A stretch of 39,827 nucleotides of DNA, taken from NCBI GenBank assembly GCA_035544455.1, contig DATKEI010000078.1, forward strand, positions 1 through 39,827, given 5' to 3'. The notes beneath the pieces were generated by a model. It made no database searches. It was not told the DNA's origin and saw only the letters and a program-made list of their open reading frames with translations. A program made the position numbers and the translations under genes. Below, in pieces: positions 1 to 39,827 of the stretch (positions within the stretch are counted from its first letter, which is position 1; the number at the start of each line of letters is the position of its first letter). The stretch comes from Candidatus Binatia bacterium (GTDB lineage: Bacteria; Methylomirabilota; Methylomirabilia; Rokubacteriales; CSP1-6).

Positions 1-40
1 AGGTCGGCCGGCCGTCCGTCGTCGAGGCGCCCGCGCCTCC

Positions 41-68
41 GGAGGGGGCGAGAGGGGCAGGGCGAGGG
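41..68. repeat. Partial GC-rich REP-like arm (GGAGGGGGCGAGAGGGGCAGGGCGAGGG)
   Basis: Resembles the right arm GGGGGAGAGGGCAGGGGTGAGGG of the hairpin at 15323-15381. No complementary left arm is visible inside the window. Confidence 0.35.
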
Positions 69-70
69 CA

Positions 71-268
71 ATGTGCCGACAAAGCGCCGGGCGGGGCGGG
101 GGTCCTCCCCGCGGGACACGCTGTGTCGCGGAGCGCTGCCGGCACGCAATGGGGCCACGAGATGGGTGGTGGGTGGCTCCGGCGATCCGCAGAAGATACG
201 GTCCCACGGGGAGGACCCCCACCCCACCCGGCGCCGCGAGTCGACGAGCTTCTGACTCAGGACACTAG
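71..268 (+). repeat. Long-hairpin MITE-like repeat, copy A (left terminus missing, right terminus CTTCTGACTCAGGACACTAG intact)
   Basis: Aligns by eye with copies at 2380-2504, 5047-5264, 15199-15294 and 9470-9500. The internal arms 84-117 and 201-234 are reverse complements at 31 of 34 positions. The stop codon of the lyase gene (265-267) lies inside the terminal repeat. Confidence 0.8.
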
Positions 269-1227
269 CCGCGCGCGGCCGCCTGCCGCGGGAGCCGCTC
301 GGCCACGCCGTCCGGCGCCGGGTAGCGCCGGTCCCACTTGCCGGCCTTGACGACCTGCCCCGGCAACGGCCGGCCGATGATCTCCTGAACGCGCCGCGAG
401 GTGGCGATCAGCGCGTCGAGGTCGGTCCCGGTCTCGACGCCCATCGCGTGCAGGCAGTGCACGAGATCCTCGGTGCAGACGTTACCGGAGGCGCCAGGAG
501 CGAAGGGGCAACCGCCGAGCCCGCCGATGGACGCGTCGAGGTGGGTCACCCCGCACTCCATCGCGGCCAGGATGTTCGGGATCGCCATGGCGCGGGTGTC
601 GTGCGTGTGCAGGGTCCACTCGACGCCCGGAAAGCGGGGCGTGAGGTGGGCGACGACCCGCGCCACCTGGATCGGATTCGCCATGCCGGTCGTGTCGGCC
701 AGGCCGATCCCGCGGGCGCCGAGATCCACCAGGCGGTCCACGACGGACTCGAGCTGGCCGAGCGGCACCTCCCCCTCGAAGGGGCAGCCGAACGCGCACG
801 ACACGCCCGCGGACACGGGAATGCCGGCGCGACGGGCCACCTCGGCCACCGCGCGCAGCTTGGCGATGGACTCGGCGATGGTCATGTTCACGTTGGCCAG
901 GTTGTGGCTCTGGCTGGCGGAGACCACGGTGTGGATCTCGTCCACTCCCGCCTCGACCGCGCGGACCGCGCCCTTGTCGTTGGGGACGAGGGCCGAGTAC
1001 ACCGTCCCCGGGCGGCGCCGGATGCGGGCCATGACCTCCTCGGCGTCGCGCAGCTGCGGAACCGCCTTGGGGGAGACGAAGGAGGTCACCTCGATTCGCG
1101 GCACGCCGGTGGCGGACAGGCGGTCCACCACCTCGACCTTCATCTCGGTCGGGATGAACTCGGGCTCGATCTGAAAGCCGTCCCGGGTCCCCACCTCGCA
1201 GATGCCGACGCGCGTGGGCAGCTTCAT
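265..1227 (-). CDS. Hydroxymethylglutaryl-CoA lyase (HMGL-like, DRE-TIM aldolase)
   Basis: 320-aa ORF. N-terminal EVGTRDGFQ motif, TLHTHDTRAMA and GGLGGCPFAPGASGNV motifs typical of HMG-CoA lyase. AAGGAG RBS upstream of the ATG at 1227. Confidence 0.9.
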   Translation of the reverse strand: MKLPTRVGICEVGTRDGFQIEPEFIPTEMKVEVVDRLSATGVPRIEVTSFVSPKAVPQLRDAEEVMARIRRRPGTVYSALVPNDKGAVRAVEAGVDEIHTVVSASQSHNLANVNMTIAESIAKLRAVAEVARRAGIPVSAGVSCAFGCPFEGEVPLGQLESVVDRLVDLGARGIGLADTTGMANPIQVARVVAHLTPRFPGVEWTLHTHDTRAMAIPNILAAMECGVTHLDASIGGLGGCPFAPGASGNVCTEDLVHCLHAMGVETGTDLDALIATSRRVQEIIGRPLPGQVVKAGKWDRRYPAPDGVAERLPRQAAARG

Positions 1228-1337
1228 AGCGGGGGTCTCCTTCTCGCCGTGTTGTGCCGGGCCCGCTCACCGTCGATCGCGGCCGAGCACGCGACTTCAC
1301 TCTAGCGCGGCGGGATGCCGATGGCCAGCGCCCCGGT

Positions 1338-2282
1338 CTACGCCGGCGCCGCGAACGTGAAGGTGCTGCCCACCGAGCTCCAGACGACGGCCGGTCCGAG
1401 GCGGGTCCCGAGGGCGACCATGGCCTCCATCCCCGTGCAGTGCTGGGGGACGAGGTAGTCGACGCCCAGCTCCCGGAAGGCATCGACCACCCGCGCGATG
1501 CGCTCCTCGCCGAGTCCGCTCAGGTGGAAGCCCCCCACCACGGCGTGGATTCGCGGCACGCCGGCCACTCGCGCGGCGTGCCGGCAGATGCCGATGATGC
1601 CGCGATGGGAGCACGAGGTCACCACCACCAGGCCGCGGTCGCGGACGTGGGCGACGAGCGTCTGCTCGCCGATGAAGGTGTCCGGGACCACCTGGCCGTC
1701 CCGCTCCACCCGGAGCGAGGCCGGGATGGTCTCGAAGGGCAGGGCCTCGTGCATCTCCCCCGAGAGCATCACGCCCTCGGCCAGCGCCGTCGGTCCGGCG
1801 ACGACGGACACGGCCAGCTCCTGTCTCAAGAGCTCGTCGCGGTCGAGCCGGCCCATGTAGACTCGCTGGCCCTCCCGCTCGTTGTAGCGGGGCAGGAAGT
1901 GGTCGACGCCGGCGTAGAAGGGCAGGCCCGGGCGCAGCAGGTGCCGGTACGTCGAGAGGAAGGTGCGGAGGCCGCCGAAGTGATCCAGGTGGCCGTGGCT
2001 CAGGGCGAGGGCGTCGAGGCGCCGGGGGTCGAGGTCGAGCTCGCGGACGTTGTGGGTGTAACCATCGCCGCTCATGCCCCAGTCGAAGGCGATGCACGAG
2101 GTCTGCCCGCCTCGCGTGACCTCGATCCAGTGCCCGAGGCCGTGCTCGGCGCGCAGCGCCGGCATTTTCCGGGCGCGGGCGTGGGTGAAGCGGCGCGCCA
2201 CCTTCTCGTCCGAGCGCAGGTTGTCGATCGAGTTGTCGACGACGGTGGTGACGGCAATGCGGTCGACGGGGGCGAGCGTCAT
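1338..2282 (-). CDS. MBL-fold metallo-hydrolase (COG1237-like)
   Basis: HGHLDH metal motif. I placed the start at MTLAPVDRIAV (ATG 2280-2282) because the upstream part of the 377-aa track ORF runs through the repeat and is Arg/Ala junk. Confidence 0.8.
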   Translation of the reverse strand: MTLAPVDRIAVTTVVDNSIDNLRSDEKVARRFTHARARKMPALRAEHGLGHWIEVTRGGQTSCIAFDWGMSGDGYTHNVRELDLDPRRLDALALSHGHLDHFGGLRTFLSTYRHLLRPGLPFYAGVDHFLPRYNEREGQRVYMGRLDRDELLRQELAVSVVAGPTALAEGVMLSGEMHEALPFETIPASLRVERDGQVVPDTFIGEQTLVAHVRDRGLVVVTSCSHRGIIGICRHAARVAGVPRIHAVVGGFHLSGLGEERIARVVDAFRELGVDYLVPQHCTGMEAMVALGTRLGPAVVWSSVGSTFTFAAPA

Positions 2283-2356
2283 CCCCGCCACTCTAGCATG
2301 CGCGCCGCCGGCCGCCCGGCCACTGCGCCCCCCGCGCCGGCGGGGCGCCGCCGCCC

Positions 2357-2386
2357 TTGACCGGCCAGGGGCCGCCCGGCTAGTGT
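2357..2386 (+). promoter_or_regulatory. Candidate sigma-70-type promoter TTGACC-N18-TAGTGT
   Basis: Good -35 hexamer within the conserved CCTTGACCGGCCAGGGG box. The -10-like TAGTGT is the first 6 nt of repeat copy B. It lies upstream of the acylase gene. Not validated. Confidence 0.3.
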
Positions 2387-2504
2387 CCTGAGTCAGAAAC
2401 GGGCCGACAAGCGCCGGGGGGCGGGGCCCTTCCCGCGGGACACGCCTGTAACGCGAGAGCGCTGCCGGCACTCAATGGGGCCACGAGAAGCCACGCTCCC
2501 GCGC
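2380..2504 (+). repeat. Long-hairpin MITE-like repeat, copy B (left terminus CTAGTGTCCTGAGTCAGAAA, right arm absent)
   Basis: The left terminus matches the reverse complement of the copy A right terminus at 19 of 20 positions. The interior matches A and C up to AATGGGGCCACGAG, then has an internal deletion and diverges. Confidence 0.75.
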
Positions 2505-2533
2505 CTCCTGGAACGGCCCTGACGGGAGACATC

Positions 2534-4897
2534 ATGAGCGATCTCGGCGGTGGCGTTCCCGGCACCTCCTCGACCGTCCGCGGGCTCGGCGCTCGCGTCG
2601 AGATCTGGCGCGACGGGCTCGGGATCCCTCACGTGCGAGCGGCCTCCACGCGCGATGCGTTCGTCGGCCAGGGCTTCGTCCACGCGCAGGACCGTCTGTG
2701 GCAGATGGAGTACGATCGCCGTCGCGCCTACGGGCGCTGGGCGGAGGTGGCCGGGCCGGATGCCGTCGCGCAGGACGTCCAGATGCGGCGCTTCCGGCTG
2801 GAGGCGAGCGCGCGGGCCGACTACGCCGCCGTGGACGCGGTCACGCGCGACATGCTCGAGGCCTTTGCCGAGGGCGTGAACGCCTTCGGCGCCGGTGCGC
2901 CCGCGCCGGGCGTGGAGTTCCAGCTGGCCGACTTCCGGCCGGAGCCGTGGCAGCCGTGGGACAGCGCCGCCGTGTTCAAGGTGCGTCACATCCTGATGGG
3001 CACCTGGCAAGTCAAGGCGTGGCGGGCTCGCCTGGTGCGCCATCTGGGCGCGGCCCGGGCGGCTGCGCTGTGCCCGGGCACGCAGGGCCACCCGGTCCTG
3101 ATCGTGCCGCCCGGGGCGCTTTTCGAGGGGCCCGACGATCAGGGGGTCGCCGCCGCTCTCGAGGCTCTCACCGCCGCCGAGGCGAGCCTGCCCGCCCTGC
3201 CGGAATGGGAGGTCGGCAGCAACAACTGGGCGCTGTCGGGCCGGTTCACCGTCTCCGGCAAGCCGCTCGTGGCCGGCGATCCCCATCGCCCCCTGGACGT
3301 GCCGTCCGTGTACTACCAGAACCACATCGCCAGCCCGGAGTTCGACGCGATCGGGCTGTCGTTCCCCGGCGTGCCCGGGCTCTCGCACTTCGGCCACAAT
3401 GCGCACGTGGCCTGGTGTGTGACCCACGCCCAGGCCGACTACCAGGACCTGTACGTCGAGCGCTTCGACCGCGACGACCCCGGCCGGTACGAGTTCGAGG
3501 GGCGATGGCGCCCGGCCGAGGTGGCGCGGGAGACCATTTGCGTGCGGGGCGCGGCGCCGGTGCCGATCGACGTCACCGTCACGCACCACGGACCGATCGT
3601 GCTCGGCGATCCTGGCCTCGGCCACGCCATCGCCTTCCGGTACACCGCGACCGCGGCGCCCAACCGGACCTTCGAGGCGTTCCTGCCCATGCTGCGCGCC
3701 CGCTCGGCGGACGAGCTCCGCGCCTCCCAGCGGCCGTGGGTGGACCCCGCCAACAACCTCGTGTATGCCGACGTGCACGGGGCCATCGGGTATCTGACCC
3801 GGGGCGAGGTGCCGCTGCGCGCCACCGCCAACGCGTGGCTGCCCGTCCCGGGCTGGGACGGCGCGCACGAGTGGCAGGGCGCCATTCCCTTCGAGGCGAT
3901 GCCGGCCCTGCGCGATCCCGCCGCCGGTTTCGTGGCCACCGCCAACAGCCGCATCGTCGGCGCCGACTATCCACATCACCTCGGCCTCGACTGGAGCCCC
4001 GACTTCCGGACGCGGCGGCTCGTCGACCGGCTGCGCGGGCTGACCGGCGCGACCGTGGGCGACATGGCGGCGATCCACGCGGACCGGATCTCGATCCCCG
4101 CGCGGGAGATGGTGGCAATCCTGCGCGCTCACGCCGGCGAGATCGCGCGGGCCGGCGAGGGAGCGCCGCCGGCCCCGGGGGCGGGCGGGGCAGTCGCGGC
4201 CGCGCTCGCGCGGCTTTCCGCATGGGACGGCGACATGGACCGCCACCTGGTCGCGCCGACGATCTACAGCGCGTTTCGCGAGCGGCTGATGCGCGACCTC
4301 CTGGAGCCGATGCTCGGGCCCCTGGCCGGGGAGGCCTTCGCCGGCACGCCCCGGGGCGCGGTCGGGCACATGGCCCGGCTTCGCGCGCTGCTCCCCGATC
4401 TGATCCGCGCCGGCGACCGCACCCTCCTCCCCCCGGGCGGCACCTGGCCCGGGGCGCTGGCCCGGGCGCTCGCGGGCGCCGTGACCGCCCTCCGGCAAGC
4501 GCTCGGAGACGACGCGTCCGCCTGGACCTGGGGCCGCGTGCACACGACCGTGCCCGAGCATCCGCTGGCACCCGTGTACCCGGAGTGGGCGGCCCGCCTC
4601 AATCCCCCGCCGGTCGCCATGGGCGGGGATGCCGACACGGTGCACGCCGCCTCCTTCCTGCCCGGAGCGCCGTACGGGGTCAGCTCGACCTCGGTGGCCC
4701 GCTACGTGTTCGACCTCGCCGACTGGGAGCGGAGCGCGTGGGTCGTGCCTCTCGGGGCCTCCGGCCACCCGGGCAGTGCCCACTACGCCGACCAGGGCGC
4801 CGCCTGGGGGGAGGGCCGGCTCTTCCCGATGCGCTATGTGTGGGCGGCGATCGCGCGCGACGCCGAAGCCCACCAGGTCCTCGACCCGGCGTCCTGA
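2534..4897 (+). CDS. Penicillin acylase family protein (Ntn hydrolase, peptidase S45)
   Basis: 787 aa. Motifs WRDGLGIPHV, FVHAQDRLWQME and the autoprocessing site G-SNNWALSG, followed by GDPH. Confidence 0.92.
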   Translation: MSDLGGGVPGTSSTVRGLGARVEIWRDGLGIPHVRAASTRDAFVGQGFVHAQDRLWQMEYDRRRAYGRWAEVAGPDAVAQDVQMRRFRLEASARADYAAVDAVTRDMLEAFAEGVNAFGAGAPAPGVEFQLADFRPEPWQPWDSAAVFKVRHILMGTWQVKAWRARLVRHLGAARAAALCPGTQGHPVLIVPPGALFEGPDDQGVAAALEALTAAEASLPALPEWEVGSNNWALSGRFTVSGKPLVAGDPHRPLDVPSVYYQNHIASPEFDAIGLSFPGVPGLSHFGHNAHVAWCVTHAQADYQDLYVERFDRDDPGRYEFEGRWRPAEVARETICVRGAAPVPIDVTVTHHGPIVLGDPGLGHAIAFRYTATAAPNRTFEAFLPMLRARSADELRASQRPWVDPANNLVYADVHGAIGYLTRGEVPLRATANAWLPVPGWDGAHEWQGAIPFEAMPALRDPAAGFVATANSRIVGADYPHHLGLDWSPDFRTRRLVDRLRGLTGATVGDMAAIHADRISIPAREMVAILRAHAGEIARAGEGAPPAPGAGGAVAAALARLSAWDGDMDRHLVAPTIYSAFRERLMRDLLEPMLGPLAGEAFAGTPRGAVGHMARLRALLPDLIRAGDRTLLPPGGTWPGALARALAGAVTALRQALGDDASAWTWGRVHTTVPEHPLAPVYPEWAARLNPPPVAMGGDADTVHAASFLPGAPYGVSSTSVARYVFDLADWERSAWVVPLGASGHPGSAHYADQGAAWGEGRLFPMRYVWAAIARDAEAHQVLDPAS

Positions 4898-5003
4898 CCC
4901 GGCCCACGCCGTTGCCGTCCCGGGATCGCCGGGACCCCCTCCGCGCCGCGTGGCCACTCCTGCCGGGGGCGGCCGCCCGCTTCGACCCTCCCCGCCCCCG
5001 GCC

Positions 5004-5033
5004 TTGACACGGCCAGCGGCGGGGCGCTAACTC
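5004..5033 (+). promoter_or_regulatory. Candidate promoter TTGACA-N18-TAACTC
   Basis: Perfect -35 within a CCTTGACACGGCCAGCGG box similar to 2355-2371. The -10 is weak. It lies upstream of repeat copy C and the ADH gene. Confidence 0.25.
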
Positions 5034-5046
5034 TCGTCTCGTCCTT

Positions 5047-5264
5047 GGTGTCCCGGGTCAGGGATCGGTCGACACAGCGCCGGGCGAGGCGGAGGGGCCC
5101 TCCCCGCGCGACCCGCCTGTAACGCGGGAGCGTCGCCGGCACTCGATGGGGCCCGGGATGGATGGTGGGTGGCTCTGGCAATCCGCAGAAGCCACGGTCC
5201 CGCGGGGAGGGCCCCCGCCCCACCCGGCGCCGTGAGTCGCCGAACGTTCGACTCGGGACACTGG
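5047..5264 (+). repeat. Long-hairpin MITE-like repeat, copy C (full length, both termini)
   Basis: Left terminus GGTGTCCCGGGTCAG, right terminus CGACTCGGGACACTGG. Internal arms are complementary. It occupies the acylase-ADH intergenic region. Confidence 0.85.
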
Positions 5265-5344
5265 CGCTCTTGCCCTGCGCAGTGCCGTTCGATCAGCGCG
5301 TGGCCCGGTGGCGTGCCCGCGGCCGGCGTCGACAGGAGTGTGAG

Positions 5345-6424
5345 ATGCAAGCTGCCATGTTCCACGGCCCGCACCAGCCGCTGACCATCGAGGACGTCGA
5401 CGTCGACAAGCCCATGGGCCGCGAGGTGCTGGTGCGCACCGTCGCCTCCGGCGTCTGCCACAGCGACCTGCACTTCGTCGACGGCCTCTACCCGTTCCCG
5501 ACCCCCGCCGTTCTCGGCCACGAGGCGGCCGGGATCGTCGAATCCGTGGGTCTGCAGGTGGCGGATCTCAAGCCCGGCGACCATGTCATCGCGTGCTTGT
5601 CCGTCTTCTGCGGCCAGTGCGACTACTGCCTGACCGGCAAGACCCATCTCTGCCAGACGCGGCCGGTGCGCGCCAAGGGCGATCCGCCGAAGCTCTCCTG
5701 GAAGGGGCAACCCGTCAATCAGTTCGCCAACCTGTCCGCGTACGCCGAGAAGATGCTCGTCCACGAGAACGCCCTCGTGAAGATCGCGACCGACATGCCG
5801 CTCGACCGCGCCGCGCTCATCGGCTGCGGGGTCACCACCGGCGTGGGCGCCGTGCTGAACACCGCGCGGATCGAGCCCGGGTCCACGGTCGCCGTCTTCG
5901 GGACCGGCGGTGTCGGGCTTGCCGCCATCCAGGGCGCGCGCATCGCGGGTGCGCGCATGATCATCGCGGTCGACGTGGTGGAGGCGAAGTTCGCCAAGGC
6001 CCGCGAGCTCGGCGCCACTCACGCCGTCAACGCCGCCAGCGGCGATCCCGTCAAGGCCATCCGCGACCTGACGAACGGCGGCGTCGACTACTCGTTCGAG
6101 GCCATCGGCCTCAAGGTCGCCGCCGAGCAGTGTTTCGACTGCATCCGGCCGGGCGGCACCGCCACCGTCATCGGCATGATCCCGGTGGGTCAGAAGATCG
6201 AGCTCGACGGGCCCATGTTCCTGCGCGAGAAGAAGATCCAGGGCTGCAGCATGGGCTCCAACCGCTTCAAGGTCGACATGCCCCGCTACATCGACTTCTA
6301 CCGCCAGGGCCGGCTCAAGCTGGACGAGATGATCACCCGGCGCGGGCGGCTCGAGGACGTCAACGAGGCCTTCCGGGCCATGAAGGCCGGCGAGGTCGCC
6401 CGCACCGTCCTGATGTTCGACTAG
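5345..6424 (+). CDS. Zinc-dependent alcohol dehydrogenase (MDR family)
   Basis: GVCHSDLH and GHEAAGIV catalytic-Zn motifs, CGQCDYCLTGKTHLC structural-Zn loop, GTGGVGL Rossmann motif. The start at ATG 5345 is preceded by AGGAG. The upstream part of the track ORF lies in the repeat. Confidence 0.9.
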   Translation: MQAAMFHGPHQPLTIEDVDVDKPMGREVLVRTVASGVCHSDLHFVDGLYPFPTPAVLGHEAAGIVESVGLQVADLKPGDHVIACLSVFCGQCDYCLTGKTHLCQTRPVRAKGDPPKLSWKGQPVNQFANLSAYAEKMLVHENALVKIATDMPLDRAALIGCGVTTGVGAVLNTARIEPGSTVAVFGTGGVGLAAIQGARIAGARMIIAVDVVEAKFAKARELGATHAVNAASGDPVKAIRDLTNGGVDYSFEAIGLKVAAEQCFDCIRPGGTATVIGMIPVGQKIELDGPMFLREKKIQGCSMGSNRFKVDMPRYIDFYRQGRLKLDEMITRRGRLEDVNEAFRAMKAGEVARTVLMFD

Positions 6425-6468
6425 CCCGGATCGGAGATGTGCCTCGCGGGGAGTGAGAGGAGCGTCGC

Positions 6469-7902
6469 ATGGCCGAGTTCGACACCGTCATCCGCAACGG
6501 AGTGATCGCCACCGCCTCCGATGTCTTCCCGGCCGACGTCGGCATCGCGGGCGGGGTCATCGCCGCGCTGGGGCGGAGCCTGGCGCCCGCGCGCCGCGAG
6601 ATCGACGCGGCCGGCCGTTACGTGCTGCCCGGCGGCATCGACGCCCACTGTCACTTCGACCAGCCCATGCGGGGCGGCGTCACCCTGGCCGACGACTTTC
6701 TCTCCGGCCCGATCTCGGCCGCGCATGGCGGGACGACCACGGTGGTGCCGTTCGCGTGCCAGCAAGCGGGGCAGAGCATCCGGGCGGCGGTCGAGGACTA
6801 CCACCGCCGCGCCGCCGGCAAGCCGGTCATCGACTACGCCTTTCACCTGATCATCTCGGATCCCACGGAGGACGTCCGGCGGCGCGAGCTCCCCGCGCTG
6901 ATCGACGAGGGGTACACCTCGTTCAAGATCTACATGACCTACGAGACCCTCCGGCTCGACGACCGGCAGATCATCTCGGTGCTGGCCCTGGCCCGGCGCG
7001 AAGGGGCCATGGTCATGGTGCATGCCGAGCATTCCGACGGCATCACGTGGCTGACCGCCGAGCTCGAGCGAGCGGGCAAGACTGCGCCGTACTTCCACGC
7101 GCTGTCGCGGCCGGCCGCCGTCGAGCGGGAGGGCGCCCACCGGGCCATCACCATGTCCGAGATCGTGGACGTGCCCATCCTGCTCGTGCACGTCTCCGGT
7201 GGCGAGACCGTCGAGCAGATCCGCGCGGCCCAGGGGCGCGGGCTCAGGATCTACGCCGAGACGTGCCCGCAGTACCTGGTCCTGACCGCCGACCACCTCG
7301 ATGCGCCCGGGTTCGAGGGCGCCAAGTTCGTGTGTAGCCCGCCGCCGCGCGATGCGGAGAGCCAGCGCGCGGTGTGGAACGGCATCACGAGCGGCGTGTT
7401 CCAGGTCATCTCGTCCGACCACGCGGCCTTCAGGTTCGACGGTCCCGCGGGCAAGAAGGCCCATGGCGAGGACGCCCCCTTTACCCGCATCCCGAACGGC
7501 GTGCCCGGCGTGGAGACGCGCCTGCCCATCTTCTTCTCCGAGGGCGTGGCCAAGGGGCGCATCGACCTCCCGACCTTCGTGGCCCTGACCGCGACGAATC
7601 CCGCCCGCATCTACGGGCTCTACCCGCGCAAGGGAACCATCGCGGTGGGCGCGGACGCCGACCTTGCTATCTGGAACCCGGACCGCGAGGTGGTGATCAC
7701 CAACGACCTCCTGCACCACGACTGCGACTACACTCCCTACGAGGGCATGGCGGTACGCGGGTGGCCGGAGGTGGTGATGTCGCGGGGAGAGATCGTCGTG
7801 GAGGAGGGCAAGCTCCTGGCCGAGCCCGGGCAGGGGCGCTTCCTGCGCTGCGACCGCCCATCGCCGGCGCGGCCGCGCGCGCTCGGACCCGCGTCCGCCT
7901 GA
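6469..7902 (+). CDS. Dihydropyrimidinase / D-hydantoinase (cyclic amidohydrolase)
   Basis: 477 aa. Motifs GGIDAHCHFD, SFKIYM (carbamylated Lys region), VHAE, LLVHVS and SSDHAAF. GAGGAG RBS. Confidence 0.9.
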   Translation: MAEFDTVIRNGVIATASDVFPADVGIAGGVIAALGRSLAPARREIDAAGRYVLPGGIDAHCHFDQPMRGGVTLADDFLSGPISAAHGGTTTVVPFACQQAGQSIRAAVEDYHRRAAGKPVIDYAFHLIISDPTEDVRRRELPALIDEGYTSFKIYMTYETLRLDDRQIISVLALARREGAMVMVHAEHSDGITWLTAELERAGKTAPYFHALSRPAAVEREGAHRAITMSEIVDVPILLVHVSGGETVEQIRAAQGRGLRIYAETCPQYLVLTADHLDAPGFEGAKFVCSPPPRDAESQRAVWNGITSGVFQVISSDHAAFRFDGPAGKKAHGEDAPFTRIPNGVPGVETRLPIFFSEGVAKGRIDLPTFVALTATNPARIYGLYPRKGTIAVGADADLAIWNPDREVVITNDLLHHDCDYTPYEGMAVRGWPEVVMSRGEIVVEEGKLLAEPGQGRFLRCDRPSPARPRALGPASA

Positions 7903-8197
7903 TCCGGTTGCGTCCTGCCCCCGGCGCGGTGCTCCCCCGAGGACCTGCTGCCGGGTCGCCCGGCCCTCGAGCAGATGTTGTCGAGGTCGACCGGGGAAGG
8001 ATCGGCTCCGCCCCCACCCTGAGTGCGATTCAAGTACGAGGAGCGGCGGCTGGCCGGTCGCGAGTCTCCTGTCACCAACCCTGCTATCGGAGGGTTGCAA
8101 TCGGCTTCGAGCGGCGTCGCGCCCTGGACAGTTGGAGCACGGGACACTGGCTAGCGCGCACCGCGGCGCTCCCCGCCGGTCCCGGGCGGGAACGAGC

Positions 8198-9340
8198 ATG
8201 GCGTATCATTCCAGGATGCGACTCTCCTCCCTGCGGTGGTGGCGGATCGGCCTGCTGGGCACCCTCGGCATTGCCCTCGCCGCGGCGCCCGGGAGCGCCC
8301 GCCCGGTGACCTACGTCATTGCGTTCGACGGCGTTTTAGTCCGGGAGCCCTACGGCGTCCCGCTGCCGCCCGAGCTGGCTCACCTCGATCTACCCGCTCC
8401 CGTCGATGTCAAGGAGCCGAACCTGTCGCCGTCCAGCGGCGTCGTTCGGAGCGGAACACCTAGCCCCGGGGTAAGGTACGGGAAGAACGTGGACATTTCC
8501 CGCGAGGGGAAGGCGCTCGACCTCGCCCTCGAGCAGGGCATCCTCGATCGCGAGGGTCAATGGTACGTGTTCCAGGGTATGCGTCTCGGCACCCGGAGGG
8601 CGGGGATCAAGCAGGTCCTCCGGAGGCACCCCGAAGTCCTCGCGGTCCTGGAGGCCGAGCTCGCATCCGGGGGCGCCTCTGCGCCTGCCGCCGCCCTGCG
8701 CGGGCCATCGCCCCATTCCGTGTACGCCTTCGCCCCCGGGAAGATGGTCCGCGCGAACCCGAGCTTCGTCGAGAAGGGATTCGTGGTGGAGGCGTTCTGG
8801 GCGGTCCGGATCGGGTCAGCCGACGCGTACTTCGCGCGCGCGCACTTCCATCCCCCGGATCTGGCCACGGGCTTCGAGGCCCAGCACCTGGGCAACGCAC
8901 GCGAGCTCCACGGACTGTTCATCCGGTCGGCGGACGGGCGGCCGTTCGGGGTGAAGAGCCTGCGCTATCGCGTCACCCGCAACCGCCAGATCCCGACGCG
9001 CTCGATCAGCATCGCCGGATTCACCAACTTCTCGGTGGAGGTCCTGCTGGCCCGGTCGTTCGATCCGCGCCGGCCGGTGCGCGGGCAGTTCGAGGGCTTC
9101 CCCGTCGGCCTTGCCGTGGGCAACGATCCGACGCTCCCCTGGGCAACCCTGCACGTCTTCGGGTTCGAGCTGGTCACCGAGATCTACATCGCCAGCTCGG
9201 CGAGCGTGGACATCGACGACATCGTCCTCGTCCGCAATGAGGTCGACGCGCCGCCGGACGTCCCGGCCGAGTCGGAGGACGTGCCGGCCGAATCGGAGGA
9301 CGCCCCGGGGTCCCACGGCCCGGGGCAGGCGCCGCGGTAG
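8198..9340 (+). CDS. Hypothetical protein with a hydrophobic N-terminus, a RecA C-terminal-domain-like segment and an unknown ~200-aa C-terminal domain
   Basis: ATG at 8198, alternative ATG at 8216 (MRLSSLRWWRIGLLGTLGIALAAAPGSA looks like a signal peptide). The segment YGKNVDISREGKALDLALEQGILDREGQWYVFQGMRLG...HPEVLAVLEAEL matches the RecA C-terminal signature. The C-terminus has a DVPAESE repeat. Confidence 0.6.
   Translation: MAYHSRMRLSSLRWWRIGLLGTLGIALAAAPGSARPVTYVIAFDGVLVREPYGVPLPPELAHLDLPAPVDVKEPNLSPSSGVVRSGTPSPGVRYGKNVDISREGKALDLALEQGILDREGQWYVFQGMRLGTRRAGIKQVLRRHPEVLAVLEAELASGGASAPAAALRGPSPHSVYAFAPGKMVRANPSFVEKGFVVEAFWAVRIGSADAYFARAHFHPPDLATGFEAQHLGNARELHGLFIRSADGRPFGVKSLRYRVTRNRQIPTRSISIAGFTNFSVEVLLARSFDPRRPVRGQFEGFPVGLAVGNDPTLPWATLHVFGFELVTEIYIASSASVDIDDIVLVRNEVDAPPDVPAESEDVPAESEDAPGSHGPGQAPR
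9257..9298 (+). repeat. In-frame 21-bp tandem repeat x2 (plus a partial third) encoding DVPAESE
   Basis: GACGTCCCGGCCGAGTCGGAG / GACGTGCCGGCCGAATCGGAG, read directly. Confidence 0.85.
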
Positions 9341-9469
9341 CGTCGCTCCACCATCGCTGATGGACTGTCCGCGCTGTCGCCACGCCAACCCCGCCCCGGT
9401 CCGCTTCTGCCCGCATGCGGCCGCCGCCTGCGGGCGGCCTGGCGGGGCCGACCGCCCGGAGTGCTCGGG

Positions 9470-9500
9470 CCCCCGCCCCGCCTGCGCTTTGTCGGCACAT
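9470..9500 (-). repeat. Fragment (~31 nt) of the MITE-like repeat, copy D
   Basis: The reverse complement ATGTGCCGACAAAGCGCAGGCGGGGCGGGGG matches copy A positions 71-101 with one mismatch, then diverges. Confidence 0.6.
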
Positions 9501-9531
9501 CGCCCGCCGGCGGCGGGCGGAGCGCGCCCGA

Positions 9532-10704
9532 TCAGTAGGAGCGGGGCATGCCGAGGACGTGCTCCCCGACGTAGGCCATCACGAGGTTGTTGTTGATCGG
9601 CGCGGTGCGGTAGAGGCGCGCTTCCCGGAACTTGCGCTCGATGTCGTACTCCTCGGCAAAGCCGTAGCCGCCGTGGCAGTCGATGCAGGCGTCCCCGGCC
9701 TGGATGGCGGCCTCGGAGGCGAGGAACTTGGCCATGTTGGCCTCGGGTCCGCAGGGGATGCCGGCGTCGAAGAGGCGGGCCGCCTTGGTGCGCATGAGGT
9801 CGGCGGCCTCGATCGCCATGTGGGCGCGGGCGATGGGGAACTGCACGCCCTGGTTGGTCCCGATTGGCTTGCCGAAGATGACGCGCTGACTCGCGTAGGC
9901 GACGGCCTTCTCGATGAACCAGCGCGCATCGCCCAGCGAGTCCGAGGCAACGAGGATGCGCTCGGCGTTCATGCCGTCGAGGATGTACGAGAACCCCTTG
10001 CCCTCCTGGCCGATGAGGCTGTCGGCGGGGATCTGCATGTTGTCGAAGAAGAGCGCGCTGGTGGAGTGGTTCATCATCATCCGCAGGGGCCGGACCTCGA
10101 GGCCCTTGCCCGCGAGCTCCCGGATGTCGATGAGGAACACGCTCAGCCCGTCCGTCTTCCGCTTGACCTGGTCGACCGGCGTGGTGCGGGCGAGGAGCAG
10201 CATGAGGTCGGACTGGAGCACGCGCGAGATGAACATCTTCTGCCCGTTGACCACATAGCGGTCGCCCGTGCGCTGGGCGGTGGTCTGCAGCTTGGTCGTG
10301 TCCGAGCCCGCGTTGGGCTCGGTCACGCCGAAGGCCTGCAGGCGCAGCTCCCCGGTGGCGATCTTGGGCAGGTACGCCCGCTTCTGCGCCTCCGAGCCGT
10401 GCCGGAGCACGGTGCCCATGATGTACATCTGGGCGTGGCAGGCCCCCGCGTTCCCGCCGGAGCGGTTGATCTCCTCGAGGATGATGGCGGCCTCGATCAT
10501 CCCGAGCCCCGCCCCGCCGTACTCCTGGGGGATGAGGGCAGCCAGGTAGCCGGCCTTGGTCAGCTCGTTGACGAAGGCCTCGGGGTACTCGCGCCGCGTG
10601 TCGAGGTCGCGCCAGTACTCGGCCGGGTACTGCTTGCACAGCTCGTACACCGCGGCCCGGAGGGCCCGCTGGTCATCGCTCAGCACGAACGTCATGTCCG
10701 CCAT
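9532..10704 (-). CDS. Acyl-CoA dehydrogenase
   Basis: 390 aa. Motifs FGVTEPNAGSD, YVVNGQKMFIS and C-terminal EIYEG-like QGGYGF region. GGGAGGGA RBS. Confidence 0.93.
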   Translation of the reverse strand: MADMTFVLSDDQRALRAAVYELCKQYPAEYWRDLDTRREYPEAFVNELTKAGYLAALIPQEYGGAGLGMIEAAIILEEINRSGGNAGACHAQMYIMGTVLRHGSEAQKRAYLPKIATGELRLQAFGVTEPNAGSDTTKLQTTAQRTGDRYVVNGQKMFISRVLQSDLMLLLARTTPVDQVKRKTDGLSVFLIDIRELAGKGLEVRPLRMMMNHSTSALFFDNMQIPADSLIGQEGKGFSYILDGMNAERILVASDSLGDARWFIEKAVAYASQRVIFGKPIGTNQGVQFPIARAHMAIEAADLMRTKAARLFDAGIPCGPEANMAKFLASEAAIQAGDACIDCHGGYGFAEEYDIERKFREARLYRTAPINNNLVMAYVGEHVLGMPRSY

Positions 10705-10720
10705 GTCGCGCTCCCTCCCG

Positions 10721-11515
10721 CTATCGGCCCTGGAACCGGGGCTTGCGTTTCTCGTTGAAGGCGCGCACGCCCTCCAGGCGGTCGTCGGTGGTCACCGTGT
10801 TGTTGTAGGCCTCGATGGCGAGGGCCATGGCGGTCCCGAGGTCGGTCTCGCTGCCCCAGGCCACCGCCTTCTTCGCCTGGCGCACGGCCACCGGTCCGTT
10901 CTCTGCGATGGTGGCGGCGATATCGAGCGCCCGCGCCCGCGCCTGGCCGGCGGGGACCACGTGGTTCACGAGGCCGATGGCCCGGGCCTCGGCGGCGGGG
11001 ACGCGGCGGCCGGTGAAGATCATCTCCTTGGCCATGGGCGCGCCCACGATGCGGGGCAGGAGCTGGGTGCCGCCGATGCCCGGGAAGATCCCGCGCGTGA
11101 CCTCCGGCACGGCGAAGACCGCGGTCTCGCCGGCCACGATGAAGTCCGACAGGACGGCCAGCTCGCAGCCGCCGCCGAGGGCGAAGCCCTCCACTGCCGC
11201 GATCACCGGCATCGGGCAGCGCAGCAGGCGGAAGGCGCCCTCCTCGAAGATGACGTGCTGGGCGCGCCAGGCCTCATCGGTCATGCCCTCGCGCTCCTTC
11301 AGGTCGCCCCCCACGCAGAAGGCCCTCTCGCCGGCGCCGGCGAAGACCACCGCGCGCGCGGCTCGATCCCAGAAGAGCGCCTCGAAGCAGCGCGCGAGGT
11401 CCTCGCCCATGGCCGTGTTCATGGCGTTGAGGGCCTCGGGCCGGTGCATCTCGACGGTCACGACGTGCCCGTCCGGCGAGCGCTCGACGCGCAGGTGCCG
11501 GTAGTCGTCGGTCAT
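10721..11515 (-). CDS. Enoyl-CoA hydratase/isomerase (crotonase family)
   Basis: 264 aa starting MTDDYRHLRVE. Motifs FCVGGDLKE and GFALGGGCELA. The rest of the 645-aa track ORF is a read-through of the upstream gene in another frame. Confidence 0.92.
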   Translation of the reverse strand: MTDDYRHLRVERSPDGHVVTVEMHRPEALNAMNTAMGEDLARCFEALFWDRAARAVVFAGAGERAFCVGGDLKEREGMTDEAWRAQHVIFEEGAFRLLRCPMPVIAAVEGFALGGGCELAVLSDFIVAGETAVFAVPEVTRGIFPGIGGTQLLPRIVGAPMAKEMIFTGRRVPAAEARAIGLVNHVVPAGQARARALDIAATIAENGPVAVRQAKKAVAWGSETDLGTAMALAIEAYNNTVTTDDRLEGVRAFNEKRKPRFQGR

Positions 11516-12720
11516 GGCGCGCCGCCGGCGGTCTGGACGACCTTGCGGGCGACCAGGTCCTCGATGCCGGTCCGGTCGTAGCCCAGCTCGGCGAGGACCT
11601 CGGCGGAGTGCTCGCCGAGGAGGGGCGGGACGCGCCGCCCCGCGCCGCGCTCGCCGTCCCAGCGCACGGGCATGGCTACCTCGCGGTAGCTGGCCAGGCG
11701 CGGATGGGGGGCGGGCGCGAACATGCCGCTCGCTTGCGTCTGTGGCTCCGCGGCCACGCGGTCGACGGTCAGGATCGGCGCGCAGGGGACGCCGGCGCGC
11801 TCGAGCCGCTCCAGGACGTCGGACGCGGCGAGACCGCGGGTCACCTTGGCGAGTAGCTCGAACAGCGCCGCGCGGTGCCGCACGCGCGAGGGGTTGTCGG
11901 CAAAGCGGGGGTCGCGGGCCAGGCCCGGCACGGAGAGCGCCTCCGCGGCCCGGCCGAAGAGGCTGTCCGAGCCGGCGGCGATCATGACCCAGGCCTCGCG
12001 CGTCGGGAACGCCTCGTAGGGGACGATCATGGCCGTGCCCGACCCGTGCGCCTGCGGCGTCTCGCCGGTGGCGAAGTACTGGTTGGCCGGCACGGCCGTC
12101 CAGGCGAGCGCCGTCTCGTAGAGCGCGGTGGTGACATGCTGGCCGGCGCCAGTCCGGTCGCGCTCGCGGAGGGCGCCGAGGATGGCCATCACCGCCCACA
12201 TCCCCGTCCCCATGTCCACGATGGAGATCGGCACCCTCACCGGCGGCTGTCCGGGGTGTCCGGTGATGGACATGATCCCCCCCGAGGCTTGCATGAGCGG
12301 ATCGTAGCCCGGGCGGTCGCGGAGCGGGCCCTCGGTGCCGTAGGCGGTGACGGAGCAGTAGATCAGCCGCCCGTTCAGGGCGCGGGCCCGGTCCCAGCCG
12401 AGGCCGAGCTCGTCGGCCACGCCCGCCCGCAGCGACTGCACGAAGACGTCGGCGCGGGCGATCAGCCGCTCCGCCACGGTCCGGCCCTCGGGCGCCTTGA
12501 TGTCGACGGCGAGGCTCCGCTTGTTCCGGTTCATTGCCATGAAGGTGGCGCTCTCGTCTCCCCAGTAGGGCGGAGCCCACGCGCGCGCGTCGTCCCCGCG
12601 CCCGGGGCGCTCGATCTTGACGATCTCCGCCCCCATGTCGCCGAGGATCTGCGTGCAATAGGGACCGGCTACGTTCTGGGTGAGGTCGGCGACCAAGAGC
12701 CCGGCGAGGGGGGCGGTCAT
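11512..12720 (-). CDS. Family III CoA-transferase (CaiB/BaiF)
   Basis: 402 aa starting MTAPLAGLLVADLTQNVAGPYCT. Motifs ERPGRGDD and NRNKRS. Its stop overlaps the hydratase start (ATGA at 11512-11515). Confidence 0.92.
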   Translation of the reverse strand: MTAPLAGLLVADLTQNVAGPYCTQILGDMGAEIVKIERPGRGDDARAWAPPYWGDESATFMAMNRNKRSLAVDIKAPEGRTVAERLIARADVFVQSLRAGVADELGLGWDRARALNGRLIYCSVTAYGTEGPLRDRPGYDPLMQASGGIMSITGHPGQPPVRVPISIVDMGTGMWAVMAILGALRERDRTGAGQHVTTALYETALAWTAVPANQYFATGETPQAHGSGTAMIVPYEAFPTREAWVMIAAGSDSLFGRAAEALSVPGLARDPRFADNPSRVRHRAALFELLAKVTRGLAASDVLERLERAGVPCAPILTVDRVAAEPQTQASGMFAPAPHPRLASYREVAMPVRWDGERGAGRRVPPLLGEHSAEVLAELGYDRTGIEDLVARKVVQTAGGAP

Positions 12721-12834
12721 GAGAAGCCGATTATAGCCTTGCTCGCCCGCTTCATTCGGAAGCCGCATCTTTCTTGTCTTGGGATCAATCGCGGGGGAGG
12801 GTAGGCTTGGGGTGCAGCGAGGACCCTGACGCCG

Positions 12835-15195
12835 ATGCTCGACGACCTGCTGTGGGCCCTCGTCCTCGTCGCCATCCTCGTCCTCGTCGTGCGCGGCCTC
12901 GGCGGGATCAAGTCGTCGCCACCAGCTGCGGATCCGCTGGCCGCCCGCCTCGCCGCCGTCGAGGACGAGCTGCGGGATGTGAAGGCCCAGCTCCGCCTGC
13001 TCGTCGAGCGCGTGTGGTTCCTGGAGCAGGGGCGCGGGGCGGGTGGGCCGCAGTCCACCGTGGACGATCGAGCGGCCGCGGGTTCCGAGCCCGCCGATGT
13101 GGGTGGCCTCGTGCCGGAAGCCGCCGGGCCGGGCAGTCCGGACGAGATCTCGCCGGCGGTGGCCGACGTACCCCACGAGATGTCGCGCACCCCGCTGGGG
13201 CCCCCGTGGCCTCCGGCCGCGCCCGGCAACGTCCCGCCGGGCGTCCCCGCGCCCAGGGCGGCCCGCGACCTCGAGCAGCGGATCGGAGCGCGCTGGACCA
13301 CCTGGGTCGGGGTCCTCGCCATCCTCTTTGCCCTCAGCTTCTTCCTCCGCTGGGCGTTCGAGCGCCAGCTCGTCGGTGAGCTCGCCCGCTGCCTCGTGGG
13401 CGTGGCCGTGGGCGCGGCCCTCCTGGTGGCCGGCCAGCGCCTGCACCGGCGGCGCGACCTGCCCTACCTGAGCGAGGGACTGAGCGGCGGAGGCCTGGGC
13501 GCGCTGTACCTCTCCCTGTACGCCGCCCACGTCTTCTACGGGTTCATCGGCTCAGGCGCCGCCTTCTATCTCATGTTCCTCGTCACCCTCGCCGGCGCGG
13601 CGGTGGCGGTGAACACCCACCGCCAGGTGACGGCGATGCTCGCGCTCATCGGCGGCCTCCTCACCCCGATCCTGCTCGCGAGCGGGCGGCCCAACGAGCG
13701 TGTGCTGCTCGGATACGTGCTTGTCCTGGACTGCCTGGCCCTCGCCGTCGCCCGTTACCGGAGCTGGCCGGCCCTGGGGTACGTGGCGTGGGCGGGCAGC
13801 GCGCTCCTGATCATGCCGGGGATCGAGAGGAGACCGGAGCGCGCTGTCCTGGCCGGCCGGCTGATCCTGCTCACCGCCATCTGGGCCGTGTTCCTGGCCC
13901 TGCCCCTGGTCCGCGAGCTGGTCGAGCGCCGCCGGGAGCGCGAGCTGGACCAGGTCCTGGTCGTGCTGAACGCCGCCGGCTATTTCTACGCGCTCTACGC
14001 GACCCTCTCGTGGTGGGCTCCGGGCGCGCAGGGGCCGTGTGCCCTCGGCCTTGCCGCCGTGTACTGGCTGGTGGCCATCCTCTGCCGGCGCCGCGTGCCC
14101 GACGACGCCCTGAGCGCGCCCACGCATGTCGGGGTGGCCCTGACCTTCCTCACCGTGGGGATCGGGCTTGCCCTCCGGGGGCCGTGGATCACCCTGGCGT
14201 GGGCTGCCCAGGGGCTGGCGCTGCTCGCGGTGGCGCCGCGCGCGGCGAGCCCGGTCGCGAGCTGGGGCGCGATGGCGGCGCTGGCCCTGGCGGCGGGCCG
14301 CGTCATCTGGGTCGATCCGTCCTGGGACCCGCCCGTGACCAGGGTCTGGAACGCGACCTTCCTCGCGCATCTGCTGGTGGTGACGGCGCTGGCGATCGGA
14401 GGCTCCTGGGCCCGGCGTCTCCGGCCCGGCCAGCCGCCCGGTCTCGGCGCCGAGCGTGCTCGCGACGCGCTGTGGCTCGCCAGCGCCCTCGTGCTGGCCG
14501 CGCTCCTGTGGCGGGAGCCCACCGGCCTCTGGCCGGCCGTGCTGCTCTCGATGGAGCTGATCGCCGTGGGCTGGCTCGGGCGTGTCGCGCAATCGCCGGC
14601 GTTCCTGGTGGCGACGCCGCTGCTGGCTGCCGCCGTGCTTGCCCGCATCCTCGGCGCGGACGCCCCGCTTGCCCGGCGCGCGGCGGCCCGCCTCGTCAAC
14701 GCTCCGCTCCTGGTGCGAATGGGGGCCTGCGTCGCCATGGCGCTGGCCGGCCAGAGCCTGTCCCGCGCCGGCGCCGGCCCGGCCTGGCTCGCGATGAGCC
14801 GCCTGCTCTCGTGCGGCGCCGCCGTCCTGCTCCTCGCCGTGCTCAGCGCCGGCTGGGTTGCCCACCAGGATGTCGCGCGCGCTGCCGCCCGCCGCGCCGG
14901 CGACTTCGTGGGCGCCGAGGAGATCCGCTGGCGCATGCAGGTCGGGCTCTCCGTGCTCTGGACGATCTTCGCCTCCGCGGCGCTCGTCTGGGGCTTCGCC
15001 CGGTCGCTTCCCGCCCTCCGCTACGGCGCCCTCGCTCTGCTCGGCGTCGTGATCGCGAAGGTCTCCGTGGTCGACCTCGCCGCCGTCCACACCGGCTACC
15101 GCATCGTCTCGTTCCTCGTCCTCGGCCTGGTCCTCCTCGGGGTCTCCTACCTCTACCAGCGTCGGCGCAACATCGACGGTGCCGCCGGCGGCTGA
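12835..15195 (+). CDS. Polytopic membrane protein, DUF2339-like
   Basis: 786 aa. N-terminal TM, then a coiled-coil-like LAARLAAVEDELRDVKAQLRLL, then roughly 20 hydrophobic segments. The family assignment is from memory of that architecture. Confidence 0.75.
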   Translation: MLDDLLWALVLVAILVLVVRGLGGIKSSPPAADPLAARLAAVEDELRDVKAQLRLLVERVWFLEQGRGAGGPQSTVDDRAAAGSEPADVGGLVPEAAGPGSPDEISPAVADVPHEMSRTPLGPPWPPAAPGNVPPGVPAPRAARDLEQRIGARWTTWVGVLAILFALSFFLRWAFERQLVGELARCLVGVAVGAALLVAGQRLHRRRDLPYLSEGLSGGGLGALYLSLYAAHVFYGFIGSGAAFYLMFLVTLAGAAVAVNTHRQVTAMLALIGGLLTPILLASGRPNERVLLGYVLVLDCLALAVARYRSWPALGYVAWAGSALLIMPGIERRPERAVLAGRLILLTAIWAVFLALPLVRELVERRRERELDQVLVVLNAAGYFYALYATLSWWAPGAQGPCALGLAAVYWLVAILCRRRVPDDALSAPTHVGVALTFLTVGIGLALRGPWITLAWAAQGLALLAVAPRAASPVASWGAMAALALAAGRVIWVDPSWDPPVTRVWNATFLAHLLVVTALAIGGSWARRLRPGQPPGLGAERARDALWLASALVLAALLWREPTGLWPAVLLSMELIAVGWLGRVAQSPAFLVATPLLAAAVLARILGADAPLARRAAARLVNAPLLVRMGACVAMALAGQSLSRAGAGPAWLAMSRLLSCGAAVLLLAVLSAGWVAHQDVARAAARRAGDFVGAEEIRWRMQVGLSVLWTIFASAALVWGFARSLPALRYGALALLGVVIAKVSVVDLAAVHTGYRIVSFLVLGLVLLGVSYLYQRRRNIDGAAGG

Positions 15196-15198
15196 TGA

Positions 15199-15294
15199 CC
15201 TGAGTCAGAGATGTGCCGACAGAGCACCGGGCGGGGGAGGACCCCCACCCCACCCGGCGCCGCGAGCCGACGAACGTCTGACTCCGGACACTGG
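15199..15294 (+). repeat. MITE-like repeat, copy E (short, both termini, centre deleted)
   Basis: CCTGAGTCAGAGATGTGCCGACAGAGC...GTCTGACTCCGGACACTGG. The arms fold directly onto each other around an AGGA loop. It begins 4 nt after the DUF2339 stop. Confidence 0.8.
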
Positions 15295-15322
15295 CCCGGA
15301 CTCTATGTGAACCAGACGCCCA

Positions 15323-15381
15323 CCCTCACCCCAACCCTCTCCCTCTCCGAGCCCCGAAGGGGGAGAGGGCAGGGGTGAGGG
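15323..15381. repeat. REP-like GC-rich bipartite hairpin
   Basis: CCCTCACCCC-AA-CCCTCTCCC ... GGGAGAGGG-CA-GGGGTGAGGG. 10+9 bp complementary arms, read directly. Confidence 0.8.
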
Positions 15382-15430
15382 GGCCCGGGCCAGCAGGAGG
15401 AGGAGAACGCGACATGATGCCGTCACCCCC

Positions 15431-15961
15431 GTGCTGCCGATCCTCCTCGCCCTCGCCACCACCACCGCCGCCCAGCCCGGCGCAAGACCCGCCCCGGCAG
15501 CGGAGGGCCAGACGCTCTCGGCCCGGGCCCGCCTCGCCGGCGCGCGGGGCGAGCCCGTCGGCGAGGTCGCGCTGAGGCAGACGCCTCACGGCGTGCTCCT
15601 CACCGTGTCGCTCACCGGAGTGCCGCCCGGCGAGCGCGCCTTCCACATCCACGCCGCCGGCCGGTGCGAGCCCACCTTTGCCGCCGCCGGCGGCCACTTC
15701 AATCCCGGCGACCGGCAGCACGGTATCGCGAATCCCCGCGGCATGCACGCCGGGGACCTCCCCAACCTCCATGTGCCCGACAGCGGGCGGCTCACCGTGG
15801 AGATCCTGGCCCACGCGGTCACCCTCGAGCCCGGCCGGCCCGGCAGCCTGCTCGGCGGCGAGGGCACCGCCCTCGTCATCCACGCCGGGCCCGACGACCA
15901 CCGCACCGATCCCGCCGGCAACGCCGGCGATCGCATCGCCTGCGGGGTGGTGAGGCGATGA
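15431..15961 (+). CDS. sodC: Cu/Zn superoxide dismutase (periplasmic)
   Basis: Motifs FHIHAAGRCE, GGHFNP, HAGDLPNL, VIHAGPDD and GNAGDRIACGVV. The start is GTG 15431, but see the finding about an out-of-frame SD+ATG at 15414. Confidence 0.88.
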   Translation: MLPILLALATTTAAQPGARPAPAAEGQTLSARARLAGARGEPVGEVALRQTPHGVLLTVSLTGVPPGERAFHIHAAGRCEPTFAAAGGHFNPGDRQHGIANPRGMHAGDLPNLHVPDSGRLTVEILAHAVTLEPGRPGSLLGGEGTALVIHAGPDDHRTDPAGNAGDRIACGVVRR

Positions 15962-16099
15962 GCGCCTGACCTGGGCCGGCCGTCACCCGTGGCATACTCG
16001 GGCGGTGACCGGCACCGCGATCCCGCATCCGCGGCCGCAGCGCCCGCCGCGCCTCCCGGCCGGCGCGGAGCGGACCGGGCAGCCCCCCGGGCGCCCTCG

Positions 16100-17389
16100 A
16101 TGACGCTCGCCCAGCCGGAGCCGCAGGCCCCCGTCGATCTGGCGCCTCCGCCCCCGCCGGAGAGCGTGGAGGACACCGGCCTCGACCTCGGCTTCCTCGC
16201 CGACCTGGCGCTCAAGACGGTCGCCGCCGACGCCAACTGCACCACCGATCGCGTCGCCGATCGGATCAAGCTCCCCCCGCCCCTGGCCGAGATCCTCCTG
16301 CAGCACCTCTACCAGGAGAAGCTCGTGGAGATCCGCGGGCTGGTGGCCTTCCGGAACCACCGCTACGCCATGATCGAGCGCGGCTGGCAGCGCGTCCAGC
16401 GCCTCCTCGAGACCAGCGGCTATGTCGGCCCCGCCCCGGTGTCGCTCGGCGCCTACACCGAGATGATCCAGCGCCAGGAGCGCCACCGGCCGCGTGTCCG
16501 GCCCGAGGCCATCCAGGCCGCCATGGGCCACCTCGTGCTCGCCCCGGGCACCCTCCAGACGCTCGGCCTGGTGGCCAGCTCGCGGCGGAGCCTCTTCATC
16601 ACCGGGCCGGCCGGCAACGGCAAGACCTCCATCGCCCGGGCCCTGCACGACGCCCAGGCCGGCGACCTGGAGATCCCGTACGCCATCGAGGTCGACGGCC
16701 AGGTCATCAAGATCTTCGACATCCACAACCACCAGCCCGTCGACCTCGCGCCGGGCCAGGCCCACGACCAGCGCTGGGTCAGGATCAGGCGCCCCTTGGT
16801 GATCGTCGGCGGCGAGCTGGCGATCGAGACCATGGACCTGATCTACAGCCGCACCGTCCGCTTCTACGAGGCGCCGTTCCAGATGAAGTCCAACGGCGGC
16901 ACCCTGGTCATCGACGACTTCGGGCGCCAGCGGGTGGACCCGCACGACCTGCTGAACCGCTGGATCATCCCGCTGGAGGGGCACATCGACTACCTGACCC
17001 TGCACACCGGCAAGAAGATCGAGGTGCCGTTCGAGCAGCTCCTGGTCTTCGCCACCAACCTGGCGCCCGAGTCGATCGTCGACGACGCCTTCCTGCGGCG
17101 CATGGGCTACCGCCTGCGGGTGGAGCGGCCGGACCGGGACGCCTACGCCAGCATCTTCTGCCGCCACGTGGAGGCGCTGGGCCTCCGCTGGGATCGGCAG
17201 CTGCTCGACACGCTCTTCGCCCTCTACGAGCGCGACGGGCGCCCCATGGCGGGGTGCGAGCCGCGCGACCTGGTCGACCGCTGCGCCGACATCGCCCGCT
17301 TCGAGCACCGCCCCCTGGCCCTCACGCCCGAGCTGATCGAGGTGGCGTGGGTGAACTACTTCGGCTCCGCCGCGCGCGGGCGGCAGTAG
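16100..17389 (+). CDS. AAA+ family ATPase, function unknown
   Basis: Walker A GPAGNGKTS, Walker B LVIDDFG, FATNL...DDAFLRR sensor/Arg region. The start is placed at MTLAQPE (ATG 16100). Confidence 0.8.
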   Translation: MTLAQPEPQAPVDLAPPPPPESVEDTGLDLGFLADLALKTVAADANCTTDRVADRIKLPPPLAEILLQHLYQEKLVEIRGLVAFRNHRYAMIERGWQRVQRLLETSGYVGPAPVSLGAYTEMIQRQERHRPRVRPEAIQAAMGHLVLAPGTLQTLGLVASSRRSLFITGPAGNGKTSIARALHDAQAGDLEIPYAIEVDGQVIKIFDIHNHQPVDLAPGQAHDQRWVRIRRPLVIVGGELAIETMDLIYSRTVRFYEAPFQMKSNGGTLVIDDFGRQRVDPHDLLNRWIIPLEGHIDYLTLHTGKKIEVPFEQLLVFATNLAPESIVDDAFLRRMGYRLRVERPDRDAYASIFCRHVEALGLRWDRQLLDTLFALYERDGRPMAGCEPRDLVDRCADIARFEHRPLALTPELIEVAWVNYFGSAARGRQ

Positions 17390-17602
17390 CCGCTCCGGGC
17401 CGGCTCGGAGAGGCGGTCGGTGCGGAGGAGGGCAGCGGCGACCGAGTGGCGCTCGGTCCCGGGTGAAGGTCATGCTGGACGAGAGCCTCTGGGAGCCCTC
17501 CTGGAGCGAGACCTCACGGGCTACCTGGCTGTCGCGACCGAGCGGGGTCTGCGCGTCAGGTGACGCCCGCGCCCGGGCCTGCCGGGAGGGCTGGCTGCCC
17601 AT

Positions 17603-17622
17603 CGTGCCCGGAGGCGGGCACG
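17603..17622. terminator. GC hairpin CGTGCCC-ggaggc-GGGCACG in a convergent intergenic region
   Basis: 7-bp stem about 53 nt past the stop of the minus-strand activator gene. No U-tract. Confidence 0.2.
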
Positions 17623-17674
17623 CCACCCGGACCCGGCAGCAGGTGGGCGGCCGCGGGGCGGTCGAGCAGGTGGG

Positions 17675-19087
17675 TCAGGAGGCGGGGGCGGCCAGGCGGA
17701 GCTGCTTGGCCTTGCGGGCCACGGTGGACTGGGTGACGCCGAGGTGCCGGGCGGCTAGCGCCTGGGTGCGGTACCTCGCGAGCGCCTCGCCGATCATCTG
17801 TCGCTCCAGGGCCTCGATCGCCTCGCGAAGCGTCGCCGGCCCGGCGGACCCGCCGGGGCCGCGCGGCATCACCTCCGGGGGCAGATCGGACCGCTGGATG
17901 GTGTCCCCCATCGCCGTCACCACCAGCCGCTCGACGAGGTTCCACAGCTCCCGGACATTGCCGGGGAACGGGTACTGCCGGATCGCGTCCAGGGCGTCTG
18001 CGGCGATGGGCGGGCAGCGCCGGAGGCGGCCGGCGAGGTGCTCGAGCATCATCTCGATCAGCGCCGGGATGTCCTCCGGGCGCTCCCGCAGCGGCGGGAT
18101 CTGGAGCGTGAGGACGTTGAGGCGGTAGTAGAGGTCCCCGCGGAAGGCGCCCTCGGCGATCATCCGTGCCAGATCCCGGTTCGTCGCGGCGACGATCCGC
18201 ACGTCCGGGCGCCGGGGCCGCACCGCTCCCACCGGCCACACCTCCCCGTCCTCCAGGAAGCGCAGGAGCTTCACCTGGAGCGGGACGGGCAGGTCACCCA
18301 CCTCGTTCAGGAGCAGCGTGCCCCGGTGGGCCAGCTCGATCAGACCGCCCTTCCCTCGCGGATCGGCCCCCGTGAAGGCGCCCCGGACATAGCCGAACAG
18401 CTCGGCCTCCAGGAGGCCGTCGGGGATGGCCCCGCAGTTCACCTCCACGAAGGGCCCGCCCGCCCGGGGCGAGGACTGGTGCACCAGGCGAGCGAACACT
18501 CCCTTGCCCGTCCCCGTCTCCCCGAGGAGGAGCACCGCCGAGTCGACCGCGGCGTACCGGACCGCCTTCTCGCGGACCGCCCTCATGGCGCGACTGCCCG
18601 CGACGATCTCGCCCGGCTGGATCGCCCGCCCCCGGGAGGGGCCCGAGACGTTCTCCGACCCGGCCAGGTCGGCCGCCTCCTGGAGCCGCGACATGGCCTG
18701 GCCGAAGCCGGTCACGTCGCGGAGCACCAGGACGATGTGATCGACCTCGCCCCGCCCGGACAGGCTCGGCGTGGCCGACACCAGCACCTTCCGGCCGTCA
18801 CCCAGGGTCTGGACGACGCTCACCGCCAGCTTGCGGGCGATCACCTCTTCCGCCACCGACCAGTCGAACCCGGTACTCGCCGACAGCGCCCGCAGGTCGT
18901 CGCCCCACGCCCATGGCTCGAGCACCAGCATCTCGCAGGCGGCCCGGTTCGCGTGCAGCAGCCTCCCTCCGGGCCCCAGCAAGCAGACACCGTCCTGGAC
19001 GCTCTCGACCATGGCCTGGAGCAGCCTCGCGTCCACGTGCGGAGAGGCGATCGCGCGCTCAGCCTGTTCGACCATGTACTCGGCCAT
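17675..19087 (-). CDS. Sigma-54-dependent transcriptional activator (PAS sensor, AAA+ sigma-54 interaction domain, Fis-type HTH), no receiver domain
   Basis: GETGTGKG Walker A, GAFTGA loop (RGAFTGAD), RERPEDI, C-terminal HLGVTQSTVARKAK HTH. The start is uncertain (ATG 19087, alternatives 19129 or 19156). Confidence 0.9.
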   Translation of the reverse strand: MAEYMVEQAERAIASPHVDARLLQAMVESVQDGVCLLGPGGRLLHANRAACEMLVLEPWAWGDDLRALSASTGFDWSVAEEVIARKLAVSVVQTLGDGRKVLVSATPSLSGRGEVDHIVLVLRDVTGFGQAMSRLQEAADLAGSENVSGPSRGRAIQPGEIVAGSRAMRAVREKAVRYAAVDSAVLLLGETGTGKGVFARLVHQSSPRAGGPFVEVNCGAIPDGLLEAELFGYVRGAFTGADPRGKGGLIELAHRGTLLLNEVGDLPVPLQVKLLRFLEDGEVWPVGAVRPRRPDVRIVAATNRDLARMIAEGAFRGDLYYRLNVLTLQIPPLRERPEDIPALIEMMLEHLAGRLRRCPPIAADALDAIRQYPFPGNVRELWNLVERLVVTAMGDTIQRSDLPPEVMPRGPGGSAGPATLREAIEALERQMIGEALARYRTQALAARHLGVTQSTVARKAKQLRLAAPAS

Positions 19088-19590
19088 GGCGGTCTGTACC
19101 CTCCCGGCTCCGGTCCTCGCTCCGTCCATCCGGGCCGGGTCCAACGCATGGTCCATGCCAGCCAGCGGCCTCCGCGGCTTCGATCCGGCAACGCCCTTGT
19201 TTCGCAGACCTGGGCCGGGCGGACCGGGCGACCGCGTACGGACCGCCGGCCTGCAGTGCCGGGCGCCCTCCCTTGAGCCCCCGAATTGCAAGGAGCACCA
19301 AGACTGGAGGCTCCACTCCACCTTCGAGAGATTCTCCCGTCTCCGATTCGCCGGCGCATATCTGCATTCCGGAGTCGATCGGCAGGCGATGCCGCGCTTT
19401 CACCTGATCTGGCCGAGGCCTGACCGCAGCCGCGCTCCCTGGGACCCGGCGCCCCCGCGCGGGGAATGCGGCCGCGAATCGAACCCAGGGGAACGCTCCT
19501 TCGACAAGTTCCTCGACACGTGGATTCAACCTCTCGATTTCTCGTGGCGTTGCCGGTCCGCCCTCATATCCAGGCGCGCACGCGCCGTCC

Positions 19591-19606
19591 TGGCACGCCG
19601 GGTGCT
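19591..19606 (+). promoter_or_regulatory. Sigma-54 (-24/-12) promoter-like motif TGGCACGCCGGGTGCT
   Basis: Matches TGGCACG-N4-TTGCW with correct GG/GC spacing and one -12 mismatch. It sits in the divergent region between the activator and the tad locus, 528 nt upstream of the flp ATG. Confidence 0.45.
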
Positions 19607-19693
19607 GTCCCTGATCCGTCGGAAGCGGTCGGGATCACACGGCAACGGCGAGGGAGCGACCAGGATGTGGGTCCCGGAGAGAGTGACAGCAGC

Positions 19694-19921
19694 GTGGTCG
19701 TGGTGGTGAGGCTGGGCGGGACCCGAGGGAGTGGCCGCGTGTTCCAGGTCCTCCAGCTCCTCGGCATCGCGGCCGACACGACACCGGCGGAGCAGGACCT
19801 GGTGCCGGCCGATGGCCTCGGATTCCGGATCGGTCGCGAGCGCATCGCCGAGGTGATGCTGGCCCTGGAAGGCGCAGGGTTTCCGGAAGTGAAAGCGTAC
19901 GAGGGGTTGCCGGAGGCGTAG
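19694..19921 (+). CDS. Possible small ORF (~75 aa) downstream of the sigma-54-like motif
   Basis: GTG start. High third-position GC by eye in this frame. No recognisable domain and a weak RBS. Very tentative. Confidence 0.2.
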   Translation: MVVVVRLGGTRGSGRVFQVLQLLGIAADTTPAEQDLVPADGLGFRIGRERIAEVMLALEGAGFPEVKAYEGLPEA

Positions 19922-20118
19922 GCGCTCCGGTGAGATGAAGAGGCAGCCGAGGCCACCCGGCGGCGCGCCGGGGGCGGGGGGGGCGGCGAGGCGGCGGCCC
20001 TCCAGGAGCCAGGTGGAGCCCGCGGTCGCCGACATGGCGGGGCGGCGGGCGGTGCAGTGAATTTTTCGGTGGCGCATGGACCGTGCGCGGCGCGGGCATG
20101 CGCGGAGAGGGGACGCAG

Positions 20119-20304
20119 ATGCTGAAGAAGCTGTGGGCTTACGCGAAGGACGAGCAGGGCATCGAGACGCTGGAGTGGCTCGGGATCGGCGCGCTGATCT
20201 TGGCGGTGGCCTTCGTCGTGTATCCGGGAACGCTCCAGGCCGAACTCGTGACGGTGGCCACCAACATCGGAGCCGCGCTCACCGGTATCGTGATCGCCCC
20301 GTAG
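20119..20304 (+). CDS. flp: Flp/Fap family type IVc pilin
   Basis: 61 aa: MLKKLWAYAKDEQG / IETLEWLGIGALILAVAF. This has the Flp leader-G/XXXXE[YW] processing motif followed by a hydrophobic helix. GGAGAGGGG RBS. Confidence 0.8.
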   Translation: MLKKLWAYAKDEQGIETLEWLGIGALILAVAFVVYPGTLQAELVTVATNIGAALTGIVIAP

Positions 20305-20353
20305 GCCCGGCCACCGACACCGTCTTCTCAACCCTGAAACCAGCACATGTCGG

Positions 20354-20380
20354 CCCTGGGCTCGATGTTCGAGCCCAGGG
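20354..20380 (+). terminator. Perfect 12-bp-stem hairpin just after flp (attenuator or mRNA-stabiliser candidate)
   Basis: CCCTGGGCTCGA-tgt-TCGAGCCCAGGG. No U-tract. Confidence 0.5.
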
Positions 20381-20398
20381 TCGAGCCGGGGCAAAGCC

Positions 20399-20809
20399 AT
20401 GAGGCGTCTCGCATCCAGGAACCAGCGTGGGACCTCCACCCTGGAGTTGCTCGCGGTTCTGCCCACCCTCCTGTTCGTTTTCCTGGTGGGAGTCGAGATG
20501 AGCAGGGCCTGGCTGACGGCCACCCTGGTGACCAACGCCGTCCGGGAGGGCGTCCGGACCGCATCGGTGGCGCCCGCGGCCACCGCGCCCGCGGAGGGCC
20601 TGGCAAGGATCAACGAGGTCCTGGCGTCTGCGAATCTGACCGCGGCGATAGGCCCGACGGTCACCTGCAATCCGGCCCCCTGCTCCACGGAGACGGACTC
20701 GCGGGTGGAAGCCACCGTGACCGTGAACTTCCAGACCATCGTCCCGATCTTCGTGCCGATGCTGGATTCGGTTCCGATCCAGCAGACTGCCAGCATGCGG
20801 TTCGAGTGA
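20399..20809 (+). CDS. tadE: TadE-like pseudopilin / pilus assembly protein
   Basis: 136 aa. N-terminal RGTSTLELLAVLPTLLFVFLVGVE matches the TadE/TadG N-terminal motif. Confidence 0.8.
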   Translation: MRRLASRNQRGTSTLELLAVLPTLLFVFLVGVEMSRAWLTATLVTNAVREGVRTASVAPAATAPAEGLARINEVLASANLTAAIGPTVTCNPAPCSTETDSRVEATVTVNFQTIVPIFVPMLDSVPIQQTASMRFE

Positions 20810-20826
20810 GCACTCTCCCTGAGATG

Positions 20827-20856
20827 TCCGCAAGGTCAAAGTCCGCAAGGTCAAAG
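20827..20856 (+). repeat. Perfect 15-bp tandem direct repeat (TCCGCAAGGTCAAAG x2) between tadE and cpaB
   Basis: Read directly. It is relatively AT-rich and ends 17 nt before the cpaB ATG. Confidence 0.9.
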
Positions 20857-20872
20857 ATCGAGGTGAAGTGAC

Positions 20873-21784
20873 ATGCGCATGCGAGTCGTGATGATCCTGC
20901 TGGTCGCCTCCGTGATGGGCCTGCTCGCGAGCTTCCTGGTGTACCGCGTGGTCAGCCAGGTGGCGGCCGGCGGCCCCCAGGAGCGGAACACCCCCATCGT
21001 GGTGGCCACCGCGAACATGGGGCTGGCCGACACGGTCACGGCCCAGCACGTGAAGCTCGTGGCCTGGCCGAAGACGTCGGTCCCGTCGGGGTCCTTCGCG
21101 AAGGTCGAGGACGCCGAGGGCAGGGTGGTCCGGGGCTCGATCGTCGCCGGCGAGCCGCTCATCGAGGCCAAGCTGGCCCCCGAGCTGTCGGGCCGGGGCG
21201 GCATCATGCCCATGCTGATCGCCGAGGGGCGCCGCGGGGTGTCGATCAAGGTGGACGACGCCGTCCGGGAGACGGGCTTCGTGATGCCCAACAGCAGGGT
21301 CGACGTCCTGGTGAGCATGGCGAAGACCAAGGACTCCGACGAGCGCATCGCGAAGGTGATCCTGCAGGACATCCCGGTGCTCGCGGCTGGCCAGACGGTC
21401 GAGATGCGCGACAACAAGCCGGTGACCGTGACCACCGTCACCCTGTCGCTCACCCCCGAGCAGACCGAGCGCCTCGCGGTGGCCCAGGCCGAGGGCCGGC
21501 TCACCCTGGCCCTGCGCAACCTGCGCGACAACGCGGTGGTGCAGACGCCGGGGGCGACGCCCACCGCGCTCCTGACCGACCCGGGTGCCGCCCGGCCCGC
21601 GCCACCCGTGGCCACCCCCGCCGCGCCCCGACCACGGGCGGTCCCGGCGGCGGCTCCCCTGCCGCCCCCGAAGCTCGATGCCCGCACCGTGTCCGTCATC
21701 CGGGGCCAGAAGGTGAGCGAGCAGATGTTCATCCGGCAGGACGGCCAGCACTGGGTCGAGCGCACCGACTCCAAGCGGCCGTAG
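20873..21784 (+). CDS. cpaB: Flp pilus assembly protein CpaB (SAF domain + RcpC)
   Basis: 303 aa. N-terminal TM, then a pattern typical of CpaB: VVVATANMGLADTVTAQHVKLVAWPK...GEPL. Confidence 0.88.
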   Translation: MRMRVVMILLVASVMGLLASFLVYRVVSQVAAGGPQERNTPIVVATANMGLADTVTAQHVKLVAWPKTSVPSGSFAKVEDAEGRVVRGSIVAGEPLIEAKLAPELSGRGGIMPMLIAEGRRGVSIKVDDAVRETGFVMPNSRVDVLVSMAKTKDSDERIAKVILQDIPVLAAGQTVEMRDNKPVTVTTVTLSLTPEQTERLAVAQAEGRLTLALRNLRDNAVVQTPGATPTALLTDPGAARPAPPVATPAAPRPRAVPAAAPLPPPKLDARTVSVIRGQKVSEQMFIRQDGQHWVERTDSKRP

Positions 21785-21812
21785 ACCCACGTCGATCGAG
21801 GAGAGAGAATCC

Positions 21813-22289
21813 ATGACCCGCTCGCGCGTGAATCGAATGCTCGCCCTGGCCGCCGGGCTGCTGGCCGGGGCCGTGGCCCTCGGCGGCCCGGCCGCGCCGG
21901 CCGGCGCCCAGACGCTGACCAGGCTCTACCTCTCCAAGGACAAGTCGCAGGTGCTGGATCTCCGCCAGCCGGCGGCGACGGTGGCCGTGGCCAACCCCGC
22001 CATCGCCGACGTGCAGGTGATCTCCCCGACCCGCCTGCTGGTGATTGGCCGGTCGGTGGGCGTCACCTCGCTGGTGACCTTCTCGGACGCGGCGGTGGGC
22101 CACTACGACGTCGTGGTGCACCCCGCCCCGATGGTCGAGGTGGCGGCCCAGCCGCTCCAGGGCGCTCCCCACGGCGTGCTGGTGCAGAGGGCCGACAAGC
22201 TCACCGAGCACTTCTTCACGCGCGACACCACTCAGCAGTGGGTCGAGCTGGGCAGCGTGAAGGTCGAGCCGGACGCCGGGAAGAAGTGA
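21813..22289 (+). CDS. Secreted protein consisting of a secretin/pilus-formation N-terminal domain only
   Basis: Signal peptide. KSQVLDLRQPAATVAVANPAIADVQVISPTRLLVIGRSVGVTSLVTF is paralogous to residues about 40-95 of the downstream secretin. Confidence 0.7.
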   Translation: MTRSRVNRMLALAAGLLAGAVALGGPAAPAGAQTLTRLYLSKDKSQVLDLRQPAATVAVANPAIADVQVISPTRLLVIGRSVGVTSLVTFSDAAVGHYDVVVHPAPMVEVAAQPLQGAPHGVLVQRADKLTEHFFTRDTTQQWVELGSVKVEPDAGKK

Positions 22290-22294
22290 CGGCC

Positions 22295-23671
22295 ATGGAC
22301 CGCCTCCGCCGCCGCCAGCCCGCCGTCCTCGCCCTGGCACTGGCCGTTGCCGTCCTGGCCGGGTCGCACGCGTCCTCCCTCGGCGCGCAGCCGGCCATGG
22401 TCCGGCTCGACGTGACCATCGGGAAGTCGCAGGTGCTGGACCTCCAGGAGCCCTTCACCCGCGTCTCCGTGACCAACCCGGCCATCGCCGACGCCTTCGT
22501 CGTCACCCCGAACCAGATCCTGATCAACGGCAAGGCGGTGGGGACCACGTCGCTGGTGGTCTTCTACCCGGGCAAGACCGTCTTCTTCGACCTGGTGGTG
22601 CAGAGCGACCTGGGCCTCCTGCGGGAGCGCCTGCGGCAGGTGGCCCCCCGGGACGAGATCGACGTTCAGCCCGCCCGCGAGGCCATCATCCTGACCGGCA
22701 GCGTGACGAGCGAGCGGACGATCGCCGGCGCCGCCGAGGTGGCCGCGGTGTTCGCGCCCCGGGGCAAGGTGGTGAACCTCCTGAGCCTCACCGACGCCAA
22801 GCCCCAGCAGGTGATGCTGCAGGTGCACGTGGCCGAGGTGAACCGGGACGCCCTGAGGGAGTTCGGGATCGCCTTCCGCGCCATGGACGCCCCCAACCTG
22901 CGGGGGGGCATGTCCACGCCCGGGCGCAGCCCGTTCTTCGAGATGCTGGGGCTGGCCGCCACCAGTGGGGCGAACTTCTTGCTGCCCGGGGCCAGCTTCT
23001 TCATCGCCAACGAGAACTACGCGGGTCTGGTGCGAGCCCTGAGCGACCGCAACCTCCTCCGCACCCTGGCCAAGCCCAACCTGGTGACCCAGAGCGGCAA
23101 GGAGGCCAAGTTCCTCTCGGGCGGCGAGTTCCCCTTCCCGGTGGCCCAGGAGTTCAACACCATCACCGTGGAATTCAAGGAATTCGGCATCGGCCTCATC
23201 TTCACCCCGGTGGTGGTGGACGGCGAGACCATCAACTTGCAGGTGCGCCCCGAGGTGTCGAGCCTGGACTTCAGCCAGGGGCTGGAGGCGGCCGGGTTCC
23301 GCATCCCAGTGGTTCGCAAGAACGAGGTGGCGACCACCATCAGCATCAAGGACGGCGAGTCGTTCGCCATCGCGGGGCTCATCAACAACGAGGTGCGCCA
23401 GACGGTGGGCAAGATCCCCATCCTCGGAGACATCCCCATCCTGGGTGCCCTCTTCCGCAGCACGCGCTTCCAGAACAACGAGACGGAGCTGCTCTTCCTG
23501 GTGACGGTGAAGCTGGTGCAGCCGGGCCCGCCCGGCACCGCCCCCGACCCGACCAGGCTGATGGAGCTGCGACCGGAGGAGAAGAAGGAGTTCACCTTGG
23601 TTCCGGGCATCCCCGGCGTGGGTGAGGTGGTGACGCGCCCGTTCGGCAAGAGCAACCTGCCGGCACAGTGA
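22295..23671 (+). CDS. cpaC: Tad secretin CpaC/RcpA
   Basis: 458 aa from MDRLRRRQPAVLAL. N-domain, then secretin core (LAKPNLVTQSGKEAKFLSGGEFP, IPILGDIPILGALFRS). Confidence 0.92.
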   Translation: MDRLRRRQPAVLALALAVAVLAGSHASSLGAQPAMVRLDVTIGKSQVLDLQEPFTRVSVTNPAIADAFVVTPNQILINGKAVGTTSLVVFYPGKTVFFDLVVQSDLGLLRERLRQVAPRDEIDVQPAREAIILTGSVTSERTIAGAAEVAAVFAPRGKVVNLLSLTDAKPQQVMLQVHVAEVNRDALREFGIAFRAMDAPNLRGGMSTPGRSPFFEMLGLAATSGANFLLPGASFFIANENYAGLVRALSDRNLLRTLAKPNLVTQSGKEAKFLSGGEFPFPVAQEFNTITVEFKEFGIGLIFTPVVVDGETINLQVRPEVSSLDFSQGLEAAGFRIPVVRKNEVATTISIKDGESFAIAGLINNEVRQTVGKIPILGDIPILGALFRSTRFQNNETELLFLVTVKLVQPGPPGTAPDPTRLMELRPEEKKEFTLVPGIPGVGEVVTRPFGKSNLPAQ

Positions 23672-24891
23672 GCGCAGGCGGAGCCCGGGACATGCTGAGA
23701 ACCGTCATCATCGACTCCGACCCCGAGGCGCAGGGGGCGCTGCGCCGCCTGCTGGCGGCCAGCCCCGCCGTGGCCGTGGTCGGGGAGTTCGGCAGCCTCC
23801 AGGAGTCGATGGCCGAGGCGGCCGCGCGCCGGCCCGACCTGGTCATCGCCGAGGTGCCGGTGCGGCCCGGCGAGGCCGACCTCGGCCGCGGCACCAAGGC
23901 GATGGAGTCGCTGGTCCGGGCCGTGCCCGATGCGGCCATCTTCGCCACCGGCCCCGCCCTGCCGGCCGAGGCGGTGATCCAGCTCATGCGGGCCGGCGCC
24001 ATCGAGGTGCTCACCCGCCCGGTGGAACGGGAGGCGCTGCTGGGCGCCCTCGACAAGGTGCTGCGGCTGCGCCGCTCGGCCGCCCCGGCCCGCCAGGCCG
24101 GGCGCATCGTGTCGGTGTTCTCCACCAAGGGCGGCCTCGGCGTGACCACCATGGCCAGCAACCTGGCCGTGTGCCTGGCCGAGCATGCGCCGGAGCGCGT
24201 CGCCCTGATCGACCTCGACACCCGGCAGTCCGACATCGCCACCCACCTGAACCTCCGGCCCACCTACTCGGTGCTCGACGCCCTGGAGAGCCTGGACCGG
24301 CTGGACGAGTCGTTCCTGCAGGGGCTCATGGTGAAGCATCCGAGCGGCCTGCTGGTGCTGCCGGGGCCCACCCGCATCGAGCGGGCGCAGCTCGGCGGGG
24401 AGCAGGTGCGGGTGGCCCTCGACAGCATCCGCGCGCACTTCGCCCACGTGGTGATCGACCTGCGCCACGACCTGGACGGCGGGACGATTGCGGCCCTGGA
24501 GGCCTCGGACACCATCTTCTTCCTCACCAGCCTCGACGTGTGCACCCTGCGCTCGAGCGCCGCGGGGCTGGCCGCCTTCCGGCACCTCGGACTGAACCTC
24601 CAGCGAGTCCAGGTGGTGGTGATGCGCGAGGACACGGCGGAGGACGTCACCCTGAAGCACGCCCGGGACACCCTCGGCGTCGCCGTGTCGTGGAAGACCC
24701 CCAGCGATTACCCGGCGGTGGTGGCCTCGATCAACTCGGGGCAGCCGGTCGTGAGCGCGGCGCCCCGGTCGCGGATCGCGCGCAACCTGCGCCAGCTCGC
24801 GGCCACGCTGCTGCCTCCCCCCGCCAGCCGGCGCGGCGCCGCCGCGCTGGCCCGACTGCTCTGGACCCCCAAGGGATCGACGGGAGACTAG
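23668..24891 (+). CDS. cpaE: CpaE/TadZ: atypical receiver-like domain + ParA/MinD-type ATPase
   Basis: GTG 23668 overlaps the cpaC stop (GTGA). Alternative ATG at 23692. Deviant Walker A STKGGLGVTT. In the receiver-like domain the expected phospho-acceptor position reads DLVIAEV. Confidence 0.85.
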   Translation: MSAGGARDMLRTVIIDSDPEAQGALRRLLAASPAVAVVGEFGSLQESMAEAAARRPDLVIAEVPVRPGEADLGRGTKAMESLVRAVPDAAIFATGPALPAEAVIQLMRAGAIEVLTRPVEREALLGALDKVLRLRRSAAPARQAGRIVSVFSTKGGLGVTTMASNLAVCLAEHAPERVALIDLDTRQSDIATHLNLRPTYSVLDALESLDRLDESFLQGLMVKHPSGLLVLPGPTRIERAQLGGEQVRVALDSIRAHFAHVVIDLRHDLDGGTIAALEASDTIFFLTSLDVCTLRSSAAGLAAFRHLGLNLQRVQVVVMREDTAEDVTLKHARDTLGVAVSWKTPSDYPAVVASINSGQPVVSAAPRSRIARNLRQLAATLLPPPASRRGAAALARLLWTPKGSTGD

Positions 24892-26262
24892 ATGGCACTC
24901 TTCCAGCGCAAGCTCGCCCTCCGCCCCGAGCCGTCCCGGCCCGCGGCGGTCGCCCCCCAGCCCGAGGCGCCGCCGAAGGTCGAGGTGGCCTACTACGAGC
25001 TGAAGAACCGCATCCACCGCCAGCTCATCGAGCGCCTCGACCTGGCCAAGCTGACCCTCCTGCCGGTGGACGCGGTGCAGCAGCAGATCCGCCGGGTGGT
25101 GGAGGACATGCTGGCCGGCGAGGACACCCCCCTGAGCCGGCAGGAGCGGGAGAAGCTCGTCACCGAGGTCGAGCACGAGACGTTCGGTCTCGGGCCCATC
25201 GAGCCCCTGATGCAGGACCCGACCGTGTCCGACATCCTCGTCAACGGGGCCCGGAACATCTACGTGGAGCGCCGGGGCAAGCTCGAGCGCACCCGGGTGA
25301 TCTTCCGCGACGACGCGCATCTCCTGCAGGTGATCGAGCGCATCGTGTCCCGCGTGGGCCGGCGCGTGGACGAGTCGTCGCCCATGGTCGACGCCCGCCT
25401 GCCCGACGGCTCGCGGGTCAACGCCATCATCCCCCCGCTGGCCCTGGACGGCCCGGTGCTGTCCATCCGGCGCTTCTCCGTGGACCCCTTCCGGGCGTCG
25501 GACCTGGTGGGCTTCGGCACCCTCACGCCCGATCTCGTGGAGATCCTCCGCGCCGCCGTGCAGTCGCGGCTCAACATCCTCGTGTCAGGGGGCACCGGCG
25601 CCGGCAAGACGACGCTGCTGAACGTCCTGTCCAACTTCATCCCCGGGCGCGAGCGCATCGTCACCATCGAGGACTCGGCCGAGCTGCAGCTCCAGCAGGA
25701 GCACGTGGTGCGCCTGGAGACGCGGCCCCCCAACATCGAGGGCGCGGGCGCGGTGACCCAGCGCGACCTGATCCGGAACGCCCTGCGGATGCGGCCCGAC
25801 CGCATCGTGGTGGGCGAGGTGCGCGGCCCCGAGGTGCTGGACATGCTTCAGGCCATGAACACCGGGCACGACGGGTCCATCTCCACCGTGCACGCCAACT
25901 CCTCCCGCGACGCCCTGTCGCGCATCGAGACCATGGTGCTGATGGCGGGCCTGCCGCTGCCGATGCGAGCCATGCGCGACTACATCGCCTCCGCCCTCGA
26001 CATGATCATCCACCTGGCGCGGCTGTCCGACGGCACGCGCAGGGTGGTCCGGGTGACTGAGGTGGTGGGCATGGAGGAGGACGTGATCACCACGCAGGAC
26101 ATCTTCGTCTTCGAGCAGGAGGGGATCGACGCCGAGGGGCGCGTGATGGGCACCCACCGCGCCACCGGCATCCGGCCCAAGTTCAGCGATCGGCTGCTCC
26201 AGGCGGGCGTCCACCTGGGCCTCGAGGTGTTCGACCCCCACCGGCACCAGGCGGTGCGCTAG
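24892..26262 (+). CDS. cpaF: CpaF/TadA secretion ATPase
   Basis: 456 aa. Walker [10 protein letters not shown], Walker [25 protein letters not shown] His box. Confidence 0.95.
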
Positions 26263-26264
26263 CC

Positions 26265-27200
26265 ATGGCCCTGCTCGTCGCCCTCCTGGTGTTCCTGATC
26301 GTCGCGACCCTGGTGGTCGGGCTGTGGTGGGCGTCCGAGCGGCGCCGCCAGATGCGCGACCGCCTGGCCACGGCCGGCGTACCGGACGACACACAGATCC
26401 TCCGGCCCGGCATCGACCAGCCCGGAGCGCTCGGCACGGCCCTCTCCGGCAGCAAGTACTACGGCAAGCTGGGCGACCTCGTCGTCCAGGCCGGCTTCAA
26501 GCAGTCGACGGCGGACTGGGCGCTGGTGGTGATCGCCTTCGCCGCCGTCGGGGGCGCCGCTGCCTGGCTGCGGACCGGCTCGGTCGCCTGGGGCATCCTC
26601 GCCATGCCGCTGGCCGCCGCCATTCCCGCCTGCTATCTCGCCTATCGCCGGCACCGCCGCCTGACCCTCTTCGGGGCCCAGCTGCCGGAGGCGCTCGACA
26701 TGCTCGCCCGCGCCATTCGGGCCGGCAACGCCCTGAGCGGGGCCATCCGCCTCGTGGGCGAGGAGATGCCGGACCCGATCGGCGAGGAGTTCCGCCAGGT
26801 GTCCGAGGAGATCCGGCTTGGCATGGAGCCGAGCGAGTCGCTGTCGAGGCTGCAGTACCGGGTGCCCGTCGAGGACATGGTGTTCTTCTGCACCGCCATC
26901 CGCATCCAGCGCGGATCCGGGGGCAACCTGGCGGAGGTGCTCGACCGCCTGGCCGAGGTCATCCGGGAGCGGTTCAAGATCCTCAGCTACGCCCGCGTGC
27001 TCTCGGCCCAGCACAAGTGGTCGGCCATCCTCGTCGGCCTCAGCCCTGCCATCGCCGCGGTGGCGTTCGCCATCCTCCAGCCAACCTACTTCAGCGAGCT
27101 CCTCACGAACCCCATCGGCCCGACTCTGATTGGCGCCGGGCTGGCGCTCGAGGCTATCGGCTTCTTCGCAGTCTGGCGCATCGCCAAGATCAAGGTCTGA
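26265..27200 (+). CDS. tadB: TadB (GspF-like inner-membrane platform protein)
   Basis: 311 aa. T2SSF-type domain (LPEALDMLARAIRAGNAL) flanked by TM segments. Confidence 0.88.
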   Translation: MALLVALLVFLIVATLVVGLWWASERRRQMRDRLATAGVPDDTQILRPGIDQPGALGTALSGSKYYGKLGDLVVQAGFKQSTADWALVVIAFAAVGGAAAWLRTGSVAWGILAMPLAAAIPACYLAYRRHRRLTLFGAQLPEALDMLARAIRAGNALSGAIRLVGEEMPDPIGEEFRQVSEEIRLGMEPSESLSRLQYRVPVEDMVFFCTAIRIQRGSGGNLAEVLDRLAEVIRERFKILSYARVLSAQHKWSAILVGLSPAIAAVAFAILQPTYFSELLTNPIGPTLIGAGLALEAIGFFAVWRIAKIKV

Positions 27201-27204
27201 CGCC

Positions 27205-28149
27205 ATGGATCCCACTATCGTCGTCGTTCTCTCCTTCGTGATCGTGGCCGGTTTCACCCTCCTGATTGGCATCACCCTCATGCGGCTCTGGCCGGCCGTG
27301 CGCGCGGGGCGACTGGCCGGAACAGCGGCGGGAGCCTCCGGCGATGCGTCCATCTTCCGCTGGTCGGATGCACCCGAGTCGGGCATCCGGGGCATCCTCC
27401 ACCACCTGGGCAGGTCCGCCGCCCCCCGGACCGAGGCGGGCCGCTCGCGCTACCGGAGCAAGCTCGCGTGGGCGGGGTATCACGACCCGAACGCCCTGCT
27501 CCTCTTCGTGGGCGCCAAGGTGGCGCTGGCCCTGTTGGTGGGCTCGGGCTACTTCATCTACGGGATCACCGTCCAGCGCGTCCTGCCCAACCTCTTCGCC
27601 GTCAGCCTGGGGCTGGCGGCGGCCGGGTTCTTCCTGCCGGACTTCTGGCTGCACAACCGGATCAAGGCCCGCCGACGCGAGATCGTCCATGCCCTGCCGG
27701 ACGTCCTCGACATGCTCACGGTGTGCGTCGAGGCCGGGATGGGCTTCGACGCCGCCGTGACGCGCGTGGCCGAGCAGCCGGAGGCGCGGTCCAGCCCGCT
27801 CCATCAGGAGCTGCGGCGGACGAGCCTCGAAGTCCGGGCCGGGCGCCCGCGCGCCGAGGCGTTGCGCGCGCTGGGTGAGCGTACAGGGGCCCAGGAAGTG
27901 AAGGCTGTGGTGGGGGCCTTCATCCAGACCGAGAAGCTCGGCACGCCGCTCGGCAAGACCCTGCGGATCCACGCCGAGGCCGCCCGCGTCCAGCGCCGTC
28001 ATCGGGCAGAGGAACGGGCGCATCTGGCGCCCCTCAAGATGCTCGGGCCCACGGTCTTCTTTCTGTTCCCCGCGTTCTTCCTGGTCGCCCTCGCCCCGTC
28101 ATTGCTGAACATCCTCGCCCTCCTGAAGGCGATCGGTGGCACGAGATAG
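27205..28149 (+). CDS. tadC: TadC (GspF-like inner-membrane platform protein)
   Basis: Starts MDPTIVVVLSF (ATG 27205). LPDVLDMLTVCVEAGMGF motif, C-terminal TM. Confidence 0.88.
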   Translation: MDPTIVVVLSFVIVAGFTLLIGITLMRLWPAVRAGRLAGTAAGASGDASIFRWSDAPESGIRGILHHLGRSAAPRTEAGRSRYRSKLAWAGYHDPNALLLFVGAKVALALLVGSGYFIYGITVQRVLPNLFAVSLGLAAAGFFLPDFWLHNRIKARRREIVHALPDVLDMLTVCVEAGMGFDAAVTRVAEQPEARSSPLHQELRRTSLEVRAGRPRAEALRALGERTGAQEVKAVVGAFIQTEKLGTPLGKTLRIHAEAARVQRRHRAEERAHLAPLKMLGPTVFFLFPAFFLVALAPSLLNILALLKAIGGTR

Positions 28150-28178
28150 ATGGAGTCTTACCCATGGAGGCATTGGGC

Positions 28179-28799
28179 ATGAGCCGATCTGCCGTACTGA
28201 TGGCCCTTTCGCTGGCCCTCGGAGTTCTGCCGCTGGAGCGCGCCCTCGCTCAGGACATCAGCGCCGAGGTGCGTACGTGGGCTGGCCAGTCGCTCCGTCT
28301 CGATCAGGTGTCGATCGAGGTGTTCTACACGATCTTCCCTCCGCCGGCAGACGATGGGCAGGCCTCGGGAAGCGCAAGCATGGAGGGTCTGTCCATGCTG
28401 GACCGAGACGTCCGGACCGGCTCGGGCCGCCTGGAGGCCGGACAGATGTTCGGCTCGATGCGCTCCCTCGGAGCCATGCTCGATCGGGGGCCAGATCCCA
28501 TGCAGGGGAACAAGAGCTCTGACGCGGTGACGTTCTACCGGGGTGGGGTGGCCCAGCAGGTGCCGGTGGCGAACCTCGCGGCCATGATGTTCGAGCGGAC
28601 GCCGGTGCGCGACAGCGGCCTGCCGCCCTACGTGGCCCCAGCGCACTATCGGTTTGCCGCCACGGCGGTCCTCACCGATGGACGGCGTGTGGAAGGAGAC
28701 TACGTCAACCTCGGCACCGCCATCGTCCGCGGCACGACGCAGGAAGGACGCGTCGAGATCCCCTGGCAGCAGATCGAGAGCATCCGGTTCGCCCGGTGA
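28179..28799 (+). CDS. Secreted hypothetical protein (no recognisable domain)
   Basis: Signal peptide MSRSAVLMALSLALGVLPLERALA-QD. GGAGG lies 8 nt upstream of ATG 28179 (alternative ATG 28164). Confidence 0.6.
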   Translation: MSRSAVLMALSLALGVLPLERALAQDISAEVRTWAGQSLRLDQVSIEVFYTIFPPPADDGQASGSASMEGLSMLDRDVRTGSGRLEAGQMFGSMRSLGAMLDRGPDPMQGNKSSDAVTFYRGGVAQQVPVANLAAMMFERTPVRDSGLPPYVAPAHYRFAATAVLTDGRRVEGDYVNLGTAIVRGTTQEGRVEIPWQQIESIRFAR

Positions 28800-28824
28800 G
28801 CTGTCACGGAGAGGAGGGACGGCG

Positions 28825-30183
28825 ATGAGGCGCGGGCGCTTCACGAATCAGCGCGGCACGGTCCTGCTCTTCACCACGGCGCTGGTCTTGCCCCTCATGA
28901 TCATCTTCGGGGGGCTCGGCATGGACGTCGCGTATTACGGCACGGTCGACACCGAGCTGCAGCGCTCCATGGACGCGGCATCCCTGGCCGGGGCCGGCAA
29001 GCTGGGGTTCACCACGGAGCAGTTCCCCGACGCCCGCAACTTCGCCCGCCAGTACGGGCAGCTCAACGCCTACCGCGTGGGCACCGTCGATCTGGACCTG
29101 AACGTGGGGAACGCGCCGGACGGCGACATCGTGTTGGGCATCTGGGACCCGGACGCGCGGACGTTCACGCCTTCCCTGAACGGCGTTCTCGTGGACGCCG
29201 TGCGCACGACCACCTCGGCGCCGGTGCCGATGTCGTTCCTCCGCCTGGCCGGCATCAACACGATGACGGCGCGGGCGTCGGCCATCGCCTGGGCGCCGCC
29301 GCCGACCATCCCGCCCTCGTGCATCTTCCCGGTAAGCCTCACCGACACGCCGTTCGAGCCCGGGGGCGCCTCGGGCTGTGGGCGGCCGGCCCGGTTCATC
29401 TCGAGCTCCACCAGCTCGGAGATCGGCTTCAACACCGCGGGCTGGGTGAACCTGCAGGGATGCGGGACGCCCAATGCCAACATGACGCGGGATGCCATCG
29501 ACGACGCGGCCTCGGGGAACTGCCCGACCACCGACCGTCGCGCCGGCGACTACGTGGGCACCAACGGGGGCATGATCCAGTCCGGCTTCAACCGGATCGT
29601 TCACCACTTCCCGATCAAGTTCAACGAGTCCGGCATGATCGAGATCGACGAGACCGACCCGAACACGGGACAGCCGCTGAGGAGCTACGAGGGGCCGGGC
29701 TGGTCGACGGTGGTGCCGGTGGTGGCCGCCTGCACGTGCTCGAGCGGCTGCCCGACGGCCAGCCTTCCGTTCGGCCTGTCCATGCTGGCGCGGCTGATCC
29801 GCGGCGACTTCTCGTGTGGGTCGCTGTTCGTGGGCACCGCCTTCGCCCAGGGCGAGGGAGGCGGTGGCAGTGGCACCGGCGGCGACTGCGGCTGCCCCGC
29901 CAACGTCACCCAGAACCGGCCCATCGTGGGATGGACCCGCCTGGTGATCACCCAGGTCATCGACGGGGGGCGATGCCTGGTGCACAACCCCCACGACACC
30001 GGGAACGCGCAGTACTGGCCGCCCCAGGGGGGCAACCCGAACCCGTGTGGCACCCGCCCATCCGAGCCGGGCGACTCTGCCCTCCGCGAGATCTACGGCT
30101 ACTACCTCTGCGAGCTGTTCGACACGCCGGGGGAGGCCGCGGGACCGGCGAGCGCGCGGGGCAAGCCGAAGCTGGTGCGGTAG
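28825..30183 (+). CDS. tadG: TadG-like pilus assembly protein with a Cys-rich C-terminal region
   Basis: N-terminal RGTVLLFTTALVLPLMIIFGGLGMDVAYY (Tad N-terminal motif). 452 aa. GGAGAGGAGGG RBS. Confidence 0.7.
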   Translation: MRRGRFTNQRGTVLLFTTALVLPLMIIFGGLGMDVAYYGTVDTELQRSMDAASLAGAGKLGFTTEQFPDARNFARQYGQLNAYRVGTVDLDLNVGNAPDGDIVLGIWDPDARTFTPSLNGVLVDAVRTTTSAPVPMSFLRLAGINTMTARASAIAWAPPPTIPPSCIFPVSLTDTPFEPGGASGCGRPARFISSSTSSEIGFNTAGWVNLQGCGTPNANMTRDAIDDAASGNCPTTDRRAGDYVGTNGGMIQSGFNRIVHHFPIKFNESGMIEIDETDPNTGQPLRSYEGPGWSTVVPVVAACTCSSGCPTASLPFGLSMLARLIRGDFSCGSLFVGTAFAQGEGGGGSGTGGDCGCPANVTQNRPIVGWTRLVITQVIDGGRCLVHNPHDTGNAQYWPPQGGNPNPCGTRPSEPGDSALREIYGYYLCELFDTPGEAAGPASARGKPKLVR

Positions 30184-30185
30184 TC

Positions 30186-31094
30186 ATGGGCTTCCCTGGG
30201 CCCCAGGCCGGCCGGGCGCTCCGCCAGGGCTTGCTGGCGGGACTTGGCCTCGGCGCGGCCGCCCTCGCCTCCTCGGGCTGCGTCTCCGCCGGCCTGGCCG
30301 CCGCTGGCCCACTGGCCACGGCCATCTACGCCGTGGCGGACCGGAGCGTGGAGCGCACGCTGCCGGCCGACCAGGTGGCCGCCTGGGACGCCACGGTGGA
30401 AACCTTCCGGCGCATGGCCCTGCGGGTCGAGGGGGCCGAGCAGTCGGGAGAGAGCTGGGTGCTGCGCGGCACCGGCGAGAAGGTCTCGGTGGAGGCGACG
30501 CTGGCGCCGGTGACGGCGCGCATGACCAGCCTGGGTCTGCGGGTGGAGGCGGGGCGGCTCACCGCGGACAAGAAGACGGCGGACGAGATCCTGAACCAGG
30601 TGGCGGCCTCGCTTGCGGCGGCCACGGCGGCCGCCCGGCCCCGCGAGACCGCGCCGGCCGCGGCCGATCCGCGCGCGGCCGAGGCCCTGTCCTCGCTCCG
30701 GCAGGAGGTCGAGCGGCTCGGGGCCAGGATGGACCGGGCGCCGGCCCCGGAGCGGGCCCCGGGCACGGCCGGAGCGACCGCGTCGCCGGCGGTGCTGGAG
30801 GCGGGCGCCATCGTGGTGGTGCCCACGTCGGTCGGGGTACCGAGCGTCGAGCCGCTGCCGGGCAGCGCCCTGGCCGGCGGGTTCGCAGGGCCAACCCTGG
30901 CCGCGCCGATCGCCGCGGGTTCGCTCCGCGACGGTCGGGCGAGCGACGACGTCGCGTCGCCCCAGGGCAATGGCATCGGGGGCTGGGAGCCGGTGAGGGT
31001 CGGGGTGGAGACGGACCTGCTCGTGCCCGCGCTGGCGCCGGCCGGCGTGCTTGCGCCGGTCGAGGGTGTGCCGGAGCGGCGCGGCGGCCCCTGA
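30186..31094 (+). CDS. Probable lipoprotein, unknown function (possibly DUF3568-like N-domain) with an Ala/Pro-rich tail
   Basis: LGAAALASSGC lipobox-like signal. The ATG lies 3 nt after the tadG stop. Confidence 0.6.
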   Translation: MGFPGPQAGRALRQGLLAGLGLGAAALASSGCVSAGLAAAGPLATAIYAVADRSVERTLPADQVAAWDATVETFRRMALRVEGAEQSGESWVLRGTGEKVSVEATLAPVTARMTSLGLRVEAGRLTADKKTADEILNQVAASLAAATAAARPRETAPAAADPRAAEALSSLRQEVERLGARMDRAPAPERAPGTAGATASPAVLEAGAIVVVPTSVGVPSVEPLPGSALAGGFAGPTLAAPIAAGSLRDGRASDDVASPQGNGIGGWEPVRVGVETDLLVPALAPAGVLAPVEGVPERRGGP

Positions 31095-31190
31095 TCGCCG
31101 AGGGAGCCGGCCGGGCCCCGGGCAGCGGCCGACCTCCTCTCCGCGCATGAACGCCCGCGAGCTGCGCGGCGGGACCTGGGCGCCATCGTC

Positions 31191-33881
31191 ATGACCATCC
31201 CGGAAACTCCATGGAGTCGCGCTGGCCACTCGCCGCTGCTGCGGGGCCCCGGGCCGGCGCACGTTCGTCAGGGAAACCTCACTGCCGCCTTTGTCTGGTC
31301 GGCGGCCCTTCACACCGTGGCCCTGACCTGGGTGGTCCTGCTGATCCAGGCGCCCCCGGGCGGAAGCGCTCTCGACGTCTTTCCGGTTGCCGGCCCGACC
31401 GACATCGCTCGCCAGGTGGCCGGCCCGGAGCCGGTCCTGACCGGCCCCGAGACTGCCGGCGTGGCGGCGCCAGGGCCAGGCACCGGCCTCGAGGTGAGGG
31501 TGCGGCCCAGCCCGCCCCGCCCGGCGCGCCCCGGAGGAGATGTGGGGACGGCGCCGTCGCGGCCGACTCTGGCGGCCCCCGTCCCGGCCACGGCCGGCCC
31601 GGGGGTGGCAACCTCCACGGCGCGCGCGGTCCCTCCGCCTTCTCCGCCCGCGCCGCGCTCGCACCTGGCGAGCCGGCCGGCCGTCGAGCGCGTGGTGGGG
31701 CTGGCCCTGCTGCTGGCCCCGGGAGCGCCGGCGGCGGCAACTCCCCCTCCCGTTGCGTCGGCAGCGCAGGTCCCGCGACTCTCGGCGGTCGAGGATGTCG
31801 TGGCCGGGCCCCCGGGACACGGCAGCGGCGCCCCGGGCGAGGCTCTCCCGGTCGTGCGGGTCCTGGCCGACATCCAGGAGGCCGGCCCCGCGGTCGCGCC
31901 CAGCCCGACGCGCCCGGCTACCCGAGCCGCTCCGGTGCCGTCGCCGCCAGCCCCGCGCGAGACGCGGCTGGTTCGCGCCGGCCCGGAAGAGCCGCCTGCG
32001 CCAGCCACGGCCGCCCCGGCAAGACCGGCGGTACAGGTCGTCGCCCCCGACGATCACAGGCAGGTCCCGTCGCCTGCCCGGCTCCGCCCCGCGCCGGTGC
32101 TGGCGCTCGGGGAGCATCCCGATCCACCGGCGACTCGCGAGATGTCGGCGCCGACAGCCGAGGCACCCCTGGAGCCGGCGCCGCCGGCCATTGCGCAGCG
32201 CGCACCCGCGGCCGTCGAAGCGCCGGCCCCGGAGCCGCATGTGCCGTTGCCCCTGGCGGCGGATCCTGCCTGGCCCGCTCTGCCCCCTCCGGGGCCACCG
32301 GTGATCTCTCCGGCGCAGATCATCGAGGCCTCCCCGCCCGTTCCATCGCCAGCGCCCCGGGGCCAGCCGGCGCCGGCGGAGGCGCCGTCGACCCCGGCCG
32401 AGGCACGCGTGGCCACCCCGGAACCGCAGCATCCCGCGCCCACCCCGGTGCCGGCCCTGCTTCCTGCGCCGGCCGCGACGGCCGCGCACCACAGCACTCC
32501 GGACGCAGTGCCGGCGGCCCCGCCCCCGGCACCTCCCGCGCCGGCCAGCATCGCCTCCCGGCCCGCCGAGGTGGCCGTTCCCGTGGCGGAGGCGCCTCCG
32601 GCAGCGCCCGCCGCGGCGTCTCCTGCCATGGCTCCTCCCGTCGCGCATCCTGCGATGGCCTCGGGCGCGACTCCCAGCGCACCCCCCGCCGCTCCGCCCG
32701 CGCCGGCCGCTGCTGCTCTCGCGGGCACACCCGAGCGCGCCCCGGTGCCGGAGCCGCTGCCCCGGCCACCGCCCGCTCCCCGGATCCCGCAGTCACCCGC
32801 GCCCGCCCCTCACGCGGCCAACCCGCTGCTCCCGCGGCCCGGCACCGTGCTCGGCCTTGGCCTCGCGCGCGTCCGGGTGGAGCTGGAGGCGCCGCGGCAG
32901 AAGGTGACCGACCGCGAGACGGACCGCGTGTCGGGGCGGGTGTTCGGCGGCCCCGCGGGGGGCGTGTCGCTCCACGTGAACGGCGTCGAGACCGCCGTCG
33001 AGCTGAAGGAGCGGGGTTTTCGCGCGGCAGTCAGCCTGCGGCCCGGCCTCAACTCCATTCGCGCCGTCGTGGCTGGCCCCGGAGGCGCCGAGGCCGAGGA
33101 CGCGGTGACGGTCGAGTACGTCCCGCCGCTGCCGGCGGACGGCATCCTGCTGGCGAGCCCGCGCGACGGGCTCACCCTGGGGGCGGACGACCCGCCGGCG
33201 GTGGTGGTGGAGGGCCGGCTGGGAGATCCCGCGGCCACCGCGGTGTGGCTGGTGGCCAACGACCGGCGGGTCCAGGTGGCGGCCGCGGGGGGCCGGTTCC
33301 GCCACGTGGTGCCGGTGCTGGAGCCGGCGGTGCGCATCTGGGCCGAGCTGGACTCGCCGAACGGGGCCCCGCCGCCGCGCAGCGAGGCCGTCACCGTGCA
33401 TGCGGGGGCGGTCCGGCCCGCGGCGGGCGTGCTCGTGATGGACTGGGTGTCCGACCCCGAGGCGGTCGAGGTGACGGCGAGCTGGCGGGGCAGTCCGGAG
33501 CGCCTCGATGTCGCGCCGGTCCCCGTGTCCCTCCGACCGCTCGGGGGCGAGCGCGACCGCCGGCCGGCCGCCTTCTACCTCGGCAACCTGAGACCGGGGA
33601 TCTACACGTTCGCCGTGCGCGCCCGGGGCGCGGGGGCGCGGGCCGGCGTTCACTCGACCCTCTATCTCGGGAACGGCGGGGCCGTGCAGCAGCGCACGCT
33701 GGCCCCGGTGTCCCTCGGGCCCGGCGAGCGCGTCGTGCTGGCGCGCGTGCTCCACCCGCACGGGGTCTTCTGGGACGAGGACGCCTGGTTCACCGGCCGG
33801 AGCGAGAGCGCCGAGGCTATCACCAAGTTCCGCTTCCCCGAGGGCGTCACCTGGGTGGAGCGCAAGGCGGATGTCCAGTGA
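31191..33881 (+). CDS. 896-aa membrane-anchored protein: TonB-like N-terminal TM (S-x3-H), ~500-aa Pro/Ala-rich spacer, ~330-aa beta-rich C-terminal region
   Basis: TM FVWSAALHTVALTWVVLLI. Extreme P/A low complexity from about residue 90 to 560. The C-terminal part has normal composition (VSGRVFGG...LHVNGVE...). Confidence 0.65.
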   Translation: MTIPETPWSRAGHSPLLRGPGPAHVRQGNLTAAFVWSAALHTVALTWVVLLIQAPPGGSALDVFPVAGPTDIARQVAGPEPVLTGPETAGVAAPGPGTGLEVRVRPSPPRPARPGGDVGTAPSRPTLAAPVPATAGPGVATSTARAVPPPSPPAPRSHLASRPAVERVVGLALLLAPGAPAAATPPPVASAAQVPRLSAVEDVVAGPPGHGSGAPGEALPVVRVLADIQEAGPAVAPSPTRPATRAAPVPSPPAPRETRLVRAGPEEPPAPATAAPARPAVQVVAPDDHRQVPSPARLRPAPVLALGEHPDPPATREMSAPTAEAPLEPAPPAIAQRAPAAVEAPAPEPHVPLPLAADPAWPALPPPGPPVISPAQIIEASPPVPSPAPRGQPAPAEAPSTPAEARVATPEPQHPAPTPVPALLPAPAATAAHHSTPDAVPAAPPPAPPAPASIASRPAEVAVPVAEAPPAAPAAASPAMAPPVAHPAMASGATPSAPPAAPPAPAAAALAGTPERAPVPEPLPRPPPAPRIPQSPAPAPHAANPLLPRPGTVLGLGLARVRVELEAPRQKVTDRETDRVSGRVFGGPAGGVSLHVNGVETAVELKERGFRAAVSLRPGLNSIRAVVAGPGGAEAEDAVTVEYVPPLPADGILLASPRDGLTLGADDPPAVVVEGRLGDPAATAVWLVANDRRVQVAAAGGRFRHVVPVLEPAVRIWAELDSPNGAPPPRSEAVTVHAGAVRPAAGVLVMDWVSDPEAVEVTASWRGSPERLDVAPVPVSLRPLGGERDRRPAAFYLGNLRPGIYTFAVRARGAGARAGVHSTLYLGNGGAVQQRTLAPVSLGPGERVVLARVLHPHGVFWDEDAWFTGRSESAEAITKFRFPEGVTWVERKADVQ

Positions 33882-34609
33882 GGCGGCGGGCGTTCCTGGG
33901 CGGAGGGCTCGCCGCCGCGGCGGCCGCCTCACTCGCGGCGAGCCCGGCCGACCTGAACCAGGCCGGCATGGCCGCCTACGGGCGCGGCGACTACGCGGCG
34001 GCCGAGCAGCTCTTCACCCGGGCCGCCGCCCGTGCCCCGCGCGACCCGCTGCTCCACTACCACCGTGGCGTGGCGCTGAGCCGCCTCTCGCGGTGGAGCG
34101 AGGCCACCGCCGCCTACCAGTCGGCCCTGCGCCTGGGCCCGCCCCCGGAGCTGGCCGCGACGATCCGGGAGGCGATGCGGGCGGCCGCGCCGTACACGGA
34201 GGCCCGGCCGGTGCCGCGGCGCGGGCCCGAGGAGCACGAGGTGCCGCTCGATCGCATGGCGGGCGGGTGGATCGCCGAGGTGGTGCTGAACGACACCCGC
34301 ACCGCGCGCTTCCTGGTGGACACGGGGGCCAGCATCTGCGTGATCGCCCCCGGCCTGGCCCGTGAGCTGGGCATCGCCCCCGGCCCCGGCGCCGAGGAGA
34401 TCCTGCTCCAGACCCTGTCCGGGCAGACCAGGGGGCCAGTGGTGCGCATCCCCGTGCTGCGGGTGGGCGACGCCGAGAGCCGATCGGTGCCGGCCGTGGT
34501 GCACGAGACGGGCCCCTCGATGGACGGCATCCTGGGCAACACCTTCCTCGGTCGCTTCACCGTCACGGTGGACCCTGGCCGCCGGGTCCTGAGCCTCCGC
34601 TCGAGGTGA
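33878..34609 (+). CDS. Tat-signal TPR + retropepsin-like (clan AA) aspartic protease fusion
   Basis: GTG 33878 overlaps the upstream stop (GTGA). Twin-arginine signal RRRAFLGGGLAAAAAASLAA. TPR-like AGMAAYGRGDYAAAEQLF...YQSALRL. Active-site FLVDTGAS. Confidence 0.75.
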   Translation: MRRRAFLGGGLAAAAAASLAASPADLNQAGMAAYGRGDYAAAEQLFTRAAARAPRDPLLHYHRGVALSRLSRWSEATAAYQSALRLGPPPELAATIREAMRAAAPYTEARPVPRRGPEEHEVPLDRMAGGWIAEVVLNDTRTARFLVDTGASICVIAPGLARELGIAPGPGAEEILLQTLSGQTRGPVVRIPVLRVGDAESRSVPAVVHETGPSMDGILGNTFLGRFTVTVDPGRRVLSLRSR

Positions 34610-34867
34610 TGGCGGTGCGGCCGGGTCGAGCGCTGCCCCGCGCGGCAGGGGCGAGCGGCCCGCGCGCCGGCCGGGCCCGGGTCGTCCGCGCCCGGCGCGC
34701 CGGGGTCCCGCCTGTCGGGATCCGGCCCGCCGGGCGGCCAGCCCGCCGGATCCAGCTTGCCGGGGTCCGGCGCGCCGGGGCCCCCACCTGCCGAACCTGC
34801 CGGGGGGCCTTGACGACCCCGATGCGCCGCGGGATCGTCGGCCAGGGGCACCGGGCGAGCCAGGCGT

Positions 34868-35383
34868 TCAGCCCATCGCGCTCACGAGGAGGCCGCCGAG
34901 CAGGGCGATGATGGCCCCCACCGGCATCCGCGTCTTCCGGGTGGCCCGGTGGGCCGCCAGCAGCACCAGCGCCACCGCCCCGCCGATGATCTGGGAGGCG
35001 GCCAGCACCAGCAGCGCCCGCTGCCAGCCGAGCGACGCCCCCAGCAGGGCCATCAGCTTGATGTCGCCCCCCCCCATGGCGCCACGGCTCACCACGGCCA
35101 CCACCAGCACCACCCCGCCTCCGGCGACGGCGCCCAGCGCCGCCTCCCCGAGCGCCTCCAGCCCGCGCGCGGCGGCCAGGGCGAGCGCGTACGCGAGGGT
35201 GGGGAGCGTCACGACGTCCGGGATGATGCGGCTGCGGAGATCCAGCACGGTGACGAGGGCGAGGGCGGCGAGCACCGGCAGCAGCAGCGCCCAGCGCACG
35301 CCGGGGCCCAGCCGGCCCAGCGCCAGCAGGGCCAGCAGCGCGGCGATGGCGCACACCCCGGCCAGGGGCAGCGGCCGGCGCAC
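34868..35383 (-). CDS. cpaA: A24-family prepilin peptidase (CpaA/TadV type, no methyltransferase domain)
   Basis: Catalytic Asp contexts RIIPDVV and GGGDIKLMA. Polytopic. The GTG start at 35383 (alternative 35356) lies 17 nt after the upstream gene's stop. Confidence 0.8.
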   Translation of the reverse strand: MRRPLPLAGVCAIAALLALLALGRLGPGVRWALLLPVLAALALVTVLDLRSRIIPDVVTLPTLAYALALAAARGLEALGEAALGAVAGGGVVLVVAVVSRGAMGGGDIKLMALLGASLGWQRALLVLAASQIIGGAVALVLLAAHRATRKTRMPVGAIIALLGGLLVSAMG

Positions 35384-35400
35384 CGCGGCGAGGGCCGCGG

Positions 35401-36129
35401 CTACCTCGGGCTTGAGGGCCAGGCGGGGGACCCCCCTGGCGACGGCTGGGCGGGGCCCGGGCCGGGCGGGGGCAGCAGGCCCGCGCCCACCCGGTAGGAC
35501 GCGAGCTGCTCCTCGAACTGGGCGGCGCCGCGCCGGCCGGCCCACTTCACGTGAAAGCCGACCTCCGGCGCGAACCAGTACTCGTCGGCGTCCCCCGCCG
35601 CACCTTCTCGCACGACCTTCATGGCCTCGAAGCGCCCCGCCGGCACCTCCACCACCTCGGGGCCCAAGATGGTGAACGTGTCCACAACCTCGCGCTGGCC
35701 GGAGCGATCCTCGTAGGTGCCGCGATGCTTCCACCGGCGGCCGGCCTCCATGGGCCACATGAACAGGGGCTGCGGCGGGGTCATGCGCGACTCGACGGTG
35801 TCCCGCCTCAGGGTGCCCACCAGGTGGAGGTCGCGGGTGTAGAGGTGGTCGACCTCGCCGATGCGGAGCACGTAGAGCGGGGTGGAGCCGAACATCCGCA
35901 CCTCGACCATCTCGACGGTGCGGGTGCCCCGGTCGGCGCCGAAGGTCCAGTCGAACGTCCAGCGGTCGCCCGGTCGCCACTCCGGCGGCGCGAGCCAGGC
36001 CGGCGCCGGCGGGCCGGCGGGGGGGAGCGTCACCGGCGCCTGCGGCGCGGCGCAGGCCGCGATTCCGAGGGCGAGGGCCCCCACGGCGGTCGATCGGCCC
36101 CAGGCCCGGAGGAACCGGCGATCCGACAT
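35401..36129 (-). CDS. Tat-type lipoprotein, unknown function
   Basis: MSDRRFLRAWGRSTAVGALALGIAAC: twin-arginine motif plus lipobox. 242 aa. Confidence 0.65.
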   Translation of the reverse strand: MSDRRFLRAWGRSTAVGALALGIAACAAPQAPVTLPPAGPPAPAWLAPPEWRPGDRWTFDWTFGADRGTRTVEMVEVRMFGSTPLYVLRIGEVDHLYTRDLHLVGTLRRDTVESRMTPPQPLFMWPMEAGRRWKHRGTYEDRSGQREVVDTFTILGPEVVEVPAGRFEAMKVVREGAAGDADEYWFAPEVGFHVKWAGRRGAAQFEEQLASYRVGAGLLPPPGPGPAQPSPGGSPAWPSSPR

Positions 36130-36195
36130 GTCGGGCGGATGATCGCACGGGGCCGCGCGAAATGGCAAGAAGCCGGACCCGCCGGGGGTCCGGCA

Positions 36196-36210
36196 TGGCA
36201 CGGGGCTGGC
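36196..36210 (+). promoter_or_regulatory. Sigma-54 (-24/-12) promoter-like motif TGGCACGGGGCTGGC
   Basis: Perfect -24 TGGCACG, correct spacing to the -12 GC. It lies 53 nt upstream of the ATG at 36263. Confidence 0.45.
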
Positions 36211-36262
36211 GGCACTGGAGGGCGCGGGCGGGATGGCCCGGCGCCGGAAGGAGGAGCGCGAG

Positions 36263-36427
36263 ATGAAGAACCTGGGGATCGTCGCGATCGCCGTCGGCAT
36301 CCTGCTGATCCTGCTCACCCTCGCCGGCGTCATCGGTCAGGAGAGCCCGCGGGTGGCCGTGATCGGCGCGGCGGTGATCCTGGTGGTCGGGATCTTCCTG
36401 TACCGGCGCCATCCCGCGGGATCGTGA
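36263..36427 (+). CDS. Small two-TM membrane protein (54 aa)
   Basis: MKNLGIVAIAVGILLILLTLAGV...VIGAAVILVVGIFLY. GGAAGGAGGAG RBS. Confidence 0.5.
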   Translation: MKNLGIVAIAVGILLILLTLAGVIGQESPRVAVIGAAVILVVGIFLYRRHPAGS

Positions 36428-36442
36428 CGGCGAGACGCCGTC
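36426..36442 (+). terminator. Hairpin GACGGCG-aga-CGCCGTC overlapping the stop codon
   Basis: 7-bp stem read directly. No U-tract. Confidence 0.3.
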
Positions 36443-36588
36443 CCGCGGGCGGGAGGGGCGGGCCCGGGCGCCGCGAGGCCCTTCGCGCATTCCCGCCCGA
36501 CGGGCGCGGGCCCGAGCACGGGCCGGGATGAGGGGAGCGGCGCGCGGGTGAGGGATGATCCCGCCTCGGGCGCCATGGGGGAGTCGTC

Positions 36589-37121
36589 ATGAAACTGCCG
36601 GTCGACGTCTCGAAGCATCTGCACTGGCTGCTGAGCGCGCTCGGGACCGTCCCCGAGGTGGTTTGGGTGGCGGCGGTGGCGGGGCCGCGGCCTGGGCGTT
36701 GTCCCGGAGGATCGAGGGGTCCCTGCACCACCGGGACGCCGCCCTGGCCGAGACCATGCACCGCGCCCTGGACGAGCGCGACCAGCGGCTGGCCTACACC
36801 CTGACCGACCATCGCCACCAGATCGTCCACCTGATCGAGCGCGCCGTGGCGCGCTTCGAGGAGACGGCGCGCATCCACCACGGGACCCTGCCCGAGGGCT
36901 CCCCCGCCGTGCCCATCCCCGAGGGAAACCTCGACCTGGACGAGAAGCTCCACCTGTGGGCGCACCGGACGGCGGAGACCCTCGGAGCCTGGCTGGCCGA
37001 TCATCCGCGCGAGGCCCGCGCCTGGCGCCTCATCAACCCGGACGGCTTCCGCCTCTGGGCGGCGCGCCTCACGCCGGGGGCGCTCCGCCGGATCTGGCCC
37101 GAGGACTTCGCAGCCACCTGA
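36589..37121 (+). pseudogene. Hypothetical membrane-anchored protein split by an apparent frameshift at the G4 run 36681-36684 (pseudogene or sequencing error)
   Basis: ATG 36589 has a GGGGGAG RBS and encodes MKLPVDVSKHLHWLLSALGTVPEVVWVAAVAG. One extra G would join it to AAAWALSRRIEGSLHH... in the 36555-37121 frame. Confidence 0.4.
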
Positions 37122-37297
37122 TTCCCAGCGGGGCTGCCAGCCCGGGACAGCCGGCACATGTACGGGGGCGCCGGCGGGGGCCCCTCCCTGCCGCCACCCG
37201 GCTCTCGAGGCCCTGCCCATGGGCCGCGGCGACCGCCCGCCGCCCCCGGGCGAGCGGCCGCCTCGCCCCCGGACGAGGCCCGGACCGCGGCTGCCGC

Positions 37298-37630
37298 TCA
37301 GCGCTCGGGCTGGACGACCGCCCCCCGGATGTCCTGGCCCGTGGCCACCCACTCGCCCCCGCATCCGCCGATCACCAGCTTGGCGGCATCGCCGTACTGG
37401 GTGCCGAGGGTCACGGCCATGGTGACGGTCCAGAGAACGATGCTCCCCACGCAGGTGACGAACTTCCCGGGCGCGGTGAAGAGAATATCGCCGGCGATGG
37501 CGAGCGCTGCCGCCTCCTCGCCGCTGGGCGGGTCGGGATACACGGCCTGCTCGCTCCAGGCGCCATGGGTCAGGGGGCCGAGGAAGACCAGCGCGGCCAG
37601 CAGCAAGCACTGCCCTCGAGCGCGATTCAT
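37298..37630 (-). CDS. Small secreted hypothetical protein (110 aa)
   Basis: Signal-peptide-like MNRARGQCLLLAALVFLGPLTHGA. Ordinary amino-acid composition afterwards. Confidence 0.5.
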   Translation of the reverse strand: MNRARGQCLLLAALVFLGPLTHGAWSEQAVYPDPPSGEEAAALAIAGDILFTAPGKFVTCVGSIVLWTVTMAVTLGTQYGDAAKLVIGGCGGEWVATGQDIRGAVVQPER

Positions 37631-37848
37631 GGGTTCGCCCTCCCGGCCCCGAGGCTACCCGCAGGGGTTGCTGTCGGAGCCATCCCGGCGGTGACGGCGA
37701 CACGGGCGGCCGCTGCCGGCCGCCGCTCGTGCGAGCACACTATCGGCGGGTGGCGGCCCGGTCAAGGGCCGGGACGGCGCGCTCGGCGCGGGCCGTACAC
37801 CCCCTCTGACCCGGACCGTGTGCGCTCCAGAGGCCCCCATCACCCTTG

Positions 37849-37882
37849 GCCCTCTCCCTCGGCGAGCGGCGAGGGAGAGGGC
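37849..37882. repeat. REP-like hairpin GCCCTCTCCCTCG-N8-CGAGGGAGAGGGC
   Basis: 13-bp perfect arms. Shares the CCCTCTCCC/GGGAGAGGG core with 15335-15369. Confidence 0.8.
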
Positions 37883-38036
37883 GGGGCTTCCTTCGCCCCC
37901 GCAGGGGTCGGAATGAGGGGGAGCGTCGCCCGCGCCCGGCGGGCTCGCGGATGGGTCGGGCGGAAACGGTGCCGGGCCCGGGACGGCCGCCGCTCGCGGA
38001 GGGGTGCGGAAGGCGGGCGCCTGCGAGGGGACCGGG

Positions 38037-38636
38037 TCAGAGCGCCTCGATGGCGTTGCTCCGCTCTGTCAGCGAGAGCATCTCCGGCTCCGACGCGTCG
38101 GCTCCGACCTCCAGGCCGCTGCTCTCGACGAAGTCCACGCCGGCCACCGTGATGGCCCAGCCGTCGTCGCTCGCCTCGATGAACTTCTTGCCGCGCAGGT
38201 ACCAGAGCGTGAACTGGGCCTCGTCCACGGAGCACCCGAGCAGCTCGATGATCACCAGGAGCGAGAGCCCGGGCTGGCTCGGCCGGTTTCGGCGCATGTT
38301 GTAGAGGGCCTGGAGGAGACCCTGTCGCTGCGCCCGGTGGTCGTCCGGATGGCGCGGCCGCGCGGGCTCCTGCGAGTCCGGAGGCTCCGCGGCTTCCTTG
38401 CCGTGGCCGTTGCCGCCGCCGCCCCGCTCGCGGTCGTAGGCGGCGCGCCGCCGCGGATCGGTCAGCACCTTCGCCGCCTCGGCCACCTCCCTGAAGCGAT
38501 CGACGTCGCCGGTGGCCCGGTTGTCGGGGTGGTAGAGGGCGGCCAGCAGCCGGTAGGCCTTGACGATGACCATGGGGTGAGCGCGAGGGCTCACCTGGAG
38601 AACCTCGTAGTAGTCGACAAGCTCGGGCCCGGCCAT
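38037..38636 (-). CDS. J-domain (DnaJ-like) protein with an unrelated C-terminal domain
   Basis: DYYEVLQVSPRA...AYRLLAALYHPDN (HPD motif). Gly-rich linker. GAGGAGGAGAG RBS. Confidence 0.85.
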   Translation of the reverse strand: MAGPELVDYYEVLQVSPRAHPMVIVKAYRLLAALYHPDNRATGDVDRFREVAEAAKVLTDPRRRAAYDRERGGGGNGHGKEAAEPPDSQEPARPRHPDDHRAQRQGLLQALYNMRRNRPSQPGLSLLVIIELLGCSVDEAQFTLWYLRGKKFIEASDDGWAITVAGVDFVESSGLEVGADASEPEMLSLTERSNAIEAL

Positions 38637-38716
38637 GGCGTCCTCTCTCCTCCTCGCGGTGCGGTTCGCGCCGCCCTCGCGCGGCCCCCGCGATCGACCT
38701 CTTCTCTGCCGTCACT

Positions 38717-38740
38717 CGCGCATGCAGATATGCAAGCGCG
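38717..38740. promoter_or_regulatory. AT-centred inverted repeat CGCGCATGCA-gata-TGCAAGCGCG upstream of the J-domain gene
   Basis: Arms complementary at 9 of 10 positions. Contains the 12-mer ATGCAGATATGC, whose reverse complement recurs at 19356-19367. Confidence 0.4.
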
Positions 38741-38962
38741 GGGCCGGCGGGTCGCGCCGGAAAAGCAACCTGTTGTCGGCTGGAAGCCGGCCGGGCCGGC
38801 TACACGGGTCGAGGCCCCCCGACACGCCTCGAGGACCGGGCTCCCGTGCGACACCCCGGCCGCAGGCCGGATGGTCGCGTCGCGGAGGACCGCGTCCCGG
38901 ACGGGGTGGCCGGCCGCCGGGCCCGGAGCGGGAGGCTCGCGCCTCTCCGAGCCGCGGCCGGG

Positions 38963-39271
38963 TCAGCGGGCGTCTCGATCCCCGCGGCCCCGGGGGCTCC
39001 CGGCGTCGTCCGGTTCCCCGGGCCCGGGACTGGCCCCGGTGAGGTGATCGGCGATGATCTGCACCTCGCGCGCGATGACGCGCAGGCGCTCGCACACGAC
39101 CACCAGCAGCAGGCCGATCCCTACCAGCATTGCCAGGCTGAGAGGGTCGAAGGCAGGCCAGGACCGGTGGACGGAGTACAGCAGTCCGATCACCACCACC
39201 AGCGCGCCCGCGACGAAGAACACCTCGGTGATGGCCGGCTCGCCGCGCCGCCGCGGCGTCTGGTGCGTCAT
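38963..39271 (-). CDS. Small two-TM membrane protein (102 aa)
   Basis: Starts MTHQTPRRRGEPAITEVFFVAGALVVVIGLLY...LAMLVGIGLLLVVV. Weak RBS, start uncertain. Confidence 0.45.
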   Translation of the reverse strand: MTHQTPRRRGEPAITEVFFVAGALVVVIGLLYSVHRSWPAFDPLSLAMLVGIGLLLVVVCERLRVIAREVQIIADHLTGASPGPGEPDDAGSPRGRGDRDAR

Positions 39272-39454
39272 GGCCCGGACCCGGCTACGTTCATGGTGGC
39301 TCCTCGGCGGGAAACGAGAGATCGACAACCCGGTCGCCCTCGCCGCGGCAATACGGGACCCGGTGCGGCAAGCTCCAGGGGCTGCGTCCCGTTGCGACAC
39401 GGCGAGCCGACGAGCGTTGTCGCGGCAGCCGCCAGTATACAGGCCGGCGGGGGA

Positions 39455-39655
39455 TCACGGCGGCACGCCTTGCCCGGCGAGCGCCCGCCCCTCGTCGAGC
39501 AGGGCGCGGGCGAACGCGCCGCCCCGCCGGGCCAGGGACCGTACCTCGGACTCGCTGCAGGCGATCACGTCGCACCCGATCCCGATGCCTTCGAACTCCC
39601 GGCGGAGATCGCCCAGGCGCTCCGGAAACGCCGCAGCGCCGTCCCGGACCATCAC
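39455..39655 (-). CDS. Nucleotidyltransferase-domain-like ORF, probably truncated or degraded
   Basis: (A)DLLVMV...GIGCDVIACSESEVRSLARRGGAFARALLDEGRAL resembles the C-terminal two-thirds of MNT-type nucleotidyltransferases. The upstream in-frame sequence lacks a clear GS...DxD motif. Confidence 0.3.
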   Translation of the reverse strand: MMVRDGAAAFPERLGDLRREFEGIGIGCDVIACSESEVRSLARRGGAFARALLDEGRALAGQGVPP

Positions 39656-39827
39656 GAGGAGATCGGCGGCGCGGGCGGGGCATCGCCCGGCGCGAGCGAA
39701 CCGAAGGGCCGCACATCGGCCACATCGGGGCGGCGTTCCACGACCGCCTGTGCCCGCTCGTGCAGATAGCCCCCTTCGACGGACGCCAGGGGCCGCCTCC
39801 GCGGCCGCGACGGCGCGCTCCGCGCCG

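Follow-up and report, generated by a model that had tools for sequence, protein, structure and literature searches.

A GC-rich long-hairpin repeat family of an uncultured soil lineage is very probably an IS630/IS870-type MITE inserted at the TA of CTAG

Insertion sequences (ISs) of the IS630/ISY100 kind transpose by cut-and-paste into the dinucleotide TA, which is duplicated in the process, and in the case of ISY100 the transposase alone excises the element via double-strand breaks and integrates it at TA (PMC2170065). In IS870 from Agrobacterium vitis the ORF lacks a stop codon and is closed by a TAG from the CTAG target, according to the account of Fournier 1993 that is given in PMC13630536. 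Non-coding relatives are represented by RUP, the repeat unit of pneumococcus, a TA-targeting MITE that has been attributed to IS630-Spn1 (PMC2229807). The repeat family analyzed here was found in a window of 39,827 bp, a whole contig with 73% GC, and it resembles RUP in being small and non-coding, in having termini that match an IS630-family IS, in its insertion at TA and in its many intergenic copies (PMC2229807). It differs from RUP, which is 107 bp long and present in ~108 copies in an AT-rich Firmicute, in that the element is ~216 bp with ~80% GC, forms a near-perfect hairpin, prefers CTAG stop codons and belongs to an uncultured soil lineage. The likeness to IS870 concerns the full-length ISs of the partner type described below, which show the TA duplication inside CTAG and the target-derived TAG; unlike IS870 the elements of the window are non-coding derivatives, and the group of ISs sharing their terminus spans many phyla and is likened to IS870 by arrangement and not by sequence comparison.

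We consider the family to be an IS630/IS870-type MITE that uses a transposase encoded elsewhere and whose copies are decaying relics in CTAG, and we put the probability of this reading at about 0.9. Each defining feature of an IS630-derived MITE that could be tested is present: the terminal repeats match those of an IS630-family IS, TA is duplicated at the target, the element is small (216 bp) and non-coding and occurs in many dispersed copies with diverse flanks, and one site is occupied in one strain and empty in another. The family is apparently an undescribed one of a well-known kind, and a literature search for the terminus sequence, or for MITEs in Rokubacteria or this phylum, gave nothing specific.

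Searching the window with the terminus CYAGTGTCCYGAGTCAGA and allowing up to 3 mismatches gave five matches where 0.14 would be expected, and the same copies were recovered by repeat detection, MAFFT and nhmmer, which confirms the repeat family proposed in the initial annotation. In the window it has four copies (A to D) and one fragment (E), and none of the five is intact (Table 1). With its two flanking TAs the intact form measures 216 bp and reads TA-GTGTCCTGAGTCAGA...TCTGACTCNGGACAC-TA, where hyphens mark the element boundaries (in short form TA-GTGTCCTGAGTCAGAAG for the flanking TA and terminus), and the whole element, with ~80% GC, is almost one perfect hairpin.

Table 1 Copies of the repeat family, a possible solo end and associated stop codons, with positions in the window.
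Feature	Position	Strand	State or context
Copy A	71..268	+	Right terminus only; left terminal repeat missing
Copy A, stop codon	266-267 (TA)	-	Stop of HMG-CoA-lyase-like gene; TA + terminal base = TAG
Copy B	2380..~2489	+	Left terminus, left arm and centre; right half lost
Copy C	5046..5265	+	Full length; termini and both flanking TAs decayed (TA>TG)
ADH stop CTAG	6421..6424	+	No full element in the window
Possible solo right end CGGGACACTGG	8140..8150	+	Exact 11-mer, then CTAG
Fragment E	9467..9505	-	Sub-terminal piece + part of left arm; no terminus
Copy D	15193..15295	+	Centre-deleted, 101 bp; left terminus decayed to TGATGACC
Copy D, stop codon	15193-15195		TGA stop of DUF2339 gene overlapped by decayed left end TGATGACC
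L115b, stop codon			Stop of ADH
L133, stop codon			Stop of 491-codon ORF

The initial annotation had five copies sharing their termini. This holds for the left end of copy B and the right end of copy A and, in decayed form, for both ends of copy C and the left end of copy D, but fragment E carries no terminus. Its coordinates needed adjustment in most cases: copy B begins at 2380 as proposed and ends short of 2504, copy C is full length with boundaries one base outside the proposed 5047-5264, copy D is centre-deleted as described, has 101 bp instead of ~96 bp and starts upstream of 15199, and the fragment exceeds its former limits of 9470-9500 on both sides. For the possible solo end the exact match covers 11 nt and lies one base to the right of 8139-8149, and past these 11 nt the sequence shows no similarity to the family. 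The confinement of the family to the first 15.3 kb of the window was borne out, as nhmmer found no copy farther on.

The right end of copy A reads ...TTCTGACTCAGGACAC-TA-g. The left end of copy B is perfect (cTA-GTGTCCTGAGTCAGA) and lies 45 nt upstream of a penicillin-amidase-family gene (ATG at 2534). Copy C, located between the amidase gene and a Zn-ADH gene (ATG at 5345), has the ends TG-GTGTCCCGGGTCAGG ... CGACTCGGGACAC-TG, and each of its strands folds into a single long hairpin (folding z-scores -5.8 and -7.3). Fragment E is found downstream of an acyl-CoA dehydrogenase gene. Exact database matches were absent for the amidase and acyl-CoA dehydrogenase proteins. Upstream of copies B and C we observed a box CCTTGAC(N)CGGCCAG(G/C)GG (2352-2371 and 5001-5022) resembling a -35 sequence, with TTGACC or TTGACA followed after 18 nt by TAGTGT or TAACTC; the candidate -10 of copy B would be made of the CTAG junction and the beginning of the element. 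This box does not belong to the MITE, since it is absent upstream of the intact copy L129 described below.

The termini connect the family to ISs outside the window. When the 16-mer AGTGTCCNGAGTCAGA was scanned in one genome per prokaryotic species, it was found in at least 113 genome loci from many phyla, including Acidobacteriota, Actinomycetota, Myxococcota and Methylomirabilota. Paired inverted termini bound elements of 1,144-1,172 bp in five of the loci listed and MITEs of 159-280 bp in nine of them, and the flanks are mostly of the form cTA-G...C-TAg. The long elements contain a single ORF of 362 aa with HTH and DDE_3 domains, scoring 267-293 bits against the NCBIfam model NF033545 for IS630 family transposases (cut-off 100), and a transposase adjoins the terminus in 25 of the 113 loci listed; a homologue search with the transposase gave 8,000 matches. 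The ORF of each of the five full-length ISs stays open to the end of the element, ...SDSGH, and is then closed by a TAG that is made up of the duplicated TA and the flanking G. The ends of the window family are identical to the IS ends over the 16-nt terminus and similar over ~23-33 nt. BLAST of the element interior against the 113 terminus-bearing loci gave no match, which indicates that the same terminal repeats have been joined to different fillers in different lineages. As a separate observation, a locus labelled Candidatus Methylomirabilis oxygeniifera (L015, 1-76) carries the right terminus TTTCTGACTCAGGACAC-TAg on another small hairpin element, ccctccccc...gggggaggg, cut by the contig end; it represents another filler on the same terminal repeats within the same phylum.

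An IS630 transposase was found neither in the window nor in the related loci examined. The proposal of non-autonomous MITE-like elements in a window free of transposases was thus sustained, and it can now be narrowed to an IS630/IS870-type MITE targeting the TA of CTAG. We infer an active partner transposase in this lineage.

Copies proved very numerous in related loci and soil metagenomes, so that the absence of further copies, which the initial annotation had named as grounds for refuting the family, was clearly not borne out. Eight more were obtained, from six metagenome loci (L128-L133) and two strain contigs (L114 and L115); the strain contigs encode an ADH protein identical to that of the window, and the six metagenome loci came from a scan with an exact 25-mer from the right arm, by which they are biased to conserved arms. 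L129 is intact and reads gcTA-GTGTCCTGAGTCAGAAATGTGCC...TTCTGACTCGGGACAC-TAgc, 216 bp including the flanking TAs. Flanks of the TA...TA type are seen at L129 and L133, TA is present at the single visible end of copies A, B and L115b, and TG, a decayed TA, is found at copies C and D.

To these come four soil metagenomes that contain the organism (flank depth ~6-22), which were mapped onto copies C, D and A. Between 59 and 411 contigs per run were obtained, with 71-411 per metagenome carrying the element with diverse flanks, and over the element the summed depth climbs to 17,075-19,340, up to ~1,000x that of the flanks, a figure that is community-wide and hence an upper bound. The missing terminus CTAGTGTCCTGAGTCAGA can be read from the loose ends on the left side of copy A, and those on the right are diverse, as expected for many insertion sites. 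Taken with five copies in 40 kb, the metagenome depth suggests that a genome has hundreds of copies. The ADH of the window shares a 90%-identity cluster with a protein labelled by its source as from a Methylomirabilota bacterium, and going by this label the lineage is probably one of Methylomirabilota/Rokubacteria-like soil bacteria. The family appears to be confined to a narrower lineage than the phylum, since no copy and no terminus was found in twelve non-syntenic Methylomirabilota loci with ADH relatives from the 90% cluster (L116-L127, ~150 kb). In three of these loci (L124, L125 and L126) the ADH paralogue is followed by an acyl-CoA thioesterase-like gene that is called with 127 aa and has ~450 nt uncalled behind it, while the same gene is 288 aa in L122, L123 and L127; a frameshift or an insertion could be the cause, and the site holds no copy of the MITE family.

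The target sequence is scarce in this GC-rich DNA. From base composition 96 CTAG and 723 TA would be expected in the window, but only 10 CTAG (~10-fold depleted) and 266 TA (~2.7-fold depleted) are present. Seven of the ten CTAG sites are within the first 8.5 kb. Of the ten, several lie at gene ends and serve as stop codons, two are element boundaries (265 and 2380), one (6421) carries an element in another strain and one (8151) follows the putative solo end. Four copies (A, D, L115b and L133) lie exactly on the stop codons of ORFs with GC3 values of 0.93-0.95. The element starts with G, so that ...TA-G rebuilds a TAG, and the claim that one copy supplies the stop of the lyase gene was found to be correct for copy A, the minus-strand TAG at 265-267 consisting of the target TA and the terminal G. 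Copy D has TGA where intact copies have the TAG junction, and the decayed terminus thus kept the stop codon through two base changes. The availability of CTAG can explain both the location of copies at gene ends and in leaders and their clustering in the first 15.3 kb, as a matter of target availability and not of local function.

Comparison of strains gives a view of insertion and decay. The ADH stop reads GACTAGCCC in the window, and in L115 it reads GAC TA-GTGTGCTGAGTCAGA... (also given as GAC TA-GTGTGCTGAGTCAGAAATGTGCC...), where a copy of the family with 94% identity to copy A starts exactly at this TA. In this comparison of an occupied with an empty site the left junction alone is visible, because the L115 contig ends inside the element. 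In L114 (1421-1432) the ADH stop reads CTAGCTAG, which may be an excision footprint (TA-G/C-TA) or equally a slippage duplication. Downstream of the ADH stop in the window (6431-6456), TCGGAGATGTGCC matches the element at 11 of 13 positions and CGCGGGGAG at 9 of 9, and these short matches at 6425-6460 may be the remains of an older, almost fully deleted copy. The site of copy C is occupied in all three strains (window, L114 and L115), with internal deletions of 30 bp in L114 and ~140 bp in L115, and metagenome contigs show distinct centre deletions skipping 114-120, 76 and 47 nt. The variety of these deletions indicates that copy D and other centre-deleted forms originate in situ and on repeated occasions, which is the behaviour to be expected of a long palindrome. 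In old copies most changes of the termini run from AT to GC, including five of five changes in the left end of copy C. Joints of the empty sites for copies C and D were looked for in the four metagenomes, and none was found.

A scheme for the family can be proposed in which the transposition chemistry is borrowed from studies of ISY100/IS630, with ISY100/Tc1-mariner supplying the mechanism for a family that is known here from its sequence alone. The termini are inverted repeats of ~24-35 bp, probably taken from an IS630-family IS of the IS870-like kind, and the filler is a lineage-specific, GC-rich palindrome making the element one long hairpin. A transposase from elsewhere would bind the termini, cut out the element and paste it into a TA, preferably inside CTAG. 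The TA would be duplicated on insertion, and with a G at the start and a C at the end of the element CTAG would be rebuilt on both sides, so that an element landing on a TAG stop should leave the protein unchanged. After insertion the AT-rich termini drift towards GC and the palindrome acquires deletions and truncations, and all five copies of the window are decayed relics of this kind.

The initial annotation had left room for structured RNAs, alone or in addition to mobile elements, and the hairpin indeed shows features that could be read in this way. In copy A the arms pair at 31 of 34 positions with C opposite A in all three mismatches, as confirmed by hand and in the alignment, and the double change reported between copies A and C, T-A to C-G, was recovered at columns 53/168. 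RNAalifold on nine copies gave 47 pairs in which two arm pairs, columns 45/174 and 53/168, switch from C-G to T-A via C-A intermediates, and on the minus strand all six transition-type arm mismatches, as well as one mismatch that is constant, would become G-U. An RNA family, structured or cis-regulatory, selected on its minus-strand transcript would account for this pattern, as well as for the family sequences in one metatranscriptome (92 contigs) and for pair 103/215, which is C-A in at least ~47% of the metagenome copies by depth. The 92 contigs carry no strand, however, and could be DNA carry-over, and 73% of the depth has C at position 103 and 74% has A at its partner 215, making C-A, which is not a pair, the commonest state there. 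Within the arm helix of 33 pairs, 26 never vary, two show double changes and five depart by mismatch alone (nine copies, few of them independent), and the covariation score was reached in 21 of 500 shuffles and the double-change count in 120 of 500, with an unfavourable alifold covariation term (+3.35). Five independent mismatch events all of one type have a p of ~0.03-0.06 only. The minus strand folds better in seven of nine copies, mostly by no more than 3 kcal/mol, and the plus strand in the other two, and it is the plus strand that is sense with the flanking gene in four copies and the minus strand in two. Rfam 15 gave no match, either at the gathering threshold on the window or at E<=1 on 4950-5350. 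Compensatory changes do occur in the arms, but they are few and do not establish an RNA function; with no Rfam match, shuffle controls that were not exceeded, no consistent difference in folding energy between the strands and both orientations, a structured-RNA role is unsupported, and we find it very unlikely that the element is primarily an RNA family. An intrinsic terminator consists of a GC-rich stem followed by a U-tract. A terminator scan of positions 1-16000 gave two sites against 2.5 expected, with only an incidental 6-bp stem inside copy A, and the lack of a U-tract together with this chance-level result led us to reject the element as an intrinsic terminator.

It could also be that the family is a MITE whose inner hairpin is itself under selection, either as a DNA cruciform for the transposase or as an mRNA 3'-end stabiliser or terminator exapted by the host. 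The arms diverge less from the consensus (2.7%) than the centre (11.5%) and the termini (~15-20%), also when G/C sites alone are counted (3.0%, 8.5% and 10.6%; p ~1e-4), metagenome depth over the arms is 3-5x that over the centre or termini, and copies are located directly after stop codons. On the other hand, most of the excess change in the termini reflects AT>GC drift, the genome having 73% GC, and L128-L133 were recovered via the exact right-arm 25-mer, and when the comparison at G/C sites is made on the window copies and L114, which were not found by an arm pattern, arms and centre are alike (4.4% and 4.7%, with 11.5% for the termini). Composition and ascertainment explain most of the arm conservation, although neutral decay alone does not fully predict the lesser divergence of the arms. 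What is left are the perfect 34-nt left arms beside ~20% diverged centres in the subfamily copies L128 and L130, by which the hairpin may matter, a view to which we attach little weight. Against selection on the hairpin we also note that arms have been deleted or truncated in copies B, D, E and L115a with no visible consequence, that no U-tract follows the hairpin and the terminator scan was at chance level, and that both gene orientations occur. We regard a selected inner hairpin as unlikely overall, and it seems just as improbable that the 34-bp GC arms are a selected module, be it a cruciform aiding end-pairing by the transposase or a transcript-end structure at stop codons. Such a module would account for arms that persist across subfamilies with ~20% different centres and decayed termini, and for mismatches that are without exception of the kind giving G-U on one strand. 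REP and BIME repeats are palindromes of 20-40 bp with a GTAG/CGTC head that make no target duplication and are moved by RAYT, a tyrosine transposase of the IS200/IS605-like type. A REP/BIME-type palindrome moved by RAYT, or a local duplication, would equally give palindromic, GC-rich, intergenic repeats in high copy, but the element has ~216 bp and not 20-40 bp, its terminal repeats are identical to those of IS630-type ISs and its flanks are TA, and the many different flanks in metagenomes exclude local duplication. The REP/RAYT candidate was rejected on the IS630-type termini and TA flanks, and either origin is hardly conceivable beside the IS630/IS870-type MITE.

As an IS630/IS870-type MITE the family makes up a large and apparently undescribed part of the intergenic DNA in this lineage. 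It breaks short-read assemblies, as seen from contigs that end in the element, and it may mislead the annotation of gene ends, starts and leaders. The G...C ends, the TA of CTAG and the rebuilt TAG stops add another clear example of a "safe-site" arrangement, and unrelated MITE fillers have arisen between the IS870-like terminal repeats in many phyla; the known workings of such elements are left as they are.

At the right end of copy D we observed a second, unrelated high-copy repeat (15295-15381), which abuts the element and has a hairpin of the form CCCTCACCCC..CCCTCTCCC...GGGAGAGGG..GGGGTGAGG. Its metagenome depth rises to 6,460 against 5-16 in the flanks, and other copies are preceded by CTAG-CCCGGAYYATGCGTGAACC. 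This repeat may be a TA/CTAG-targeting element that was inserted at a CTAG rebuilt by copy D.

Follow-up and report, generated by a model that had tools for sequence, protein, structure and literature searches.

The Tad operon and its second-last gene

The window, that is, the whole stretch of DNA analysed here (39,827 nucleotides of contig DATKEI010000078.1, Candidatus Binatia bacterium), contains a complete Tad operon, and the open reading frame at 31191–33881 is a genuine gene, the second-last of this operon. The earlier note had placed the reading frame in a Tad pilus locus, and the upstream genes bear this out: they encode a candidate Flp, TadE, CpaB, a stand-alone pilN-domain protein of 158 aa, the secretin CpaC, TadZ, CpaF, TadB, TadC, a secreted protein of 211 aa and a TadG-like protein (28825–30183). 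The locus comprises the following features:

20083–30183, + strand: upstream Tad operon, from the candidate Flp to the TadG-like protein (Pfam, synteny)
30186–31094, + strand: predicted lipoprotein with the lipobox ALASSGC, in the same frame as the next gene
31191–33881, + strand: whole gene of an 896-aa protein, predicted to be a bitopic inner-membrane protein (open reading frame, third-position GC, homologues)
33878–34609, + strand: last operon gene, TPR and retropepsin-like aspartic protease with the signal RRRAFLGG (Pfam)

Several observations support the gene model. Third-position GC is 0.94–0.97 over 32800–33880 in the frame of 31191–33881, homologues align in that same frame at either end, with the N-terminal helix and with the last 342 aa, and the ATG at 31191 is the first in-frame start past the stop codon at 31092–31094. 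Two overlapping open reading frames, 31211–34609 on the + strand and 30102–32648 on the − strand, were rejected: both give Arg/Gly-rich junk translations, and third-position GC and the homologues favour frame 31191. The tail of frame 31211, which encodes the TPR-protease gene, is its sole real part. We also considered read-through from the upstream reading frame, which lies in the same frame and from which the 896-aa gene is divided by a TGA stop codon (31092–31094) and 96 nt. This was rejected because relatives carry two separate genes there, the lipoprotein slot being occupied by a gene of its own encoding 175–259 aa. On the other side, the GTG start of the TPR-protease gene overlaps the stop codon of the 896-aa gene, and the two genes are predicted to be translationally coupled; the downstream product matches Asp_protease_2 in Pfam (E = 7e-20) as well as TPR families.

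More than 170 clusters, down to 25–30% identity, make up the family of the 896-aa protein, and 'hypothetical protein' is what the sources that name its members call them. The protein matches no Pfam or NCBIfam family except, weakly, Glucodextran_B, and no named Tad protein (TadD, TadG, RcpB, RcpC and others). Twelve close loci extend far enough upstream to show what precedes the 896-aa gene, and in all 12 the genes for TadC, the secreted protein and the TadG-like protein (then a small gene) come before it in that order; the relatives with sufficient flank are mostly MAGs of Rokubacteria/Methylomirabilota. In 11 of these 12 loci the next gene is that of the TPR-protease, the contig of the twelfth stopping before that point. 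Two distant members (27–31% identity) are also found in Tad loci, distant members occur in lineages of lower GC (L022, L023), and one paralogous subgroup, on short contigs, lies outside any Tad locus; the reading frames called upstream of this orphan subgroup in locus L003 look like Arg-rich junk. The Kil system of Myxococcus, considered as a possible instance of the same system, was set aside: it has FHA-fused components and no TadG.

The N-terminal helix and the candidate strand behind it

The predicted plan of the protein is a TolA/TonB-type N-terminal module followed by a Pro/Ala linker and three beta-sandwich domains:

31191–31280, + strand: N-terminal segment, residues 1–30, predicted cytoplasmic (charge count; aligns with the N-terminus of P0003)
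31281–31349, + strand: single transmembrane helix, TAAFVWSAALHTVALTWVVLLIQ (translation, family alignment)
31368–31394, + strand: candidate motor box/D-box-like strand ALDVFPVAG, 19–27 residues after His41 (family consensus, beta-prone windows)
31395–32852, + strand: low-complexity Pro/Ala-rich linker, about 490–500 aa (composition, family alignments)
32853–33128, + strand: beta-sandwich domain 1, residues ~555–646, Ig-like and weakly Glucodextran_B-like (AF2 model, PF09136)
33129–33419, + strand: beta-sandwich domain 2, residues ~647–743 (AF2 model)
33420–33878, + strand: beta-sandwich domain 3, residues 744–896, the most conserved part (AF2 model)

The protein displays a single hydropathy peak (residues 31–53), and its residues 1–36 hold three Arg/Lys versus one Asp/Glu; it shares with the TonB/TolA transducers a single helix behind a short, predicted cytoplasmic N-terminus. 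The helix carries Ser37 (codon 31299–31301) and His41 (codon 31311–31313), the S-x3-H arrangement already read in it by the earlier note, which had proposed the conservation of this pair among orthologues as one test of its reading. The pair is kept in essentially all of them. In the N-terminal alignment A3, whose mean column identity is 26%, the Ser and the His are the sole invariant columns, and S-x3-H is located inside the helix in 70 of the 87 family members of at least 450 aa that have a hydropathy-defined helix. Most of the other 17 are proteins whose start was called inside the helix (one such gene call begins MLHVIVLG), proteins with a second helix containing SLLLH, or unrelated multi-Ig repeat proteins, so that the real exceptions number about two (P0062 and P0092). 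Across the family, S-x3-H is essentially invariant down to 25–30% identity.

The likeness to the SHLS motif of TonB is partial. The Ser and the His correspond to S16/H20 of TonB and S18/H22 of TolA, but the positions of Leu27 and Ser31 of E. coli TonB are occupied by Val48 and Ile52. Among the 70 members with the motif, the residue at His+7 (Leu27 in TonB) is Leu in 33, and that at His+11 (Ser31 in TonB) is Ala, Thr, Gly or Ser in 57, such residues being common in any helix.

In energy transducers, a short beta-strand in the disordered segment behind the helix, to which the ExbD/TolR dimer binds, has been described as a D-box (PMC10907165) or a motor box (PMC12204202). In the family consensus, a block, DVFAAD, is conserved directly behind the helix; in the 896-aa protein the corresponding stretch is ALDVFPVAG, with prolines preceding the strand and one Pro within it, and similar strands elsewhere in the family read ISFVLAD and FDVFAAD. 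The best beta-prone window of the family lies a median of 26.5 residues past the His (interquartile range 22–31), and the same script places that of E. coli TonB at an offset of 25 (ISVTMV) and that of TolA at 28 (IDAVMV). A putative strand at the offset seen in TonB and TolA favours an energy-transducer reading.

Comparison of the family N-terminal profile with 177,635 PDB sequences gave six matches at E ≤ 10, three of which were TolA, aligned in register, with an E-value (0.45) that is not significant alone. In a targeted test, the profile scored TolA at 15.7 bits (per-sequence E = 6.6e-7), a similarity that spans about 20–30 residues and is obtained with a profile that rewards any S-x3-H helix; TonB also aligned in register, weakly. 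The in-register alignment with TolA, though weak, favours the TonB/TolA reading. Family databases gave no such match: Pfam detected no TonB family in the N-terminal 130 aa of the six members scanned (E ≤ 10), neither Pfam nor NCBIfam returned a TonB or TolA family for the 896-aa protein, and a sequence search with the N-terminal region of P0034 retrieved eight close family members only, with no route to TonB/TolA. All in all, we lean slightly towards the view that the N-terminal module is a motor-docking module of the TonB/TolA type.

The linker and the C-terminal domains

The earlier note described a spacer of about 500 residues of almost pure Pro/Ala, far longer than that of TonB. The length is right, the linker of 502 aa being two to five times as long as those of TonB and TolA; 'almost pure' overstates its composition, since Pro and Ala make up about half of it (27% Pro, 24% Ala). 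It contains no tandem repeats, is not conserved in family alignments, and corresponds in character to the Pro-rich or disordered, periplasm-spanning domain II of the transducers. Family linkers range from 81 to 912 aa, with a median of 270. The 502-aa linker far exceeds what spanning the periplasm needs, and such slack would be awkward for force transmission.

The last ~340 residues are modelled by AF2 as all-beta and folded into three beta-sandwich domains, in agreement with the earlier claim that the C-terminal part is beta-rich and unlike a TonB C-terminal domain. Indeed, none of the 21 members scanned matched PF03544, PF13103 or PF06519, and NCBIfam gave no TonB_C or TolA-III domain either. 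Domain 1 (mean pLDDT of the AF2 model, 87.6) is recognized by PF09136 in 17 of 21 family members. Domain 3, modelled with a mean pLDDT of 88.6 and a pTM of 0.85, ends with W..WFTGRSES..ITKFRFPEG..W.ER, in which nearly invariant residues are found; when it was used alone in a fold search of the PDB, nothing significant emerged, the best match being PcoC/CopC-like (E = 0.04, TM-score ≤ 0.39).

The earlier note had also named a match of the C-terminal part to a known adhesin or peptidoglycan-binding family as a result that would speak against energy transduction. No such family was found. Foldseek returned generic tandem-Ig matches only, which gave no pointer to a partner of these domains, and comparison with PDB sequences yielded a weak match to an Ig domain of Roundabout (E = 0.006). 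Likewise, the periplasmic HR, PilP and GspB domains were matched neither in Pfam or NCBIfam nor by any of the best 50 Foldseek structures.

A possible tether between the Tad machine and a proton-driven motor

We regard it as highly probable that the 896-aa protein is a genuine component of the Tad machine. As to its role, the explanation that we put forward, tentatively, as one that may well be right is that of a dedicated accessory protein of one Tad (type IVc) lineage, built on the TonB/TolA plan and combining motor docking with a periplasmic hold. A proton-driven 5:2 stator of the ExbB–ExbD or TolQ–TolR type, encoded elsewhere in the genome, would receive the helix at its rim, and the strand that follows would be captured by the ExbD/TolR dimer. 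The predicted disordered Pro/Ala linker would then place the three beta-sandwich domains in the periplasm, where they would grip some part of the Tad machine that lies in the periplasm or the outer membrane; the N-domain ring of CpaC, the stand-alone pilN-domain protein and the operon's lipoproteins are candidates. Motor activity would pull, position or gate the part thus held.

We counted in favour of this plan the conserved operon position, the invariant Ser/His pair, the strand offset, the TolA match and the published precedents described below; the lack of a nearby motor, the shortness of the motif, the incomplete SHLS, the slack linker, C-terminal domains that point to no partner and the orphan subgroup were counted against it. 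As regards the motor, the earlier statement that the window holds no exbB/exbD or tolQ/tolR is confirmed: phmmer with E. coli TolQ and TolR as queries detected no homologue among the six-frame reading frames of the window and of about 21 related loci (~10 kb), and in the candidate reading frames scanned with Pfam neither a MotA_ExbB nor an ExbD domain turned up. A cognate 5:2 stator of the ExbBD, TolQR or AglRQS type is not adjacent to the 896-aa gene, a result that concerns adjacency only.

A less probable account, which nevertheless deserves serious consideration, is that of a passive alignment or scaffold protein that, with no energy input, would join the Tad platform of the inner membrane to the secretin or to the wall, the Ser/His face packing against TadB/TadC or mediating self-association in the membrane. 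GspC, PilP and GspB (ExeB), which serve type II secretion and type IVa pili, provide the precedent: they cross the inner membrane once, frequently have a Pro-rich spacer, and touch the secretin with their periplasmic domains. The position of the gene directly after tadB, tadC and tadG, with no motor gene nearby, agrees with such a role, as do the very long, length-variable and unconserved linker, which befits a flexible tether, the Ig-like domains, which are typical protein-docking modules, and the lack of a TonB/TolA match in Pfam or NCBIfam. However, the 896-aa protein has no sequence-family match to GspC, PilP or GspB in these databases, and we know of no conserved S-x3-H helix or motor box in any of the three. 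A passive role also leaves unaccounted for the invariance of the exact TonB/TolA pair over such distances, the beta-prone strand at the TonB/TolA offset and the retrieval of TolA from the PDB.

Alternatively, and in our opinion improbably, the helix would bind a housekeeping TolQR or Poc-like complex and thereby recruit the Tad machine to the division site or future pole, with no force involved. TolA is nearer to the N-terminal profile than TonB is, TolQ accumulates at the septum (PMC9389320), PocAB–TonB3 governs the polar placement of type IVa pili and of the flagellum (PMC5285504), and a long slack linker would not hinder placement; the conserved motor-box-like strand, on the other hand, suggests engagement of the ExbD/TolR dimer, which is tied to a force cycle (PMC10907165). 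Finally, an envelope or surface protein unrelated to the pilus and merely co-transcribed with it, for example an adhesin or a wall-associated protein, is suggested by the tandem Ig-like domains and Pro-rich spacer, common in adhesins, and by the subgroup outside Tad loci, but is very improbable given the operon position kept in two distant lineages and in all 12 close loci with sufficient upstream flank, the translational coupling to the next gene, and an N-terminal helix that anchors the protein in the membrane and is no cleavable signal peptide.

Returning to the TonB/TolA-type plan, the likeness to E. coli TolA and TonB extends over a single Ser-x3-His N-terminal helix, a beta-prone strand ~25–28 residues past the His, a Pro-rich or disordered periplasm-spanning middle and a globular C-terminal part. 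The 896-aa protein differs from them by its three beta-sandwiches in place of the TonB_C or TolA-III fold, by its longer linker, by the Val and Ile replacing the Leu and Ser of SHLS, and by its gene, which belongs to a Tad pilus operon that has neither exbBD nor tolQR close by. The literature searched contained no description of a TonB-like protein in a Tad operon, nor of Tad pili in Rokubacteria.

SHLS-bearing transducers with a C-terminal domain other than that of TonB have been proposed: the vWA 'force transducers' of Williams-Jones et al. 2025, which have a linker of ~100 aa and are encoded beside tolQ/tolR-like genes (PMC12204202). They too combine a TonB/TolA-like helix, SHLS, what is predicted to be a motor box, and a disordered linker with a C-terminus unrelated to TonB/TolA, whereas the present family has three Ig-like domains, a linker of 81–912 aa and a location in Tad operons devoid of a motor. 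In P. aeruginosa, type IVa pili need PocAB–TonB3 if they are to be assembled and placed at the pole (PMC5285504). There, as proposed here, a TonB-type protein is tied to a type IV filament machine, but TonB3 uses its own ExbBD-like PocAB, is encoded outside the pilus assembly operon and serves type IVa, not Tad, pili. It carries a TonB C-terminal domain. GltG and GltJ of Myxococcus xanthus form the link between AglRQS and the gliding machine (PMC11761067). Both are bitopic proteins of the inner membrane with long disordered stretches in the periplasm, and they connect a TolQR-type motor to a machine that spans the envelope but is neither Ton nor Tol, as the 896-aa protein might; they differ from it by their TonB-CTD-like C-terminal domains, their large cytoplasmic domains (FHA, ZnR, GYF) and the apparatus served, that of gliding.

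What we observe is an architecture, from which we infer the proton-motive coupling that the earlier note called possible. A TonB/TolA-class tether dedicated to the Tad machine, with such coupling, is plausible, and the architecture suggests, without proving, that the Tad pilus machine draws on the proton gradient of the membrane. To our knowledge, cytoplasmic ATPases are regarded as the sole power source of type IV filament machines. The outer-membrane side of diderms has no energy source of its own, and the known route to it is the TonB/TolA class working on 5:2 proton motors. A conserved transducer-like protein in a Tad operon would link these two classes of machine, concretely and testably. 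With it, the transducer family would gain its second 'head' other than that of TonB, the first being the vWA class proposed in 2025, and the part that PocAB–TonB3 plays in Pseudomonas pili, which is unexplained, would become easier to approach.

It is conceivable, though we consider it rather unlikely, that the Tad pili of Methylomirabilota/Rokubacteria and some other lineages run on both the CpaF ATPase and a proton-driven 5:2 stator shared with Ton or Tol, to which a dedicated TolA/TonB-class transducer would connect the machine. Force from the proton gradient would in that case act at the secretin or in the periplasm, serving gating, retraction or tensioning of the pilus, or its passage through the wall. 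If this were true, the 896-aa protein would be the first force transducer encoded in a pilus operon, endowed with a new C-terminal target-binding module. Even if it proved passive, it would be an unnamed component that is specific to a single Tad lineage and occurs widely in soil metagenomes.

The gene and its Tad operon

The product of the ORF at 31191-33881 (+) had been proposed in an earlier note to be a protein of TonB/TolA-like architecture encoded inside a Tad pilus operon; this architecture was confirmed and found to be conserved across a family. In a window of about 73% GC, the ORF is open and encodes 896 residues: third-position GC in its frame is 0.94-0.97 over 32800-33880, the base pattern of the Pro/Ala-rich part agrees with in-frame CCN and GCN codons, and no in-frame start lies between the stop at 31092-31094 and ATG 31191. 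Two overlapping ORFs, 31211-34609 (+) and 30102-32648 (-), were rejected, as their translations are Arg/Gly-rich junk. The 896-residue protein is encoded by the penultimate gene of a complete Tad operon, with a sigma-54 activator upstream.

Genes of the Tad operon
20083-20304, +, candidate Flp
20399-20809, +, TadE
20873-21784, +, CpaB
21813-22289, +, stand-alone pilN-domain protein (PF13629)
22238-23671, +, secretin CpaC
23668-24891, +, TadZ, receiver domain and ParA-like
24892-26262, +, CpaF
26265-27200, +, TadB
27130-28149, +, TadC
28164-28799, +, secreted 211-aa protein
28825-30183, +, TadG-like protein
30186-31094, +, lipoprotein (lipobox ALASSGC)
31191-33881, +, the protein under study
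33878-34609, +, TPR-protease: twin-arginine (Tat) signal RRRAFLGG, TPR repeats and retropepsin-like aspartic protease domain (Asp_protease_2, E = 7e-20)

The GTG start of the TPR-protease gene overlaps the TGA stop of the gene under study; a TPR protein occupies the usual TadD slot, here fused to a protease, and 12 related loci retain this gene downstream of the family member. The lipoprotein gene shares the reading frame of the gene under study, one TGA and 96 nt lying between them; relatives always have a small gene in this slot, though not one of conserved sequence. The stand-alone pilN protein (158 aa) consists solely of the secretin N-terminal domain, and its gene, directly upstream of the secretin gene and overlapping it, is conserved in relatives; it is a candidate partner for the C-terminal domains described below.

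Elsewhere in the window, a convergent gene pair (34868-36333, -) encodes a protein of about 310 aa, of no Pfam family and conserved in all relatives, and an A24 prepilin peptidase with a GGGDIKLM motif; Peptidase_A24 was not matched in the Pfam scan of 34868-35390, and the equivalent gene of L001, the locus of the closest Rokubacteria MAG, does match. In a 402-aa ORF at 7778-9340 (+), a RecA C-terminal domain (PF21096) is found at residues 126-176 with no match to the RecA core, and the gene model or reading frame there may be wrong.

Protein anatomy and family

The protein starts with a short tail (residues 1-30) that is predicted to be cytoplasmic, with three Arg/Lys against one Asp/Glu in residues 1-36. 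Its sole hydrophobic helix, residues 31-53 (TAAFVWSAALHTVALTWVVLLIQ), carries Ser37 and His41 and is followed by the candidate strand ALDVFPVAG (residues 60-68), which is preceded by prolines and contains one. The Pro/Ala spacer described in the earlier note indeed spans about 500 residues (27% Pro, 24% Ala), is not conserved and contains no tandem repeats.

The C-terminal part, previously described as beta-rich and unlike TonB, bore out that description: the last 342 residues, modelled from a 44-sequence alignment, form three beta-sandwich domains (mean pLDDT 87.6), and neither Pfam nor NCBIfam matched TonB_C, TonB_2 or TolA in the protein, its N-terminus or its relatives. Foldseek retrieved from the PDB only generic tandem-Ig proteins, whose whole-chain TM-scores do not exceed 0.26. 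In 17 of 21 members the first domain weakly resembles Glucodextran_B; the third, the most conserved, gave a pLDDT of 88.6 when modelled alone and has no significant PDB neighbour (best E = 0.04).

Defined by its C-terminal part, the family comprises 379 clusters at 50% identity (E <= 1e-3), of which 171 reach E <= 1e-10; in nearly all members listed the match extends to the C-terminus, and in a few repeat proteins it is internal. No source names these proteins anything but 'hypothetical protein'. Most named carrier genomes are MAGs of Candidatus Rokubacteria/Methylomirabilota, and a few bins carry the labels Limnocylindria, Anaerolineaceae, Gemmatimonadales, Binatia or Vicinamibacterales.

The order pilN, CpaC, TadZ, CpaF, TadB, TadC, secreted protein, TadG-like protein, family member holds in every one of the 12 close loci whose upstream flank is long enough. 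Next comes the TPR-protease in 11 of the 12, the remaining contig stopping short of it; in some loci one or two genes are inserted before it, as at 11965-13862 of the related locus L002, where one extra gene is prenyltransferase or squalene-cyclase-like (faint match) and the other DUF362. Tad loci also harbour two members from lower-GC organisms (loci L022 and L023) whose identity is only 27-31%, here in the order TadZ, CpaF, TadB, TadC, DUF192, two or three GT-C glycosyltransferases (PMT_2, TMEM260_N, PTPS_related), family member; the presence of GT-C-type genes within Tad loci hints at pilin glycosylation. There, the 3' end of the homologue overlaps an unnamed gene (about 535 aa). A paralogous subgroup (P0035-P0045, about 750 aa; L003 7852-10122, L024 2432-4702) lacks the first Ig-like domain, keeps the S-x3-H helix, a WEVFAADP strand and domains 2-3, and is found, on contigs of 6-10 kb, away from any Tad locus. 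In L001, genes with Tc-toxin-type domains (TcA_TcB_BD, SpvB, TcdB_toxin_midN, RHS; 15556-21845) begin about 3.7 kb downstream of the Tad locus and are absent from the equivalent place in the window.

The S-x3-H helix and the adjoining strand

The S-x3-H motif, which the earlier note had pointed out in the single protein, is real in the family. With the helix defined by hydropathy alone, 70 of 87 helix-bearing members of at least 450 aa carry the motif inside it. The other 17 include gene calls starting within the helix (MLHVIVLG, VLHVIVLG), proteins in which an additional N-terminal helix precedes a second one bearing SLLLH, and unrelated multi-repeat Ig proteins, the real exceptions being about two (P0062 and P0092). 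In a non-redundant N-terminal alignment of 46 sequences, whose columns average 26% identity, no column other than those of Ser and His is invariant. Position His+7 is Leu in 33 of the 70 (Val here), and His+11 a small or hydroxyl residue in 57 (Ile here).

Beyond the C-terminal domain, TonB/TolA-class proteins are characterized by an SHLS helix, a post-helix beta-strand and a Pro-rich or disordered middle domain, the strand (D-box or motor box) lying just past the helix and binding the ExbD/TolR dimer (PMC10907165, PMC12204202). In the family consensus, a DVFAAD block right after the helix is conserved, then nothing until the C-terminal domains. A simple beta-propensity scan placed the best beta-prone window at a median of 26.5 residues past the His (interquartile range 22-31; for example ISFVLAD, FDVFAAD, FYVFLAS, LYVSL and FLVVEL); the same script gave 25 for E. 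coli TonB (ISVTMV) and 28 for TolA (IDAVMV).

Searched against 177,635 PDB sequences, the N-terminal profile gave six matches at E <= 10, three of them TolA, in register on S18/H22 (E about 0.45). In a targeted test, TolA scored 15.7 bits (per-sequence E = 6.6e-7) and TonB, in register, weakly (2.7 bits); such scores, which come largely from the motif itself, show the pattern to be specific and do not prove common descent.

Possible motor coupling and its alternatives

The best single explanation of these features is a putative docking of the protein onto an ExbBD/TolQR-type stator, which would be encoded in trans. There are precedents for coupling outside Ton and Tol: PocAB-TonB3 in type IVa pili (PMC5285504), GltG and GltJ with AglRQS in gliding (PMC11761067) and the vWA transducers (PMC12204202). 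No paper on a TonB/TolA-like protein in a Tad operon was found in the literature searched.

Three points argue against motor coupling. As the earlier note had said of the window, no motor gene lies nearby: phmmer found no TolQ/TolR homologue among all six-frame ORFs of the 39.8 kb and of about 21 related loci (flanks up to 10 kb), nor did Pfam scans of the window's candidate ORFs detect motor-gene families. Published non-TonB transducers with a vWA head adjoin motor genes (PMC12204202). Finally, the family linker ranges from 81 to 912 aa, and one so long and variable implies much slack for force transmission. The main rival is a passive scaffold, the polar helix face packing against TadB/TadC, which we consider possible, on the unlikely side; stator docking is favoured over it because it would account jointly for the invariant Ser/His face, the matching offset of the strand and the similarity to TolA. 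That the protein docks on a motor for placement only is improbable.

The interpretation of the earlier note is thus supported as architecture only. We read the protein as a dedicated accessory of the Tad machine that follows the TonB/TolA plan and bears a new head of three domains, and, in a full reading that we hold tentatively and judge somewhat short of probable from sequence and models, as a putative force transducer.

Follow-up and report, generated by a model that had tools for sequence, protein, structure and literature searches.

The Tad/Flp operon and its terminal gene

The window analyzed in this work, a stretch of 39,827 nucleotides from contig DATKEI010000078.1 (Candidatus Binatia bacterium), carries a Tad/Flp pilus operon whose core set comprises flp, tadE, rcpC/cpaB, a pilus_N protein, a secretin, tadZ, tadA, tadB, tadC, an unknown protein of ~200 aa, and tadG (Table 1). 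The secretin is conserved in the operon, as is a further secretin-N protein that stands alone. The gene on which we have focused, ORF 33878-34609, lies on the same strand as the core tad genes and contiguous with them, in a synteny that is kept in divergent relatives, and thus belongs to the operon. Four genes separate it from tadC, coding for the unknown ~200-aa protein, TadG, a putative lipoprotein, and a protein of 896 aa.

Table 1. Features of the Tad/Flp locus and of ORF 33878-34609 (positions within the window; residues numbered from the GTG start).
Feature	Position	Strand	Basis or description
Core Tad/Flp genes, same operon	20083..30183	+	Pfam matches and a Flp-like ORF
Upstream 896-aa protein	31191..33881	+	N-terminal TM helix, Pro/Ala-rich spacer of ~500 aa, C-terminal tandem Ig-like domains
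Shine-Dalgarno-like AAGGCGGA	33864..33871	+	6 nt ahead of the GTG, inside the 3' end of the upstream gene
GTGA start/stop overlap with gene 31191-33881	33878..33881	+	4-nt overlap in relatives too
Whole ORF, 243 aa and stop	33878..34609	+	Predicted exported TPR and retropepsin-like aspartic protease; last plus-strand gene of the Tad operon
Signal peptide, residues 1-24	33878..33949	+	RRRAFL motif, Gly/Ala-rich h-region; route Sec or Tat
Two canonical TPR repeats and capping helix 90-107	33944..34198	+	Pfam, profile match, AF2
Disordered linker, residues 108-118	34199..34231	+	pLDDT <50 at 109-116; variable alignment columns
Single retropepsin-type lobe, residues 119-243	34232..34606	+	PF13650, TIGR02281, Foldseek
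Catalytic motif D148-T-G-A-S152 after hydrophobic L-V	34319..34333	+	Alignment of 119 sequences
Psi-loop motif I218-L219-G220-N221	34529..34540	+	Hydrophobic-hydrophobic-Gly of retropepsins
Convergent pair: conserved lipoprotein (35401-36336), then A24 prepilin peptidase (34868 to ~35400)	34868..36336	-	Lipoprotein family unassigned

It is evident from its coding signal, its start site and its recovery in independent contigs that ORF 33878-34609 is a real gene. Its GC3 is 0.94-0.99 (about 0.95) and its second codon positions have the lowest GC, as in the neighboring genes. An assembly artefact can be ruled out, as one contig with zero differences and several near-identical ones, all free of indels, cross the gene junction in soil metagenome runs of separate studies. 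The GTG at 33878-33880 is the sole ATG, GTG or TTG within 50 codons upstream of a conserved DLNxAG anchor and shares bases with the TGA at 33879-33881 that stops the upstream gene. This overlap had been described in the initial annotation and, like all the other sequence features listed there, was found where it had been placed; it measures 4 nt in nine of ten distinct loci that share this gene order and 1 nt in the remaining one, and the context GAGCG-AAGG-N-GA also stands ahead of the NTGA overlap in relatives. Around the 3' end of the ORF we found neither an intrinsic terminator nor a sigma-70 promoter, only GC-rich inverted repeats.

Wherever the upstream sequence of a Methylomirabilota (Rokubacteria) locus reaches far enough, the orthologue (43-88% identity) closes the run of co-directional genes of a Tad/Flp operon. 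The same fusion of TPR and protease thus occurs beside tad genes elsewhere, a check that the initial annotation had proposed. The order secretin-tadZ-tadA-tadB-tadC-x-tadG-x-bigIg-(2 genes)-protease recurs in about 20 distinct loci, with identities as low as 43%. There is also a second operon layout, with genes for a squalene-cyclase-like and a DUF362 protein between the Ig-domain protein and the protease, in which the protease overlaps the DUF362 gene. The start of the protease gene thus overlaps the stop of whichever gene precedes it, and the proposed translational coupling to the giant upstream protein holds as a conserved overlap, although it is not specific to that partner. The coupling to DUF362, and not to the Ig-domain protein, in the second layout counts against the function proposed below.

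Our literature search retrieved nothing relevant on retropepsin-like proteases with Tad pili or tad loci, on Tad pili of Rokubacteria, or on TIGR02281. We are dealing with a known kind of protease in an operon context that has not been previously reported.

Neighboring genes

Homologues of the 896-aa protein are present in all Tad-linked loci. An AF2 model of its last 337 aa (pLDDT 83) was all-beta, and Foldseek matched this C-terminus to multi-Ig ectodomains and adhesin extender repeats; the fold analysis of this region gave generic tandem Ig-like domains only and no functional clue. The co-conserved Ig-domain protein is the best candidate for a partner or substrate of the protease. On the other side, a homologue of the lipoprotein in Table 1 is found convergent and just downstream of the protease in 27 of the 30 loci with a Tad-linked-type protease.

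The Peptidase_A24 match (Pfam, E 6e-19) is encoded 260 bp away from the protease gene, and bears directly on the suggestion in the initial annotation that the protease processes pilins or pseudopilins. The second operon layout has no A24 peptidase inside the tad locus, as might be expected if the retropepsin-like enzyme were an alternative leader peptidase for Flp, TadE or TadG; A24 genes, however, are often unlinked. A24 enzymes remove prepilin leaders on the cytoplasmic side of the membrane, whereas the protein described here is predicted to be exported and soluble, which makes leader cleavage topologically unlikely. On grounds of topology and of the nearby A24 gene we reject a substitute prepilin peptidase, a role that would be highly improbable.

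A single retropepsin-type lobe

The C-terminal half of the protein is a protease domain, with Pfam matches, motifs and fold agreeing on the single retropepsin-type lobe with DTGAS (residues 148-152) that had been read from the sequence at the start. Asp_protease_2 (PF13650) matched residues 134-223 with E 7e-20 and 71.9 bits (cut-off 24.3), PF13975 gave 66.7 bits (cut-off 28.2) and gag-asp_proteas an E value of 3e-18 in Pfam. Among the profiles named in the initial annotation, PF13650 and PF13975 were above their cut-offs and TPR models matched, but TIGR02281 (clan_AA_DTGA) fell just short, with 55.6 bits against the NCBIfam cut-off of 57.95, which counts against the function proposed below; relatives carry TIGR02281 as their JGI annotation.

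Retropepsins are defined by a hydrophobic-hydrophobic-Asp-Thr/Ser-Gly-Ala/Ser/Thr motif followed by hydrophobic-hydrophobic-Gly (PMC4140852). None of D148, T149, G150, and A151 varies in 119 homologues (51-88% identity), and S152 is conserved in at least 90%; G217, L219, G220, and N221 are likewise invariant. The initial annotation had made its reading depend on co-occurrence with tad loci and on conservation of the DTG aspartate, and it withstood both tests, given the terminal position of the orthologues in the Tad/Flp operon and the invariant DTG.

The AF2 model (pLDDT 83.7 overall) separates the TPR and protease domains, and residues 119-242 adopt a single-lobe beta fold with pLDDT about 88. 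The best Foldseek match was the Rickettsia protease APRc (5c9f/5c9b; prob 1.0, TM 0.71 on target, ~21% identity), followed by the HIV and FIV proteases (TM 0.66-0.71) and by single lobes of pepsins.

The TPR module and its relationship to TadD

The TPR-like segment reported in the initial annotation is likewise evident, with Pfam TPR_2, TPR_16, and TPR_1 matches at residues 26-88 and two canonical repeats (helices 23-35/39-52 and 57-69/73-85) ahead of the capping helix. The region has AF2 pLDDT about 90 and includes a family-specific PLLHYHRG motif in conserved alignment columns. A sequence-profile search of the PDB matched consensus TPR structures; TPR matches dominated it, with nothing on the protease lobe. 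The linker is a possible site of autoprocessing.

The initial annotation also placed this TPR segment where Tad loci usually encode the TPR lipoprotein TadD, and this did not stand up. The resemblance to the TadD lipoprotein of the Aggregatibacter and Pseudomonas Tad systems is limited to the presence of TPR repeats and to a place in a tad operon. TadD is a TPR-only protein encoded directly after tadC, whereas our ORF is the fifth gene downstream of tadC, has only two repeats and devotes its C-terminal half to a protease. There is no Cys in its N-terminus that could form a lipobox, nor a conserved one in the signal peptides of homologues, and no TadD-specific model matched the protein in profile searches. 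A sister clade with no tad genes beside it has the same TPR and Asp_protease_2 architecture, which argues that the TPR belongs to the protease family's own architecture. A TadD homologue, or a captured TadD, was therefore rejected on lipobox, position, and occurrence of the architecture outside Tad loci.

A related possibility is an assembly factor in the manner of TadD or BepA, in which the TPR would replace a missing TadD and the protease would exert quality control on the assembly of the secretin or of other outer-membrane components. BepA is a TPR-bearing periplasmic protease acting in this way for LptD/BAM. Pfam matches revealed no other TPR protein in the locus and, as described above, a secretin and an extra secretin-N protein are conserved in the operon, both of which would fit. 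The TPR region also has a weak similarity to PilW (E 0.017), which is non-specific. Against it stand all the differences from TadD just listed, and we regard such a factor as improbable.

Signal peptide and export route

The translated ORF opens with (M/V)RRRAFLGGGLAAAAAASLAASPA, in which R-R-R-A-F-L-G (residues 2-8) precedes the h-region, resembling the S/T-R-R-x-F-L-K motif of Tat substrates. In the AF2 model, residues 5-19 form a helix of low pLDDT. The initial annotation called this a textbook Tat signal; the RRxFL motif is certainly there, but the n-region has only 1-4 residues within a signal peptide of 24 aa in total, and the Tat models PF10518 (10.1 against 22.7 bits) and TIGR01409 (10.5 against 16.7) scored below their cut-offs. 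Nor is the motif conserved, since a loose RRxhh was seen in 12 of 99 homologue N-termini (~12%) and a strict xRRxFL in one of 99. Most homologues have short (~25 aa), Leu-rich signal peptides of the Sec type with a hydrophobic core.

If exported by Tat, the protein would fold, and perhaps also dimerise, before it leaves the cytoplasm via TatABC by means of RRRAFL and a weakly hydrophobic Ala/Gly h-region. Apart from the motif itself, this is favored by similar sequences in relatives (KRRAVL in one with 88% identity and RRAFLGS in P0024) and by the LIVF content of the h-region, which is 0.20 where the family averages 0.42. However, richness in Arg and Ala is to be expected from the local GC of 78%, and the fold has no cofactor that demands cytoplasmic assembly. 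Together with the model scores, the short n-region and the Sec-type signals of the homologues, this leaves the Tat route rather doubtful.

Distribution and clades of the protease family

More than 317 homologues share the architecture of the protein, and a search with the protease domain alone stayed within this family and yielded no other phyla. Within Rokubacteria, a sister clade with TPR and Asp_protease_2 is flanked by URO-D/DUF169 genes on one side and malic-enzyme genes on the other, and no tad gene lies within 10 kb. Its members match our protein in domain order and length (~240 aa), are 37-50% identical to it and keep the DTGA motif, but have an N-terminal 'GQWL' segment resembling a TM anchor, where the Tad-linked type has a signal peptide and a conserved DLNEAGKAAY N-terminus. 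In the tree, these non-Tad sequences form one separate clade with 100% support. An NC10 clade combines the protease lobe with a CarboxypepD_reg N-domain. These two contexts indicate that the protease lobe serves in several settings. The occurrence of the same architecture among metabolic genes in the sister clade also counts against a Tad-specific endopeptidase.

It follows from the sister clade that the family may have a general periplasmic role, and that the Tad link could be a lineage-specific case of hitch-hiking. The protein would then be a housekeeping protease of the periplasm that merely shares a transcript with the tad genes in this phylum and has no Tad-specific substrate, as the contexts of the sister and NC10 clades would allow. 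The position as last gene and the overlapping codons are, however, kept in both operon layouts and in relatives with as little as 43% identity, and the Tad-linked sequences have an N-terminus and a signal type of their own. We consider a pure housekeeping role unlikely.

Proposed function

The bacterial retropepsin-like proteases named in the literature are APRc, PerP, and SpoIIGA (PMC4140852). APRc (RC1339 of Rickettsia conorii; PDB 5C9B/5C9D/5C9F), a single lobe working as a homodimer (PMC4140852), is the closest to our protein in structure and shares with it the hydrophobic-hydrophobic-DTGA motif and the downstream hydrophobic-hydrophobic-Gly. It differs in having three predicted TM helices as an anchor, no TPR and no link to a pilus operon, while the protein described here has a predicted cleavable signal peptide and a TPR module instead. 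APRc reportedly processes autotransporters.

PerP of Caulobacter crescentus, a periplasmic aspartic protease, truncates the periplasmic domain of PodJ, whose function is tied to polar pilus biogenesis (PMC2714070), and thus provides the precedent of a periplasmic retropepsin-like protease that cuts a bitopic protein (PMC2714070; PMC4140852). Our protein resembles it by family profile (its TIGR02281 score, just under the cut-off, and the JGI naming of its relatives). PerP belongs to MEROPS family A32 and is of the TIGR02281 type. To our knowledge, the gene for PerP lies outside the cpa/tad locus and the protein lacks a TPR module.

The reading that we favor, and hold to be somewhat probable, is that of a secreted, soluble, periplasmic and homodimeric endopeptidase similar to PerP and APRc that serves the Tad envelope apparatus. 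The signal peptide would be removed around residue 24, and two single-lobe domains would pair, so that Asp148 and the Ile-Leu-Gly psi loop of each together form a common active site. The TPR module of two repeats, held on a flexible linker of 11 residues, most likely serves to dock the enzyme to a partner or to a substrate peptide. As the gene is the fixed last member of the Methylomirabilota Flp/Tad operon and its start overlaps the preceding stop, the enzyme most likely works on an extracytoplasmic component of that Tad machine, which it would mature, release or turn over by proteolysis. The best candidate substrate would be the bitopic Ig-domain protein, with its TM helix and long Pro/Ala spacer, and its cleavage would parallel the trimming of the PodJ periplasmic domain by PerP. 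Taken as a whole, the initial annotation is partly supported.

One may go further and propose that the Tad pili of Methylomirabilota need a second, periplasmic proteolytic step, absent from described Tad systems, in which the TPR-retropepsin dimer cuts the Ig-domain protein in its long Pro/Ala tether, or else a different accessory protein, and so releases or activates an envelope-spanning or surface module. Such a step would give the pilus operon a checkpoint of its own, of the PerP/PodJ kind. Retropepsins tolerate Pro at P1', which would suit a Pro-rich substrate. We offer this extension as speculative and distinctly unlikely.

Significance

The practical value of the finding is modest, as databases already give the class a generic annotation, the organism has not been cultured and the function is only predicted. 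Its interest lies elsewhere. Rokubacterial Tad operons have a conserved accessory block of five to seven genes that is absent from model Tad systems, and a retropepsin-like protease is a fixed component of this operon throughout a phylum of uncultured soil bacteria. Bacterial proteases of this kind are few and poorly understood, and the operon link provides a defined genetic context in which to hunt for a natural substrate.

The protease gene and its operon

The protease is encoded by the final + strand gene of a Flp/Tad operon, which converges on minus-strand genes for an uncharacterised lipoprotein and an A24 prepilin peptidase (see the table below). Within this window of 70-78% GC, the gene shows frame-specific GC typical of + strand coding (third positions 0.94-0.99, second positions lowest), a pattern by codon position that matches the flanking genes. 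Its GTG start (33878-33880) overlaps the TGA stop of the upstream gene (33879-33881), as the initial annotation had described, has an SD-like AAGGCGGA located 6 nt 5' of it, and is the sole possible start no more than 50 codons from the conserved mature N-terminus. Near-identical contigs from soil metagenome runs of separate studies cross the gene junction with no indels, and one contig has zero differences to the window. The gene and its sequence features are confirmed. The 258-bp spacer between the protease and A24 genes is filled by GC-rich imperfect inverted repeats and contains no T-tract terminator.

Features of the protease operon, its surroundings and the protease protein, in nucleotide positions of the window unless residues are indicated
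Feature	Position	Strand	Remarks
PAS + sigma-54-activator (bEBP) gene	17675-19399	-	adjoins flp end
1 Flp-like pilin	20083-20304	+	
2 TadE			
3 RcpC/CpaB			
4 Stand-alone secretin-N (T2SS-T3SS_pil_N) protein	21813-22289	+	directly 5' of secretin
5 Secretin			
6 TadZ			
7 TadA			
8 TadB			
9 TadC			
10 Uncharacterised ~200-aa protein			
11 TadG			
12 Putative lipoprotein			
13 896-aa protein	31191-33881	+	
14 Protease	33878-34609	+	operon end
Inverted repeats	34650-34800		e.g., 34689-34703 with 34722-34736, 93% complementary
A24 prepilin peptidase	34868 to about 35400	-	
Lipoprotein	35401-36336	-	lipobox IAAC
Signal helix	residues 5-19		AlphaFold2, low confidence
Two helix pairs + capping helix	residues 23-107		AlphaFold2, pLDDT about 90
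TPR	residues 26-88		Pfam, several models
Disordered linker	residues 108-118		AlphaFold2
Beta-rich lobe	residues 119-242		AlphaFold2, pLDDT about 88
Asp_protease_2	residues 134-223		Pfam, E 7e-20, 71.9 bits vs 24.3 cut-off
gag-asp_proteas			E 3e-18

The 896-aa protein consists of an N-terminal TM helix, a Pro/Ala-rich spacer of ~500 aa and, in its last 337 residues, predicted tandem Ig-like beta-sandwiches (pLDDT 83). For this part, fold comparison pointed to multi-Ig ectodomains and adhesin extender repeats, and gave no match more specific than generic Ig/extender. At the other end of the operon, cleavage of the Flp-like prepilin is predicted between G and IETLEW, where Trp stands in the place that Tyr normally has in the Flp 'EY' motif. 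The bEBP gene is found at the flp end also in a relative (L053:4503-5894), so sigma-54 control may be conserved in this Tad operon type, of which the secretin-N protein, being present 5' of the secretin in relatives as well (e.g., L053:8113-8574), is a fixed part.

Domain architecture and export

The single retropepsin-type domain with DTGAS that had been read from the sequence was borne out by profile searches, which matched both Asp_protease_2 and TPR models, while NCBIfam TIGR02281 scored slightly below its cut-off (55.6 vs 57.95 bits). The AlphaFold2 model, built with 119 homologues, has a mean pLDDT of 83.7, and its pTM of 0.51 agrees with two domains that are flexibly tethered and independent of each other. 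Aligned with consensus TPR structures, the TPR part retains the usual structural residues and includes a family-specific motif, PLLHYHRG. In Foldseek searches against the PDB the top rank was Rickettsia conorii APRc (5c9f; TM 0.71 on target, 21% identity), followed by pepsin single lobes and HIV/FIV proteases. Retropepsins are defined by two hydrophobic residues preceding DTG-A/S/T and a downstream hydrophobic-hydrophobic-Gly (PMC4140852); both motifs (LVD148TGAS and I218-L219-G220) are present and invariant, D148 included, among the 119 homologues (51-88% identity). With a single lobe only, activity would require a homodimer.

The textbook Tat signal of the initial annotation fared less well. 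The sequence R-R-R-A-F-L followed by a Gly/Ala-rich core does agree with the Tat consensus, but the n-region is minimal, the whole signal has 24 residues and both Tat HMMs score under their cut-offs (10.1 vs 22.7 and 10.5 vs 16.7). In the 99 homologues whose mature N-terminus could be recognised, RR plus two hydrophobic residues occurs in 12 and xRRxFL in only one, and the family cores, Leu-rich and about 25 aa long (LIVF fraction 0.42 vs 0.20 in the window protein), follow the Sec pattern. Local GC at the signal is 78%, from which its Arg/Ala/Gly richness is expected anyway. Tat-dependent export is thus doubtful.

Conservation and operon layouts

Homologue searches retrieved over 317 proteins, about 244 aa long, that share the full TPR + protease architecture; all named ones derive from MAGs of Rokubacteria, NC10 or Methylomirabilota and are annotated only as 'aspartyl protease family protein' or 'TIGR02281 family clan AA aspartic protease'. 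Synteny was studied in 46 loci from species-representative genomes and several metagenome contigs, searched with the Tad proteins of the window. The fusion does lie beside tad genes elsewhere: every window-type protease locus with enough upstream DNA has the order secretin-TadZ-TadA-TadB-TadC-x-TadG-x-Ig protein-...-protease (about 20 distinct loci, identity as low as 43%). A few syntenic contigs carry the labels Gemmatimonadales, Limnocylindria or Verrucomicrobiia, which may be binning errors given the same synteny and 48-59% identity. The convergent lipoprotein belongs to no known family. Of 30 loci whose protease is of the Tad-linked type, 27 encode a homologue of it just 3' of the protease gene and convergent to that gene, including loci that lack the A24 peptidase, and it may share a functional module with the protease. 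In the closest long contig (L001, a 1.64 Mb Rokubacteria MAG), Tc-toxin-like genes with TcA/TcB-binding, SpvB, TcdB_toxin_midN and RHS domains (L001:13634-20666) are located downstream, ~3 kb from the Tad locus; the window has none of this type.

Two layouts were found. Firstly, that of the window, in which the overlap of protease start and Ig-protein stop measures 4 nt in nine of ten distinct loci and 1 nt in the remaining one. Secondly, one clade of Rokubacterial Tad operons (L050:10004-11895, L052:9965-11862, L053:19152-21043; also L014, L016, L018, L020, and L027) carries two extra genes between the Ig-protein and protease genes, neither of a kind usual in pilus operons: one for a squalene-cyclase/prenyltransferase-repeat protein (about 299 aa, with QNPDGGW repeats), the other for a DUF362 protein (331 aa). 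All are joined by 4-nt overlaps, and no A24 gene lies inside these tad loci. Here the protease overlaps the DUF362 gene by 4 nt, so the proposed coupling to the giant protein, although real in the window layout, belongs to the operon 3' end rather than to this pair.

The family also exists outside Tad loci. In 14 loci (L021, L023-L026, L028-L030, L032, L034-L036, L038, and L043; e.g., L025:9770-10663) a 37-50% identical TPR + protease protein has a different N-terminus, in which a hydrophobic 'GQWL' segment resembling a membrane anchor is conserved. Its gene is always flanked on one side by a divergent DUF169/URO-D fusion gene and on the other by an ACT-malic enzyme gene, with no tad genes within 10 kb. 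These proteins form one clade in the maximum-likelihood tree (100% SH-aLRT support), in which the branching of Tad-linked sequences is poorly resolved. An NC10 group (L040-L047; e.g., L042:9614-10372) has a related retropepsin lobe with a CarboxypepD_reg (PEGA-like) N-terminal domain replacing the TPR. Since the same architecture occurs away from tad genes, the TPR is native to the protease family rather than a TadD joined to a protease. The placement in the TadD position was likewise not upheld, nor is the protein a TadD: the gene is not beside tadC, and the signal contains no Cys, so the product is not a lipoprotein.

Proposed role

The product would most likely be a soluble periplasmic homodimeric aspartic endopeptidase, with TPR arms that would recruit a peptide segment of a partner protein; as operon membership is conserved, this partner would be a member of the Tad envelope apparatus. 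We lean, by a small margin, towards a periplasmic protease that is active and serves the Tad system. The closest functional precedent is PerP, a periplasmic protease truncating the periplasmic domain of PodJ, a bitopic polarity and pilus-biogenesis factor (PMC2714070); PMC4140852 cites PerP as retroviral-type. By this analogy, and from co-occurrence and adjacency, the co-conserved bitopic Pro/Ala-tether-plus-Ig protein is the best substrate candidate, albeit a long shot. As for the pilin or pseudopilin processing suggested initially, leader cleavage of Flp or the pseudopilins is unlikely, topology opposing it and an A24 enzyme being encoded next door in the window.

The protein class is already known and generically annotated. 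Our literature search found no paper linking a retropepsin-like protease with Tad pili, nor one on Rokubacteria Tad loci. The organism is uncultured and the function of the protease predicted only, which moderates the significance of the finding; its operon context is new and conserved.
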